Positions 1-41,424 of a stretch of 41,424 bases of DNA are shown piece after piece. The stretch spans positions 1 to 41,424 of the forward strand of contig CAZRTO010000003.1 of assembly GCA_964603025.1 (NCBI GenBank). The letters are read 5' to 3'. The position numbers and the translations under genes were made by a program. The notes beneath the pieces are model-generated. The model ran no database searches and was not told where the DNA came from. It saw only the letters and a program-made list of their open reading frames with translations. How positions within the stretch are numbered: the first letter of the stretch is position 1; every line of letters starts with the position of its first letter. The stretch comes from an uncultured bacterium. GTDB taxonomy: Bacteria > Margulisbacteria > WOR-1 > JAKLHX01.

Positions 1-2145
1 CGGCCACGCCCCGCCGAAGGCGAGGCTCCGCTAAAGCGGGGCCGAGGGCAGGCAGACATCATCCGTCATCCATCATCCGTCATCCGCCTCTACGAAGCGG
101 CCGACAGCCATACCGAAGCCTGCATTGTAAAAGAGATACTGAAAAACAAGAAAGTATCCGGATCCGATACTGTTGTCGTTCTGCCGGAACATGACATGCT
201 GCTCCCTGTGATAGCGCAGGCTTCCCCTTATATGGAGGATTTCAATATTTCTCTGGGATACCGCCTTGCGAGAAGTTCTGTTTACTATCTGTTGATGTCC
301 ATCTTCAAAGCCCAGAGCTCAAGGAAGAAGAACGGCCATTATTATTCCAGGGACTATCTTGAGGTCCTGATGCATCCCGTCGCCAAGAACTGGGAGGAGG
401 CGGTCGAGAGCCGCAGCGCCAGGATACTTGTGCACACTATAGAGGAAGCTCTCAAAGGACGGACGGTAACGGGAATATCCGGGAGCCTGTTCATAACCCT
501 GAAAGCGGTAGAGGATGACCCGTCGCTTTTATCCCTGGCTGTTGAAGAATCCGGGGCCGGATCGAACGGAGCAGACATGAAAAGGGCGCTGGTGTTCCTG
601 CATGACGTCCTTTTCAGGAACTGGGAGGACATAGGCACATTCTCTCAGCTCGCGGGGGCGGTTTCCAGATTCCTGGACGGCGCCGGGAAGCTGGGTCTAT
701 TAAAAAGCCATCCCATGAACTACGCGGTCGTTGAAAGGCTGTACGAAAAATGCGATGAGATAAAGAACTCTTCGTTCGCTGAAGAGACCTTTTCGAAGGA
801 CGATCTGATGCGGATATTCGATGAGATGATGTCCTCCGAAAAGGTCAACTTCCTGGGGACCCCGCTGAAAGGCGTTCAGGTCCTCGGGCTTTACCAGACC
901 CATTCCATAAGTTTTGACGATGTTATCTTGACCGATGCCAACGAAGGGAGCCTGCCCAAAGTACGCCCAAGCGAGCCGCTGATACCTAAAGAAGCGATGC
1001 TGATGACGGGGCTTGGGCGCGTCGAAAAGACCGAAGAAATAGAAAAATACCAGTTCAGGCGGCTTCTGGCCTCGTCTAAAACGGCGCATATCATCTACCG
1101 AAGCGACGACCGCTCCGAACGGAGCCGTTTTGTCGAGGAATTATTGTTGGAGCAGGAACGCGCTTTAGTACCTGCCTGCCGGTCAGACAGGCTTCAGCGC
1201 TTCAGCACTTCAGCTCCTCTGATCTTGACTGCGGCTTTCAATATCAATCCAATACCGTCAAAGACGCCTGTTAAGAAGACAAAACAGCAGGCGGATTTCC
1301 TCAAGCAGTTCGAATACTCGCCGACATCCGTTAACGCGTATCTTACCTGTCCGGTCAGTTTCTACTATGGTTATGTCCTCAGGCTCAGGGAACGGGAGGA
1401 CATGCTCGAACAGATAGAAGGCCGCGATATAGGCACCTTTATCCACGAGCTTTTTGAGGATGCTTACAGGCCGTTCGCTGGCAGGTCCCCGGTGCTCAAT
1501 GCCGGGTTCTACGAATCGCTCTTTGCCGCGTTCGAGCGCAAGTTCAGTTCCGAACTTGCCATGCGCATCAGGAGCGGGGATTTTATGCTCAAGGAGACCT
1601 TGAAAGCCGCTATAGGCAAGTTCGTCTCGCGCGAACGGACGCGCGATGTGGATAAGGTGATTGAACTCGAAAAAGAATACAGGACGATATTAAAGGTCCG
1701 CGGCAGCGATATCGTTATGAAAGGGAAGATAGACCGCGTTGACCTTATGCGCTCGGGCGAGATAATGATCCTAGATTACAAGACCGGAGGTTCTGATATC
1801 AAACCGTCCACTGATGTCATAGAGGTATCGTCCGCGTCGGGGGACCGAAGAGCGATAAAGAAAAAAATAAAGTCTCTTCAGCTTCCGGTGTACGTCGGTC
1901 TGGTATCCGAGAAGTACGCTTTTGAAAAATTAAATCCCGCTTTGTATTCCATAAAGAATGCCGAGCTTTCCAGTCTTTGGGAGGATCATCTTGGCCTGCC
2001 GGAACGGAAAGAGCTTTATCAGGGATATATGTCCGCTCTTGACTCGCTCCTTTCGGAAATATTGGACCCGTCAAAGGATTTTGAGCCGGATGACAGCGAT
2101 GAACGCATCTGTTCACACTGTCCGTTCTCGATGATGTGCAGGTAG
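1..2145 (+). CDS. PD-(D/E)XK nuclease family protein, AddB/RexB-like C-terminal nuclease domain with Fe-S cysteines (5' partial)
   Basis: Frame 1 has no stop from nt 1, so the listed ORF 196..2145 probably continues upstream of the window. Motifs: YLTCPVSFYYGYVLRL, GKIDRVDLM..ILDYKTG, QLPVY and terminal CSHCPFSMMC. This gives one upstream Cys plus a CxxCxxxxxC bracketing a RecB-type nuclease core, as in AddB. Confidence 0.75.
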   Translation, partial: RPRPAEGEAPLKRGRGQADIIRHPSSVIRLYEAADSHTEACIVKEILKNKKVSGSDTVVVLPEHDMLLPVIAQASPYMEDFNISLGYRLARSSVYYLLMSIFKAQSSRKKNGHYYSRDYLEVLMHPVAKNWEEAVESRSARILVHTIEEALKGRTVTGISGSLFITLKAVEDDPSLLSLAVEESGAGSNGADMKRALVFLHDVLFRNWEDIGTFSQLAGAVSRFLDGAGKLGLLKSHPMNYAVVERLYEKCDEIKNSSFAEETFSKDDLMRIFDEMMSSEKVNFLGTPLKGVQVLGLYQTHSISFDDVILTDANEGSLPKVRPSEPLIPKEAMLMTGLGRVEKTEEIEKYQFRRLLASSKTAHIIYRSDDRSERSRFVEELLLEQERALVPACRSDRLQRFSTSAPLILTAAFNINPIPSKTPVKKTKQQADFLKQFEYSPTSVNAYLTCPVSFYYGYVLRLREREDMLEQIEGRDIGTFIHELFEDAYRPFAGRSPVLNAGFYESLFAAFERKFSSELAMRIRSGDFMLKETLKAAIGKFVSRERTRDVDKVIELEKEYRTILKVRGSDIVMKGKIDRVDLMRSGEIMILDYKTGGSDIKPSTDVIEVSSASGDRRAIKKKIKSLQLPVYVGLVSEKYAFEKLNPALYSIKNAELSSLWEDHLGLPERKELYQGYMSALDSLLSEILDPSKDFEPDDSDERICSHCPFSMMCR
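61..88 (+). repeat. four tandem heptamers ATCCGTC/ATCCATC/ATCCGTC/ATCCGCC inside the AddB-like CDS, preceded by an 8-bp hairpin (24-43, loop TAAA)
   Basis: Read directly: ggctccgc-taaa-gcggggcc at 24-43, and heptamers at 61-88 encoding ..IIRHPSSVIR.. Confidence 0.8.
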
Positions 2146-2157
2146 AGGCGCCAAATT

Positions 2158-3924
2158 TTATGGGTTGAGCTGTCTTGTTAATTCTTTGTTTTTCTCGGTG
2201 GATTCATCTAACAAACAACGCAACATCCCATTTTCTGAATCCTCGATCTGTCCGTTGCTTAAAGCTTCTCGCAAATCTTTTATTATTGCCAGAAAATCTG
2301 AAGAAAAATATCCGGCATCGAATCTCTCGCCGTCCATATCAATGCATTTCTTTAGGAATAATTTGTCAAGAGTTCTTATCCTGTCTATAAAACCCCTTAT
2401 TACCGAACTGTTGGCATTTCTCCCTTTCCATGACAAAGTGCTGTTTAGATATCTGACCAGGTCTATGCTCTGAGACTCCCACAACTCGAACAATTCCGCG
2501 ACATTTTTAACGGCATTATTTTTATAGCCGATTATTGGATGAGAGACCGTGTCAAGATGGATATCAGGAGATGCATACCCATTTCTTATCAGCCTCTTGG
2601 TGAGCTGACTCCCGGCTTGCGGTCTGAGTGTCGAAAAAATCCTAGAACCATTTTTGTCCAGACCGGTCTGATCTATGAATGACCAGTTATCTCTTAACAC
2701 TTGCATTGTATCTTCTGGCGAGAAAAAAATGAATCCGACTTCATACTGCATTCCGATCACATCTCTTAATAATCTCATTGCCTCCCGGTTCTCTTCAACG
2801 GTTACTCCTTTTGCATATGTCCTGCGCAATTGTGTCGGGCTCCCGGACTCGATCCCAAGGTAAACCTTTTTGAATCCGGCTTCTTTTAAGGTCTGGAAAA
2901 GCTCTATCCTTCTTTTATTCTTTTCATCCTCGCCATCTTTAAATATCGTATCGACCCTTGCTGAAAAATGCGACATCGATATATCTCCATATCTTTTTCT
3001 AAGGGCCATTATTCCTTTTGCAATGTCCTCTGCTCTTTCAATCGTCTCATCTATTTCACAATCTGCCATGCTGCCTAAAAATTCCGAATCATTTGCCCAA
3101 AAAGTAAAACCGTTGTCATAGCCGTATCTGGCCCAGAAAGAATCTCTGCTGAGCCTGATGAACCTTTCCATTCTATCCATCATAAGATCCTTTGAAAAAG
3201 GTCTCCATTGGTGATGTGAGCCAAGATTTTGATACAGCCCTCCTATCGAACAAAAAGTGCATCTGTGCCATGAGCAGCCTCGGCTGAATTCGAGCCCAAG
3301 GCCCCAATCATCCAAAAATAATTCTGGAGCGTTGTCTTGAGTCAGTATCGGATAGCTTGATAGGTCAAGAGCCTGTTTTTGGATGTCTCCTTCAGGGCTA
3401 GTTCTTACATTTGCTATTCCTGAGTAATTATCCGGATTTCCGATATCCGGCAAGCCGGAAGCTCTCTCTACTATTTTGCGCAGCGCTTCTTCTCCCTCTC
3501 CTTCAACAATGCAGATGCCAGCAAAATCCGGGTCTTCCAAAAGCTGCCGGCCTCCGAATGTAGCAATGCTGTTGCCAGCTAATATTAATGGGGTTGGTCT
3601 TATAGCCTTGGCTGTTCTGATAAAATGAGCCGCAGCCTCTTTTGTTTCCCATTTCATGGAAAGACCGACTATATCAGGCTTTTCACTTGTTAGTCTAGCT
3701 GACATATCGAAAAGCGCACGGTTATATCTAGTATCATGGTTTGTTATAGTTTTATATTCCGGGGAGTCTAATGTGTCTTGCATATCCATTATGCTTACAT
3801 TGACAGGAGCGGCGGACTTTGCCCTTAGATATCCTCCAAGGATTCGGACGGATAATGGTCCAAGAGGACGGACATAATAATTGCGAGACGCCAGATTGAT
3901 AAGAGAAACATTTATCCCAGCCAT
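2158..3924 (-). CDS. B12-binding-domain radical SAM protein (class B-like), function unknown
   Basis: 588 aa. N-terminal Rossmann-like B12-type domain (DIVGLSMKWE...LILAGNSIATFGG...VEGEGEEAL). Cluster motif FSRGCSWHRCTFCSIGG. VYLGIESGS motif. AAGGAG SD 8 nt upstream of the ATG. Confidence 0.85.
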   Translation of the reverse strand: MAGINVSLINLASRNYYVRPLGPLSVRILGGYLRAKSAAPVNVSIMDMQDTLDSPEYKTITNHDTRYNRALFDMSARLTSEKPDIVGLSMKWETKEAAAHFIRTAKAIRPTPLILAGNSIATFGGRQLLEDPDFAGICIVEGEGEEALRKIVERASGLPDIGNPDNYSGIANVRTSPEGDIQKQALDLSSYPILTQDNAPELFLDDWGLGLEFSRGCSWHRCTFCSIGGLYQNLGSHHQWRPFSKDLMMDRMERFIRLSRDSFWARYGYDNGFTFWANDSEFLGSMADCEIDETIERAEDIAKGIMALRKRYGDISMSHFSARVDTIFKDGEDEKNKRRIELFQTLKEAGFKKVYLGIESGSPTQLRRTYAKGVTVEENREAMRLLRDVIGMQYEVGFIFFSPEDTMQVLRDNWSFIDQTGLDKNGSRIFSTLRPQAGSQLTKRLIRNGYASPDIHLDTVSHPIIGYKNNAVKNVAELFELWESQSIDLVRYLNSTLSWKGRNANSSVIRGFIDRIRTLDKLFLKKCIDMDGERFDAGYFSSDFLAIIKDLREALSNGQIEDSENGMLRCLLDESTEKNKELTRQLNP

Positions 3925-4010
3925 TGTTGATCTCCTTCTGTCTTTATATCGGAGAAAAATGTGGAAAATCTCATTCGGTCTTTACAAGCCCTCGAGTTCG
4001 GAGCACAGGG

Positions 4011-4952
4011 CTATTCTCTGAATATGATCCGGCCTTTTATCGGCGCGGTGCTTTCATGTTCGAGCGGTCTTCTGATGCAAAAACTCAACTCTGTCCTCGA
4101 CCCGCTGATTTCTTTTGCCGTAATATGTATCACCCTTTCGCCGTCTTTTGAGGGCAGTTTAAGCGGTTCAAGTACAGTATCTATCTTCTTCGGGTCCCAC
4201 GAGCGAGATCCAAGGAATGTTCTTATTGCGATAGAGACCGCTTGTGCCGGATATGGGAACTTTGCCGGATGTAAGATGTTAAAACCGAACGAGCATTTCT
4301 TGTCAGGATGGTTTTCGCAGTGCTCAAAAACAGGCGGAGCTGGGAAAGACAGAACATTATTAAGATCTGCATCCTGCGGCAACGCCTGGCGGGCCAGATC
4401 GCCGAGGGTTTTTATTTGGCATCGAAAAAAAGCATTGTTGGAAGCTTCGTTTAAAAAGTACAGGTCGTTAGTCGTTCCGCCGACAAGGTTCGTATCTGCG
4501 GAAAAAGAACTTTCAATAAGAAATCTGGAAATAGTTACGAAACCTTGGAATGCTGATATGTTCTCTTCATCATCCAGGTTCATGCCTGCTAATGTCGGAG
4601 TAAGTGAAATCCAGGTCTTCTTGTTGTCCGAGATCGATGATTCAGTAATTCCTCTGAAAGGGTTTTCGTCAATATTAGGGAAGAGGATATTCGAATGCGC
4701 TCCTTTCAGCGAAGGCAAGTATCCGAATCTGATTAAGCCGTTATCGGTGGCGACATTAAAACACGTTACTTTTTCATCGTTCTGTTTGTAATCATGATAT
4801 AGGCGGCTATTTGGATCAAGGATCATGTCCGTGTGGTGCCTGAATTCAACTGTGTTAACGATCCGCGGTCTCTCCATCCCATGCCGCCACAGCGATATCC
4901 GCGTGATGCCGCTGGGGGGGATGGGGCTTGAGGTTGCGCCGTATATTTTCAT
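4011..4952 (-). CDS. hypothetical protein, paralog of the 220-aa protein upstream (shared PPSGIT..LWR.G motif) with an extra ~100-aa Cys-containing C-terminal region
   Basis: 313-aa ORF co-directional with the rSAM gene. Local similarity to the 5021..5683 product: IPPSGITRISLWRHG vs APPSGITKFRLWRTG; CFNVATD vs LFNIAID; AFQGFVTISRF vs AFDGSIRIARF; LGDLARQAL vs ISDLAHKAL. This supports the - strand frame over the antisense 276-aa ORF. Confidence 0.7.
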   Translation of the reverse strand: MKIYGATSSPIPPSGITRISLWRHGMERPRIVNTVEFRHHTDMILDPNSRLYHDYKQNDEKVTCFNVATDNGLIRFGYLPSLKGAHSNILFPNIDENPFRGITESSISDNKKTWISLTPTLAGMNLDDEENISAFQGFVTISRFLIESSFSADTNLVGGTTNDLYFLNEASNNAFFRCQIKTLGDLARQALPQDADLNNVLSFPAPPVFEHCENHPDKKCSFGFNILHPAKFPYPAQAVSIAIRTFLGSRSWDPKKIDTVLEPLKLPSKDGERVIHITAKEISGSRTELSFCIRRPLEHESTAPIKGRIIFRE

Positions 4953-5020
4953 TAGTATTTCTTTCTCAATGGCATCTGTTTATTCATCGAAAATCATTGA
5001 TGAGGATTTCAAGCGGGGGG

Positions 5021-5683
5021 TCAGCTTCCGGTGGCTGAGCCGTCACTACCCAGGAACTCTCCCGAAAGCGCCTTGTGGGCAAGGTCTGAGATCGTTACTA
5101 TGGGCCGGGGATCGTACGGCGGTTTTGTCAGCCGGCACAGATCAAATTCCATCGACGGATCCATCCTGGTCCATGCCGGGAGCCCGTTCTTTACAAAAAA
5201 GCGCGCGATACGTATAGAGCCGTCGAAAGCAGCGGCCTTGTAATCCTGTCCCAGAGAGTATATCAGCGAGTTCGTCGCGGACAACAGCATATTGACGGCT
5301 CCGGTCTTTGATATTTCCGTATTTCCGGTGAATCTATGCCCTGAATTGAAGGGCGCGTGTATATCGAGATGATTCGCGCGCTCGTTCTTTTTAAGCGTTA
5401 TCAGACCCAGGTATAATATGTCCCCGTCGATAGCGATGTTAAACAGAGTTTTTTTATGCCCAAGTTCCGCGATCGCCTTTCGCATCTCAAACAAGCCCGG
5501 CGAGCGGAATCCTTTGTCTCCCGTTCTCCATAACCTGAATTTTGTTATGCCTGAAGGCGGGGCGGCGATCAGTTCAGAAACTGCCCTGTCGCGTATCATT
5601 GCAAGAGAATTTACAACAGAGTGCAGTGCCGGGCCGCGGTTGAGGGGCGCGGCATGCGCCGGTATTAGCCTAATATTGGTCAA
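5021..5683 (-). CDS. hypothetical protein, first gene of the cassette, paralog of the 313-aa protein
   Basis: 220-aa ORF. TTG start (reverse complement of caa at 5681-5683) preceded by GAGGGG 8 nt upstream. Paralogy as described for 4011..4952. Confidence 0.7.
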   Translation of the reverse strand: MTNIRLIPAHAAPLNRGPALHSVVNSLAMIRDRAVSELIAAPPSGITKFRLWRTGDKGFRSPGLFEMRKAIAELGHKKTLFNIAIDGDILYLGLITLKKNERANHLDIHAPFNSGHRFTGNTEISKTGAVNMLLSATNSLIYSLGQDYKAAAFDGSIRIARFFVKNGLPAWTRMDPSMEFDLCRLTKPPYDPRPIVTISDLAHKALSGEFLGSDGSATGS

Positions 5684-5741
5684 TTGTATATCCCCTCATA
5701 TTATCTTATCGCCCAAAACAGGGGCCTGATTTCACTTTGTG

Positions 5742-5750
5742 TGATAAAAT
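5742..5750 (+). promoter_or_regulatory. extended -10 element (TGaTAAAAT) 9 nt upstream of the rmuC ATG
   Basis: tgataaaat at 5742-5750, then atctacacg, then ATG at 5760. No SD. Confidence 0.4.
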
Positions 5751-5759
5751 ATCTACACG

Positions 5760-6887
5760 ATGGCATATGTAGCGGTATTCATCCTCGGTTCCATTTTTGG
5801 CGCGGCTGCTGTGTTCCTGATCAACAGGTCGCAAATGTCGCATCTAAAAGACTCGTTCAAGGCGCTTTCTTCCGATGTTTTTTCCAAGAACGCCCAGGAT
5901 TTCCTTGCGATGGCCAACGAGGTCCTGTCGAAGTACACAAAGACCGGCGAGAACACTCTCGAAAGCAAAAAGCAGCTTATCGACCAGACTCTGGGCAACA
6001 TGAAGGACGATCTGGTGAAAGTTGCCGACCTGATGAAGACGCTCGAAAAGGACAGGGAGAACAAGTTCGGCGAGATTTCCACTCAGTTAAAATATACGGT
6101 CGAACAGACCACCAGGCTTCAGGACACGACGAACAAACTTCAAAGTGTTCTGGCCAGCACCAAGGCAAGAGGGCAGTGGGGCGAGCGGATGGCGGAGGAT
6201 GTGCTGCGCCTGGCGGGATTTGTCGAAGGGATAAATTACAGAAAGCAAAAAGCTCTCGAGTTCAGCACAAAAAGGCCGGATTATTCGTTTATTTTGCCGC
6301 AGGGCCAGATAGTCAACATGGACGTGAAATTCCCGCTCAACAGCTATCTTCAGTTTGTCGCCTCAGATAACGAAGTCGAAAAAAAGAGCTACAAAGAACA
6401 GTTCTTGCGAGATGTGAAGGGGCGGATCAAGGAAGTGACGACCAGGGACTATATTAATCCTGAAGATAATACTGTTGATTATGTGATAGTTTTTGTTCCC
6501 AACGAACAGGTCTATTCTTTCATCAATGAGTCCGACAACACGATCCTGGACGAAGCACTTAAAAATAAAGTGATCTTTTGTTCGCCGCTCACGCTTTACG
6601 CGATACTTGCGGTGATAAGGCAGGCGATGGACAACTTCAAGCTGGAAAAGACCGCGGCCGAGATGTCCGGTCTTTTCGGCACGTTCTACAAGCAGTGGGC
6701 CATGTTCACAAAGTCCATGGAAAAGATGGGCAAAAGTATCGACGACGCCCAGAAGGAGTTCCAGGTGCTTGTTTCAACCCGCCGCAACCAGCTGGAGCGG
6801 CCTCTCAAGAAGATCGAGGACCTGCGCGTGAGCAAGGGGATCCCGATAGCCGCGGAAGAGAACGGGACAAAAGAGCTTACAGAATAA
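5760..6887 (+). CDS. rmuC: DNA recombination protein RmuC
   Basis: 375 aa. N-terminal TM helix, long coiled-coil region, then RGQWGERMAEDVLRLAGF and a C-terminal nuclease-like domain typical of RmuC. Confidence 0.85.
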   Translation: MAYVAVFILGSIFGAAAVFLINRSQMSHLKDSFKALSSDVFSKNAQDFLAMANEVLSKYTKTGENTLESKKQLIDQTLGNMKDDLVKVADLMKTLEKDRENKFGEISTQLKYTVEQTTRLQDTTNKLQSVLASTKARGQWGERMAEDVLRLAGFVEGINYRKQKALEFSTKRPDYSFILPQGQIVNMDVKFPLNSYLQFVASDNEVEKKSYKEQFLRDVKGRIKEVTTRDYINPEDNTVDYVIVFVPNEQVYSFINESDNTILDEALKNKVIFCSPLTLYAILAVIRQAMDNFKLEKTAAEMSGLFGTFYKQWAMFTKSMEKMGKSIDDAQKEFQVLVSTRRNQLERPLKKIEDLRVSKGIPIAAEENGTKELTE

Positions 6888-6905
6888 TTTCGGAGGTAAA
6901 CAAAT

Positions 6906-7292
6906 ATGATGTACAAAGTCGAGGTCAAGAACAAAGGCGGGTCGGAAGTCTATGTTAAATCCGCGTCAGGACAGTTCGCGGTGGATCTGGACGGCAAGAC
7001 CGGCGTGACACCGCTGGACGCGCTGCTCGGATCGCTCGGCTCCTGTATGGCCTATTTTATAAGAAAATTCGCAAAGTCCGCGAATATCCAGATGGATATG
7101 TTCAAGCTCGATCTTGAAGCCGATCTTGTCTCTGATAACGGCTACAAGTTCAAAAAGATCAACGTTGCGATCGATACAGATGGGGCAGTCCTGGATGACG
7201 CGAAAAAAATGTCGCTTGTCGAATTTGTCAAGAATTGTCCGACGCATAACACGCTGAGAAGCGGGCCGGAAATAGAGATAAAAGTATTGTAG
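6906..7292 (+). CDS. OsmC/Ohr family protein
   Basis: 128 aa. PLDALLGSLGSCMAYF and NCPTHNTL motifs (two conserved Cys) typical of OsmC-like peroxiredoxins. GGAGG-like SD (cggaggtaaac) upstream. Confidence 0.8.
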   Translation: MMYKVEVKNKGGSEVYVKSASGQFAVDLDGKTGVTPLDALLGSLGSCMAYFIRKFAKSANIQMDMFKLDLEADLVSDNGYKFKKINVAIDTDGAVLDDAKKMSLVEFVKNCPTHNTLRSGPEIEIKVL

Positions 7293-7293
7293 A

Positions 7294-7333
7294 AAGGGCC
7301 CATAAAGGCCCGTAAAGGCATAAAAGGCGGAAG
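7294..7333 (+). repeat. ~40-nt intergenic repeat, copy 1: AAGGGCCCATAAAGGCCCGTAAAGGCATAAAAGGCGGAAG
   Basis: 32/40 identical (hand alignment) to the reverse complement of 33028-33067, and also similar to 32947-32986. Contains internal tandem GGCCCRTAAA units. Confidence 0.75.
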
Positions 7334-7378
7334 ACTCGCAGCTTACAGCACGCTCCCTTCGACAAGCTCAAGGTCGCT

Positions 7379-7410
7379 ACGGCTAACGGCTTTCTGAAAC
7401 CGTTAGCCGT
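7379..7410. repeat. perfect 11-bp inverted repeat (ACGGCTAACGG - 10 nt - CCGTTAGCCGT) between the convergent OsmC-like and mtaB genes
   Basis: Read directly. A weaker outer pairing (CTTACAGC / GCTGTAGG, one G:T) extends it. There is no T-tract on either side, so it is not a canonical intrinsic terminator. Confidence 0.7.
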
Positions 7411-7438
7411 GAGCTGTAGGCCCGACAGGGCCGTGCCG

Positions 7439-8689
7439 TCAGCCTTCAATATATTCAACAGATGCTTTTGTCGCCTTTATTTTGGCGATCCCGCCTATCA
7501 GCCCGTCTTCCCCGTCCGTGAAAACCCTGACATAGTCCTGTGTTAGTCCTTCGAGGCGGCCGGTCTTTTTGTCGCGCTGTTCGACGAATACCGCAATATC
7601 CTTGCCGATCATATTTTTATTGTATTTCAGCATTAGCTCATCTCTCAGGTTTTTCATCACCCCGGCTCTCGCCGCTATTTCTTTGACAGGGACTTTTCCG
7701 TCCATTTTTGAGGCAGGAGTTCCGGGCCTGGGGGAAAACCTGAAAACGTGAATGCGCGAAAACCCGATATCCCGGCAGAATTTTACGGTGTTTTGGAACT
7801 GCTCTTCCTTTTCTTCTGGAAATCCTACGATCACATCTGTTGAGATCGCTATGCCTGGGACCTTATGCCGTATTCTTTCCGCTAGTTTTGAGTAACCATC
7901 ACCCGAATATTTTCTGTTCATCGCATTTAAGATGTTATCATCACCGCTTTGAAGAGGGATATGCAGGTGCCGGCAGATCTTATTGTTGCCCGCGATCACT
8001 TCCAACAGTTCGTTTGATATGTTCAGCGGCTCTATTGAGCTGATCCGCACTCTCAAAATGTCTTCGAAATCCGATATCTTTTTCAATATCAAAGGTAGAT
8101 CTTTGTTAGCGCCGGTGTTTATCCCCGTTAGGACGAGCTCTCTGATCCCTCTGTTTGCGCAGTCCCTTGCCTGGGAAAGTATATCGTCGACCGGATAAGA
8201 GATCTCCCGGCCCCTGGCGTATGGGACGATACAGTACGAACAGAAATTATTGCAGCCGTTTTGGATTATCAAATTGGCGCGGAGGCGGGGGAGATCGGAT
8301 GACGGATGACGGATGTCGGATGACGAGGGAGCCGACACTTTAGTGTCGGGCCATTCGTTTAAGAGGCGGGCAATTGTATCCTCAAATCCATCTTTATCCC
8401 TCAGAACTACGATATTATTGTTATTAAAGATCTCTTCCGCACCGTCGCTCATGTTGATGAAGCAGCCGGTGATGATAAGCTTTTTACATCTGTTTGAAAG
8501 ACTTCTTATCGTTTGTCTTGATTTTTTGTCCGCAAGCTGTGTGACCGTGCACGTGTTGATCGCCGCGATATCCGAATTTTTCTTGAAATCCACGACCTCC
8601 AGTCCCAGCGATAGGGCGGCCTCCTGCATCTTCAGCGTTTCCGCCTGGTTCATTTTGCATCCCAGTGTATGAAAAGAGATGGTTTTCAT
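7439..8689 (-). CDS. mtaB: MiaB-like methylthiotransferase, MtaB type (tRNA t6A37 methylthiotransferase)
   Basis: 416 aa. N-terminal MTTase domain (FHTLGCKMNQAE, INTCTVT). Radical SAM motif CNNFCSYC. C-terminal TRAM-like region. Start overlaps the prmC stop by 4 nt. Confidence 0.85.
   Translation of the reverse strand: MKTISFHTLGCKMNQAETLKMQEAALSLGLEVVDFKKNSDIAAINTCTVTQLADKKSRQTIRSLSNRCKKLIITGCFINMSDGAEEIFNNNNIVVLRDKDGFEDTIARLLNEWPDTKVSAPSSSDIRHPSSDLPRLRANLIIQNGCNNFCSYCIVPYARGREISYPVDDILSQARDCANRGIRELVLTGINTGANKDLPLILKKISDFEDILRVRISSIEPLNISNELLEVIAGNNKICRHLHIPLQSGDDNILNAMNRKYSGDGYSKLAERIRHKVPGIAISTDVIVGFPEEKEEQFQNTVKFCRDIGFSRIHVFRFSPRPGTPASKMDGKVPVKEIAARAGVMKNLRDELMLKYNKNMIGKDIAVFVEQRDKKTGRLEGLTQDYVRVFTDGEDGLIGGIAKIKATKASVEYIEG
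8297..8349 (-). repeat. four tandem heptamers (GGATGAC x2, GGATGTC, GGATGAC on the + strand; GTCATCC-type on the coding strand) next to a 7-bp hairpin (8332-8349, loop TAAA on the coding strand), inside the mtaB linker
   Basis: Read directly: heptamers at 8297-8324 and ccgacac-ttta-gtgtcgg at 8332-8349. They encode ..SSSDIRHPSSDLP.. in MtaB. Orientation relative to the coding strand is the same as for the copy at 24-88. Confidence 0.8.
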
Positions 8690-9546
8690 TTTGAGGCTAG
8701 AACGACACGGTCTATGCCGCTTAAGTCGCGGATCTTTGATATCGAAGAATAAACGGATGCAGAGCTCAGCATTTCCATGACCGCATCGACCTGTCCCTGA
8801 CCTGTTTCAAGCAGCAAAGAGCCTTTGTCGGCAAGGAATTCCTGTGCCTTAGCCGTTATCTTCCTGTAGTAGGCAAGGCCGTCGGGGCCGCCGTCAAGAG
8901 CCCGCAAAGGCTCATATTTTGTTATCTCAGGCTCCAGCTTTTCAAGGTCGGCTGAACTGATATACGGAGGGTTTGAAATAATTATGTCGAATTTTGATCC
9001 TAGTGGGATAGGGGAGAAAAGATCCCCCTGAAGGAAGCGCACCCTGTCGCTTACGCCGTGTTTTTTTGCATTTTCAGAGGCCAGTTCCAAAGAGGCCATA
9101 GAAATATCGGTTGCCGTAACTGCCGACGACGGAATATATTTTGCGATGCTGACGGCGATCGCTCCGCTTCCTGTCCCTATATCAAGGAGCGAGATATGAG
9201 ACATATTGCTTTCTTTTGCGATATCTATAACCTTTTCAACCAGCAGCTCTGTCTCGGGTCTTGGAATAAGCACCTCTTTTGTAACTAAAAAGTCCAGGGA
9301 CATAAAGGGCCGGTATCCGATAATATAGGCCGTGGGTTCCCTTTTTACCCTGCGGAGGATAAGTTTCTTAAATTCGGCCAGCTCTTCCTCTTTGAGCACG
9401 CGGTCGTGCATTGTGTATATCTGTATGCGTTTAATGCCCAGGGCGTGCGCCAGCAGGACCTCGGCTTCCAGATGAGCGTCTTCGATCTTGTGATTAGTGA
9501 AATATATCGTGGTCCAGTCCAGGAGGGTAGCTATCGTCCAGGTCAT
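8686..9546 (-). CDS. prmC: peptide chain release factor N5-glutamine methyltransferase
   Basis: 286 aa. SAM motif LDIGTGSGAI and catalytic NPPY. Overlaps prfA by 4 nt, the classic prfA-prmC pairing. Confidence 0.9.
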   Translation of the reverse strand: MTWTIATLLDWTTIYFTNHKIEDAHLEAEVLLAHALGIKRIQIYTMHDRVLKEEELAEFKKLILRRVKREPTAYIIGYRPFMSLDFLVTKEVLIPRPETELLVEKVIDIAKESNMSHISLLDIGTGSGAIAVSIAKYIPSSAVTATDISMASLELASENAKKHGVSDRVRFLQGDLFSPIPLGSKFDIIISNPPYISSADLEKLEPEITKYEPLRALDGGPDGLAYYRKITAKAQEFLADKGSLLLETGQGQVDAVMEMLSSASVYSSISKIRDLSGIDRVVLASK

Positions 9547-10601
9547 GACTTTGGCGCCGATTCCTTTAGTTTGGCCATGCGGTCGGCTTCGGATAGGGCG
9601 GTTATTATTTCGTCCAGAGCGCCGTCCATGACCTCGTCAATATTGAATACCGAAAGCCCGACGCGGTGATCGGTGATCCTGTTCTGCGGAAAATTGTACG
9701 TGCGCACTTTTTCGCTCCGGTCGCCACTGCCGACCTGGGTCTTTCTCATATTACTTATTTCACTGGCCCTCTTGCTTTCCTCCATTTCATAGAGGCGCGC
9801 CTGGAGGAACTTAAAGGCTTTTGCCTTGTTCTGAGCCTGTGATCTCTCGTCCTGGCACTGAACGACGATGCCGGAAGGCATATGGGTTATCCTGATCGCG
9901 GTGCTGAGCTTATTGACGTTTTGTCCTCCGGCGCCGCCGGAGCGGAAAACGTCGATCCTTATGTCTTTATCCTCTATTTTTACGTCTACATCATCCACTT
10001 CCGGTATAACGGCTACCGTCGCAGCGGATGTGTGCACTCGTCCCGAAGCTTCCGTGGCCGGGACCCTCTGCACCCTGTGCGTGCCGCTTTCGAACTTGAG
10101 GCGGCTGTAGGCGCCTTTTCCCTGTATCAAAAATACCGCCTCTTTATATCCTCCGAGGCCCGTTGGGTTGGAATCTATCATCTCAGCTTTCCAGCCGAGC
10201 CTTTCGGCATAGCGCAGGTACATCCTGAGCAGCTGTCCCGCGAACAGCGCGGCTTCTTCTCCTCCGGTGCCGGCGCGTATTTCCATGAATATGTTCTTCT
10301 CATCGTTGGGGTCTTTGGGTAGAAGGAGGATCTCGATCTCTTTTTTCAGCTCTTCCTCGCGTTTTTCGAGGTCTTTGAGCATTTCCTTGAGTTCGGGGTC
10401 TTTGGATGACTTGATGTCGTTTATGTCAGCTAGCACCTGCCTGAACTGTCCGGCCTTTTGGACGATCTCTTTTATGTCGGACAGCTCTTTACCGTATTTT
10501 TGTATCTTTTCCCTGTCTGAGAGCGTTTCGGGGCTTGAAAGAAGAGTTTCCAGTTCTTTGTGCCGCTCCTCGAACTTGGAAAGCTTGGCGAGATAATCCA
10601 T
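9543..10601 (-). CDS. prfA: peptide chain release factor 1
   Basis: 352 aa. GGQ motif (SGGAGGQNVNK) and an RF1-type PAT tripeptide (RVPATEASGRVHTS). Confidence 0.95.
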   Translation of the reverse strand: MDYLAKLSKFEERHKELETLLSSPETLSDREKIQKYGKELSDIKEIVQKAGQFRQVLADINDIKSSKDPELKEMLKDLEKREEELKKEIEILLLPKDPNDEKNIFMEIRAGTGGEEAALFAGQLLRMYLRYAERLGWKAEMIDSNPTGLGGYKEAVFLIQGKGAYSRLKFESGTHRVQRVPATEASGRVHTSAATVAVIPEVDDVDVKIEDKDIRIDVFRSGGAGGQNVNKLSTAIRITHMPSGIVVQCQDERSQAQNKAKAFKFLQARLYEMEESKRASEISNMRKTQVGSGDRSEKVRTYNFPQNRITDHRVGLSVFNIDEVMDGALDEIITALSEADRMAKLKESAPKS

Positions 10602-10607
10602 AGGGGG

Positions 10608-10871
10608 CTACTTGCTTTTTTTTGCTTTGCTGTTCTTCGAGACCCTGGTCTTTTTCTTTTTGAGGGAAACGGGTTTTGCTGCGTATTTCTTTTTGAACTT
10701 GTCCACTCTTCCTTCGGTGTCCATAAGCTTCTGCTTGCCGGTGAAGAGGGGATGGCACTTGCTGCAGATGTCCACGCGGATCGTCTTTTTTGTCGAGCCG
10801 ATCTCAAACTCCGCCCCGCACGCGCAGGCGGCGGTTACCGTATGATATTCGGGATGTATTTTGTCTTTCAC
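10608..10871 (-). CDS. rpmE: 50S ribosomal protein L31 (Zn-ribbon type) with a Lys-rich C-terminal tail
   Basis: The listed 99-aa ORF contains [10 protein letters not shown]...[13 protein letters not shown]. The conserved L31 N-terminus begins at the GTG (reverse complement of cac at 10869-10871), so I trimmed the start. Confidence 0.85.
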
Positions 10872-10923
10872 AAATGCATTATAGCATGCCAAAAGTCGGC
10901 TTATCAAGGTGTCAAGCCGGAAT

Positions 10924-10953
10924 TTGTAAAGGTTTATACCACCATGTTATAAT
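10924..10953 (+). promoter_or_regulatory. putative asd promoter: TTGTAA-18 nt-TATAAT with TG extension
   Basis: ttgtaa at 10924-10929 and tgttataat ending at 10953. The ATG lies 21 nt downstream, with an AAAGGTG SD-like element between. Confidence 0.5.
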
Positions 10954-10974
10954 CTTGAAAAGAAAGGTGTAATA

Positions 10975-11991
10975 ATGTCTAAAAAGTACAAAGTTGCCGT
11001 TTTGGGCGCGACCGGAGTGGTAGGCAAAGAGATGCTCAAAGTTCTCGAGGAGAGAAATTTCCCCGTGGAGAGGCTTTTGCCGCTGGCATCCAGCAGGACG
11101 GCGGGCTCAACGGTTGTTTTCAAAGGAAAAGAGCACAAAGTCGAGCTCGCGGAGCCCGACTCGTTCAACGACATAGATATAGGGCTTTTTTCGGCCGGCG
11201 CGTCAATATCTGAAAAATTCGCTCCGGAAGCGGCAAAAAGGGGAGTTGTTGTGATCGATAACACCTCTTTTTTCAGGATGCATCCGGATATTCCTCTGGT
11301 AGTGCCGGAGGTCAATCCTCAAGCGCTCAAAAGGCACAAAGGCATAATTGCCAATCCCAACTGTTCGACCGCCCAGATGGTGGTAGTGCTGAAACCTATA
11401 CACGACAAATACAGGATAAAAAGGGTTGTCATATCGACATACCAGTCTGTGTCCGGCTGGGGCAAAGAAGCGGTTGACGAGCTGATAACCCAGACCAAAG
11501 CATGGGTAGAGGGGCGGCCCGTTGAGACCAAGATACTGCCCAGGCAGATAATGTTCAACGCTGTCCCGCAGATCGACTCTTTCCTTGACACGGGATATAC
11601 CAAGGAAGAGATGAAGATGATCAATGAGACCAAAAAGATAATGGAGGACGATTCGATAGCGGTCACCGCTACTACGGTCAGGGTGCCGGTGTTCATAGGC
11701 CACAGCGAATCGGTGAACATCGAGACCGAAAAGCCTCTGTCGCGCGAAGATGTGATGCATCTGCTGTCAAAAGCGCCCGGGGTCAAAGTAATGGACGACC
11801 CGGCAAACAAAGTTTATCCGACCGCGATCGACTGCGTCGGTATAGACGATACGCTGGTGGGCAGGATACGCAAAGACGTTTCGGTGCCCAACGGTATCGA
11901 TCTTTGGATCGTATCGGACAACTTAAGAAAAGGCGCGGCGACCAACGCGGTCCAGATAGCCGAGGAAATGATAAGACAAGGGCTTTTATGA
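10975..11991 (+). CDS. asd: aspartate-semialdehyde dehydrogenase
   Basis: 338 aa. N-terminal VAVLGATGVVG NAD(P) motif, active-site IANPNCSTAQ and downstream GHS motif. Confidence 0.95.
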   Translation: MSKKYKVAVLGATGVVGKEMLKVLEERNFPVERLLPLASSRTAGSTVVFKGKEHKVELAEPDSFNDIDIGLFSAGASISEKFAPEAAKRGVVVIDNTSFFRMHPDIPLVVPEVNPQALKRHKGIIANPNCSTAQMVVVLKPIHDKYRIKRVVISTYQSVSGWGKEAVDELITQTKAWVEGRPVETKILPRQIMFNAVPQIDSFLDTGYTKEEMKMINETKKIMEDDSIAVTATTVRVPVFIGHSESVNIETEKPLSREDVMHLLSKAPGVKVMDDPANKVYPTAIDCVGIDDTLVGRIRKDVSVPNGIDLWIVSDNLRKGAATNAVQIAEEMIRQGLL

Positions 11992-13022
11992 AGAAGAATG
12001 AGCCTCTGCTCAGCTCAAAGTCCATGGATTCCATCCAGAGGATAATGCCCCCTGTCATATTCGTTATATGCGCTGTTCTGACCGGAACTATAGGGTACAT
12101 CATCATAGAGAAAATGTCTCCGCTGGACTCTTTATATTTGACGGTTGCGAGCATGTTCCTTACGGTGAGCTATCTTGATACTATAAAATTCTCCGAAACA
12201 GGAAAGATATTTTCCGTGTTCTTTCTGGTGTTCGGCGTATTCTCCGTGTTCTATGCTGTCGGCACGATAATCGAGTTCATAGTTGAAGGAAATATTTTAG
12301 GTATCAGGAGGAGAAAAAAGATGGATGAAAAGATCAAACATATGAAAGACCATTATATTATCTGCGGCTACGGCAGGGTCGGGCACCAGATATCGGAGGA
12401 GTTGAGGGCACATAAAAAACCTTTTGTGGTCATAGATCAGAAAGAAAATACTGCCGAAGAGCTAAACTCCAATGGTATCCCTTATTTCATCGGCAGCCTG
12501 TCGGACGATGTCCTGTTGGAAAAGGCGGGAATATCCCGCGCTAAAGTGCTTTTTGCCGCGGCCGACAGCGATGTGGACAACGTGTACGTGACCCTGGCCG
12601 CCAAGGTCGTGAACCCGAATATCTTCATAGTTGCGCGTGCCAGCCACAAAGAGACCGAGAGCAAGCTCAAAAAAGCCGGGGCGGGCAAAGTGATCAGCCC
12701 GTATTTTATAGCCGGCAGCAGGATGGCTTCCATGGCTGTGAGCCCTGTTTCTGTCGAGTTCCTTGATATAGCGATGGGCAGCGAGAACGTGGAAATGTGG
12801 GTGAGAGAATTCAAGATCGGTGACGGCTCTCCGCTTGCCGGGAAAACGCTCGGGGAGGCCAACGTAAGGAAAGCGACCGGCACAATGATACTCTCCATCA
12901 AAAAAGCTTCCGGCGGATTTGAGCTGACGCCCAAGTCTTCCAGCCTTATAGAAAAAGGCGATATCCTGGTCGCTCTGGGCACGGGCCAGCAGCTGATCTG
13001 CCTTGAGAACGCGTTAAAATAA
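11988..13022 (+). CDS. 2-TM potassium-channel-like protein with RCK (TrkA-N/TrkA-C) domains, MthK-like architecture
   Basis: Start chosen at the ATG in the ATGA overlap with the asd stop (MKKNEPLL...). Two TM helices flank a pore-like segment. Rossmann motif ICGYGRVGHQI. C-terminal TrkA-C-like domain. Confidence 0.8.
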   Translation: MKKNEPLLSSKSMDSIQRIMPPVIFVICAVLTGTIGYIIIEKMSPLDSLYLTVASMFLTVSYLDTIKFSETGKIFSVFFLVFGVFSVFYAVGTIIEFIVEGNILGIRRRKKMDEKIKHMKDHYIICGYGRVGHQISEELRAHKKPFVVIDQKENTAEELNSNGIPYFIGSLSDDVLLEKAGISRAKVLFAAADSDVDNVYVTLAAKVVNPNIFIVARASHKETESKLKKAGAGKVISPYFIAGSRMASMAVSPVSVEFLDIAMGSENVEMWVREFKIGDGSPLAGKTLGEANVRKATGTMILSIKKASGGFELTPKSSSLIEKGDILVALGTGQQLICLENALK

Positions 13023-13555
13023 TGGCTTTCATGAAAGAGAACGAATATCTGTCTTTAGCCGTCAGGACAGCCGCGGCGGAGATATGCCTCGCGGCCCGCA
13101 CCGCTCCGAAAACAAGAGGGGTTGACCTTATTGAAACGGCGATAATAGACGGAGCGGATCTGCAAAAGTTGACGGCCGAGATGGAGAAAATTTTCGCTTC
13201 GACACAGAGAGAGGCTTTCCGCAAGAACGCGGGCTCGCTTAAGGACTGCAATTGTGTCGTCCTGATAGGCGCAAGGAATAAAACAGCGGGCCTTTCACCG
13301 TGCGGACTGTGCGGATTCAAGGATTGCGAGGATAACGAGCGGAACGGCGCGGTTTGCGCTTTTAATGTGATGGACCTCGGGATCGCCATAGGCTCGGCGG
13401 TTTCGGCCGCCGCTGACAGAAGGATCGACAACCGCCTTATGTGGACGATCGGCATGGCGGCAAAGGATCTGGGCCTGCTCGGACCGGAGGTAAAACAGAT
13501 CATCGGTATCCCTCTGAGCGCTACCGGCAAGAATATATTTTTCGACAGGAAATAA
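13022..13555 (+). CDS. DUF2148-type ferredoxin-domain protein
   Basis: 177 aa. AARTAPKTRGVD, CGLCGFKDCE, CAFN..DLGIAIGSA and C-terminal GIPLSATGKNIFFDRK match my recollection of the DUF2148/COG4739 family. TAATG overlap with the upstream gene. Confidence 0.75.
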   Translation: MAFMKENEYLSLAVRTAAAEICLAARTAPKTRGVDLIETAIIDGADLQKLTAEMEKIFASTQREAFRKNAGSLKDCNCVVLIGARNKTAGLSPCGLCGFKDCEDNERNGAVCAFNVMDLGIAIGSAVSAAADRRIDNRLMWTIGMAAKDLGLLGPEVKQIIGIPLSATGKNIFFDRK

Positions 13556-13567
13556 AGGAGAAACGCC

Positions 13568-14176
13568 ATGTTTGAAGACATAAAGGCGGTATTTGAAAGA
13601 GACCCGGCCGCGAAGAACATCTTTGAAGTCCTTCTCTACCAGGGGATATGGTCCGTATTTTTCCACAGGATCGCGCATTTTCTGTATCAGGTCGGGATCC
13701 CCGTAATACCACGCCTGATATCCCAGATAAGCCGCTTTCTTACAGGGATCGAGATACATCCGGGAGCGACCATAGGCAAAGGGTTCTTTATCGACCATGG
13801 GGCGGGCGTAGTTATTGGCGAAACAACGGTCATCGGCGATAATGTCACCATTTATCAGGGTGTTACCCTGGGCGGAACGGGAAAAGAAAAAGGCAAAAGG
13901 CACCCGACAGTGGGCAATAACGTGATAATCGGAGCCGAAGCCATAGTCTTGGGAAATATAAATATTGGCGACAACTCAAGAATAGGTGCCGGAGCTCTGG
14001 TGACCAGGTCGGTCTGCCCGAACTGCACTGTTGTGGGCAATCCGGCAAGGGTCGTTGTACGGGACGGCGTCAAAATAAATCCGCTAGAACACGGGGACCT
14101 GCCGGACCCTGTCGGCAAGGCGCTCGAAGAACTTCAAAGCAGGATCGATAAGTTGGAAAAAAAGATAGGCGGATAA
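13568..14176 (+). CDS. cysE: serine O-acetyltransferase
   Basis: 202 aa. DPAAKN...HRIAH N-terminal region followed by hexapeptide repeats ([41 protein letters not shown]). Confidence 0.9.
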
Positions 14177-14184
14177 AAAACCGT

Positions 14185-15630
14185 ATGGCCCTTCGTGTTT
14201 TTAATACAGTGACCAGGCAAAAAGAACTTTTTGAGCCGCGCGTGCCCGGAGAGGTCTCTATGTACGTGTGCGGCATCACCCCGTATGACGAGACCCACCT
14301 GGGCCACGGGCGCGCTTATGTAGCGTTCGATATCATCCGCAGGTATCTGGAATACAGCGGATATAAGGTAAGATATTTCCAGAACATAACCGATATAGAC
14401 GACAAGATAATCAAAAAAGCCGCGGACAGCTCTACAAGTATCGAAGAGATCACGGACAGATACACAAAAAGCTTTTTCGATGTAATGGACAAGCTTAAAG
14501 TGAAAAAAGCTTCCGGCTATCCAAAGGCTACAGAGCATATCAAAGAGATGGTCGGCTTTACCAAAATGCTTGAGGAAAAAGGGTTCGCCTACGCGTCCGG
14601 AGGGGATGTGTATTTTGACATCTCAAAATTCGTATCGTACGGTCAGCTTTCAAAGAGGGACATCGAAGGCATGCTGTCCGGGGCCAGGGTGGAAGTCAAC
14701 GAAAATAAAAAGGACCCTCTTGATTTTGTCCTCTGGAAGACCGCCAAAGAGGGGGAGCCGTCCTGGGAAAGCCCGTGGGGGCAAGGCCGGCCGGGCTGGC
14801 ATACGGAGTGCGTCGTAATGTCAAAAAAACATCTCGGAGAGACCATAGATATTCACGGTGGAGGCGCAGATCTCATGTTCCCGCACCACGAGAACGAAGT
14901 CGCTCAGGCCGAATGCTGCGGTCCCAGGCCATTTGTGAAATACTGGATGCACAACGGCTTTATAACCGTGAACAAAGAAAAAATGTCCAAATCGCTGGGC
15001 AACTTTTTTACGCTTGCAGAGGTATTCAAACAGTTCGATCCGTCAGTTGTCAGGTATTTTCTTTTAAGGACACACTACCGCAGCCCGGTCAATTTCAGCA
15101 TTGACGACCTTGAGGAGGCAAAAAGTGCCCTTGAAAGCATAAAGAACGCTTATGACGACATGCAGTTCATGCTCAAAAACGTCCACAACAACAGCGTTGA
15201 GTCCGATGTGGACCTTAAAGTCTGCAAGGAGAAGTTCGTCGAGGCGATGGACGATGATTTCAACACGTCCGCGGCGCTGGCCGTGATATTCGATCTGATC
15301 AAGTCCTATCATGAAAAGAAGTTCAAGCTGACAGGCGAGCAGATAAGCAATATCAAGAACCTCCTGGAAGAGTTCAACTCAGTACTCCAGCTGGGGCTCA
15401 AGGAGTCCAAGGTCGAGATCAAGCAAAGCGCGCAGGACCTGCTTGAAAAGCGGAACGAGGCGCGCAGGAACAAGGACTTTGCACTGGCCGATAAGTTCAG
15501 GGCGGAGATCGAGGCCATGGGGTATACTATAGACGACACTCCTTTCGGCTCGTTCGTAAAGAAGAAGCCCGAGAAAAAAGATCCGGAAAAAAAGATAGCC
15601 GATCCGTTCGGCTTAGGTAAAAAAGGATAA
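14185..15630 (+). CDS. cysS: cysteine--tRNA ligase
   Basis: 481 aa. Class I HIGH-type motif (THLGHGR) and KMSKS. Confidence 0.95.
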   Translation: MALRVFNTVTRQKELFEPRVPGEVSMYVCGITPYDETHLGHGRAYVAFDIIRRYLEYSGYKVRYFQNITDIDDKIIKKAADSSTSIEEITDRYTKSFFDVMDKLKVKKASGYPKATEHIKEMVGFTKMLEEKGFAYASGGDVYFDISKFVSYGQLSKRDIEGMLSGARVEVNENKKDPLDFVLWKTAKEGEPSWESPWGQGRPGWHTECVVMSKKHLGETIDIHGGGADLMFPHHENEVAQAECCGPRPFVKYWMHNGFITVNKEKMSKSLGNFFTLAEVFKQFDPSVVRYFLLRTHYRSPVNFSIDDLEEAKSALESIKNAYDDMQFMLKNVHNNSVESDVDLKVCKEKFVEAMDDDFNTSAALAVIFDLIKSYHEKKFKLTGEQISNIKNLLEEFNSVLQLGLKESKVEIKQSAQDLLEKRNEARRNKDFALADKFRAEIEAMGYTIDDTPFGSFVKKKPEKKDPEKKIADPFGLGKKG

Positions 15631-15634
15631 AGAT

Positions 15635-16891
15635 ATGCTCGATCCAAAATTCATAAGATCTAATCCCGAAAAAATAAAGACCGCGCTTATCAACAGGGGC
15701 GCGGATATTGCTCTGTTGGAAGAGTTTTTGGCTGTCGACGCCAAGTGGCGGGAAAAAACAGCCGCTTACGAATCCTTGAAAAGCACTCAGAACCAGGTAT
15801 CTTCCGAGATCGCTCAGCTAAAAAGAGAAAAAAAAGACACCTCAGAGCTAATGTCCCGGATGAAAGAAACGGCAGAAAAGACCAGGGGCCTGTCCGAAGA
15901 GCTCAAAGCGCTGGAAACAGAGCTGGAGAACAAAGCTCTTTACCTGCCGAATATCCCGGGCGAAAAGACGCCCGTCGGCAGTGATGAATCGCAAAATATC
16001 GAAGTGCGAAGATGGGGTGAGCCCAGGAAATTCGATTTCACGCCGAAGAGCCATGACGAGATAGGCGAAAAACTGGGGATTTTTGATTTTAAGCGCGCCG
16101 CCAAGATCTCGGGAGGCAGGTTCGCCGTGTTAAAAGGCCGCGGCGCGCGTCTTGAAATGGCGCTTATCAATTTCATGCTGGATGTTCATACCAAAAAACA
16201 CGGATACACGCAGGTCTTTACGCCTTTTTTGGTCAATGAGGCGTCCATGACGGGTACTGGCCAGCTGCCCAAGTTCAGGGAGGATATGTACGAAGCAAGC
16301 GACGGGCTTTTTATGATACCGACGGCGGAAGTCTCCGTGACAAATCTGCATCGCGACGAAGTTCTTTCCGCTGAAGAACTGCCGGTAAAATATGCCGCGT
16401 ATTCCGCGTGTTTCAGGAGGGAGGCAGGTTCCTACGGCAAGGACGTGAAGGGGATCATCCGCCAGCACCAGTTCAACAAGGTGGAACTGGTAAAATTCTG
16501 CCTGCCGGAGAAGTCCTGCGACGAGCTCGAAGCTCTCACCGCCGATGCCGAGGAGATCCTCAAGCTTTTGGAACTTCCCTATAGGGTGATAGCTCTTTGC
16601 ACAGGGGACTTAAGTTTTGCTTCTTCCAGGACATATGATATAGAAGTATGGTTCCCATCCGAGGGTAAATACAGAGAAGTGTCGTCCTGCTCCAACTTTG
16701 AGGAATTCCAGGCCCGCAGGATGAATATAAAATACCGCGCGGACGCAAAAATGAAGCCAGCATTTGTCCACACGCTGAACGGTTCCGGGCTCGCTGTAGG
16801 GCGCACAATGGCGGCGATTATCGAGAATTATCAGCTAAGCGACGGTTCTTTTAAGCTCCCTAATATCCTATCTTCTTACATGCAAGAATAG
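15635..16891 (+). CDS. serS: serine--tRNA ligase
   Basis: 418 aa. N-terminal coiled-coil arm and class II core (FRREAGSYGKD, TLNGSGLAVGRT). Confidence 0.95.
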   Translation: MLDPKFIRSNPEKIKTALINRGADIALLEEFLAVDAKWREKTAAYESLKSTQNQVSSEIAQLKREKKDTSELMSRMKETAEKTRGLSEELKALETELENKALYLPNIPGEKTPVGSDESQNIEVRRWGEPRKFDFTPKSHDEIGEKLGIFDFKRAAKISGGRFAVLKGRGARLEMALINFMLDVHTKKHGYTQVFTPFLVNEASMTGTGQLPKFREDMYEASDGLFMIPTAEVSVTNLHRDEVLSAEELPVKYAAYSACFRREAGSYGKDVKGIIRQHQFNKVELVKFCLPEKSCDELEALTADAEEILKLLELPYRVIALCTGDLSFASSRTYDIEVWFPSEGKYREVSSCSNFEEFQARRMNIKYRADAKMKPAFVHTLNGSGLAVGRTMAAIIENYQLSDGSFKLPNILSSYMQE

Positions 16892-16930
16892 CGCCCGTAA
16901 AAGCGATGAATCCTTTGAGGTGTTGATTAT

Positions 16931-17113
16931 ATGGAAGTCAATGCGGCAAGGATGCCGGAACGTCTGGATCCCGGCAGGAGCAAAGATCGGACTATCAATG
17001 AAGTAATAGAAGAGGCGCACGACCTGAAGAGCGCTTTTGACAGGGCCACCAGCGGCCTCAAACAATCGGATATCCCCGGGGTCTACATTCCCAGCAACAT
17101 TTCCACGGTATAA
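16931..17113 (+). CDS. hypothetical small protein (60 aa), uncertain
   Basis: ORF in an otherwise empty 526-nt spacer. GAGGTG lies about 8 nt upstream of the ATG. No recognisable motif. Confidence 0.3.
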   Translation: MEVNAARMPERLDPGRSKDRTINEVIEEAHDLKSAFDRATSGLKQSDIPGVYIPSNISTV

Positions 17114-17202
17114 AAACCATAAAATATGCAAGTTTAAGCCTCACTGCGACGATATATAAAATAGAAAACAGCCCGGTTGATACGCCAAGGAGGAACAACG
17201 CT

Positions 17203-17382
17203 ATGCCGAGACGCACCAAGAAAGGCAAAGAAGATGTTGAGGAGATGCTGGCAGCTCTTCAGCGTGAAGCAGCCAGGAACATAAGCGAAGTCGAGGACGA
17301 AGAAAATTACGATTATTCTTCCGATCAGGATCCGGACGATATGCGCCGGGACAGGATGTTTGACGACAATTACTTCAACTAG
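17203..17382 (+). CDS. hypothetical small protein (59 aa), basic N-terminus and strongly acidic remainder; not in the supplied ORF track
   Basis: Hand translation: MPRRTKKGKEDVEEMLAALQREAARNISEVEDEENYDYSSDQDPDDMRRDRMFDDNYFN, stop TAG at 17380-17382. Consensus SD AAGGAGG at 17187-17193, 9 nt upstream of the ATG. It falls just under the 60-aa cut-off of the track. Confidence 0.55.
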   Translation: MPRRTKKGKEDVEEMLAALQREAARNISEVEDEENYDYSSDQDPDDMRRDRMFDDNYFN

Positions 17383-17417
17383 ATCTTTGGCGGGATAATT
17401 GCTGTTATTCTGCAGCA

Positions 17418-17996
17418 ATGCTTGAGGAATTCATAAAAAACAACAAAATACCTGTCGTGTGCGCGGTTGTACTGCTTCTTCTGGCCGCTTTCCTTCTCCC
17501 AGGGATCGCAAAGGTGCCGAAAAACACCACACCCGTCGATGATCTTCTTGTTCTGTCCGGCCCGGCAAGGTACGACGATCTTGATATATATGTGGACATT
17601 TCCGGGGCAGTAAAAGATCCCGGAGTCTATAAGCTCAAGCCCGGAGCGCGGATGACGGACCTTGTTAAGGCCTGTGGAGGGTTCCGCACAAACGCCCTGA
17701 CAACTAACCTCAACCTGGCGCAGACCTTAAAGGACGGGGACAAAATAGTGGTCCCTTCACTGTACCGCTGCGGGACGGCATCCGGCGTTCCGTTCGAGGA
17801 CCGAAAGGTGAACATCAACACCGCGGACCAGAAAGCGCTCGAGTCAATCCCTGGGATAGGCCCGGGTACCGCCAAAAAGATATTGGAATACCGATCTTCA
17901 CAGGGGTTGTTCGGGATGCCCGAAGATATGAAGAAAGTTAAGGGCATCAGCGCGTCCAAGTTCGAAAAACTTAAACAGTATATTGATGTTCACTAG
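17418..17996 (+). CDS. comEA: competence protein ComEA (SLBB domain plus helix-hairpin-helix DNA-binding domain)
   Basis: 192 aa. N-terminal TM anchor. GAVKDPGVYKL...GDKIVVP (SLBB). VNINTADQKALESIPGIGPGTAKKILEYR (HhH). Confidence 0.85.
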   Translation: MLEEFIKNNKIPVVCAVVLLLLAAFLLPGIAKVPKNTTPVDDLLVLSGPARYDDLDIYVDISGAVKDPGVYKLKPGARMTDLVKACGGFRTNALTTNLNLAQTLKDGDKIVVPSLYRCGTASGVPFEDRKVNINTADQKALESIPGIGPGTAKKILEYRSSQGLFGMPEDMKKVKGISASKFEKLKQYIDVH

Positions 17997-20169
17997 TTTT
18001 TTTTACGCCAGGCCTTTTATACCGCTTCTGGCCATTGTGATCGCCCACGCTGTGTTCTTTAGCGGTAACAAAGCGATCGCTCCCGCAGAACGACCGGGAT
18101 CCGAGATCAGGGTTTCCGGACAGGTATCCGAAGAGCCGGCTTTAGGTGAAAAGGGCACGTCCTTTCTGCTTATTGCTGACAGGCCTAAGATATGCGGGAA
18201 GATAATTCCCGGCAGGCGTAGATTAAAGGTATATGTCAAAGGCCGAGTGCCGGTATCATATGCCGACCGGCTTGAGGTCCGCGGGACGTTTTTTAACGGC
18301 GAAAAAGCTTCTAATCCGGGTCAGTTTGATATGGAAAGATATCTCTCCGGAAAGAATATTCTGGGGACCCTTCATGTGTCCGGAAAAGATGATCTGTCCG
18401 TTCTCTCAAAGGGACAGGGGATAGTGAGTTCCGCGATCTCGATAAAGAACCGGATAGTAGCCGCGTTCAGGAGGATGATTCCTGAAGAACAGGCGAGTAT
18501 GCTTGGCAGTATACTTTTCGGTTCAAAAGCATCGCCGGTGCCCGCAGAGACCGTCGAGGCGTACAGAAAAAGCGGCGTTGTCCATATACTAGTGGCTTCC
18601 GGTAACAGGGTATCGATCCTTTTGGGCATATGCCTCGCGCTGCGCAGGCTTTTGCTCCTCCCGCCATGGGTATCGACGGCTTTGGCCTCGTTCCTTATCT
18701 GGAGCTTTACCGCGATGGCCGGGTTCGGTCCTTCGATAGTCAGGGCGTCCGTGATGGGACAGATAACGCTTTTGGGAGGATTGCTGGAGAGGGACACCGA
18801 TTTTTATAATACCCTGTGCGCGTCAGCTTTTTTTATACTTATCTTCAATCCTCTGATGCTGTTTGACATAGGTTTTCAGCTGTCTTTCGCGGCCACGTGG
18901 TCGTTCGTCTATCTTGCTCCGGTATTCGCCGGGGTCCTTAAGGGGCATATGCCGCCTTTTGCCGCCGAATCGTTTTCCGCGGCTTTTGCGCCTTTTGTGG
19001 CCACTCTGCCGATAACTTTGTATTATTTCTCGACAGTCTCGCTTGTCGGCGTTCTTGCCAATATGCTTGCAGTGCCGGTAACCGAGGTCATTACAACGCT
19101 GGGCTTTGTCTGTTCTTTGCTGGTACTGGCGATGCCTGTGCTGGCATATCCGCCGGTTCTGATAGCATCGGTGCTTATATATCTTCTTAATGCTATCGTG
19201 GCGTTCTTTTCGCGCGTTCCGGGCTCATTTGCCAGTTTTGGGCAGCCGCATCCGGTATTTGTCTTTTTGTATTATGCGGGCCTGGTATATACTGTAGAGA
19301 GCATGAAAAACCGGGACCTCTCAAAAAGATCCTTAAAACTAGCCCTGCTTGCCGTATCTCTGGCGTTCTTATTTGGCATAGGATCGGCTATATTCGCCGA
19401 AAAGAAGCTTGAGATAACCTTGCTTGACGTGGGGCAGGGAGATAGCATATTCATACGGATGCCAGGCGGAGAAAATGTTCTGATAGACGCCGGGCCGCCC
19501 AAAGCGGCAAAGAGCGTTATTTTGCCGTTCCTGAGAAAAAAAGGGGTAAACAGAATAGATCTGGCAGTCCTAACTCACGCGCATGATGACCACGTGGGAG
19601 GATTCCCTCATGTGCTTGAGAACATCAGGATATCTGAGGTCTTTGATCCGGGAGTGCCACATACGTCGCTGGCGTACAGAAGATTCCTGTCCCTTGTCGC
19701 CGCGAACAATATTAAATATTCAAATCCCAGATCAGGGCAGACGCTGTCGTTTGGCGATGTAAGGGCTGTCATTCTTGCGCCGTTCAATTATATGGAAAGC
19801 AACGACTTAAATGACAGCTCCATAGTGATGAGGTTCGTTTACGGCCGGCACGCTTTTTTGTTCACGGGCGATGCCGGGATCAGGATAGAGGAAAGGATGA
19901 TGGCAAGAGGGTTCCCTTTGAGGAGCGACGTGCTGAAGGTAGGGCATCACGGCAGCTCCACTTCTTCCGGACCGGATTTCTTGAGAAAGGTGAGCCCTTC
20001 CGTTGCGGTCGTGCCGGTAGCGGCAGTCAACAGATACGGGCACCCGTCACCAAAGGTCATGGGGCTGTTGCGTGAGATGGGCGTGCGGACAATGAGAACG
20101 GATATCCATGGAGCCGTCACTATTTCCAGCGACGGCAACGACCTTTATGTTGATCATGTGAAAAAATAA
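17983..20169 (+). CDS. comEC: DNA internalization competence protein ComEC/Rec2 with C-terminal metallo-beta-lactamase domain
   Basis: 728 aa. Multi-TM competence domain, then LDVGQGDS and LTHAHDDHVGG (MBL). 14-nt overlap with comEA. Confidence 0.9.
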   Translation: MMFTSFFYARPFIPLLAIVIAHAVFFSGNKAIAPAERPGSEIRVSGQVSEEPALGEKGTSFLLIADRPKICGKIIPGRRRLKVYVKGRVPVSYADRLEVRGTFFNGEKASNPGQFDMERYLSGKNILGTLHVSGKDDLSVLSKGQGIVSSAISIKNRIVAAFRRMIPEEQASMLGSILFGSKASPVPAETVEAYRKSGVVHILVASGNRVSILLGICLALRRLLLLPPWVSTALASFLIWSFTAMAGFGPSIVRASVMGQITLLGGLLERDTDFYNTLCASAFFILIFNPLMLFDIGFQLSFAATWSFVYLAPVFAGVLKGHMPPFAAESFSAAFAPFVATLPITLYYFSTVSLVGVLANMLAVPVTEVITTLGFVCSLLVLAMPVLAYPPVLIASVLIYLLNAIVAFFSRVPGSFASFGQPHPVFVFLYYAGLVYTVESMKNRDLSKRSLKLALLAVSLAFLFGIGSAIFAEKKLEITLLDVGQGDSIFIRMPGGENVLIDAGPPKAAKSVILPFLRKKGVNRIDLAVLTHAHDDHVGGFPHVLENIRISEVFDPGVPHTSLAYRRFLSLVAANNIKYSNPRSGQTLSFGDVRAVILAPFNYMESNDLNDSSIVMRFVYGRHAFLFTGDAGIRIEERMMARGFPLRSDVLKVGHHGSSTSSGPDFLRKVSPSVAVVPVAAVNRYGHPSPKVMGLLREMGVRTMRTDIHGAVTISSDGNDLYVDHVKK

Positions 20170-20186
20170 GTATCACGTGATATCAT

Positions 20187-20771
20187 ATGTGTGCCATGAA
20201 AGAGAAGAAAGTGATCTGGGTGACCGGGCCGGCAGGGGCGGGCAAGGACGAAGTTTGCCGCATGCTCGAAAAAGAGGGCTTTTATACCGTAGATGCCGAC
20301 AGAATAGGGCATAAGATACTCAATAAAAAAAAGAACGCGTTAAAACAAGTGTTCGGCGGCCCGGTGGTCAGGAACGGAAGGGTCGACCGCAAGGTCCTGG
20401 GAAAACGGGTTTTTGGCAGCAAGGCGGCTTTGAAAAAGTTGAACTCCATTGTCCACCCAGGGCTGATAATGGGCATCAGGTCCGCCGTGAGTTCCTGCGG
20501 CCGGGCAAGGATCGCCATAAACGCGGCCCTCTACAAAGAACTTTGCCCAGCTTTTCCGGATGCTCCGGTAGTCTCTGTGCTTGCTTCAAGGGCTCTCCGG
20601 GCCCAAAGGCTGGTCGTGTCCAGAAGGATGCCGCGGAACGAGGCAGAGGCCCTTATCGGAGCGCAGCAGAAGGACAGCTACTACAAGAGAGTGTCCGATT
20701 TTCTGATACTTAACGACGGTGGCTTGGGTCGGTTAAGGCGCGAGGTCAAGAAACTGCAGTTCATTTTCTGA
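20187..20771 (+). CDS. coaE: dephospho-CoA kinase
   Basis: P-loop VTGPAGAGK, DADRIGHKIL, VHPGL and overall CoaE pattern. The start could instead be the in-frame ATG at 20196. Confidence 0.8.
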   Translation: MCAMKEKKVIWVTGPAGAGKDEVCRMLEKEGFYTVDADRIGHKILNKKKNALKQVFGGPVVRNGRVDRKVLGKRVFGSKAALKKLNSIVHPGLIMGIRSAVSSCGRARIAINAALYKELCPAFPDAPVVSVLASRALRAQRLVVSRRMPRNEAEALIGAQQKDSYYKRVSDFLILNDGGLGRLRREVKKLQFIF

Positions 20772-22902
20772 TTATATGTCTTTCTATCCTGTACAGCTGT
20801 GTCTGTTTGTCCCCTTCGGCCGTAACTTCGAGGGTGTTCATTCCCGTTATGAGCGCCGTTCTTTCGGAGAACCAGGAAGCATTTCGGTCAAGCTTCAGTT
20901 TTTTTCTGTTGACAGATACGCTTTTTACCTCAGCGCTTGATATCCTGGCGGATGTCAGCACCGAAGAATGACCGGTATCGATCCGCTTGTCGGGCAGAGG
21001 GATGAGATCAAATACCGTGTGCGCGGAAACTTCCGCCGAAGGAGCGGCCGCCGAAAATTCGGCCTCTATGGAGCTTTGTATAAGAGGGGTTTTGGACAGC
21101 ATAAAAGCGACCTCTCCTCGGGTTATGTTCTTATTGGGCTCAAGATCGGTGCCGATAACAAAATCGAGCATGCCTTTTTTCTTTGCGTGATCGATATCCC
21201 TCACGGCCCAGTTGTCTATGGCTATATCCGGATAAGGCGACACGGACACGGGCTCCAGGCTCGCGCCGGAGAACCTTGATATGATCACCGCCGCTTCCGC
21301 TCTTGATACGTTCTTCGCGGGCCTGAACGTGCCGTCCGGATAACCCTTTACAAGCCCTTCTCTTGCGGCTATGGACGCGAATCCCGCAGCCCAGTAGGTG
21401 ACAGGCACGTCCTTGAAATCGCGTTTTGAGGCGTGAGCTTCCTTGTGGCCGAGGGCCTTGACCAGCAGAGTCACCAGCTCGGCGCGGACGATAGGCTGTT
21501 CCGGCTTGAAAGTACCGTCGGAGTAACCTCTCATTATCCCCAGATTATTAAGGTGAGCTATCGCGTCCTTGGCAAAATTGTCAGAACCCACATCCTCTAT
21601 GACAGGAGCCCTGAGTATGTGCAGCTGGGCCGTGGCTGTCCCTGTTTCAGGGGAAGACACCAGAGCTTCTATGCTGATCACGTTGGGGCCCTTTGCAAGA
21701 TGAGGCCAGAACACCTCGAATGAATTCGCGGTGCTAAGGGCCATGATATCCCTGCCGTTAACTTTAACCGCTTTTATCTCGTGCGCATTTTCTACGGATG
21801 CGGCTATGTCCACCGCTTCGTCCGTTACCGAGGACTTATCTTTGGGTGAGAGTATGTTCAGGACATAGTCGCCTTTTTTTGGAGCAAATTTAGGTTTTTC
21901 GGGTTCCGGAGCGTATGTAAGAGTGAAGATATGGCTGTTGTTGGAACTTACGGGATCGGATTTGTAAGCGTAATCGAACCGGAACTGTGACTGTTCAAGT
22001 CCTATGCCGTAACTCAGCCCTGCGTCTGGAGCGCTCTGGTCATAACCCAGCCTGAGAGCAAGGGTCTTGATCGGCTTCCATTCGAGCCCGGTCCTGAAGA
22101 CCATTCCGTTGGAATAAGAGAGAGTTTCCCGGGGCATTTCTATATCAACGGCCCCGACTATGTCGTGTCCCTGCAGGCGGTCCTCAAAAAGAGAGTCCTT
22201 GCCCGCCAGATGGAACTGTCCTCCCAGTTTTATCGCTCCTCCAAGCGTGTCCGAAGCGGATGATGCGCCGCTCCATGACAGGGGAGATGATAAGAGGTTT
22301 TGGTAGGCAAGGCCCGCCGAAAGCCACGGCAAGCTTTCCGGACAGTAGATCACGCCAATGTCCAAGTCCATCGCGGTGCCTCTTGCGGAGCTGTTGGGTC
22401 CTGATATGCTCTGGTTGTAGGTCTTCAGGCTGGCACCCAGGGACAGGTCTCCGGCGAACTCTATTCTTTTTGAATACGCCAGAACGAGCATGCTGTTCTC
22501 ATAGCCGATAGCTTCAGCCGACGGGTCGAGTATTATTCTTCCTGTAACGGAGGGCTCCCTGATCGTCGGGAACGAATTGCCGGCATTCAAGCCGACGAAC
22601 CCCAGTCCTAATGTCCCGAAACCCGTTTTTATGGATCCTGCTGCCGTGGTCTGGTTAACATCCCCGAGCAGATTGCTGGATGTGCCGGATATCTGCCAGT
22701 ATCTGGAAAAGTCCAGAGAAGCCGGGTTTGAAAATATGTTATTAGGGTCGGCTTTGTCGGCCAAGGTAGCCCGCCCCATGCCTATCTGGCGCGCGCCGAA
22801 GGAATACATTGACGGGTTCAGCACCGTGCCTGCCCGGGCGCATGCCGCAAGACCAGATAAGACCAGGCAGAATAAGAAAAACGTCTTGAGCGTATGTTTC
22901 AT
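20761..22902 (-). CDS. outer-membrane beta-barrel (PorV/FadL/TraF-like N-terminal motif) fused to an Ig-like domain, three SLH domains and a C-terminal Ig-like domain
   Basis: 713 aa. Signal peptide with a possible lipobox (LAAC). GARQIGMGRATLA...IFSNPASL motif. Alternating-polarity barrel region ending HIFTLTY (about aa 25-330). SLH repeats at about aa 434-606 (FKDVPVTYWAAGFASIAAREGLVKGYPDGTFRP...SRAEAAVIISRF and two more). Confidence 0.8.
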   Translation of the reverse strand: MKHTLKTFFLFCLVLSGLAACARAGTVLNPSMYSFGARQIGMGRATLADKADPNNIFSNPASLDFSRYWQISGTSSNLLGDVNQTTAAGSIKTGFGTLGLGFVGLNAGNSFPTIREPSVTGRIILDPSAEAIGYENSMLVLAYSKRIEFAGDLSLGASLKTYNQSISGPNSSARGTAMDLDIGVIYCPESLPWLSAGLAYQNLLSSPLSWSGASSASDTLGGAIKLGGQFHLAGKDSLFEDRLQGHDIVGAVDIEMPRETLSYSNGMVFRTGLEWKPIKTLALRLGYDQSAPDAGLSYGIGLEQSQFRFDYAYKSDPVSSNNSHIFTLTYAPEPEKPKFAPKKGDYVLNILSPKDKSSVTDEAVDIAASVENAHEIKAVKVNGRDIMALSTANSFEVFWPHLAKGPNVISIEALVSSPETGTATAQLHILRAPVIEDVGSDNFAKDAIAHLNNLGIMRGYSDGTFKPEQPIVRAELVTLLVKALGHKEAHASKRDFKDVPVTYWAAGFASIAAREGLVKGYPDGTFRPAKNVSRAEAAVIISRFSGASLEPVSVSPYPDIAIDNWAVRDIDHAKKKGMLDFVIGTDLEPNKNITRGEVAFMLSKTPLIQSSIEAEFSAAAPSAEVSAHTVFDLIPLPDKRIDTGHSSVLTSARISSAEVKSVSVNRKKLKLDRNASWFSERTALITGMNTLEVTAEGDKQTQLYRIERHIIRK

Positions 22903-23603
22903 CTCAGGGCCACCATCTTGCCTTTTCCTGCTACCGCTCCGTCAGCGACTATCAGGTAAATATACATGCCGTTGCCCACCGTTTGGCCTGATGCCGTTTT
23001 GCCGTCCCAGAATATCTCGTTATATCCGGCCAGACCTCCGGGGGTCCCGGACGCGAAGGGCAGTTTGACAAGATTGCCCCCGGCCGGATCGTATATGTTG
23101 ACGGAGATGTTCGCGTCCCTGGTCAGGTTGTAAGATATATATGTGCCGCTTGCCGGATCGAACGGATTAGGATAATTAAGCGGGTTGCCCTGCAGTGACA
23201 GGTCTTGAGCGCTTTCTACCTTAAGCCCTGTCACCTCGAACAAAGTGCCCTCACCGGAGTAGTCAGGTACGTATACCAGGATCGCATATATCCCGTCGGA
23301 CAGCGCGGACGTTTCTTTATAGAAGAGGCGGCATTCTGTCGAGGATATCACATCTGTTGTAAAGCCTGTTATAACCTCGTATGTCGCGTCCTTGCCGTAG
23401 GCCATCATGATCGAAGCGGCATCGAACGATGCTGAGCTTGATATCCTGACTTCCATTGAAGGCAGGGACGAAATGGTGTCGTTGTTCTGGATCCTGCGGC
23501 CGTTCATATACAGCTCAAAGTCCATAGTAGCGGCGTCGGCATGTGCGACGGCAGCCGCCAGCAATACCGGCACGGCCAATAAGACCCAAAAATACTTTTT
23601 CAC
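22899..23603 (-). CDS. secreted protein with C-terminal FlgD-Ig-like / T9SS type-A-sorting-like domain
   Basis: 234 aa. Signal peptide (LLAAAVAHADA). C-terminal NYPNPFDP..ISYNL....ISVNIYD.AG..V.......G.....WDGK...G..VGNGMYIYLI pattern. ATGA overlap with the downstream barrel-SLH gene. Confidence 0.75.
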   Translation of the reverse strand: MKKYFWVLLAVPVLLAAAVAHADAATMDFELYMNGRRIQNNDTISSLPSMEVRISSSASFDAASIMMAYGKDATYEVITGFTTDVISSTECRLFYKETSALSDGIYAILVYVPDYSGEGTLFEVTGLKVESAQDLSLQGNPLNYPNPFDPASGTYISYNLTRDANISVNIYDPAGGNLVKLPFASGTPGGLAGYNEIFWDGKTASGQTVGNGMYIYLIVADGAVAGKGKMVALR

Positions 23604-23613
23604 TCGTATCCTC

Positions 23614-25482
23614 CTAAAAAGTCAGGCTCACCGCAACGGTCTGGTTCCACTTTATGTCCGATGCGGTCAGATTGTCCATGATCTTGTCCATCGGGACCCC
23701 TTTGCTCTTTAAAGTGGCCACTGTCCCGGGGATGTCGGCAGCCGCAGTATAGGAAAGCTTCCAGTTGTCCCTGCCGGTATAAAACGTCCAGAATATGGGC
23801 TTTGCGATGTTGGTGTAGAGCAGATCAACGGAATAGAGACTGACCGCCGAAAGCGCGTCCACGCCCAGCGCGATCCCCGTTTTTGCTCCGGTTATTTCAG
23901 TCTGCAGTCCCAGGTCCAGCTTCGCCGGAAGAAAAGGGATCCCCTGAGGGAATGTGCTGTCTATCTTTTCCTGGACTTCCGCGTTATCGGCCGTCGGTTT
24001 TGATACTACCCCCACGCCGCCGCGCAGCCATATGGGGAGCGCGAATATCTGTGTTTCCGATCCGAGCCTCAGGACATTGATGTTGCTTATACCTACATCG
24101 ACACGTGTTCCGGTGGAATCTACAACCTGTATTATCATCGGGTTGGACCTTGTTTCGTAGTCAAGGGCTATGAGAAATGGCTTTGTAGTGTGCATGCCTA
24201 ACCGGATCTTTTTCGGGAGCTCGTACGTTTTGGACGGTTCCATGTATAACCCCTGTCCGTCCGGGAACACAAAATCCGTAGACCCGTACTCAAAAGGCGA
24301 CCAGTTGATCCCTTCGGCCGGGTCTATGTCGGGGTTCTCGGTGTTGAAGCGGTGGTTGGCATAATACGATAATCCTCTCCCTTTCATGTCGAGAACGGCT
24401 CCGCCCATGTTCTCGGCGACAAGGCTGAATGCCAGCCAGGGTTGGGGATCCCACATAAGTCCGAGATCCTGTCTGACGCAGGAGCCGGAATAGATCCCTG
24501 ACCATCTCGCGTCTGCCACTATCTCGCCCTCGGGCACCTGTATGACACTGGCTTTGTAGCCCGATGAGGTGCCGTAACGAGCGGGATCCGTTGTCCAAGC
24601 AGCCACATCAACAGGATCATCCGGATCGAAATTGGGAGTATAGAATATCAAATCCGATGCGGAAGTGCTCACTATCGCCCTTGCCGAGTTGTCAAATTCG
24701 GTACGTACGCTTATGGGTGTTAAGTTAAGTCCTGCCGAGAACTGGCCGTATTTAACAGCTCCGGTCATGGTCATGGAATTCTGCATCGATAAGCTGTTCC
24801 TGAAAGAAGTTTTTGCCGATGTCGGCAGTATTAGGTCCTGTGTCAGGAACCCGCTCCAGACCCTGTCCGAGGATGTGTAGGGGATCCCTCCGACGGTATA
24901 GGTCAGCTTGCCGTCGGTTATCGAGAGATTGTCCTGTGAGAAGTTGTTAAGGTCCGACGAGTATTTGGAAGTGACCGGTACACTTCCGGCCACGTCCCAG
25001 CTGGCATCAAGGGGATTGAGTGTTTTTACTCCGACAGCGAGCCAGTCGTTGAATTTGATGGCCTGATCGAACTCAAGCGATGAACCGGGATTGTTGTATC
25101 CGGCCAGCGTCGTTGCGGTCCTCTCTTTTTTTACCAGATCGGAAGGATCGTCCGTGAAATATATGCCGTTGGCAAATCCGCTCCCGGCTTCGAACTCGTT
25201 ATCCTCCACCTTGAAATTGTTGCTGAACGAAGAAACGAGTTTCCCCAATGGTATCTGGGCGTTGGCCTCCGCGGTCGGTATCCTGGTCAGTCCCGCGGGG
25301 TTCCACAGCGCGGAGGTCATGCCTCTGGCAAGCGAGCCGTAATAGATGCCTATGCCCGGGATCGGGTCTTCGTATATAGGCAGGCTCAGGGTGAGGTTGG
25401 AATATGGGAAATTGAAGTCGGCCACTGCCGGAGAGGCCGCCAGGATCGATGTTAAAAGCAAGAAAAACAGGATCTTTTTCAT
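23614..25482 (-). CDS. outer-membrane beta-barrel protein (PorV/FadL-like motif)
   Basis: 622 aa. Signal peptide (ASPAVADF). [17 protein letters not shown] motif. C-terminal beta-signal ending ...VAVSLTF (terminal Phe). Confidence 0.75.
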
Positions 25483-25494
25483 CAGGATGTCTGC

Positions 25495-25523
25495 ATTATA
25501 TATTCACTCCGGAGGGATGTCAA
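25495..25523 (-). promoter_or_regulatory. sigma70-consensus promoter for the outer-membrane operon: TTGACA-17 nt-TATAAT
   Basis: The - strand reads TTGACAtccctccggagtgaataTATAATgcagacatcctgATG. The -35 is the reverse complement of 25518-25523 and the -10 is the reverse complement of 25495-25500. Only 12 nt separate the -10 box from the ATG at 25482. Confidence 0.6.
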
Positions 25524-25532
25524 CGATTTTCT

Positions 25533-25541
25533 TGGTATAAT
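25533..25541 (+). promoter_or_regulatory. extended -10 element (TGgTATAAT) upstream of uvrB
   Basis: tggtataat at 25533-25541, 6 nt upstream of the GTG at 25548. Confidence 0.45.
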
Positions 25542-25547
25542 CTATCC

Positions 25548-27518
25548 GTGACCTCATTTACGCTGAAAGCCCCTTTTAAACCCACAGGAGACCAGCCAAG
25601 GGCGATCGATGAGCTTGTGTCGCTGGTAGACGCTGGAGATAAATATTCCACTCTTCTTGGTGTCACCGGTTCCGGCAAGACATATACGATGGCCAGTGTG
25701 ATCGCCAGACTCAACCGTCCGGCCTTGGTGATCTCTCCTAATAAAACGCTTGCCGCGCAGCTGTGCCAGGAGTTCAGGGGTTTCTTCCCGAACAACGCTG
25801 TTGAATACTTCGTAAGCTACTACGACTATTATCAGCCCGAGGCTTACATGCCGACCACGGATACATATATAGAAAAGGACTCCGCTATCAATCAGGAAAT
25901 AGACCGCCTAAGGCACAAGGCCACGATGTCTCTCTTTGAAAGACGGGACGTGATAGTTGTCGCGTCGGTATCGTGCATATACGGCCTTGGAACGCCGGCC
26001 AATTATCTCGAAGGCTCCATAAAAATAACCGCGAAGCAAAAACTGGACAGGGATGAACTGCTTTATCAGCTCATCGGGATAAAATATGAAAGGAATGAAA
26101 CGGCGCTTGAAAGGGGCAGGTTCAGGGCGAGGGGGGAGACGGTAGAGCTGATCCCTATATACGAGAACAACGTGTTCAGGATAGAGTTTGACGACGAACA
26201 CGTATCAAAGATATTTGAGATCGATCCCGTGACCGGCGAGATCGTATCAAAGCGCGAGCACCTGCATATATTTCCCGCCACGCATTACGTCACTTTCAAG
26301 GACCGCCTCGAGGGATCTTTAAGGAGCATATCAGACGAGCTGGATGTGCGCCTAAAGGAGCTAAAGGACAAGAACAAACTCCTGGAGGCACAGCGGCTTG
26401 AACAGCGGACCAATTTTGATATTGAGATGATCCGCGAGATGGGCTACTGCCACGGCATAGAAAATTACAGCCGTCATCTCGACGGCAGGCGTGCGGGCGA
26501 GCCGCCGGCCACGCTGCTCGATTATTTTTCCAGGGATTTCCTTATGTTCATTGATGAGAGCCATGTGGCGGTGCCTCAGATAGGAGGAATGTATGCGGGC
26601 GATCAGTCAAGAAAAAAAACGCTGATAGACTATGGGTTCAGGCTTCCATCCGCTGCGGATAACAGGCCCCTCAATTTTAATGAGTTCGTTTCAAAAATAG
26701 GACAGTGTGTGTTCGTTTCCGCGACGCCGGGAAAATTCGAGCTGGAGCATTCCAAAAAAGTGGTCGAACAACTGATACGCCCGACAGGGCTGGTGGATCC
26801 GGAGGTCGTGATACGGCCGCAAAAAGGACAGATCAAGGACCTTGTCAAGGAGATCAAGGCGCGCACCGCCAGGAAAGAAAGGGTTCTGGTTACCACGCTT
26901 ACAAAAAGGATGGCTGAAGACCTGGCCGAATACCTGTCCGAAGAGAAAATAAAGGTGCGCTATCTGCACTCGGATATTGACACGCTGGACAGGATCGAGA
27001 TACTCCGCGGCTTGCGCCTCGGCGAATTTGACGTGCTTGTTGGAATTAATCTCTTGAGAGAAGGGCTGGACCTCCCGGAAGTATCGCTTGTTGCGATACT
27101 CGACGCCGACAAAGAAGGCTTTTTAAGGGGCGAAACGGCCTTGATACAGACAATAGGGCGCGCGGCAAGGAACGTTAACGGGCGCGTGATATTGTACGCG
27201 TCGACAATGACCGTCTCAATGAAGAAGGCCGTGAAAGAGACGAACCGTAGACGGGCCGTACAAATAAGGTATAATAAAGAGAACGGTATCGTGCCTCGCA
27301 CGATAATAAAAGAAGTGCGCGATATCGGCCAGCAGCTCAAAGGCGCGGCGAAAGAGAGCGTGAAGAGGCTGAAAGAGGTAATAGACCCGGATGAAGTGCC
27401 GTTCATGATAGCGCAGCTGGAGAGCGAGATGAAGACCGCCGCGGTCGAGCTGGAATTTGAAGAGGCCGCGGAGATAAGGGACAGGATAAAGGAACTTAAG
27501 AAGTTATGGAAAAAATAG
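25548..27518 (+). CDS. uvrB: excinuclease ABC subunit B
   Basis: [28 protein letters not shown], helicase motifs and a C-terminal UVR domain ([17 protein letters not shown]). I place the start at GTG 25548, because the conserved N-terminus begins there and the ATG at 25449 would overlap the divergent gene by 34 nt. The start is uncertain; the gene call is secure. Confidence 0.9.
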
Positions 27519-28387
27519 GAAGACTGATAACGGCTATGGTCACTCCTTTTGACGAAAAAGGAGCCGTCAACTTTGCCATGGTCGACAGGCTGGTCGCCCA
27601 CCTTATAGCCAGCGGGTCGGAAGGCATCGTGGTGCATGGCACTACCGGAGAATCTCCCACTTTGACGCACGAAGAAGAGTACGAGATGTACAAAGCGGTA
27701 AAAAAAGCGGCCGCCGGCAAAGTCTCTGTCATAGCCGGTACGGGCTCCAATTCCACCGAGACCACGATCAGATCAACGAAAAGGGCGGAAGAGATCGGTT
27801 GTGATGCCGCGCTGCTTGTTGTGCCATACTACAACAAGCCTTCCCAGGAGGGGCTCTACAGGCATTTCAAAGCGGTAGCCGACAATTCCAGCATCCCGCT
27901 GATACTTTACAACATCCCGGGACGCACCGGAATAAATATGCTCCCTGAAACAATAGCCAGGCTTTCGCAGATAAAGAACTTTATCGGAGTGAAGGATGCC
28001 GCAGGCGATGTGAACCAGACCTCTATGATAAAGATGCTCTGCAGAAAAAACTTCAATATATGGAGCGGTGACGACAGCCTGACGCTGCCGATGATGTCCG
28101 TGGGCGGTTACGGAGTGATCTCCGTCGCGTCACATCTTGTGGGCAAAGACATCAAAGCCATGCTTGACGCCTTTGTTGCCGGAGATGCCGGCAAGGCGGC
28201 GGATATTCATATAAGGCTGATGCCGATATTCAAGGTGCTTTTTATCACCAGCAATCCGTCGCCGCTCAAATACGCCCTTAAAGCCGCGGGTCTCGACTGC
28301 GGGGTCCCAAGATTGCCGCTCGTCGAGCCGGCGGATAAAGAAAAAGAAGCCGTGTCCGCGGTAATGAAAGAACTGAAACTGATTTGA
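27506..28387 (+). CDS. dapA: 4-hydroxy-tetrahydrodipicolinate synthase
   Basis: 293 aa. [35 protein letters not shown] and the active-site Lys context IGVKDA. Confidence 0.95.
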
Positions 28388-30081
28388 AAAAGATGCCTTT
28401 CCGCTTTTTCAGGAAAAAGCAGAAAACACAACAGCTTGAACTTATCCATCTCGGAGGGCAGGGCGAGATCGGCAAGAATATGACCCTCCTCAAGTACGGC
28501 GGAAATATCCTGATAATCGACTGCGGTATGAAATTCCCCGATGACGATATGCCCGGTGTCGACAAACTGCTTCCTGACATGTCTTTTGTCAAACAGCACA
28601 AAGATCAGGTGCGCGGACTTATCCTGACGCACGGACATGAGGACCATATAGGAGCGATCCCATACCTGCTTAGAGAAGTTAACGTGCCGGTCTACGGGAC
28701 AAAGCTGACCTTGGGTCTGGTAGAAAGAAAGCTGAAGGAATATAAACTTCCTAAAAAACCGCAGCTGCACGTGATAAAGCCTAAAGATGAGATAAAACTG
28801 GGATCTTTTGTTGTCGAGCCGATAAGGGTTTGCCACAGCATACCGGACGCGGTCGCTTTTGCCGTAAAGACGCCCATAGGGACCGTCGTGCATACAGGTG
28901 ATTTCAAGATAGATTATTCTCCGATAGACCGCCAGCAGATCGACCTGCCGCGTTTTACCGACCTGGGCAAGGAAGGCGTGCTTCTCCTTTTGTCCGATTC
29001 CACTAACGCGGATTCGGAGGGGACTACTCCGTCGGAGAGCACGGTGTCCAGATTCTTCGATAAATTTCTCAATTACAGGAACGGCAGGATAATCGTCGCC
29101 TCATTTGCTTCAAACATACACCGCATACAGCAGATCTTCGACTTCGCCGCGAAGTACGGCAAAAAGGTCGCTATCTCGGGCTTAAGCATGCAGGCTGTTA
29201 CGGAAAAAGCAAAAGAGCTCGGATATTTGCACTATAACGACGAAATAATGGTCAAGCTCAACGATATTTCCAGGGTGCCGCACAACAAGCTTGTCATTAT
29301 AACTACCGGATCTCAGGGCGAACCGATGGCAGCGCTATCGCGGATGGCAGCGGGAGAGCACAAGCAGATCAAGATACAGAAAGGCGACAGGATAATCATC
29401 TCCGCGACTCCGATCCCGGGAAATGAAAAAGCCATCTATAAGACTATAAACAGCCTGTGCAAGCTGGGCGCGGAAGTGATCTATGAAGAAAAACACGGGT
29501 TGCATGTTTCGGGGCACGGCGCGGTAGAGGACATGAAACAACTCCTGAGGCTGCTCAAACCGAAGTATTTCGTTCCGACCCACGGCGAATACAGGCATAT
29601 GACCTCGCATGCCAAGATCGCCGAAAGATGCGGGGTAAAACACGAGAACATTTTTGTGAACGATAACGGCGACAGGCTTGTTATCACAAAGGACAAAGCC
29701 TCCAAGGCGCCGCCCCTGCCTATAGCTAATATTTTTGTCGACGGAACCGGGGTGGGTGACATAAGCAGGGAGATACTTGTAGAGCGTACACAACTTTCCG
29801 AGGGCGGACTGATCATAGTTAACGTGCGCGTTTCCCGGTCGGATTTTAAAGTGCTTTCCGATCCGGAGATAGAGACCAAAGGGTTTGTCTTTGTAAAAGC
29901 GAACGAGGACCTGATGAAAAAGTCCAAAGAAACGGTCCGGAGCGTCCTGGGCAGGTATTTCAGACAGCGCAACCGCAACATCCCCGCGATAAAGGCCGAG
30001 ATCCAAAAAGACCTGGGCAAGCTCATCCTCAAGAAGACCGAGCGACGGCCGGTGATAGTCGCGGTGATAAATCAGATCTGA
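28384..30081 (+). CDS. rnj: ribonuclease J (MBL / beta-CASP)
   Basis: 565 aa. LGGQGEIGKN, THGHEDHIGAIPYL, beta-CASP region and HVSGHG. The listed start is a TTG overlapping the dapA stop; the in-frame ATG at 28393 is an equally plausible start. Confidence 0.9.
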   Translation: MKKMPFRFFRKKQKTQQLELIHLGGQGEIGKNMTLLKYGGNILIIDCGMKFPDDDMPGVDKLLPDMSFVKQHKDQVRGLILTHGHEDHIGAIPYLLREVNVPVYGTKLTLGLVERKLKEYKLPKKPQLHVIKPKDEIKLGSFVVEPIRVCHSIPDAVAFAVKTPIGTVVHTGDFKIDYSPIDRQQIDLPRFTDLGKEGVLLLLSDSTNADSEGTTPSESTVSRFFDKFLNYRNGRIIVASFASNIHRIQQIFDFAAKYGKKVAISGLSMQAVTEKAKELGYLHYNDEIMVKLNDISRVPHNKLVIITTGSQGEPMAALSRMAAGEHKQIKIQKGDRIIISATPIPGNEKAIYKTINSLCKLGAEVIYEEKHGLHVSGHGAVEDMKQLLRLLKPKYFVPTHGEYRHMTSHAKIAERCGVKHENIFVNDNGDRLVITKDKASKAPPLPIANIFVDGTGVGDISREILVERTQLSEGGLIIVNVRVSRSDFKVLSDPEIETKGFVFVKANEDLMKKSKETVRSVLGRYFRQRNRNIPAIKAEIQKDLGKLILKKTERRPVIVAVINQI

Positions 30082-30114
30082 TCCTTTGTTTGCAGATTAA
30101 GCCATTTCTGCTAA

Positions 30115-30120
30115 TATAAT
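30115..30120 (+). promoter_or_regulatory. -10 hexamer TATAAT 7 nt upstream of the hydantoinase-family ATG
   Basis: tataat at 30115-30120, then ccgtaag, then ATG at 30128. Possible -35 TTGCAG at 30090-30095 (19-nt spacer). Confidence 0.35.
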
Positions 30121-30127
30121 CCGTAAG

Positions 30128-32224
30128 ATGCCAAAATACCGTATCGGGATAGATGTCGGCGGCACTTTCACTCATGCCGTCGCGCTGAACAACGACACCT
30201 ACGAGCTGGCCGGACAGGCAAAGGTGCAGACCACTCACACCGCAAGGGAAGGCGTTGCCAAAGGGATAATCGAAGCCCTGAACGAGTTGATCAGGGCCGT
30301 CCCTTTGGATCCGCAGGACGTCATTTTTATAGCGCACAGCACGACACAGGCGACGAATGCGCTTCTTGAAGGCGATGTCGCGTGCGTGGGGATCGTTGCG
30401 ATGGGAAGAGGGTTAGAGGGAAAGAGAGTTAGAAGTGAAACGGATGTCGGGGATATAGCTCTTGGGGAAGGCAAGGGGATACGTGTTTTACATTCATATA
30501 TTGATATCGGTTCCCTGACCGATGAGAACATACGCAAAGAGATATTAAGACTTCAGGAAAAAGGCGCTCTGTCAATAGTCGCGTCGGAGGCGTTCTCGGT
30601 GGATGACCCGTCAAATGAGGAGAGGATCAAGAATATCGCTATCGGCCTGGGACTGCCTGCCACCGGGACTTATGAGATCTCCGGACTTTACGGCCTCAGG
30701 ATAAGGACAAGGACCGCGGCCGTGAACGCGAGCATCCTGCCGAAGATGATCGAGGCGGCTCTTGCCACGGAAAAATGCGTTAAAGAAACAGGAATAAAAG
30801 CTCCTCTGATGATAATGCGCAGCGACGGGGGCGTAATGAGCATAGACCAGATGAAGAAAAGGCCGATACTCACCATACTTTCCGGGCCCGCGGCCGGGAT
30901 CGCTTCCGCGCTTTTGTACGCCAAAATATCGGACGGCATATTTTTGGAGGTCGGAGGCACCAGTACTGACATAGCAGTTATCAGGAACGGCAAAGCCGTG
31001 GTGAGGTCCGCTGAGATAGGGGGGCGCAAACTTTTCCTGCGCACGCTTGATTCAAGGACTGTCGGTATAGCCGGAGGGTCACTTCCGGTGTTCAACGGAG
31101 GAAAACTGTCCGATGTGGGGCCTCGCAGCGCTCATATTGCAGGGCTGAAATACTCATGTTTTTGTGATTATATTGTCGGGGCGGGTTTAAAACCCGCCCT
31201 TACAGAAGACGGATATTTCTCTATTGAAGGCGGTATCACGGTAACGACCACATGCGCGGCCAATTACCTCGGGCTGGTAAAGCTCGGGGATTGGGCATAT
31301 GGAGACAAGAAGAAGGCCGAGGCTGCACTGCGACGACTGGGCGATCCAAAAGCGGTAGCCGGCGAAATAATGAAAAAAGCGTCAGACAAGGTCGTAAAGG
31401 TCATAAAGCAGCTCATCAGGGACTACAAAATAGAGAAACAACAATCAGTTCTGATCGGAGGCGGCGGCGGTGCGGCCGCGATAGTTCCTTTTACGGCTTC
31501 CGCCATGGGACTTCCTTTCAGGATCGCTCAAAACCATGCCGTTATTTCAGCGATAGGCGCCGCGCTTGCCATGGTCACCGATACGATAGAAAGGTCCTGC
31601 CAGTCCCCGACAGAGGATGATATTGCCAGGATAAGAAAGGACGCTGAAAGCTCCGTGTCCGCGATGGGGGCGGCTCCGGGCAGCGTGGAGGTTTCGGTCG
31701 AGGTCGACCGTCAAAAGAACATACTGAGAGCGACGGCCTGCGGCACGACCGAGCTAAGGAACAAGGACCTTTTGATCAGGATGCCGTCCAAAGAGGAGAA
31801 GCTCTCTGCCGCGGCGGCATCTCTCGGGGTTGATCCTTCGGCCGTATCGCCTGTCTTTGAAGGGGACCACCATACGGTATGGGCGGCGTCATGCGAAAAA
31901 AAATATCTTTTCGGGCTTATGTGCTCCCGCACTCGGCCGGTGAGGGTTATGGACAGGGAAGGTCTGATCAGGCTTGCAAAGAACAACGCCGCGGTCAGAG
32001 AATCCCGGGTAGGGGTCGTGTCTGCAGATCTGGCGCGTTTCGTGGAGGAACACACGACTTTCGGTGATGCCGGAGCGAGAATGCCTCAAACCTATGTTCT
32101 GGCAGGCCACAGGATAATAGACCTTTCGGGAATGCCTGATCCGGGAAAAATGGCGGCTCTTCTTAAAATGGAGACTTCCGGAATGAGAGACGATGAAAAA
32201 GCCGTGATAATATTGGGGCTATAA
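30128..32224 (+). CDS. hydantoinase/oxoprolinase-family (HyuA-like, ASKHA-fold) protein
   Basis: 698 aa. N-terminal IGIDVGGTFTHAV phosphate-1 motif. Second ASKHA motif FLEVGGTSTDIAV. No HyuB-like partner is adjacent. Confidence 0.8.
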   Translation: MPKYRIGIDVGGTFTHAVALNNDTYELAGQAKVQTTHTAREGVAKGIIEALNELIRAVPLDPQDVIFIAHSTTQATNALLEGDVACVGIVAMGRGLEGKRVRSETDVGDIALGEGKGIRVLHSYIDIGSLTDENIRKEILRLQEKGALSIVASEAFSVDDPSNEERIKNIAIGLGLPATGTYEISGLYGLRIRTRTAAVNASILPKMIEAALATEKCVKETGIKAPLMIMRSDGGVMSIDQMKKRPILTILSGPAAGIASALLYAKISDGIFLEVGGTSTDIAVIRNGKAVVRSAEIGGRKLFLRTLDSRTVGIAGGSLPVFNGGKLSDVGPRSAHIAGLKYSCFCDYIVGAGLKPALTEDGYFSIEGGITVTTTCAANYLGLVKLGDWAYGDKKKAEAALRRLGDPKAVAGEIMKKASDKVVKVIKQLIRDYKIEKQQSVLIGGGGGAAAIVPFTASAMGLPFRIAQNHAVISAIGAALAMVTDTIERSCQSPTEDDIARIRKDAESSVSAMGAAPGSVEVSVEVDRQKNILRATACGTTELRNKDLLIRMPSKEEKLSAAAASLGVDPSAVSPVFEGDHHTVWAASCEKKYLFGLMCSRTRPVRVMDREGLIRLAKNNAAVRESRVGVVSADLARFVEEHTTFGDAGARMPQTYVLAGHRIIDLSGMPDPGKMAALLKMETSGMRDDEKAVIILGL

Positions 32225-32713
32225 ATGGCAAAAGAGATAAAACCTGGAAAAAAGTTCAAATACTCGCTTGACAGTGTACTCAAAGTCAAGGAGATACGCG
32301 AAAAAAAAGAGCAGGAGAAATTTGCGCTCAGGCAGAAAGAGTACTATGAAGAAAAAATGAAGGAACAGCGCATTCAGGATGAAAAGCGCGGCCAGGCCAA
32401 TGAATTCAAAAAACTCGTTTCAAAAGGCGCCATTCCGGATTTCGGCAATGTTCTTTCACGAAGGCAGCATCTGATCGTGCTTAAAGAGGCCCTGGACCAG
32501 CAGATAGAAAAGGTCATAGAATCCAGCCAGAAGCTCGAGAAGCAGCGCGAAAAGCTGCTCGAATCCATGAAGGAACGCAAGATAATCGAGAAGGACAAGG
32601 ACAACAAGAAAAAACAATACGACGAAGTGATGAAACAATATGAGATAAAATTCCTGGACGAAGTAGCCACGCTAAGGTTCAGCAGGGACAAAGGTAAGGA
32701 AAAAGTGCTTTGA
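32225..32713 (+). CDS. FliJ-like coiled-coil protein (K/E-rich), assignment tentative
   Basis: 162 aa. N-terminal FKYSLDSVLKVKE resembles the F+F.L.K+L..+E start of FliJ family proteins. The rest is predicted coiled coil, with an ...EKDKDNKKKQYDEVMKQYEIKFLDEVA C-terminal pattern. The ATG follows the upstream TAA with no spacer. Confidence 0.5.
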   Translation: MAKEIKPGKKFKYSLDSVLKVKEIREKKEQEKFALRQKEYYEEKMKEQRIQDEKRGQANEFKKLVSKGAIPDFGNVLSRRQHLIVLKEALDQQIEKVIESSQKLEKQREKLLESMKERKIIEKDKDNKKKQYDEVMKQYEIKFLDEVATLRFSRDKGKEKVL

Positions 32714-32715
32714 GC

Positions 32716-32907
32716 TCAGACGGCTTTTTTTACCTTGCCGGATTTAAGACATTTGGTGCAGACATACTCTTTCAGCTTTTTGCCCTTATAGAGAATGTTG
32801 AGCTTCTGCAGATTGGGCAGCCAGCGCCTTTTGGTCTTAATGTTCGAATGGGAGACCCTGTTGCCCGATAAAGAACCCTTGTTGCATACGAAACATCTTC
32901 TTGACAT
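32716..32907 (-). CDS. rpmB: 50S ribosomal protein L28
   Basis: The conserved L28 N-terminus [22 protein letters not shown] starts at the internal ATG (reverse complement of cat at 32905-32907) with GGAG 8-10 nt upstream. The 83-aa listed ORF is an upstream over-extension. Confidence 0.9.
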
Positions 32908-32946
32908 TATTTCTTCAACTCCTGTAATAAATATACCATAATGAAA

Positions 32947-32986
32947 AAGGCCCGTAAAGGCCCGCAAGGTGATGAAGGGCAGAAGG
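32947..32986 (+). repeat. ~40-nt intergenic repeat, copy 2 (more diverged): AAGGCCCGTAAAGGCCCGCAAGGTGATGAAGGGCAGAAGG
   Basis: Same GGCCC-TAAAGG-GGCCC core. Forms an imperfect inverted pair with 33028-33067. Confidence 0.65.
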
Positions 32987-33027
32987 CATGAACGGTATAA
33001 GACAGAAAATTCTTAAGCCATTTAACT

Positions 33028-33067
33028 CCTCTGCCTTTTTACGCTTTATGGGCCTCTATGGGCCCTT
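33028..33067 (-). repeat. ~40-nt intergenic repeat, copy 3 (inverted); reverse complement is AAGGGCCCATAGAGGCCCATAAAGCGTAAAAAGGCAGAGG
   Basis: Hand alignment with copy 1 gives 32/40 identity. An extra partial unit (ttacgggcc) lies at 33081-33089. Confidence 0.75.
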
Positions 33068-33101
33068 GCCAAATAGTTCCTTACGGGCCGCTCTTCTGTT
33101 A

Positions 33102-33110
33102 TGTTAAAAT
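33102..33110 (+). promoter_or_regulatory. extended -10 element (TGtTAAAAT) 9 nt upstream of the recG ATG
   Basis: tgttaaaat at 33102-33110, then taccctaaa, then ATG at 33120. No SD. Confidence 0.4.
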
Positions 33111-33119
33111 TACCCTAAA

Positions 33120-35192
33120 ATGCCTCCAAATCTCGATACCAACATACAGTACCTAAAGGGAGTCGGTCCGCACATGGCGCGGCTTTTTTCAAAGATCGGG
33201 ATCCGCACCGTCAGGGACCTGTTCTACTACTTCCCGCGCGACTGGGAAGACCGCCGCAATGTCATGAGGATTTCTTCGGTCACTCCGGGCACCGATGTTC
33301 TGATAAAAGGCCATATAAAGAAAGTTTCCCATCAAAGGACAGGGAAGGGATTCCACATCGTCAAAGCCCTGGTAGGCGATGACAGCGCTTCGATCATTGC
33401 TTCGTGGTTCAACCAGCAGTTCGTAAAGAACGTTCTTGAGAAGAACCGGGCCAGGCAGATAATGATCTCCGGCAGGGCGGATATCAATCAATATTCCGGT
33501 GCTTTGGAAGTGTCCGTAAAGGATCATGAATTCCTTGACCCGGACAAGGACTCTCCGGCTATAGTCCCAAAGTATCCTCTTACTGAGGGCCTATATCAAA
33601 AAAGGCTGCGCGCCGTTATGAAAATGCTTTTGTCCGACCATTGCGGTCTGATCAGCGACCATATGCCGGAAGAGCTTCTTTCAGCGGCCGGGCTTCCCGG
33701 CCTTGCCCAGTCTATCTTAAATATGCATTTTCCTTCCGACCTGGCGGAGATGGACATATACAGAAAACGCCTGGTTTTTGATGATTTCTTCATACTTCAG
33801 CTCGCGCTGGCCCTGCGACGGAGAAAGGTCCGAGCGGGCAACAAAGCCCGCAGGGCAAAAACTGACAACGACTTGCTCGAAAGGTTCGAGAACGCTTTGC
33901 CTTTCAGCCTTACTAATGCCCAGAAGAGGGTCTTTGAAGAGATCAGGAAAGATATGGAAGGCGAAAAGCCCATGAACCGGCTAGTTCAGGGGGATGTGGG
34001 ATCCGGCAAGACCATTGTCGCGGTCGGCGCGGCGCTGATCGCGATAGGCAGCGGACAACAGGCGGCCCTCATGGTGCCAACCGAGATACTGGCCAGACAG
34101 CATTATGAGAAGATAAGCGCGCTGCTTGCGCCTATGGGCATAGAGGTTAAGATCCTTACGGGGTCGGACAGGACTTCCGAAAAAAAGAGAACAAAGGCCG
34201 CCGCCTCTTCCAAAGGACCGTGCCTTTTTGTGGGCACACACGCCCTGATCTCCCGGGATGTGATCTTTGAGGACCTTGGCCTGGTCATCGTGGATGAACA
34301 GCACCGGTTCGGCGTCTCTCAGAGAATGGCGCTAAAACAAAAAGGCACCAATCCGGACCTGCTGGTGATGACGGCCACCCCTATACCCAGGACGCTTTCG
34401 CTTACTCTTTACGGGGACCTTGACAGGTCCGTTATAGACGAACTTCCGCCGGGCCGGAAAGCTATCATTACCAGGTATGTGGAAGAAAAGAAACGTTCGC
34501 AAATGAACGAATTTCTGAGACAGAAGATGAAAGAGGGGCGTCAGGTCTATGTGGTCTGTCCTCTAATAGAAGAGACGGAAAAAAGCGATCTGGCGGCTGC
34601 CAAAGAGACCGCCGGGGATCTGGTCCGGATATTTCCCGAGTTCCGTGTCGCGCTGCTGCACGGCAAGATGAAAACCGAGGAAAAAGACAGGGTCATGTCC
34701 GATTTTAAGGACGGAAAGATAAACCTGCTGGTCTCAACCACTGTTATAGAGGTCGGGATAGACGTGCAAAATGCCGTTGTCATGGCGGTAGAACATGTGG
34801 AAAGGTTCGGCCTTTCGCAGCTTCACCAGCTCAGGGGGCGTATCGGTCGCGGGGACGCTCAATCTTATTGCCTTATGCTCGGGAATCCTTCGACATACGA
34901 GAGCCGGGAGCGCGTAAAGGCCATGACAGAGACCTGCGACGGTTTTAAGATAGCCGAAGCCGACCTCAAGCTGAGAGGCCCCGGAGAGGTGCTCGGGGTC
35001 AGACAGTCCGGGTTGCCTGAATTTAAGATCGCGGACCTTGCCAAGGATGCGGACATATTGGCCCAGGCCAGGAAGGCGGCCTTTGATCTGGTGCTTTCGG
35101 ATCCGTTACTTGAAAAAGGAGAGAACTCGGGGCTGAAAAAAGAGATCAGGATCAGATTTTCTTCTTCCGACGGAAAGGACATGTTCAATTAA
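33120..35192 (+). CDS. recG: ATP-dependent DNA helicase RecG
   Basis: 690 aa. Wedge domain, GDVGSGKT (Walker A), DEQHRFG and QLHQLRGRIGRG motifs. Confidence 0.95.
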   Translation: MPPNLDTNIQYLKGVGPHMARLFSKIGIRTVRDLFYYFPRDWEDRRNVMRISSVTPGTDVLIKGHIKKVSHQRTGKGFHIVKALVGDDSASIIASWFNQQFVKNVLEKNRARQIMISGRADINQYSGALEVSVKDHEFLDPDKDSPAIVPKYPLTEGLYQKRLRAVMKMLLSDHCGLISDHMPEELLSAAGLPGLAQSILNMHFPSDLAEMDIYRKRLVFDDFFILQLALALRRRKVRAGNKARRAKTDNDLLERFENALPFSLTNAQKRVFEEIRKDMEGEKPMNRLVQGDVGSGKTIVAVGAALIAIGSGQQAALMVPTEILARQHYEKISALLAPMGIEVKILTGSDRTSEKKRTKAAASSKGPCLFVGTHALISRDVIFEDLGLVIVDEQHRFGVSQRMALKQKGTNPDLLVMTATPIPRTLSLTLYGDLDRSVIDELPPGRKAIITRYVEEKKRSQMNEFLRQKMKEGRQVYVVCPLIEETEKSDLAAAKETAGDLVRIFPEFRVALLHGKMKTEEKDRVMSDFKDGKINLLVSTTVIEVGIDVQNAVVMAVEHVERFGLSQLHQLRGRIGRGDAQSYCLMLGNPSTYESRERVKAMTETCDGFKIAEADLKLRGPGEVLGVRQSGLPEFKIADLAKDADILAQARKAAFDLVLSDPLLEKGENSGLKKEIRIRFSSSDGKDMFN

Positions 35193-35783
35193 ATGAGAGT
35201 AATAGCGGGATCAGCCAAGGGGAGGACGCTCAAGTTCCCGAAAGGCGCGGCAAAGCTTCGGCCGCTGTCCGATTATGCCAAGGAAGGTCTTTTTAACATC
35301 ATAGCCGCAAAAGTGCCGGACTGCAGATTTCTCGACCTTTTTGCCGGTACCGGGCAGGTCGGCATAGAAGCTCTCAGCAGGGGAGCGGAGCTTGCGATGT
35401 TCGTGGACTCCGACAAAAAAGCCGTGTCCGCCATATGGGATAATTTGAACGCCACATCACTGGCCGACAGGGCCGAAGTATTCCTTTCGGATGTGCTGAG
35501 GGCTATCCAGTCGTTCGATAAAAAAGGCGCGGATTTTGACATCGTTTATCTCGGGGCCCCTTATACGGTCCCTGTACTTGTTCCGGCCATGGAAAAACTG
35601 GCAAAAAGTGATATAGTAAAAGGCAAGGGGCTGGTCATTGCCGAACATACCAAGCGCACGGCTATGGCGGGTTCTTACGGGCTCCTTGTCAAGGTCCGGG
35701 AGGCCGTATACGGAGATACGATCCTATCTTTTTACAGGAGGCAGTCGCCTGATGAAAACAGCGGTATATCCGGGCAGCTTTGA
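35193..35783 (+). CDS. rsmD: 16S rRNA (guanine966-N2)-methyltransferase RsmD
   Basis: 196 aa. MRVIAGSAKGR N-terminus, LDLFAGTGQVGIEALSRGA SAM motif and YLGAPY (DPPY-like). Follows the recG stop directly. Confidence 0.85.
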   Translation: MRVIAGSAKGRTLKFPKGAAKLRPLSDYAKEGLFNIIAAKVPDCRFLDLFAGTGQVGIEALSRGAELAMFVDSDKKAVSAIWDNLNATSLADRAEVFLSDVLRAIQSFDKKGADFDIVYLGAPYTVPVLVPAMEKLAKSDIVKGKGLVIAEHTKRTAMAGSYGLLVKVREAVYGDTILSFYRRQSPDENSGISGQL

Positions 35784-36246
35784 CCCGGTAACCAACGGGC
35801 ATATTGACATAATAGACCGGGCGGCCAAGATATTCAAAACGGTATATGTCGCGGTGCTCAAGAACACCGATAAGGAACCCCACTTCTCTCTGGATGACAG
35901 GATATCCATGCTTAAAAAAGCCCTTTCCGGAAGAAAGAACGTCAAGATCGAGAGCTTTGAGGGGCTTCTTGTGGATTACGCGGAAAGAAAAAAAGCCCAT
36001 GCTATAATAAGGGGACTGCGCGCGGTATCTGACTTTGACTATGAGTTCCAGATGGCGCTTACCAACGCGCAGATGAACAGGGATATTGAGACCGTTTTTC
36101 TTATGACGGGGCACAAATATTCCTATCTGAGTTCGAGCCTGGTCCTGCAGATAGCTTCGCTCGGCGGGGATGTGTCGCAGTTCGTTCCGAAGATAGTGGA
36201 AGAAAAACTTTCGGGAGGAAGAAAAAGAAAATGGAAAGAATCCTAG
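35752..36246 (+). CDS. coaD: phosphopantetheine adenylyltransferase
   Basis: Conserved start MKTAVYPGSFDPVTNGHIDII at ATG 35752, with AGGAGG upstream. The listed ORF start at 35638 is an over-extension into rsmD. Confidence 0.95.
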   Translation: MKTAVYPGSFDPVTNGHIDIIDRAAKIFKTVYVAVLKNTDKEPHFSLDDRISMLKKALSGRKNVKIESFEGLLVDYAERKKAHAIIRGLRAVSDFDYEFQMALTNAQMNRDIETVFLMTGHKYSYLSSSLVLQIASLGGDVSQFVPKIVEEKLSGGRKRKWKES

Positions 36247-36698
36247 GCCTGCTCGACACGCTTGAATCCATGATCTGTGACAGTCCAAAGATACCTTTTA
36301 CCGGAAAGACCCTTATCAGGGAATCTTCCATTCTACAGATAATAGACAAGATCAGGCTTGTCGCCCAGAGCGAGGACAAAGTATTGTCGGGCAGCATGAG
36401 AAGGCACCCGGAAGCCTCTCAGTCCGTGAAGGCTCCTGAAACGATAGACCTTAAGCAGGTCCCGCCTTCCAGTGAAGAATCAGAGGCAAAAGCCATTCAG
36501 CTGATACAACAGGCTTATCAGGTCTCCAAAGAGATCCGTACCGGCGCGGACCGGTATGCGGATGAAGTGCTTGCGAATCTGGAGGCCACCACCAACAGGA
36601 TACTGCGAGCGGTCAAGAACGGCCGCCTGCGCCTCTCAAAGCAGCCCGCCGAAGAAAAGAGCGATGCCGCGCAGAATATACTTGCCGGCACCAATTAA
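36231..36698 (+). CDS. conserved hypothetical coiled-coil protein
   Basis: 155 aa. N-terminus ILGLLDTLESMI..SPKIPFTGKTLI......LQIIDKIR resembles a widespread small protein family often left unnamed. GGGAGGAAG SD. Overlaps the coaD end by 16 nt. Confidence 0.6.
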   Translation: MERILGLLDTLESMICDSPKIPFTGKTLIRESSILQIIDKIRLVAQSEDKVLSGSMRRHPEASQSVKAPETIDLKQVPPSSEESEAKAIQLIQQAYQVSKEIRTGADRYADEVLANLEATTNRILRAVKNGRLRLSKQPAEEKSDAAQNILAGTN

Positions 36699-36719
36699 CA
36701 GGCTGCCTGACACAATAAA

Positions 36720-37433
36720 ATGAGAAACGACGGAAGAACCAACAGCCAGCTCAGACCTATAAAGATCATAAGGAACTACCTTAAGCATCCGGAAGGTTCG
36801 GTATTGGTGGAGTCCGGAGGTACAAAGGTGATCTGCACCGCGACAGTGGAGGAGAGCGTTCCTCCGCACAGAAAGGGCAGCGGGCTCGGGTGGGTGACAG
36901 CTGAATACGGAATGCTGCCCAGGTCAACTAATACCCGCATGCGCAGAGAAGCCTCGCAGGGCAAGCCGCAGGGCAGGACGCAGGAGATCCAGAGGCTGAT
37001 AGGCAGGGCCCTGCGCTGCGTGACAGCGATGGACCTGCTGGGAGAGCGTACGATAATACTGGACGCGGATGTGATACAGGCCGACGGAGGAACAAGGATC
37101 GCGGCAATAAACGGTTGTTTTGTCGCGCTATACGACGCGGTCAAGAAGCTGATGGGAGAGCAGAAGATAAAGCTGAACCCGGTTAAGGAATTCCTTGCCG
37201 CTGCGAGCGTCGGCGTGGTCGGCGACCAGGTGATGCTTGATCTAAGCTACGAGGAAGATTCGTCCGCCGAGGTCGATATGAACATTGTTATGACCGAGTC
37301 AGGCAGGTTCGTCGAGGTGCAGGGGACCGCCGAAGGGGCGGCTTTTCCCAGGGAGATGTTCGACAGGATGCTCGATGAAGCGGCAAAAGGCATACACCGG
37401 GTCATTAAGGCGCAAAAGGAAGCATTGTCATGA
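36720..37433 (+). CDS. rph: ribonuclease PH
   Basis: 237 aa. RNDGR...LRP N-terminus, [14 protein letters not shown] and [12 protein letters not shown] motifs. Confidence 0.95.
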
Positions 37434-38491
37434 AAGCTCTGATACTTTCCGGAGGCGCAGGAACAAGGTTGCGTCCCCTTACCCACACAAGCGCAAAACA
37501 GCTTTTGCCTGTAGCGAATAAGCCGATAATATTCTACGGTATAGAGGCCATCGCTGCCGCCGGAGTAAAGGACTTTGCGATAATAGTCGGGGACACCGCG
37601 GACGATGTCATGAAAGAGGTGGGTGACGGTTCAAGGTGGGGAGTGAAAGTTTCTTATATCAGGCAGGAAGCCCCTCTGGGCCTTGCGCATGCCGTTAAGA
37701 TATCCAGGGATTTTATGAAAGACGAACCTTTCATAATGTTCCTGGGGGATAACCTGCTCAAAGAAGGCATCCCGGAGTTCGTCTCTAAGTTCAGGGCCAA
37801 CGATCCCAACGCCCTGATACTGCTCACAAAAGTCCCCAATCCGCAGCAGTTCGGAGTGGCGGAGCTCTCTTCTTCCGGCAGCGTGACAAGGCTGGTGGAA
37901 AAACCCAAGCAGCCGAAAAGCGACCTTGCGCTTGTGGGCATTTATCTGTTTGACAGCAATATCTTCAAGGCCGTTGATGCCATAAAACCCTCTCAAAGAG
38001 GCGAGCTGGAAATAACTGATGCCATACAATGGCTCCTGGATAACGGCTATAAAGTAGAGCCGCATATGGTTTCGGGATGGTGGAAGGATACTGGAAAGCC
38101 CGAAGATCTGATCGAGGCCAACAGGCTGGTTCTGGAGATGATCAAAAAAAGCGATGTTACCGGTACTGTGAGCAAGGATTCCGTTTTGACGGGCAATGTC
38201 ATACTGGGAAAAGGCAGCGAGATATCTGGCAGCAGGATAGACGGGCCGGTCTCTATAGCCGACAACTCAAAGATATCAGATTCACAGATAGGGCCTTTTG
38301 TGTCTATAGGCGAAAACTCATCGGTCGAGAATTGCAGAATGGATAATAGCATAGTGATGGAGGAATGCCGCATCAAGGACGTAAAAAAGAAGATCACTTC
38401 CAGCATCCTGGGCAGGGGAGTGAACATCTGCGGTTCATGCGGCGCCCATAGCTTTGTGATAGGAGACAGGAGCGATATTTCGCTGGCATAG
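37430..38491 (+). CDS. rfbA: glucose-1-phosphate thymidylyltransferase, long form (nucleotidyltransferase plus C-terminal left-handed beta-helix)
   Basis: 353 aa. [23 protein letters not shown] signature. C-terminal hexapeptide-like repeats. Directly upstream of rfbB. Confidence 0.8.
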
Positions 38492-38513
38492 TATAAGCAA
38501 AGGAGGTCTGGCC

Positions 38514-39536
38514 GTGAAAAAGACGATATTGGTTACGGGCGGGGCGGGTTTTATAGGAAGCAACTTTGCGAGGTTCCTTACAGGCAAATATCCCGATTAT
38601 AGAGTTATAGTGCTGGATGCCTTGACCTATGCGGGGAATATGGAAAATCTGGCTGACCTCAAAGGGAAAAAGAACTTTCAGTTCGTAAAAGGGGACATCA
38701 GGGATAAAGATACAGTGGACAGGATCATGAAAGATTGTTCCTCGGTAGTGCATTTCGCGGCCGAAACCCACGTGGACAGATCGATAATGAACGCAGACTC
38801 TTTCATCACGACAGATGTCTATGGCACCTACTTGCTTTTGGAATCGGCCAAAAAATACGGGGTCGAAAAATTTGTCCATATATCCACTGATGAAGTATAC
38901 GGCGAAGCTGTGGGCAAGCCTTCTCTGGAAGATGATGCCTTGAACCCAAAAAGCCCTTATGCCGCCAGCAAGGCCGGTGCCGACAGGCTGGTATATTCCT
39001 ACTTCACCACTTTTAACATGCCTGTGGTAATATCCCGCTGCGCCAATAATTACGGTCCTTATCAGTATCCCGAAAAGCTTATACCTCTCTTTGTCTCGAA
39101 CGCCATGGAGGACAAGCCCCTTCCGGTGTATGGTACCGGCAAGAACACCAGGACCTGGATACATGTGACCGACCACTGTGAGGCTATAGATCTGTTGCTG
39201 CACTGTGACGCAAAGCATCATGGCGAAGCGTTCAACATCAGCTCCAGGGAAGAGTTCAGCGTGCTTCAGATAGCAGATGTTATACTCAAAACGCTCGGCA
39301 AACCGCAGAGCCTCCTTAGATATATTGACGACCGTCCCGGGCATGTTGTCAGGCACGCGGTAGATCCCGCAAAGATCGAAAAAACCCTTGGCTGGAAGTC
39401 GAGGATAAGTTTTTCCGACGGGATGAAAGAGACCATAGCTTGGTACCGGGATAATACTTCCTGGTGGCGGAATATAAAGGATAAACAGAATGATTACAAA
39501 GAATTCCAGGCCAAATGGTACAAGGCCGATAAATAG
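38514..39536 (+). CDS. rfbB: dTDP-glucose 4,6-dehydratase
   Basis: 340 aa. GTG start with AAGGAGG upstream. VTGGAGFIGSNF, STDEVYG and YAASKAG (YxxxK) motifs. Confidence 0.95.
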   Translation: MKKTILVTGGAGFIGSNFARFLTGKYPDYRVIVLDALTYAGNMENLADLKGKKNFQFVKGDIRDKDTVDRIMKDCSSVVHFAAETHVDRSIMNADSFITTDVYGTYLLLESAKKYGVEKFVHISTDEVYGEAVGKPSLEDDALNPKSPYAASKAGADRLVYSYFTTFNMPVVISRCANNYGPYQYPEKLIPLFVSNAMEDKPLPVYGTGKNTRTWIHVTDHCEAIDLLLHCDAKHHGEAFNISSREEFSVLQIADVILKTLGKPQSLLRYIDDRPGHVVRHAVDPAKIEKTLGWKSRISFSDGMKETIAWYRDNTSWWRNIKDKQNDYKEFQAKWYKADK

Positions 39537-39571
39537 CAAGGGGCAGGCATCGGTGCCCGGCTGCCGATATT

Positions 39572-39580
39572 TGCTATAAT
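39572..39580 (+). promoter_or_regulatory. extended -10 element (TGcTATAAT) upstream of the polysaccharide export gene
   Basis: tgctataat at 39572-39580. The ATG lies 15 nt downstream with a weak AGGAA element. Confidence 0.4.
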
Positions 39581-39595
39581 TAGACTATAGGAACA

Positions 39596-40399
39596 ATGTA
39601 CAACAGGATTATAAAGTCAGTAGCTGTCGCTTTGGTAATAACCATGTCTTTTCCTCCTGCGGGCCTCTTTGCCCAGCAGCGGACGGCCGGACAATCACCG
39701 GCTTACTACATGCAGAACGATTCTATCGACTCGATACTGTCTTCAGAACAGGTGTATGAGGACTACTTTCTTGGAATGGGCGACGTGATCGACGTACATA
39801 TGCTGGTAGGGGATAACGCGCTGGCACTTGATTACACATTTGAGATCGCCAACAACGGCGCGATATTTTTCCCGAACATAGGCGAGATCAGACTTTCCGG
39901 GCTTAAACTCAAAGAGGCGCGGGACCATATGAAGAAAGAGATAGGCGCCAAATTCAAGGAGCCGTTCACAATATCGGTTGTGCTCGCCCAGCCGAGGCTA
40001 ACCCGCGTTTATCTGAGCCAGGATGATTACATACAATCGCTCGCGAACCTTGAGAGGTTCGTTTTTGTCTACGGTGAGGTATCAAGGCCGGGACGTTATA
40101 CGTTCTTTGCCGGGAGAAAGATCTCCGATTACCTGAACCTGGCAGGAGGACCTTCAGCGGCCGCGAATCTTTCTTATGTTACTGTGACCAGGAACGAGAA
40201 CGGCTCGTCAAAGAAATATAACGTGAATGCCGATAAAATACTTTTTAAAGCCGACCGTTCAGATGACATGGAAATAAAGGACGGGGATGTGATATCGGTA
40301 CCAAAGAACTGGTTCTATTTCTCTGATTTCGCTTCGTTCGCGAGCTTGGTGATGTTGACCCTGACGTTCTACACGACCGTGACAAGATATGTCAGATAA
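39596..40399 (+). CDS. polysaccharide export protein (Wza-like Poly_export/SLBB domains) with C-terminal hydrophobic helix
   Basis: 267 aa. Signal-like N-terminus. GDVIDVHM...FEIANNGAIFFPNIGEIRLSGL (Poly_export). GEVSRPGRY...DGDVISVP (SLBB). C-terminal FASLVMLTLTFY helix. Confidence 0.8.
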   Translation: MYNRIIKSVAVALVITMSFPPAGLFAQQRTAGQSPAYYMQNDSIDSILSSEQVYEDYFLGMGDVIDVHMLVGDNALALDYTFEIANNGAIFFPNIGEIRLSGLKLKEARDHMKKEIGAKFKEPFTISVVLAQPRLTRVYLSQDDYIQSLANLERFVFVYGEVSRPGRYTFFAGRKISDYLNLAGGPSAAANLSYVTVTRNENGSSKKYNVNADKILFKADRSDDMEIKDGDVISVPKNWFYFSDFASFASLVMLTLTFYTTVTRYVR

Positions 40400-40408
40400 T
40401 AGGGGGAT

Positions 40409-41311
40409 TTGATGGAGGACGAGATAAGCCTGAAAGATATGATCGACGTGCTTGTGAGGCAGAGAAGGACCGTGCTTTGGTTCCTGGTTTTTTGCATTGT
40501 TCTGTCCCTGGCCGTATCTTTTCTGATGAAGCCTCTTTATGAAGGCAAGACCCAGCTCCTGATAAGGGTGGCCGGCACATCAGGGGTATCGCAAATGGCC
40601 GGTCTGGCCTCCATGATGGGATTGAATCTGGGAGGCGGATCTGCCGGAGGAGGCAGCATTGTCGAGATTGAAGAGCTTATCCAAACCCCGGCCGTTGAAA
40701 GAAGAGTAAGAGAGATGATCTCCGGTCATCCGAGCTTGGAAGGCACAGCTCCCGAAGAAATAGATCTCGGCAAGATGAAGACAAAATCCAAGGGTAGCAT
40801 AATGGATATAACGGTCAGGCATGAGAACCGGGTGCTTGCCGCCGATATAGCAGATTCATATGTCGAGGCGGTGAGCTATTATTGGAATAAGCTGAACATA
40901 TCTGAAGCCAGAAAGAAACGCGAGTACCTGGAAGCCCAGATACCTATAGCCGAAGCCGAACTGGACAAAGCCCAGAATAAACTGAAGAGCCTGACCTATC
41001 TTGTTACCCCGTCAAAGTCTATTATTTCGGGAGGACAGATAATTAAGACGGTCGATATCTTAAGGCTGGAAAAAGAGCTGGAGATCCAGGGCTCGATATA
41101 TCAGATGCTTAAAACGGAGTATGCTAACGCAAAAGTCCAGGAAGCCAAAGAAGTTTCCCCATTTACCGATATAGAAAAATCCGAGGTCCCGGAAAAGCCT
41201 GCTGTTCCCAATAAAAAACTAAATCTCGCGGTTGGGCTACTAATGGGGCTATTTGGAGGGGTGTTTTTTGCATTCCTCGTTGACTACTTTCAGACGGCAT
41301 ACAAAAGCTAA
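40409..41311 (+). CDS. Wzz/GumC-type polysaccharide chain-length determinant protein (no kinase domain)
   Basis: 300 aa. N-terminal TM ([18 protein letters not shown]), periplasmic coiled-coil region and C-terminal TM ([22 protein letters not shown]). Confidence 0.8.
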
Positions 41312-41424
41312 ATAAATCTTTCGAATCTTTCTTTCCCGACCTTGCATATAGGGCATATTCCGGGCGGTTCATTGCGGGCGCATAGGTATCCGCAGACACG
41401 GCAGCGCCAGACGGGATAGGATGA
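41308..41424 (-). CDS. rubrerythrin-like protein, C-terminal rubredoxin-type domain only (gene continues beyond the window)
   Basis: Hand translation of the - strand from nt 41424: [38 protein letters not shown], stop (reverse complement of cta at 41308-41310). The W.C..CGY...P..CP.C....F pattern is typical of the rubrerythrin C-terminus. Too short for the ORF track. Confidence 0.55.

Follow-up and report, generated by a model that had tools for sequence, protein, structure and literature searches.

The window, a stretch of 41,424 nucleotides from the chromosome of an uncultivated Candidatus Margulisiibacteriota bacterium, carries three co-directional minus-strand genes for proteins of 588, 313 and 220 amino acids (aa) between addB and rmuC (Table 1). 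The coordinates, lengths, spacers, TTG start and flanks given for these genes in an earlier, sequence-only reading of the DNA were all recovered on re-calling the open reading frames (ORFs). The addB gene is truncated at the window's left end and converges on the gene for the largest protein, a radical SAM (rSAM) enzyme, with the two stop codons 12 nt apart. The 313- and 220-aa genes are separated by 68 nt, and a GAGGGG SD, read directly from the sequence, stands 8 nt before the TTG start of the 220-aa gene. Terminator and promoter prediction returned nothing inside the 86-nt spacer between the 313-aa gene and the rSAM gene; around the 76-nt region between the 220-aa gene and rmuC, presumed to act as a shared promoter region, one weak promoter-like match was found (5677–5704, + strand). 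The other genes of the window are housekeeping genes, with no defence-related genes found elsewhere in it, and the backbone conserved in related loci (designated by L numbers) runs RF1, PrmC, MtaB, OsmC, RmuC, islet, AddB, AddA.

Table 1. Features of the rmuC–addB slot and its flanks, in window coordinates.
Feature	Position	Strand	Basis
addB 3′ part, PD-(D/E)XK nuclease subunit	1..2145	+	Pfam PDDEXK_1 E=1e-29; frame open from base 1
Strain-variable 1.86-kb segment (rSAM gene and upstream spacer)	2144..4004		blastn of window against L004, junctions read, rSAM tblastn
588-aa OxsB-like cobalamin-type rSAM, ATG start	2158..3924	-	Pfam, PDB sequence match, cysteine motif, composition
86-nt spacer, 313-aa gene / rSAM	3925..4010	-	carries AGGAG SD of rSAM
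313-aa gene	4011..4952	-	ORF call
C-terminal domain of 313-aa protein (aa 195-313)	4011..4370	-	identity to L004/L008, dN/dS
Recombination junction encoding IKTLGDLARQALPQD	4371..4416	-	window and L008 matches with 46-nt overlap
Hypervariable module body of 313-aa protein (aa 30-194 including junction)	4417..4865	-	divergence from L004, dN
Conserved N-terminal anchor of 313-aa gene, encoding MKIYGATSSPIPPSGITRISLWRHGMERP, GC 61%	4866..4952	-	identity to L004
220-aa constant paralogue, TTG start	5021..5683	-	conserved length, dN/dS, native composition, AF2
76-nt divergent intergenic region, 220-aa gene / rmuC	5684..5759		sequence read
rmuC, right-hand conserved flank of variable islet	5760..6887	+	Pfam RmuC E=7e-68; 83-100% aa identity across loci

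The two small proteins are paralogues of one another (29% identity over 183 aa, E=2e-11 by BLASTP), and all four motifs on which the sequence-only reading had based the same claim occur in both. Its failure to place them in any family was likewise borne out: searches of Pfam, NCBIfam, PADLOC and PHROGs gave nothing at E≤1, a PDB sequence search gave no match, and Foldseek searches of the models against the PDB and BFVD gave nothing with E<1e-3. What the proteins share is an alpha/beta module of about 170 aa, in which PPSGIT..LWR.G, FN, an invariant His, (I/V)R.ARF..E.GFP and TLGDLA..L follow in this order; across 48 copies, positions F, G, H, P, G, AR, G, T and LA are conserved at 80% or more. 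Relatives number 44 among 1.84 billion representatives and are mostly internal domains of giant proteins of 2,000–6,700 aa, one of them an NCBI protein named Omnitrophota. The module constitutes a new, previously undescribed domain family.

In the window, the module occurs in cytoplasmic, stand-alone proteins. The 220-aa protein consists of an N-terminal helix of about 40 aa and one module (AF2 model with pLDDT 76.6 and pTM 0.73), measures 218–220 aa in every related locus and evolves under purifying selection (dN/dS 0.10–0.16). The 313-aa protein carries an additional C-terminal domain, which is 86–100% identical at the aa level to its counterparts in L004 and L008 (dN/dS 0.10–0.22) and weakly resembles a hot-dog fold, with Foldseek hot-dog matches at E≥0.012 at best; no relatives of this domain were found outside the lineage.

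Between these conserved parts the ~310-aa protein is hypervariable. Window and L004 share 99% aa identity in RmuC, 96% in the 220-aa protein and 95% in AddB (95–99% when L008 is included), and within the ~310-aa protein itself identity is 100% at the N-terminus, 24% in the core and 86% in the C-terminal domain. The module-body DNA cannot be aligned to that of L004 by blastn, and its dN is 0.63–0.99 with dS saturated. Over about 62 nt, the N-terminal anchor matches, at 88–92% identity, the beginning of the downstream ~310-aa paralogue of L007, L008 and L009, and in some loci a two-module protein precedes the ~310-aa protein, giving a pair or a trio. The comparison with L008 reveals a recombination junction accompanied by a change in copy number at the ~310-aa gene: window positions 4371–7667 correspond to L008 1–3238 (97.7%) and positions 1–4416 to L008 4268–8683 (99.7%), overlapping by 46 nt, and the window's 313-aa gene equals the first module of the 339-aa gene of L008 joined to the C-terminal domain of its 311-aa gene (protein segments 99.4% and 100% identical). 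The junction coincides with the module's conserved C-terminal motif.

All sequences compared are metagenome assemblies, and in principle collapse of a 46-nt repeat in a short-k-mer assembly could have produced the junction. That the ORFs are not real genes, or that the mosaic and indel patterns as a whole are mis-assemblies, is nevertheless very improbable. A 313-aa protein 99% identical to the window's (P0002) is encoded on an independent contig, these architectures are found again in JGI, ENA, NCBI and Logan assemblies, the form of the locus that lacks the rSAM gene sits on contigs of 148 kb and 219 kb, the AF2 models are confident, and purifying selection acts on both the 220-aa gene and the C-terminal domain.

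The setting of the pair raises another explanation, namely that the module proteins serve the adjacent recombination and repair machinery (RmuC, AddAB) as lineage-specific accessory factors, such as nuclease regulators or inhibitors, whose variability would reflect relaxed constraint or co-evolution with AddAB-targeting mobile-element proteins. The rmuC–addB position is invariant in all relatives, the divergent intergenic region is common to the 220-aa gene and rmuC, and conservation of the 220-aa protein equals that of RmuC. We consider this explanation unlikely, however, as module relatives elsewhere occur in giant multi-enzyme proteins or among unrelated small genes, away from any repair genes, searches turned up no DNA-binding or nuclease signature, and relaxed constraint fails to explain why the fold-defining residues are kept in alleles that are only 24% identical.

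The third gene encodes a B12-type rSAM enzyme, as had been proposed, with both the B12-binding (37.2 bits; cut-off 32.1) and Radical_SAM (33.6 bits; cut-off 29.5) Pfam domains above their cut-offs. Its sole significant PDB sequence match is OxsB (5UL2, E=6e-25), in which residues 68–420 of the window protein align with residues 163–496, and the nearest homologue beyond the lineage shares 47% identity with it. The cluster motif reads Cx4Cx2C (RGCSWHRCTFC), with the three cysteines invariant in 17 family members. Curated NCBIfam models (HpnR, BchE, RiPP C-methyltransferases, KedN5 and PhpK) match partially, at 1e-13 to 1e-5, with scores far below the family cut-offs (48 bits against 650 for the best). 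On sequence grounds, the enzyme is OxsB-like, and closest to OxsB rather than to the methylases.

Among the models with partial matches is the RiPP C-methyltransferase one, and with a small ORF upstream of the rSAM gene it could suggest a RiPP-type locus, in which the enzyme would mature a small precursor peptide encoded nearby. Such a locus is highly unlikely here: the match reaches 39.9 bits, far under the cut-off of 281.85, no SPASM or RRE domains were found, and the partners of the rSAM family elsewhere are nucleotide enzymes. The earlier statement that the spacers hold no precursor ORF is essentially right, since the only small ORF, of 20 aa (3912–3974, − strand), overlaps the SD and start codon of the rSAM gene and has no SD of its own.

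In composition the rSAM gene is foreign and the strongest outlier in the window: its GC content is 42.8% and its GC3 41.1%, with z=−4.8 when compared with 1767-bp windows elsewhere, and no other part of the window has a larger tetranucleotide distance (z=4.7). Values for the 313-aa gene are 46.4% GC and 50.6% GC3 (about 48–51%), and the 220-aa gene, at 52.8% and 59.3%, is native-like; neighbouring genes have GC3 of 54–67%. Hand counts had suggested that the cassette is, at least in part, foreign or differently constrained, and the computed GC and tetranucleotide profiles confirm and sharpen this: the deviation from background is present, and it is greatest at the rSAM gene.

The locus is also composite in its distribution. 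The pair of 220- and ~310-aa genes is found at the rmuC–addB site in each of the eight related loci whose sequence extends to it (L001–L004, L007–L009 and L013), whereas the rSAM gene is present in the window, L005, L008 and L009 only, and absent by tblastn from L001–L004, L007 and L013, that is, from six of ten related loci. L004, with flanks 95% identical to the window's, has about 31 nt in place of the 1.86-kb rSAM segment, with no flanking direct repeats visible at the junctions between the two; it carries the same 305-aa allele as L005, which has the rSAM gene. All rSAM copies are at least 98% identical, which implies one recent acquisition, and the pair is much older, because its members diverge to 72%. 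Synteny of the three genes thus breaks down, with the pair kept in all relatives and the rSAM gene in one sublineage only, and because strains differ in whether they carry the latter, the three genes do not make up one fixed pathway. The sequence-only reading therefore stands as regards the unassignable paralogues, the B12-type rSAM, the foreign part and the lack of a classical RiPP locus, but not as regards a single three-gene pathway unit.

That single pathway, in which the rSAM enzyme would act with or on the heteromeric pair (for example, in radical C-methylation of a metabolite or in modification of the 313-aa protein), is improbable in the light of this distribution, of the closeness of the enzyme to OxsB and of the 32 rSAM-family loci elsewhere, none of which has a module protein nearby and which show other conserved partners. 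The arrangement of the genes does favour it to some extent: the spacers are short, each gene has its own SD, and the rSAM gene, where present, is always the next gene after a ~310-aa paralogue. Because the genes are co-directional, the rSAM gene follows after 86 nt with no predicted terminator, and the low GC and reduced GC3 reach into the 313-aa gene, an opportunistic functional link between the enzyme and the pair may exist in rSAM-positive strains.

Of the 32 rSAM-family loci, 14 have a neighbouring CYTH gene and 15 a Tmk-like (thymidylate-kinase-like) gene. The CYTH profile matches PDB 2FBL/3TYP (E=1e-18) and the kinase matches PF02223 (53 bits). These partner genes point to nucleotide chemistry by the family. 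Neither was found in the window, and both are also missing at L010, which holds the closest relative of the window's rSAM, and at several other loci; because the window's enzyme and this relative lack them, the nucleotide inference may not be transferable to their subclade.

The same partners bring in the possibility that the whole islet is an anti-phage defence system, in which the rSAM enzyme would make a modified, chain-terminating or toxic nucleotide (compare viperin with its kinase, or oxetanocin) and the module proteins would sense or regulate. Indeed, the Tmk-like kinase matches PADLOC PDC-M51B (E=1e-18) and VakA (E=3e-15), the rSAM homologue P0025 matches PDC-M51A (E=1e-8), the window's enzyme is OxsB-like, and the locus is strain-variable, with foreign cargo and a hypervariable protein. 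We nonetheless regard it as quite unlikely: PADLOC gave no match at E≤1 for the window's rSAM and was equally blank for the module proteins, the kinase and CYTH partners are missing here, most strains have the pair without the rSAM gene, no phage-borne relatives were found, and no defence genes adjoin the islet.

We favour, with a probability of about 0.5, a composite locus of two unrelated units in one strain-variable rmuC–addB slot. The first, old in the lineage, is a pair or trio of cytoplasmic module proteins, with a constant 220-aa copy and a ~310-aa copy (module plus lineage-specific C-terminal domain) in very divergent module-body alleles. Homologous recombination at the conserved stretches that encode the two ends of the module exchanges, duplicates and deletes these alleles. 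The two paralogues may form a constant-plus-variable hetero-oligomer, in which the conserved His/Arg-bearing core would bind a shared ligand or partner and specificity would come from the variable surface, as in a system of recognition or conflict (defence, immunity or self-recognition). Such a role is suggested by the pattern of variation, and ancient alleles kept for other reasons would look alike. The second unit is the recently acquired OxsB-like B12 rSAM enzyme in a downstream cargo position. Judging from the CYTH triphosphatase and thymidylate/deoxynucleoside-kinase-like partners of its family elsewhere, it may carry out radical reactions on a phosphorylated nucleoside, and would here presumably depend on kinases and phosphatases of the host.

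Among known enzymes, OxsB of oxetanocin-A biosynthesis likewise has a B12-binding Rossmann domain followed by a radical SAM core, and its Cx4Cx2C cluster motif, which differs from the typical Cx3Cx2C (PMC9204698), is also that of the window's rSAM. OxsB works with the phosphohydrolase OxsA on dAMP, dADP and dATP, and relatives of the window's enzyme adjoin phosphate-handling nucleotide enzymes. The window's enzyme differs in lacking the OxsB N-terminal domain and in having its own C-terminal region of about 170 aa; furthermore, there is no HD-domain OxsA here, and the family pairs instead with a CYTH triphosphatase and a Tmk-like kinase. Class B rSAM methyltransferases and cyclases (HpnR, BchE, RiPP C-methyltransferases, KedN5 and PhpK) share the two-domain architecture, but have Cx3Cx2C motifs, and no methyl-acceptor pathway genes lie near the window's rSAM.

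PDC-M51, a PADLOC candidate system with components A and B on which we found no literature, resembles the rSAM family in its kinase (component B) and in P0025 (component A), unlike the window's rSAM, which has neither a PADLOC match nor a kinase neighbour. Viperin with its kinase is likewise a pair of radical SAM enzyme and nucleotide kinase, and a shared logic would be that a radical enzyme acts on a nucleotide which a kinase supplies or processes.

The giant multi-enzyme proteins each carry between one and three copies of this module, with E values as low as 2e-18, and their GNAT, methyltransferase, HD and kinase content fits the 'module 1' class (bioRxiv 10.64898/2026.06.07.730766). There, however, the module is internal, often near an HPr-like domain, and several of the proteins have a signal-peptide-like N-terminus, whereas the module proteins of the window are small and stand alone in the cytoplasm, with a lineage-specific C-terminal domain.

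Target-recognition domains of type I restriction HsdS subunits and polymorphic toxin/immunity arrays are polymorphic cassette loci with conserved recombination anchors. They have no sequence or fold relationship to the window's pair, both partners of which are paralogues of one new domain, and no methylase, restriction, toxin or secretion genes lie near it. As in those loci, however, conserved coding sequence here brackets a hypervariable segment, and homologous recombination shuffles, duplicates and deletes alleles between near-identical strains.

The three co-directional minus-strand genes between rmuC and addB, which the sequence-only reading had proposed as a possible pathway of a novel protein pair and a radical SAM enzyme, are best read as two units that share one variable chromosomal slot. 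All three open reading frames are found at the positions proposed in that reading, with spacers of 86 nt and 68 nt and with the ribosome-binding sites it had named. On the left, the slot (here, the islet) adjoins the 3′ part of an addB-type PD-(D/E)XK nuclease gene, which runs off the left end of the window, and on the right it adjoins rmuC. The DNA around it is otherwise housekeeping, and the remaining scanned genes include those for SerRS, ComEC, UvrB, RNase J, RecG and RmlA/B-type sugar-nucleotide enzymes. The window has no Rfam or tRNA match, and thus no tRNA-linked integration site. Computed composition bears out and sharpens the earlier hand counts of G+C: the gene for the B12-type radical SAM enzyme (rSAM) is the most deviant stretch of the 41-kb window (G+C 42.8%, GC3 41%, z=-4.8) and has its highest tetranucleotide distance (z=4.7). 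With a GC3 of 51% the 313-aa gene takes a middle position, and the 220-aa gene is native-like (GC3 59% versus 54-67% in its neighbours). Elsewhere in the window there are two further local G+C dips, and a 622-aa ORF without a Pfam match lies near an S-layer homology (SLH)-domain protein.

Positions in the window of the genes and stretches discussed in the text
Feature	Position	Strand	Remark
rSAM gene, 588 aa	2158-3924	-	ORF
Variable paralogue, 313 aa	4011-4952	-	ORF
Constant paralogue, 220 aa	5021-5683	-	ORF; TTG start
Indel relative to L004	2144-4004		1.86 kb; no flanking repeats
20-aa ORF	3912-3974	-	MRFSTFFSDIKTEGDQQWLG
Stretch common to two L008 alignments	4371-4416		46 nt; encodes IKTLGDLARQALPQD
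Second conserved stretch	4866-4928		about 62 nt; encodes part of PIPPSGITRISLWRHGMERP
rmuC, as compared for dS	5760-6887		
Interval compared for GIY-YIG gene	7293-7438		
Local G+C dip	12001-12500		43%
Local G+C dip	32501-33000		43%
SLH-domain protein	20761-22902	-	
622-aa ORF	23614-25482	-	

The related contigs, one of which bears the name Candidatus Margulisiibacteriota, have a common backbone of L31, RF1, PrmC, MtaB, OsmC, RmuC, islet, AddB and AddA. Every related locus that reaches the islet has a 218-220-aa gene and then one gene of about 305-337 aa, with an extra 339/364-aa gene between the two in comparison loci L007, L008 and L009. The cargo slot behind the pair is filled differently from locus to locus: in L004, L007 and L013 the next gene is addB, L001-L003 have an unrelated 139-aa ORF, and the rSAM gene is found in the window, L005, L008 and L009, in copies that are at least 98% identical. 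An identical 305-aa allele occurs in L004 and L005, only the latter of which has the rSAM gene, and the window differs from L004 here by a clean indel. Because its copies are so similar, its presence is not linked to the allele and the indel is clean, the rSAM gene is read as a single recent acquisition within one sublineage. The pair of 220-aa and ~310-aa genes, with 220-aa orthologues ranging down to 72% identity, is much older. The three genes are therefore not syntenic among relatives, the rSAM being present or absent with the pair kept, which is an outcome that the sequence-only reading had itself named as refuting its proposal. In L001 (NCBI MAG GCA_029573595.1), the 139-aa ORF at 11027-11560 has no Pfam or PADLOC match and is followed, immediately ahead of addB, by degenerate AGCTTAT-like tandem repeats. 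A second such presence/absence polymorphism lies near the islet, where a small GIY-YIG nuclease gene between mtaB and osmC is found in L001 (7273-7614), L002 and L007 (3707-3991) and is missing in the window and L004.

The two small proteins had been described as paralogues that could be placed in no family, and both points hold: they are 29% identical over 183 aa (E=2e-11), and neither matches Pfam, NCBIfam, PADLOC or PHROGs. Among 5.8 billion proteins, only 12 similar clusters were found for the 313-aa protein and only 4 for the 220-aa protein. Their alignment defines a common module of about 170 aa, marked by the motif series PPSG(I/V), FN, G, H, P, G, (I/V)R.ARF..E.G and T.(G).LA. The 220-aa protein consists of an N-terminal helix of about 40 aa and one module, the ~310-aa proteins of one module and a C-terminal domain of about 120 aa (the C-domain, which is lineage-specific), and the 339/364-aa proteins of two tandem modules. 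A profile of 48 module copies matches both window proteins (E=2e-45 and 7e-40), and both retain F, G, H, P, G, R, T, L and A where these are conserved; in the 313-aa protein, S replaces the consensus A (before R143) and G (ENG). AF2 models of the 220-aa protein (pLDDT 76.6, pTM 0.73) and the 313-aa protein (pLDDT 82.4, pTM 0.59) predict a beta-alpha-beta4-alpha(-alpha) layout for the module. When both models were searched with Foldseek against the PDB, and the 220-aa model also against BFVD, no match fell below E=0.01. The best matches, to GMF/ADF-H (ADF-H/gelsolin-like) proteins for the module (E=0.018) and to hot-dog proteins for the C-domain of the 313-aa protein (E=0.012), both with a target TM of at most 0.45, are not adopted as fold assignments, and PDB sequence-profile searches gave chance matches only (E>=0.28).

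Comparison of the window with L004 sets the ~310-aa gene apart from its surroundings. At the amino-acid level, OsmC is 94% identical, RmuC 99%, the 220-aa protein 96% and AddB 95%, whereas the ~310-aa protein is 100% identical over its first 29 residues, 24% over the module body (aa 30-194) and 86% over the C-domain; L001, L007 and L008 show the same pattern against the window, and the fold-defining residues are kept in all alleles. With dN of 0.63-0.99 and saturated dS in the variable segment, the alleles are old and do not stem from recent mutation. The 220-aa gene, with dN/dS of 0.10-0.16, is under purifying selection, and its dS is about one-third of that of adjacent rmuC against L001 (0.34 versus 1.01) and likewise lower against L007 (0.57 versus 1.40), which suggests extra nucleotide-level constraint or recombinational homogenisation.

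The 313-aa gene of the window appears to have arisen by recombination between two genes of the kind present in L008. The part for the N-terminus and module shows 99.4% identity with the first module of the L008 339-aa gene, the part for the C-domain shows 100% identity with the C-domain of the L008 311-aa gene, and the two DNA alignments share a stretch that encodes the C-terminal motif of the module. In L007, L008 and L009 the downstream ~310-aa paralogue opens with the second conserved stretch, which lies near the other end of the module. The module ends thus act as recombination anchors at which module cassettes are swapped, duplicated and deleted. A 99% identical protein, P0002, also of 313 aa, comes from an independent contig, which argues against an assembly artefact. 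A diversity-generating retroelement was considered as the source of the variation and rejected: the locus has no reverse transcriptase gene and no repeat that pairs with the variable segment, and the differences between alleles, at about 75% of residues, greatly exceed what adenine-directed mutagenesis would give. No repeats or silent cassettes that could drive variation were found within the window.

The module also occurs outside this lineage. Searched exhaustively with a profile, 1.84 billion representative proteins yielded 44 matches at E<=1e-3, and the proteins from outside the Margulisiibacteriota are either stand-alone modules of 162-230 aa or multidomain proteins of 550-6,700 aa with 1-3 internal copies. 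Over 48 copies, F81, G93, H105, P111, G120, A160-R161, G167, T197 and L201-A202 (numbered on the 220-aa protein) are conserved in at least 80%. A 32-member profile found no match in the PDB, and a per-member Pfam scan of 32 diverse copies found no recurrent family; judged by these comparisons, the module is a new domain family without counterpart in the databases searched. The multidomain proteins carry GNAT, methyltransferase, metallophosphatase, NUDIX, HD, kinase, HEAT, TPR and pentapeptide domains, a content that agrees with the 'multi-enzyme' class of giant proteins described in Omnitrophota (bioRxiv 10.64898/2026.06.07.730766), and one of them, from NCBI Candidatus Omnitrophota, is annotated through its GNAT domain alone.

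GNAT occurs inconsistently in these giants and was set aside as a regular companion of the module. HPr-like phosphocarrier domains lie within 150 residues of a module in five of the six non-redundant giants that have one (P=6e-5 under random placement), at distances of 7-148 residues in P0069, P0072, P0074/P0075, P0078 and P0079, and the stand-alone module gene P0077 is followed by a PTS EIIA gene (L014:3016-3459); no HPr gene is encoded in the window. Because HPr-like domains cluster near modules, a phospho-His or ligand-binding role of the invariant module His is worth testing, a suggestion that draws on this context in the giants and not on functional evidence for the window proteins. Several giants also have a short, protein-specific peptide repeated between their domains (GEKSYPAG in P0068, ARTST.D in P0072, DRAMTA in P0078, DEQSAES in P0079 and RSEMRE in P0092), which looks like a polyprotein linker or processing site, and many have a common signal-like N-terminus (..FL.ND..FA) and a common C-terminal domain.

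The identification of the 588-aa protein as a B12-type radical SAM enzyme is upheld. It passes the Pfam thresholds for the B12-binding domain (PF02310, residues 69-151, 37.2 bits, cut-off 32.1) and the Radical SAM core (PF04055, 33.6 bits, cut-off 29.5), and 17 family members all have C217, C222 and C225 (Cx4Cx2C), features that argue for membership of the cobalamin-dependent (class B) radical SAM class; genes for cobalamin synthesis or uptake were not seen in the 41-kb window. None of the curated NCBIfam models of B12-dependent radical SAM enzymes was reached, the best being HpnR (48.4 bits versus a cut-off of 650), with BchE, RiPP C-methyltransferase, ArsL, MCR Gln methyltransferase, KedN5, PhpK and HpnJ below 42 bits (cut-offs 251-750). 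The only significant relative with a solved structure is OxsB, the B12 radical SAM enzyme of oxetanocin-A biosynthesis (PDB 5UL2; E=6e-25). RGCSWHRCTFC in the window protein aligns with RGCDYSRCTFC in OxsB, and both have the Cx4Cx2C spacing, which in OxsB departs from the typical Cx3Cx2C (PMC9204698). There are also differences. The alignment begins at residue 163 of OxsB and residue 68 of the window protein, so that the N-terminal domain I of OxsB is absent and the 588-aa protein falls short of the four-domain architecture of OxsB (744 aa), and whereas OxsB has an adjacent HD-domain phosphohydrolase, OxsA, there is no HD-domain gene in or next to the window locus.

Outside the lineage, identity is highest, at 47%, to homologues from Candidatus Saganbacteria, and other homologues, at 32-38%, come from Margulisiibacteriota, Falkowbacteria and Omnitrophota. 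The enzyme belongs to a known class, as a new member from an OxsB-like clade that has gone unstudied. A phage or plasmid origin of the rSAM gene or the module was rejected, as there were no phage matches and plasmid-borne rSAM proteins are only 23-29% identical. That the locus is not of the RiPP type, as already supposed, agrees with the absence of SPASM and RRE matches; the only candidate precursor is the 20-aa ORF, which was discarded since it overlaps the Shine-Dalgarno sequence and start codon of the rSAM gene and has no Shine-Dalgarno sequence of its own.

Gene neighbourhoods were analysed at 32 loci of the rSAM family, of which protein look-ups supplied 3 and a metagenome scan 29, and a module protein is near the rSAM gene at none of them. 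The genes upstream of the homologues in L010 (362 aa), L011 (264 aa) and L012 (196 aa) were considered as module relatives and proved unrelated, that of L010 encoding an ankyrin-repeat protein and that of L012 a CYTH protein. A gene for a CYTH protein of about 185 aa adjoins the rSAM gene in 14/32 loci and one for a P-loop kinase of about 195 aa in 15/32. Both are present in 12 (L012, L018-L021, L027-L029, L031, L032, L039 and L048), usually in the order CYTH, rSAM, kinase and with gaps below 130 nt. The profile of the 185-aa family matches PDB 2FBL/3TYP (E=1e-18), entries for an inorganic triphosphatase with a CYTH domain from Nitrosomonas europaea. The kinase belongs to the thymidylate/deoxynucleoside kinase family (PF02223, 53 bits) and matches PADLOC PDC-M51B (E=1e-18) and 'VakA', and one rSAM homologue, P0025, matches PDC-M51A (E=1e-8). 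No usable description of PDC-M51, VakA or the combination of rSAM, CYTH and Tmk-like kinase was found in the searchable literature, where this cluster is apparently undescribed. These partners, considered with OxsB, which acts on dAMP, dADP and dATP together with a phosphohydrolase, make radical chemistry on a phosphorylated nucleoside the most likely activity of the family.

The window has no CYTH or Tmk-like ORF anywhere, and both partners are likewise missing at L010, its closest rSAM relative, and at several other family loci. Its rSAM has no PADLOC match at E<=1 and no kinase gene lies nearby, which leaves the rSAM-like protein A and the kinase-like protein B of the candidate defence system PDC-M51 without a match here, and no phage-borne relatives of the enzyme were found. 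The family also occurs as an internal domain of giant ORFs (L025:3-11576, >3,858 aa; L041:337-6696, 2,120 aa). These lack the module, and the module-bearing giants examined lack rSAM, CYTH and Tmk-like domains. The pair and the rSAM may be functionally coupled in rSAM-positive strains, where they are co-directional with no terminator predicted between them and where low G+C reaches partly into the 313-aa gene, but such coupling is not required by the module pair and is not a property of the rSAM family.

Of the two units by which we read the slot, the module pair is ancient in the lineage, and its combination of one constant and one hypervariable member leads us to infer a hetero-oligomer for molecular recognition, under diversifying or balancing selection; the other is a recently imported OxsB-like enzyme, probably nucleotide-directed. 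A bolder proposal, to which we give about one chance in ten, is that the islet is a new intracellular recognition or defence locus, in which constant and hypervariable module subunits would sense an invader or partner, coupled in some strains to an OxsB-like B12 radical SAM enzyme that would make an antiviral (deoxy)nucleotide analogue. If true, it would extend viperin-like chemistry to cobalamin-dependent enzymes.

The new domain family connects small cytoplasmic proteins of the Margulisiibacteriota with stretches of giant proteins that have no annotation (one of these giants is named Omnitrophota), and its motif signature is clear, with an invariant His and Arg open to mutagenesis. Allelic diversification at the locus is extreme, at 24% identity inside genes whose neighbours are at 95-99%, with the recombination anchors visible. 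Such variation usually marks molecular recognition under conflict, and offers a way into the biology of a phylum without cultivated members. For the orphan OxsB-like clade, the CYTH and dNMP-kinase-like partners point to radical chemistry on nucleotides and provide a link with a candidate anti-phage system. For annotation, the lesson is that a tidy co-directional 'operon' may be a recent juxtaposition of unrelated units. We rate the islet as a strain-variable recognition-type locus with horizontally acquired cargo, whose module cassettes resemble known polymorphic loci in their behaviour and are related to none of them.

Follow-up and report, generated by a model that had tools for sequence, protein, structure and literature searches.

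A conserved three-gene operon of Margulisiibacteriota couples a CTD-tailed protein to an SLH-bearing PorV/PorQ-family barrel and possibly encodes an outer-membrane anchoring complex

FadL-family barrels that anchor proteins at the bacterial surface have precedents in the PorP-PorE-PG1035 and SprF-SprB systems (PMC9143113). In Bacteroidota, the genes of type-B cargo proteins are often linked to those of their cognate PorP/SprF shuttles (PMC12618676), and in the Bacteroidota BAM complex the FadL-family protein BamG is the anchor of the surface lipoprotein BamH (PMC12611786). In the canonical type IX secretion system (T9SS), the CTD binds PorV inside the SprA pore, with SprA supplying over half of the buried surface, and a near-C-terminal lysine has been singled out as important for type-A CTDs (PMC10994853). 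A different arrangement is found in the OmpM, Slp and SlpA proteins of diderm Terrabacteria, where a beta-barrel and SLH sequence form one polypeptide. SLH domains of the OmpM type bind pyruvylated SCWP (CsaB-dependent) or polyamine-modified peptidoglycan.

The operon described here combines elements of both arrangements. It lies in the genome of an uncultured member of the Margulisbacteria (Margulisiibacteriota), within a window, the whole stretch of DNA analysed, of 41,424 nucleotides. Three genes follow one another on the minus strand: A (23614..25482, 622 aa), B (22899..23603, 234 aa, GTG start) and C (20761..22902, 713 aa). The spacer between A and B is 10 nt, and the start of C overlaps the stop of B (ATGA). 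Direct reading of the sequence reveals a perfect AGGAGG Shine-Dalgarno for B (23610..23615, minus strand), which overlaps the TAG stop of A and lies 6 nt before the GTG of B. The genes stand behind a sigma-70-type promoter, TTGACA-17 nt-TATAAT (25495..25523, minus strand), which matches the consensus at 12/12 positions and ends 12 nt upstream of the ATG of A, implying a near-leaderless mRNA. In 11/13 related loci an equivalent promoter (10-12 of 12) directly abuts the start codon of A, its -35 hexamer being TTGACA with one exception (TTGATA). One conserved consensus promoter drives the transcription of A, B and C together, the genes are translationally coupled, and the expression signals of the operon are both strong and conserved. 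Gene order, lengths, gap, overlap, coupling and promoter all agree with the original prediction. The trio extends phylum-wide: at least 13 species-level genomes have homologues of all three genes, arranged in this order, so the open reading frames are not chance. Related loci with the trio come from Margulisiibacteriota, WOR-1 and Saganbacteria, and the A-B-C order, together with uvrB/coaE/comEC synteny, is kept in every one long enough to show them.

C begins with a signal peptide and a PorV/PorQ-type barrel; three SLH domains follow, with one Ig-like domain before them and another at the C terminus. The barrel (aa ~26-331; 21910..22827, minus strand) carries the NPA motif FSNPASL, in which N59 and P60 are invariant. 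It scores 88.5 bits on the PorV_fam model NF033709 (cutoff 90) with an alignment spanning model positions 10-324 of 326; the orthologue in locus L003 reaches 97.7 bits, above that cutoff, and the model matches 13/13 family members (best E 1e-28). Against the PDB, the family profile of C finds PorV of F. johnsoniae (6h3i_F, E 3.6e-6). The scores of C on the equivalog models stay below cutoff, at 15 bits for T9SS_OM_PorV (cutoff 250) and 42 bits for PorQ (cutoff 220). The first Ig-like domain, which separates the barrel from the SLH domains, is of the Glucodextran_B type (aa 348-426; 21625..21861, minus strand; Pfam PF09136, 34.4 bits). The SLH domains (aa ~437-620; 21043..21594, minus strand) match Pfam SLH in 3 stretches with 95.4 bits and the SLH domains of Sap in the PDB with E 1e-22, and matches of por_somb to C (22 bits, cutoff 100) are confined to the same region. 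C is best described as a PorV/PorQ-family barrel with three SLH domains on a C-terminal extension.

Each SLH domain of C has one TRAE-type motif (VRAE, SRAE and TRGE), with R473/E475, R534/E536 and R595/E597 conserved. These domains are predicted to lie in the periplasm and bind a cell-wall polymer. Conserved TRAE-type motifs and the union of beta-barrel and SLH in a single chain are shared with OmpM, Slp and SlpA, as is the setting in a diderm of the Terrabacteria side, and C falls within the operational definition of Witwinowski et al., by which SLH plus beta-barrel is OmpM. However, C has an N-terminal barrel followed by three C-terminal SLH domains, whereas in OmpM a single SLH comes first, then a coiled coil, and the porin stands at the C terminus; moreover, the barrel of C is of the PorV/FadL type, and its gene is operon-coupled to that of a CTD protein. 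The phylum has a separate gene of the canonical OmpM type (locus L019, 11683-12927). The SLH-barrel had been taken to point outside the Bacteroidota, and the host is indeed a non-Bacteroidota diderm.

B consists of a Sec signal peptide (~1-24; MKKYFWVLLAVPVLLAAAVAHADA), an Ig-like beta-sandwich (~27-130) and a CTD (~139-234; 22902..23189, minus strand) that reads NYPNPF ... IYD..G ... GYNE.FWDG ... GNGMYIY ... GKGKMVALR. The invariant residues in 22 B homologues are P145-N146-P147-F148, D172, G175, W199, G201, G210-N211-G212, Y214 and G228-K229, so that the PNPF and G.Y motifs and a near-C-terminal lysine, K229, are all included. In the AF2 model (pLDDT 89.5) the extreme C terminus of this Sec-exported protein is a seven-stranded beta-sandwich (strands 142-144, 154-160, 166-171, 177-183, 193-199, 212-220 and 223-232), as in a T9SS type-A CTD. 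The best PDB match of B, in sequence (E 3e-6) as well as in fold (E 1e-8), is PorU residues 943-1139 (6za2), and the NCBIfam model of the PorU C-terminus gives E 3e-11 for B and matches 22/22 homologues (best 3e-17). It is thus the retained CTD of PorU that the CTD of B most resembles. B itself scores below the curated cutoffs on TIGR04183 (15.9 bits, cutoff 23) and FlgD_ig (PF13860; 23.3 bits, cutoff 27); TIGR04183 matches 21/22 homologues (best E 3.4e-7), FlgD_ig matches 22/22 (best 6e-11), and a long orthologue in locus L005 reaches 23.3 bits on TIGR04183, at or above the cutoff. At the family level, this supports placing the tail of B in the T9SS type-A (TIGR04183 / PF18962) / FlgD_ig class of CTDs. 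Sandwiches of the FlgD_ig type are known from non-T9SS contexts too.

In most relatives B is much longer, a metallophosphatase of ~900 aa with Metallophos and Pur_ac_phosph_N domains and the same Ig-CTD tail. Residues 29-234 of B align to the last ~210 aa of 884- and 974-aa orthologues with 36-38% identity. What stays constant in gene B across the phylum is the Ig-CTD; most lineages also have a passenger (a metallophosphatase of ~650 aa and Ig repeats), which this genome lacks. The C-terminal ~95 aa of B fit the CTD pattern originally given, but the view of B as a cargo needs revision: in this genome B is a passenger-less Ig-CTD module and not really a cargo. The core of the operon also recurs without A. 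A 4-nt overlap joins a TIG-CTD protein to a plain PorV-like barrel in L019, and an X-Ig-CTD protein to a PorV-SLH protein in L021 and L022; a two-gene core of CTD protein and PorV-like barrel is thus independently recurrent in these three loci.

A has a signal peptide with cleavage predicted after AVA21. Automatic gene callers choose a GTG at codon 20 (603 aa), a start that we rejected since it would remove this conserved signal peptide; 622 aa is the right reading. The protein has a FadL-type N-terminal NPA motif, WNPAGL (residues 60-65; W60, N61, P62 and A63 at least 90% conserved), and ends in AVSLTF, a terminal-Phe beta-signal whose F622 is invariant in 20 homologues; both features had been predicted. 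Its AF2 model (pLDDT 83.5) is large and all-beta, and the best Foldseek matches are FadL, TodX and BamG (E 1e-9, TM 0.31/0.45). For the top set, which also includes CymD, E runs from 1.6e-9 to 4e-7 and TM from 0.28-0.32 (query) and 0.40-0.47 (target), with an rmsd of 14-21 Å; 22-strand TonB-dependent barrels are likewise among the matches, as are the N33A and P34A structures of FadL, in which the NPA hatch is mutated. A keeps this hatch motif (G.G...NPAxL) and the terminal aromatic beta-signal of FadL/TodX and BamG, but it is ~200 aa longer and matches no Pfam or NCBIfam family. None of 20 family members matches FadL (PF03349) or PorV models at E <= 0.1; the sole sequence link to FadL/PorV-type barrels is an hhalign match around the NPA motif (66 columns, 87.5% probability), and no PorV-likeness is detectable by sequence outside the ~40-residue NPA region. 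The family is closed and belongs to one phylum, with only 66 representatives in an exhaustive search of 1.84 billion proteins. By its model, A appears to be a large FadL-superfamily-like outer-membrane barrel, the fold match being significant at low TM. Of the two PorV/FadL-like barrels originally predicted, C is thus supported by HMM and PDB matches, near or above the PorV_fam cutoff within its family, and A is the weaker case.

Compared with PorU-PorV and PorZ-PorQ of Porphyromonas gingivalis, the operon likewise sets a PorV/PorQ-family FadL-like barrel beside a protein with a type-A-like, apparently retained CTD, and it likewise seems to have two FadL-like barrels per system. It differs in having a single CTD protein for two barrels, in the absence of a sortase domain and of PorZ-like propellers, in the fusion of barrel C to SLH, and in its host, which is not of the Bacteroidota; furthermore, no SprA or PorKLMN genes are seen near it. 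With PorE-PorP-PG1035 and SprF-SprB the operon shares a common logic, in which a surface CTD protein, a dedicated FadL-like barrel and a peptidoglycan-binding module are combined, and the cargo gene is genetically linked to its barrel gene. There, however, the CTD is of type B rather than type-A/FlgD_ig-like, the barrel is PorP rather than PorV/PorQ-like, and the peptidoglycan-binding part is a separate OmpA_C-type PorE rather than SLH domains fused to the barrel.

We tentatively propose, as a reading with a fair deal both for and against it, that the products of the operon form an abundant complex at the outer membrane in which a FadL-family barrel anchors a CTD protein, much as in PorU-PorV or PorE-PorP, and which SLH domains staple to the peptidoglycan. 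According to this proposal, B would be exported by Sec, keep its CTD uncleaved and dock non-covalently through it on the extracellular loops of barrel C, by analogy with the docking of PorU on PorV, of PorZ on PorQ and of type-B CTD proteins on PorP/SprF. In the periplasm, the SLH domains of C would bind a pyruvylated cell-wall polymer and so fix the whole complex to the peptidoglycan, a task that PorE fulfils for PorP and that would here fall to the same chain. A may act as a partner barrel, serving as a second docking site or as a channel. B might cross the outer membrane through A itself, or through a translocon that is encoded elsewhere in the genome and has so far escaped recognition. Several points count against this proposal. 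Canonical CTD-PorV binding is seated in the SprA pore, and no SprA-like gene is seen within ~61 kb (the 41-kb window plus ~10 kb past each end); if no translocon serves B, it might not get to the surface at all. The modules of L019, L021 and L022 lack A, and the TIGR04183 and FlgD_ig scores of B fall below the curated cutoffs.

The same CTD class and PorV/PorQ family are otherwise tied to T9SS, and one may ask whether this is an ordinary T9SS cargo or shuttle locus, with B as the substrate, A and C as shuttle or anchor barrels peculiar to the lineage, and a T9SS, whether complete or divergent (SprA/Sov translocon, a PorKLMN-type motor and ring, and a PorU sortase), elsewhere in the genome. The linkage of type-B cargo genes to PorP/SprF shuttles in Bacteroidota (PMC12618676) would fit this, and gene inspection covered only ~61 kb of the genome. 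Within these ~61 kb, no T9SS core genes (sprA/sov, porK/L/M/N, porU, porZ) are present, as predicted for the 41 kb, and no T9SS core Pfam families appear in the precomputed annotations of ~20 loci of 10-20 kb each, which is absence of evidence only. In the literature searched, T9SS is described as confined to Bacteroidota or the FCB group, and none of the papers connects it with Margulisbacteria. On balance, we consider an ordinary T9SS locus unlikely. The operon may be a self-contained module distinct from canonical T9SS, as first suggested, judging by the ~61 kb inspected.

The long forms of B suggest another explanation, a nutrient-acquisition unit in which A would be a genuine channel of the FadL type and take up a hydrophobic or amphipathic substrate, long B a surface phosphoesterase that makes the substrate, and C the anchor of the enzyme, the enzyme part having been lost in this lineage. 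The phosphatase domains of long B, the fold matches of A to the FadL, TodX and CymD transporters and its NPA hatch speak for such a unit. Yet A fails the FadL Pfam model and its TM is low, and short-B lineages retain intact A and C under the same strong promoter, which implies that the complex functions without the enzyme. We regard a nutrient-acquisition unit as improbable, though partly compatible with an anchoring complex.

Just as improbable is a purely periplasmic structural assembly, in which B would stay in the periplasm, bind the periplasmic Ig/SLH arm of C or the periplasmic face of the barrels, and act as spacer or regulator of an extra tether between outer membrane and peptidoglycan that supplements canonical OmpM: B is small and passenger-less, no translocon was identified within the ~61 kb inspected, the SLH arm of C must be periplasmic and C counts operationally as a tether, but the long orthologues of B resemble secreted or surface enzymes, the closest relative of B, a CTD, binds PorV at the cell surface, and the phylum already has a canonical OmpM-type protein.

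If the operon indeed encodes a surface-anchoring complex, that complex sits in a lineage with no described type IX secretion.

The three genes on the minus strand, gene A (622 aa, 23614..25482), gene B (234 aa, GTG start, 22899..23603) and gene C (713 aa, 20761..22902), are ORFs arranged head to tail, encoding a large barrel, a small protein with a C-terminal domain (CTD), and a second barrel with SLH domains. The TAG stop codon of A overlaps a perfect AGGAGG located 6 nt before the GTG of B, and the stop of B and the start of C overlap in an ATGA. The A-B-C order recurs in every related locus with a long enough contig, and the neighbourhood of uvrB, coaE and comEC is identical in the loci whose gene tables were read. 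The three-gene operon of the original prediction is therefore real and conserved. Downstream, the end of C overlaps the convergent coaE by 11 nt, and the minus strand shows no convincing intrinsic terminator after C.

No other ORF in the window has an NYPNPF-type tail or an NPA-barrel motif, and no Rfam elements or tRNAs were found in it. Its remaining genes are housekeeping genes (uvrB, dapA, RNase J, recG, comEA/EC, coaE, cysS, serS, prfA and others), with a polysaccharide cluster at the right end, and the whole window lies within a metagenomic contig of 148 kb (ENA ERZ16299754 NODE_113). Two adjacent ORFs without a Pfam match, of 313 aa (4011-4952, minus strand) and 220 aa (5021-5683, minus strand), both have gene calls in a related contig (L024) as well. 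An isolated FliJ-like ORF (PF02050; 32225-32713, plus strand) lies directly 3' of a hydantoinase-family gene, with no further flagellar genes nearby. On the source contig, about 7.5 kb past the right end of the window, there is a large serine recombinase (stretch L023, 17906-19585) with Resolvase, Recombinase and Zn_ribbon_recom domains, followed by an HTH gene, which together may mark the edge of an integrated element.

A promoter matching the TTGACA-17-TATAAT consensus at 12/12 positions (25523..25495, minus strand) ends 12 nt before the ATG of A. A near-consensus promoter (10-12/12 matches) is found upstream of A in 11 of 13 related loci, where the end of the -10 hexamer is 7-12 nt from the ATG and the -35 hexamer is TTGACA everywhere save one locus with TTGATA. 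This arrangement was recorded in the window (25483-25523, minus strand) and in the related loci L003, L005, L008, L009, L011, L012, L013, L017 and L018. Such a short distance implies that the A mRNA should have no leader, or one of ~5 nt. In contrast to B with its perfect AGGAGG, A has no Shine-Dalgarno sequence before it, and this combination of promoter and missing Shine-Dalgarno sequence is kept across the phylum. The strong expression that had been predicted gains support from the conservation of the promoter, the use of which in this phylum we infer from sequence, and the A-B-C operon probably ranks with the most highly expressed envelope operons of the phylum. At its listed length of 689 aa, the uvrB ORF overlaps the 5' end of A and its promoter (25449-25545 on the plus strand, 25426-25482 on the minus strand). 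Its start appears to be set too early, because the orthologues have only 657-662 aa, and it probably lies some 30 codons further downstream. In public annotations A begins at GTG codon 20 (603 aa), by which its signal peptide is lost.

The A, B and C families are small, and all their named members but one (a distant C-like protein in an 'Acidobacteriia' MAG) come from MAGs of Candidatus Margulisiibacteriota, a sister phylum of Cyanobacteria. Among GTDB species, each represented by one genome, 13 loci encoding A were found, labelled as Margulisiibacteriota, WOR-1, Saganbacteria, two 'uncultured bacterium' MAGs and one 'Omnitrophota'. The locus with the last of these labels (L009, DATJPS010000008.1, Candidatus Omnitrophota) carries a complete A-B-C trio, and its promoter and gene arrangement are like those of an 'uncultured bacterium' MAG (L008); its label probably reflects a binning or labelling error rather than a wider distribution.

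Protein A has no family match in Pfam or NCBIfam for any of 20 members, and a sequence search of the PDB with it was empty. An exhaustive profile search of 1.84 billion representatives returned 66 sequences, all of the A family or its fragments. The AF2 model (pLDDT 83.5) is almost wholly beta, and its best Foldseek matches are FadL, TodX, CymD and BamG, a FadL-family BAM subunit (E 1.6e-9 to 4e-7), with TM values of only ~0.3/0.45 and with 22-strand TonB-dependent barrels scoring too. An N-terminal G.G...NPAxL hatch motif is common to A, C and FadL (A vs C hhalign 87.5%, 66 columns), and the last residue of A is an invariant Phe. A role for A as a general translocon for CTD proteins is weakened by three loci (L019, L021 and L022) in which CTD and PorV-like proteins are paired without it. 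As to A being a PorV paralogue of C, profile-profile comparison ties only the signal peptide and the NPA region of the two, and neither the exhaustive HMM search nor the PDB sequence search bridged A to another family. Of the PorV/FadL-like barrel originally predicted for A, the FadL-like fold is suggested by Foldseek, at low TM, and by the NPA motif, and the homology to PorV is not supported. We accept A as a predicted outer-membrane barrel resembling the FadL superfamily, and not as a PorV homologue; by sequence and model, it would represent a new, uncharacterised, phylum-restricted family of large outer-membrane proteins.

In the AF2 model of protein B (pLDDT 89.5), a signal peptide is followed by an Ig-like sandwich and then by a seven-strand sandwich at the C terminus. 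Its best match in the PDB is to the last two domains (Ig and CTD, 943-1139) of the T9SS sortase PorU (6za2), with E 3e-6 by sequence profile and E 1e-8 by fold. Taken alone, B is below the cutoffs of the relevant HMMs (TIGR04183, 15.9 with a cutoff of 23; FlgD_ig, 23.3 with a cutoff of 27). At the level of the family, the 22 B homologues match the PorU tail in 22/22 cases (best 3e-17), TIGR04183 in 21/22 (best 3.4e-7) and FlgD_ig in 22/22, which bears out the suggested CTD-type tail and places it in the type-A/FlgD_ig class. PNPF, G.Y and a near-C-terminal Lys are invariant in the family; in type-A CTDs, this Lys is the single almost invariant residue and is important for function (PMC10994853). 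B was also considered as a FlgD and rejected as such, since only its Ig domain matches (E 0.002-0.15), the FlgD N-terminal domain is missing and the operon is one of outer-membrane proteins.

The length of B differs greatly between lineages, being 234-240 aa in the close relatives of the window, ~300-340 aa in two lineages and 885-987 aa in most, with the long forms carrying Metallophos, Pur_ac_phosph_N and several Big domains ahead of the common Ig-CTD tail. Over residues 29-234, B shares 36-38% identity with the final ~210 residues of the long forms, so the conserved element of the gene is the Ig-CTD module, to which a passenger is optional. The original prediction of a CTD cargo thus holds for the tail and fails for the cargo, because the B encoded here consists of Ig and CTD without a passenger; judged by its sequence, it looks like an anchor without cargo.

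Protein C matches the NCBIfam model PorV_fam (NF033709) over residues 34-330 with 88.5 bits (cutoff 90), covering the whole model, with the PorQ model as a secondary match. The L003 orthologue, named PorV/PorQ family protein by NCBI, reaches 97.7 bits, all C family members (13/13) match NF033709, and a search with the C family profile recovers the F. johnsoniae PorV structure (6h3i_F, E 3.6e-6). Behind the barrel, a Pro/Lys linker leads to an Ig-like domain (PF09136), and then come three SLH domains scoring 95 bits, whose TRAE-type motifs are conserved; close relatives have one extra Ig-like domain. The proposed PorV-like barrel with SLH domains is in this way supported, with membership of the PorV/PorQ family at family level. 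The LAAC of C looks like a lipobox, yet orthologues do not keep its Cys, and a lipoprotein was rejected on that ground. Because the ends of a barrel face the periplasm and SLH domains attach to wall polymers, C would be an outer-membrane barrel stapled to the peptidoglycan layer, by analogy with SLH/OmpM systems. Its order, with the barrel first and SLH last, is the reverse of that in OmpM. Locus L019 (11683-12927) has a gene of the canonical OmpM type, whose product starts with SLH, continues with a coiled-coil-like stretch and finishes in a barrel with the C terminus ...SAVSF; C is therefore not the sole SLH tether of the phylum, in which both the classical and the reversed PorV-SLH architectures are present.

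A pairing of CTD protein and PorV-like barrel is also seen outside the trio. In Margulisiibacteriota GCA_041658645.1 (L019, 4037-6168), a TIG-repeat protein with a CTD-like tail (P0118) has a 4-nt overlap with the gene for a stand-alone 342-aa PorV/PorQ-like barrel (PorV_fam 72 bits, PorVQ2 58 bits), followed by a 270-aa protein without a family match; the TIG-CTD and barrel pair is a second, independent module. In two further loci (L021 6247-9902, on a 659-kb contig of unknown phylum, and L022 1-3092, from a MAG labelled Acidobacteriia/Terriglobia), a protein with a CTD-like tail overlaps a PorV-SLH protein by 4 nt. The tail is a clear Ig-CTD in the former (128.6 bits to the B profile) and diverged in the latter, with no match to that profile. 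No family-A barrel was found near either pair in the fetched flanks (up to 8 kb where contigs allow). Mis-binning of the L022 MAG is possible, because SLH proteins would be unusual in Acidobacteriia/Terriglobia. The core of CTD protein and PorV-like barrel thus seems more general than the A-B-C trio.

T9SS, with its attachment of CTD proteins to PorV or PorQ, is regarded as a speciality of Bacteroidota or of the FCB group. The absence of T9SS genes that had been noted for the 41 kb holds, and it extends to ~61 kb around the operon, where none of the core genes (sprA/sov, porK/L/M/N, porU, porZ) was found, including the ~10 kb added on each side of the window from the source contig; nor were any found in the flanks of ~20 related loci. 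In the literature we found no paper linking T9SS to Margulisbacteria, and nothing relevant on PorV with SLH or on FlgD_ig in candidate phyla. Overall the original interpretation is supported in part, and its self-contained module remains a candidate.

The closest working analogues of the operon are of three kinds. In PorU-PorV and PorZ-PorQ, a PorV-family barrel holds a protein that keeps its CTD. In PorE-PorP-PG1035 and SprF-SprB, a CTD protein goes together with a cognate FadL-like barrel and a binder of peptidoglycan (PMC9143113; PMC12618676). The third analogue is BamG-BamH (PMC12611786). Because of these analogues we propose that the CTD of B docks on the barrel of C, the SLH arm of which would fix the complex to the wall. 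The roles of PorP and PorE would then be merged in the single chain of C, and A may be a partner barrel of the complex. The weak point of this docking model is how B would get through the outer membrane. In F. johnsoniae the loops of PorV and the lumen of SprA together bind the CTD (PMC10994853), and no SprA-like gene is visible in the ~61 kb around the operon. One may speculate further, though we consider it rather unlikely, that Margulisiibacteriota lack SprA and PorKLMN and that the pair of CTD and PorV-family barrel is an autonomous, ancient display system. According to this speculation, FadL-type barrels (C, helped by A) would accept a CTD protein exported by Sec, hold it at the cell surface or let it through, and attach it to peptidoglycan via SLH, and the PorV-CTD module would be older than, or independent of, the T9SS translocon and motor, and shared by diderms of the Terrabacteria side and of the FCB group.

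What sets this operon apart from known systems is the fusion of C to SLH, its OmpM-like architecture in reversed order and a host outside the FCB group. A type-A-like CTD and a PorV/PorQ-family barrel are here hard-wired together, conserved in a non-FCB phylum, and fused to a wall anchor of the Terrabacteria type. If the core T9SS is truly absent, this would represent the T9SS attachment step in a simpler form, as its ancestor or its offshoot, and the manner in which a CTD protein crosses the outer membrane without SprA would become a concrete question. Whether or not it is absent, C would be a second type of SLH tether between outer membrane and peptidoglycan, with the barrel first and SLH last, and its reversed order bears on models of envelope evolution in which any protein combining SLH and a barrel is counted as OmpM.
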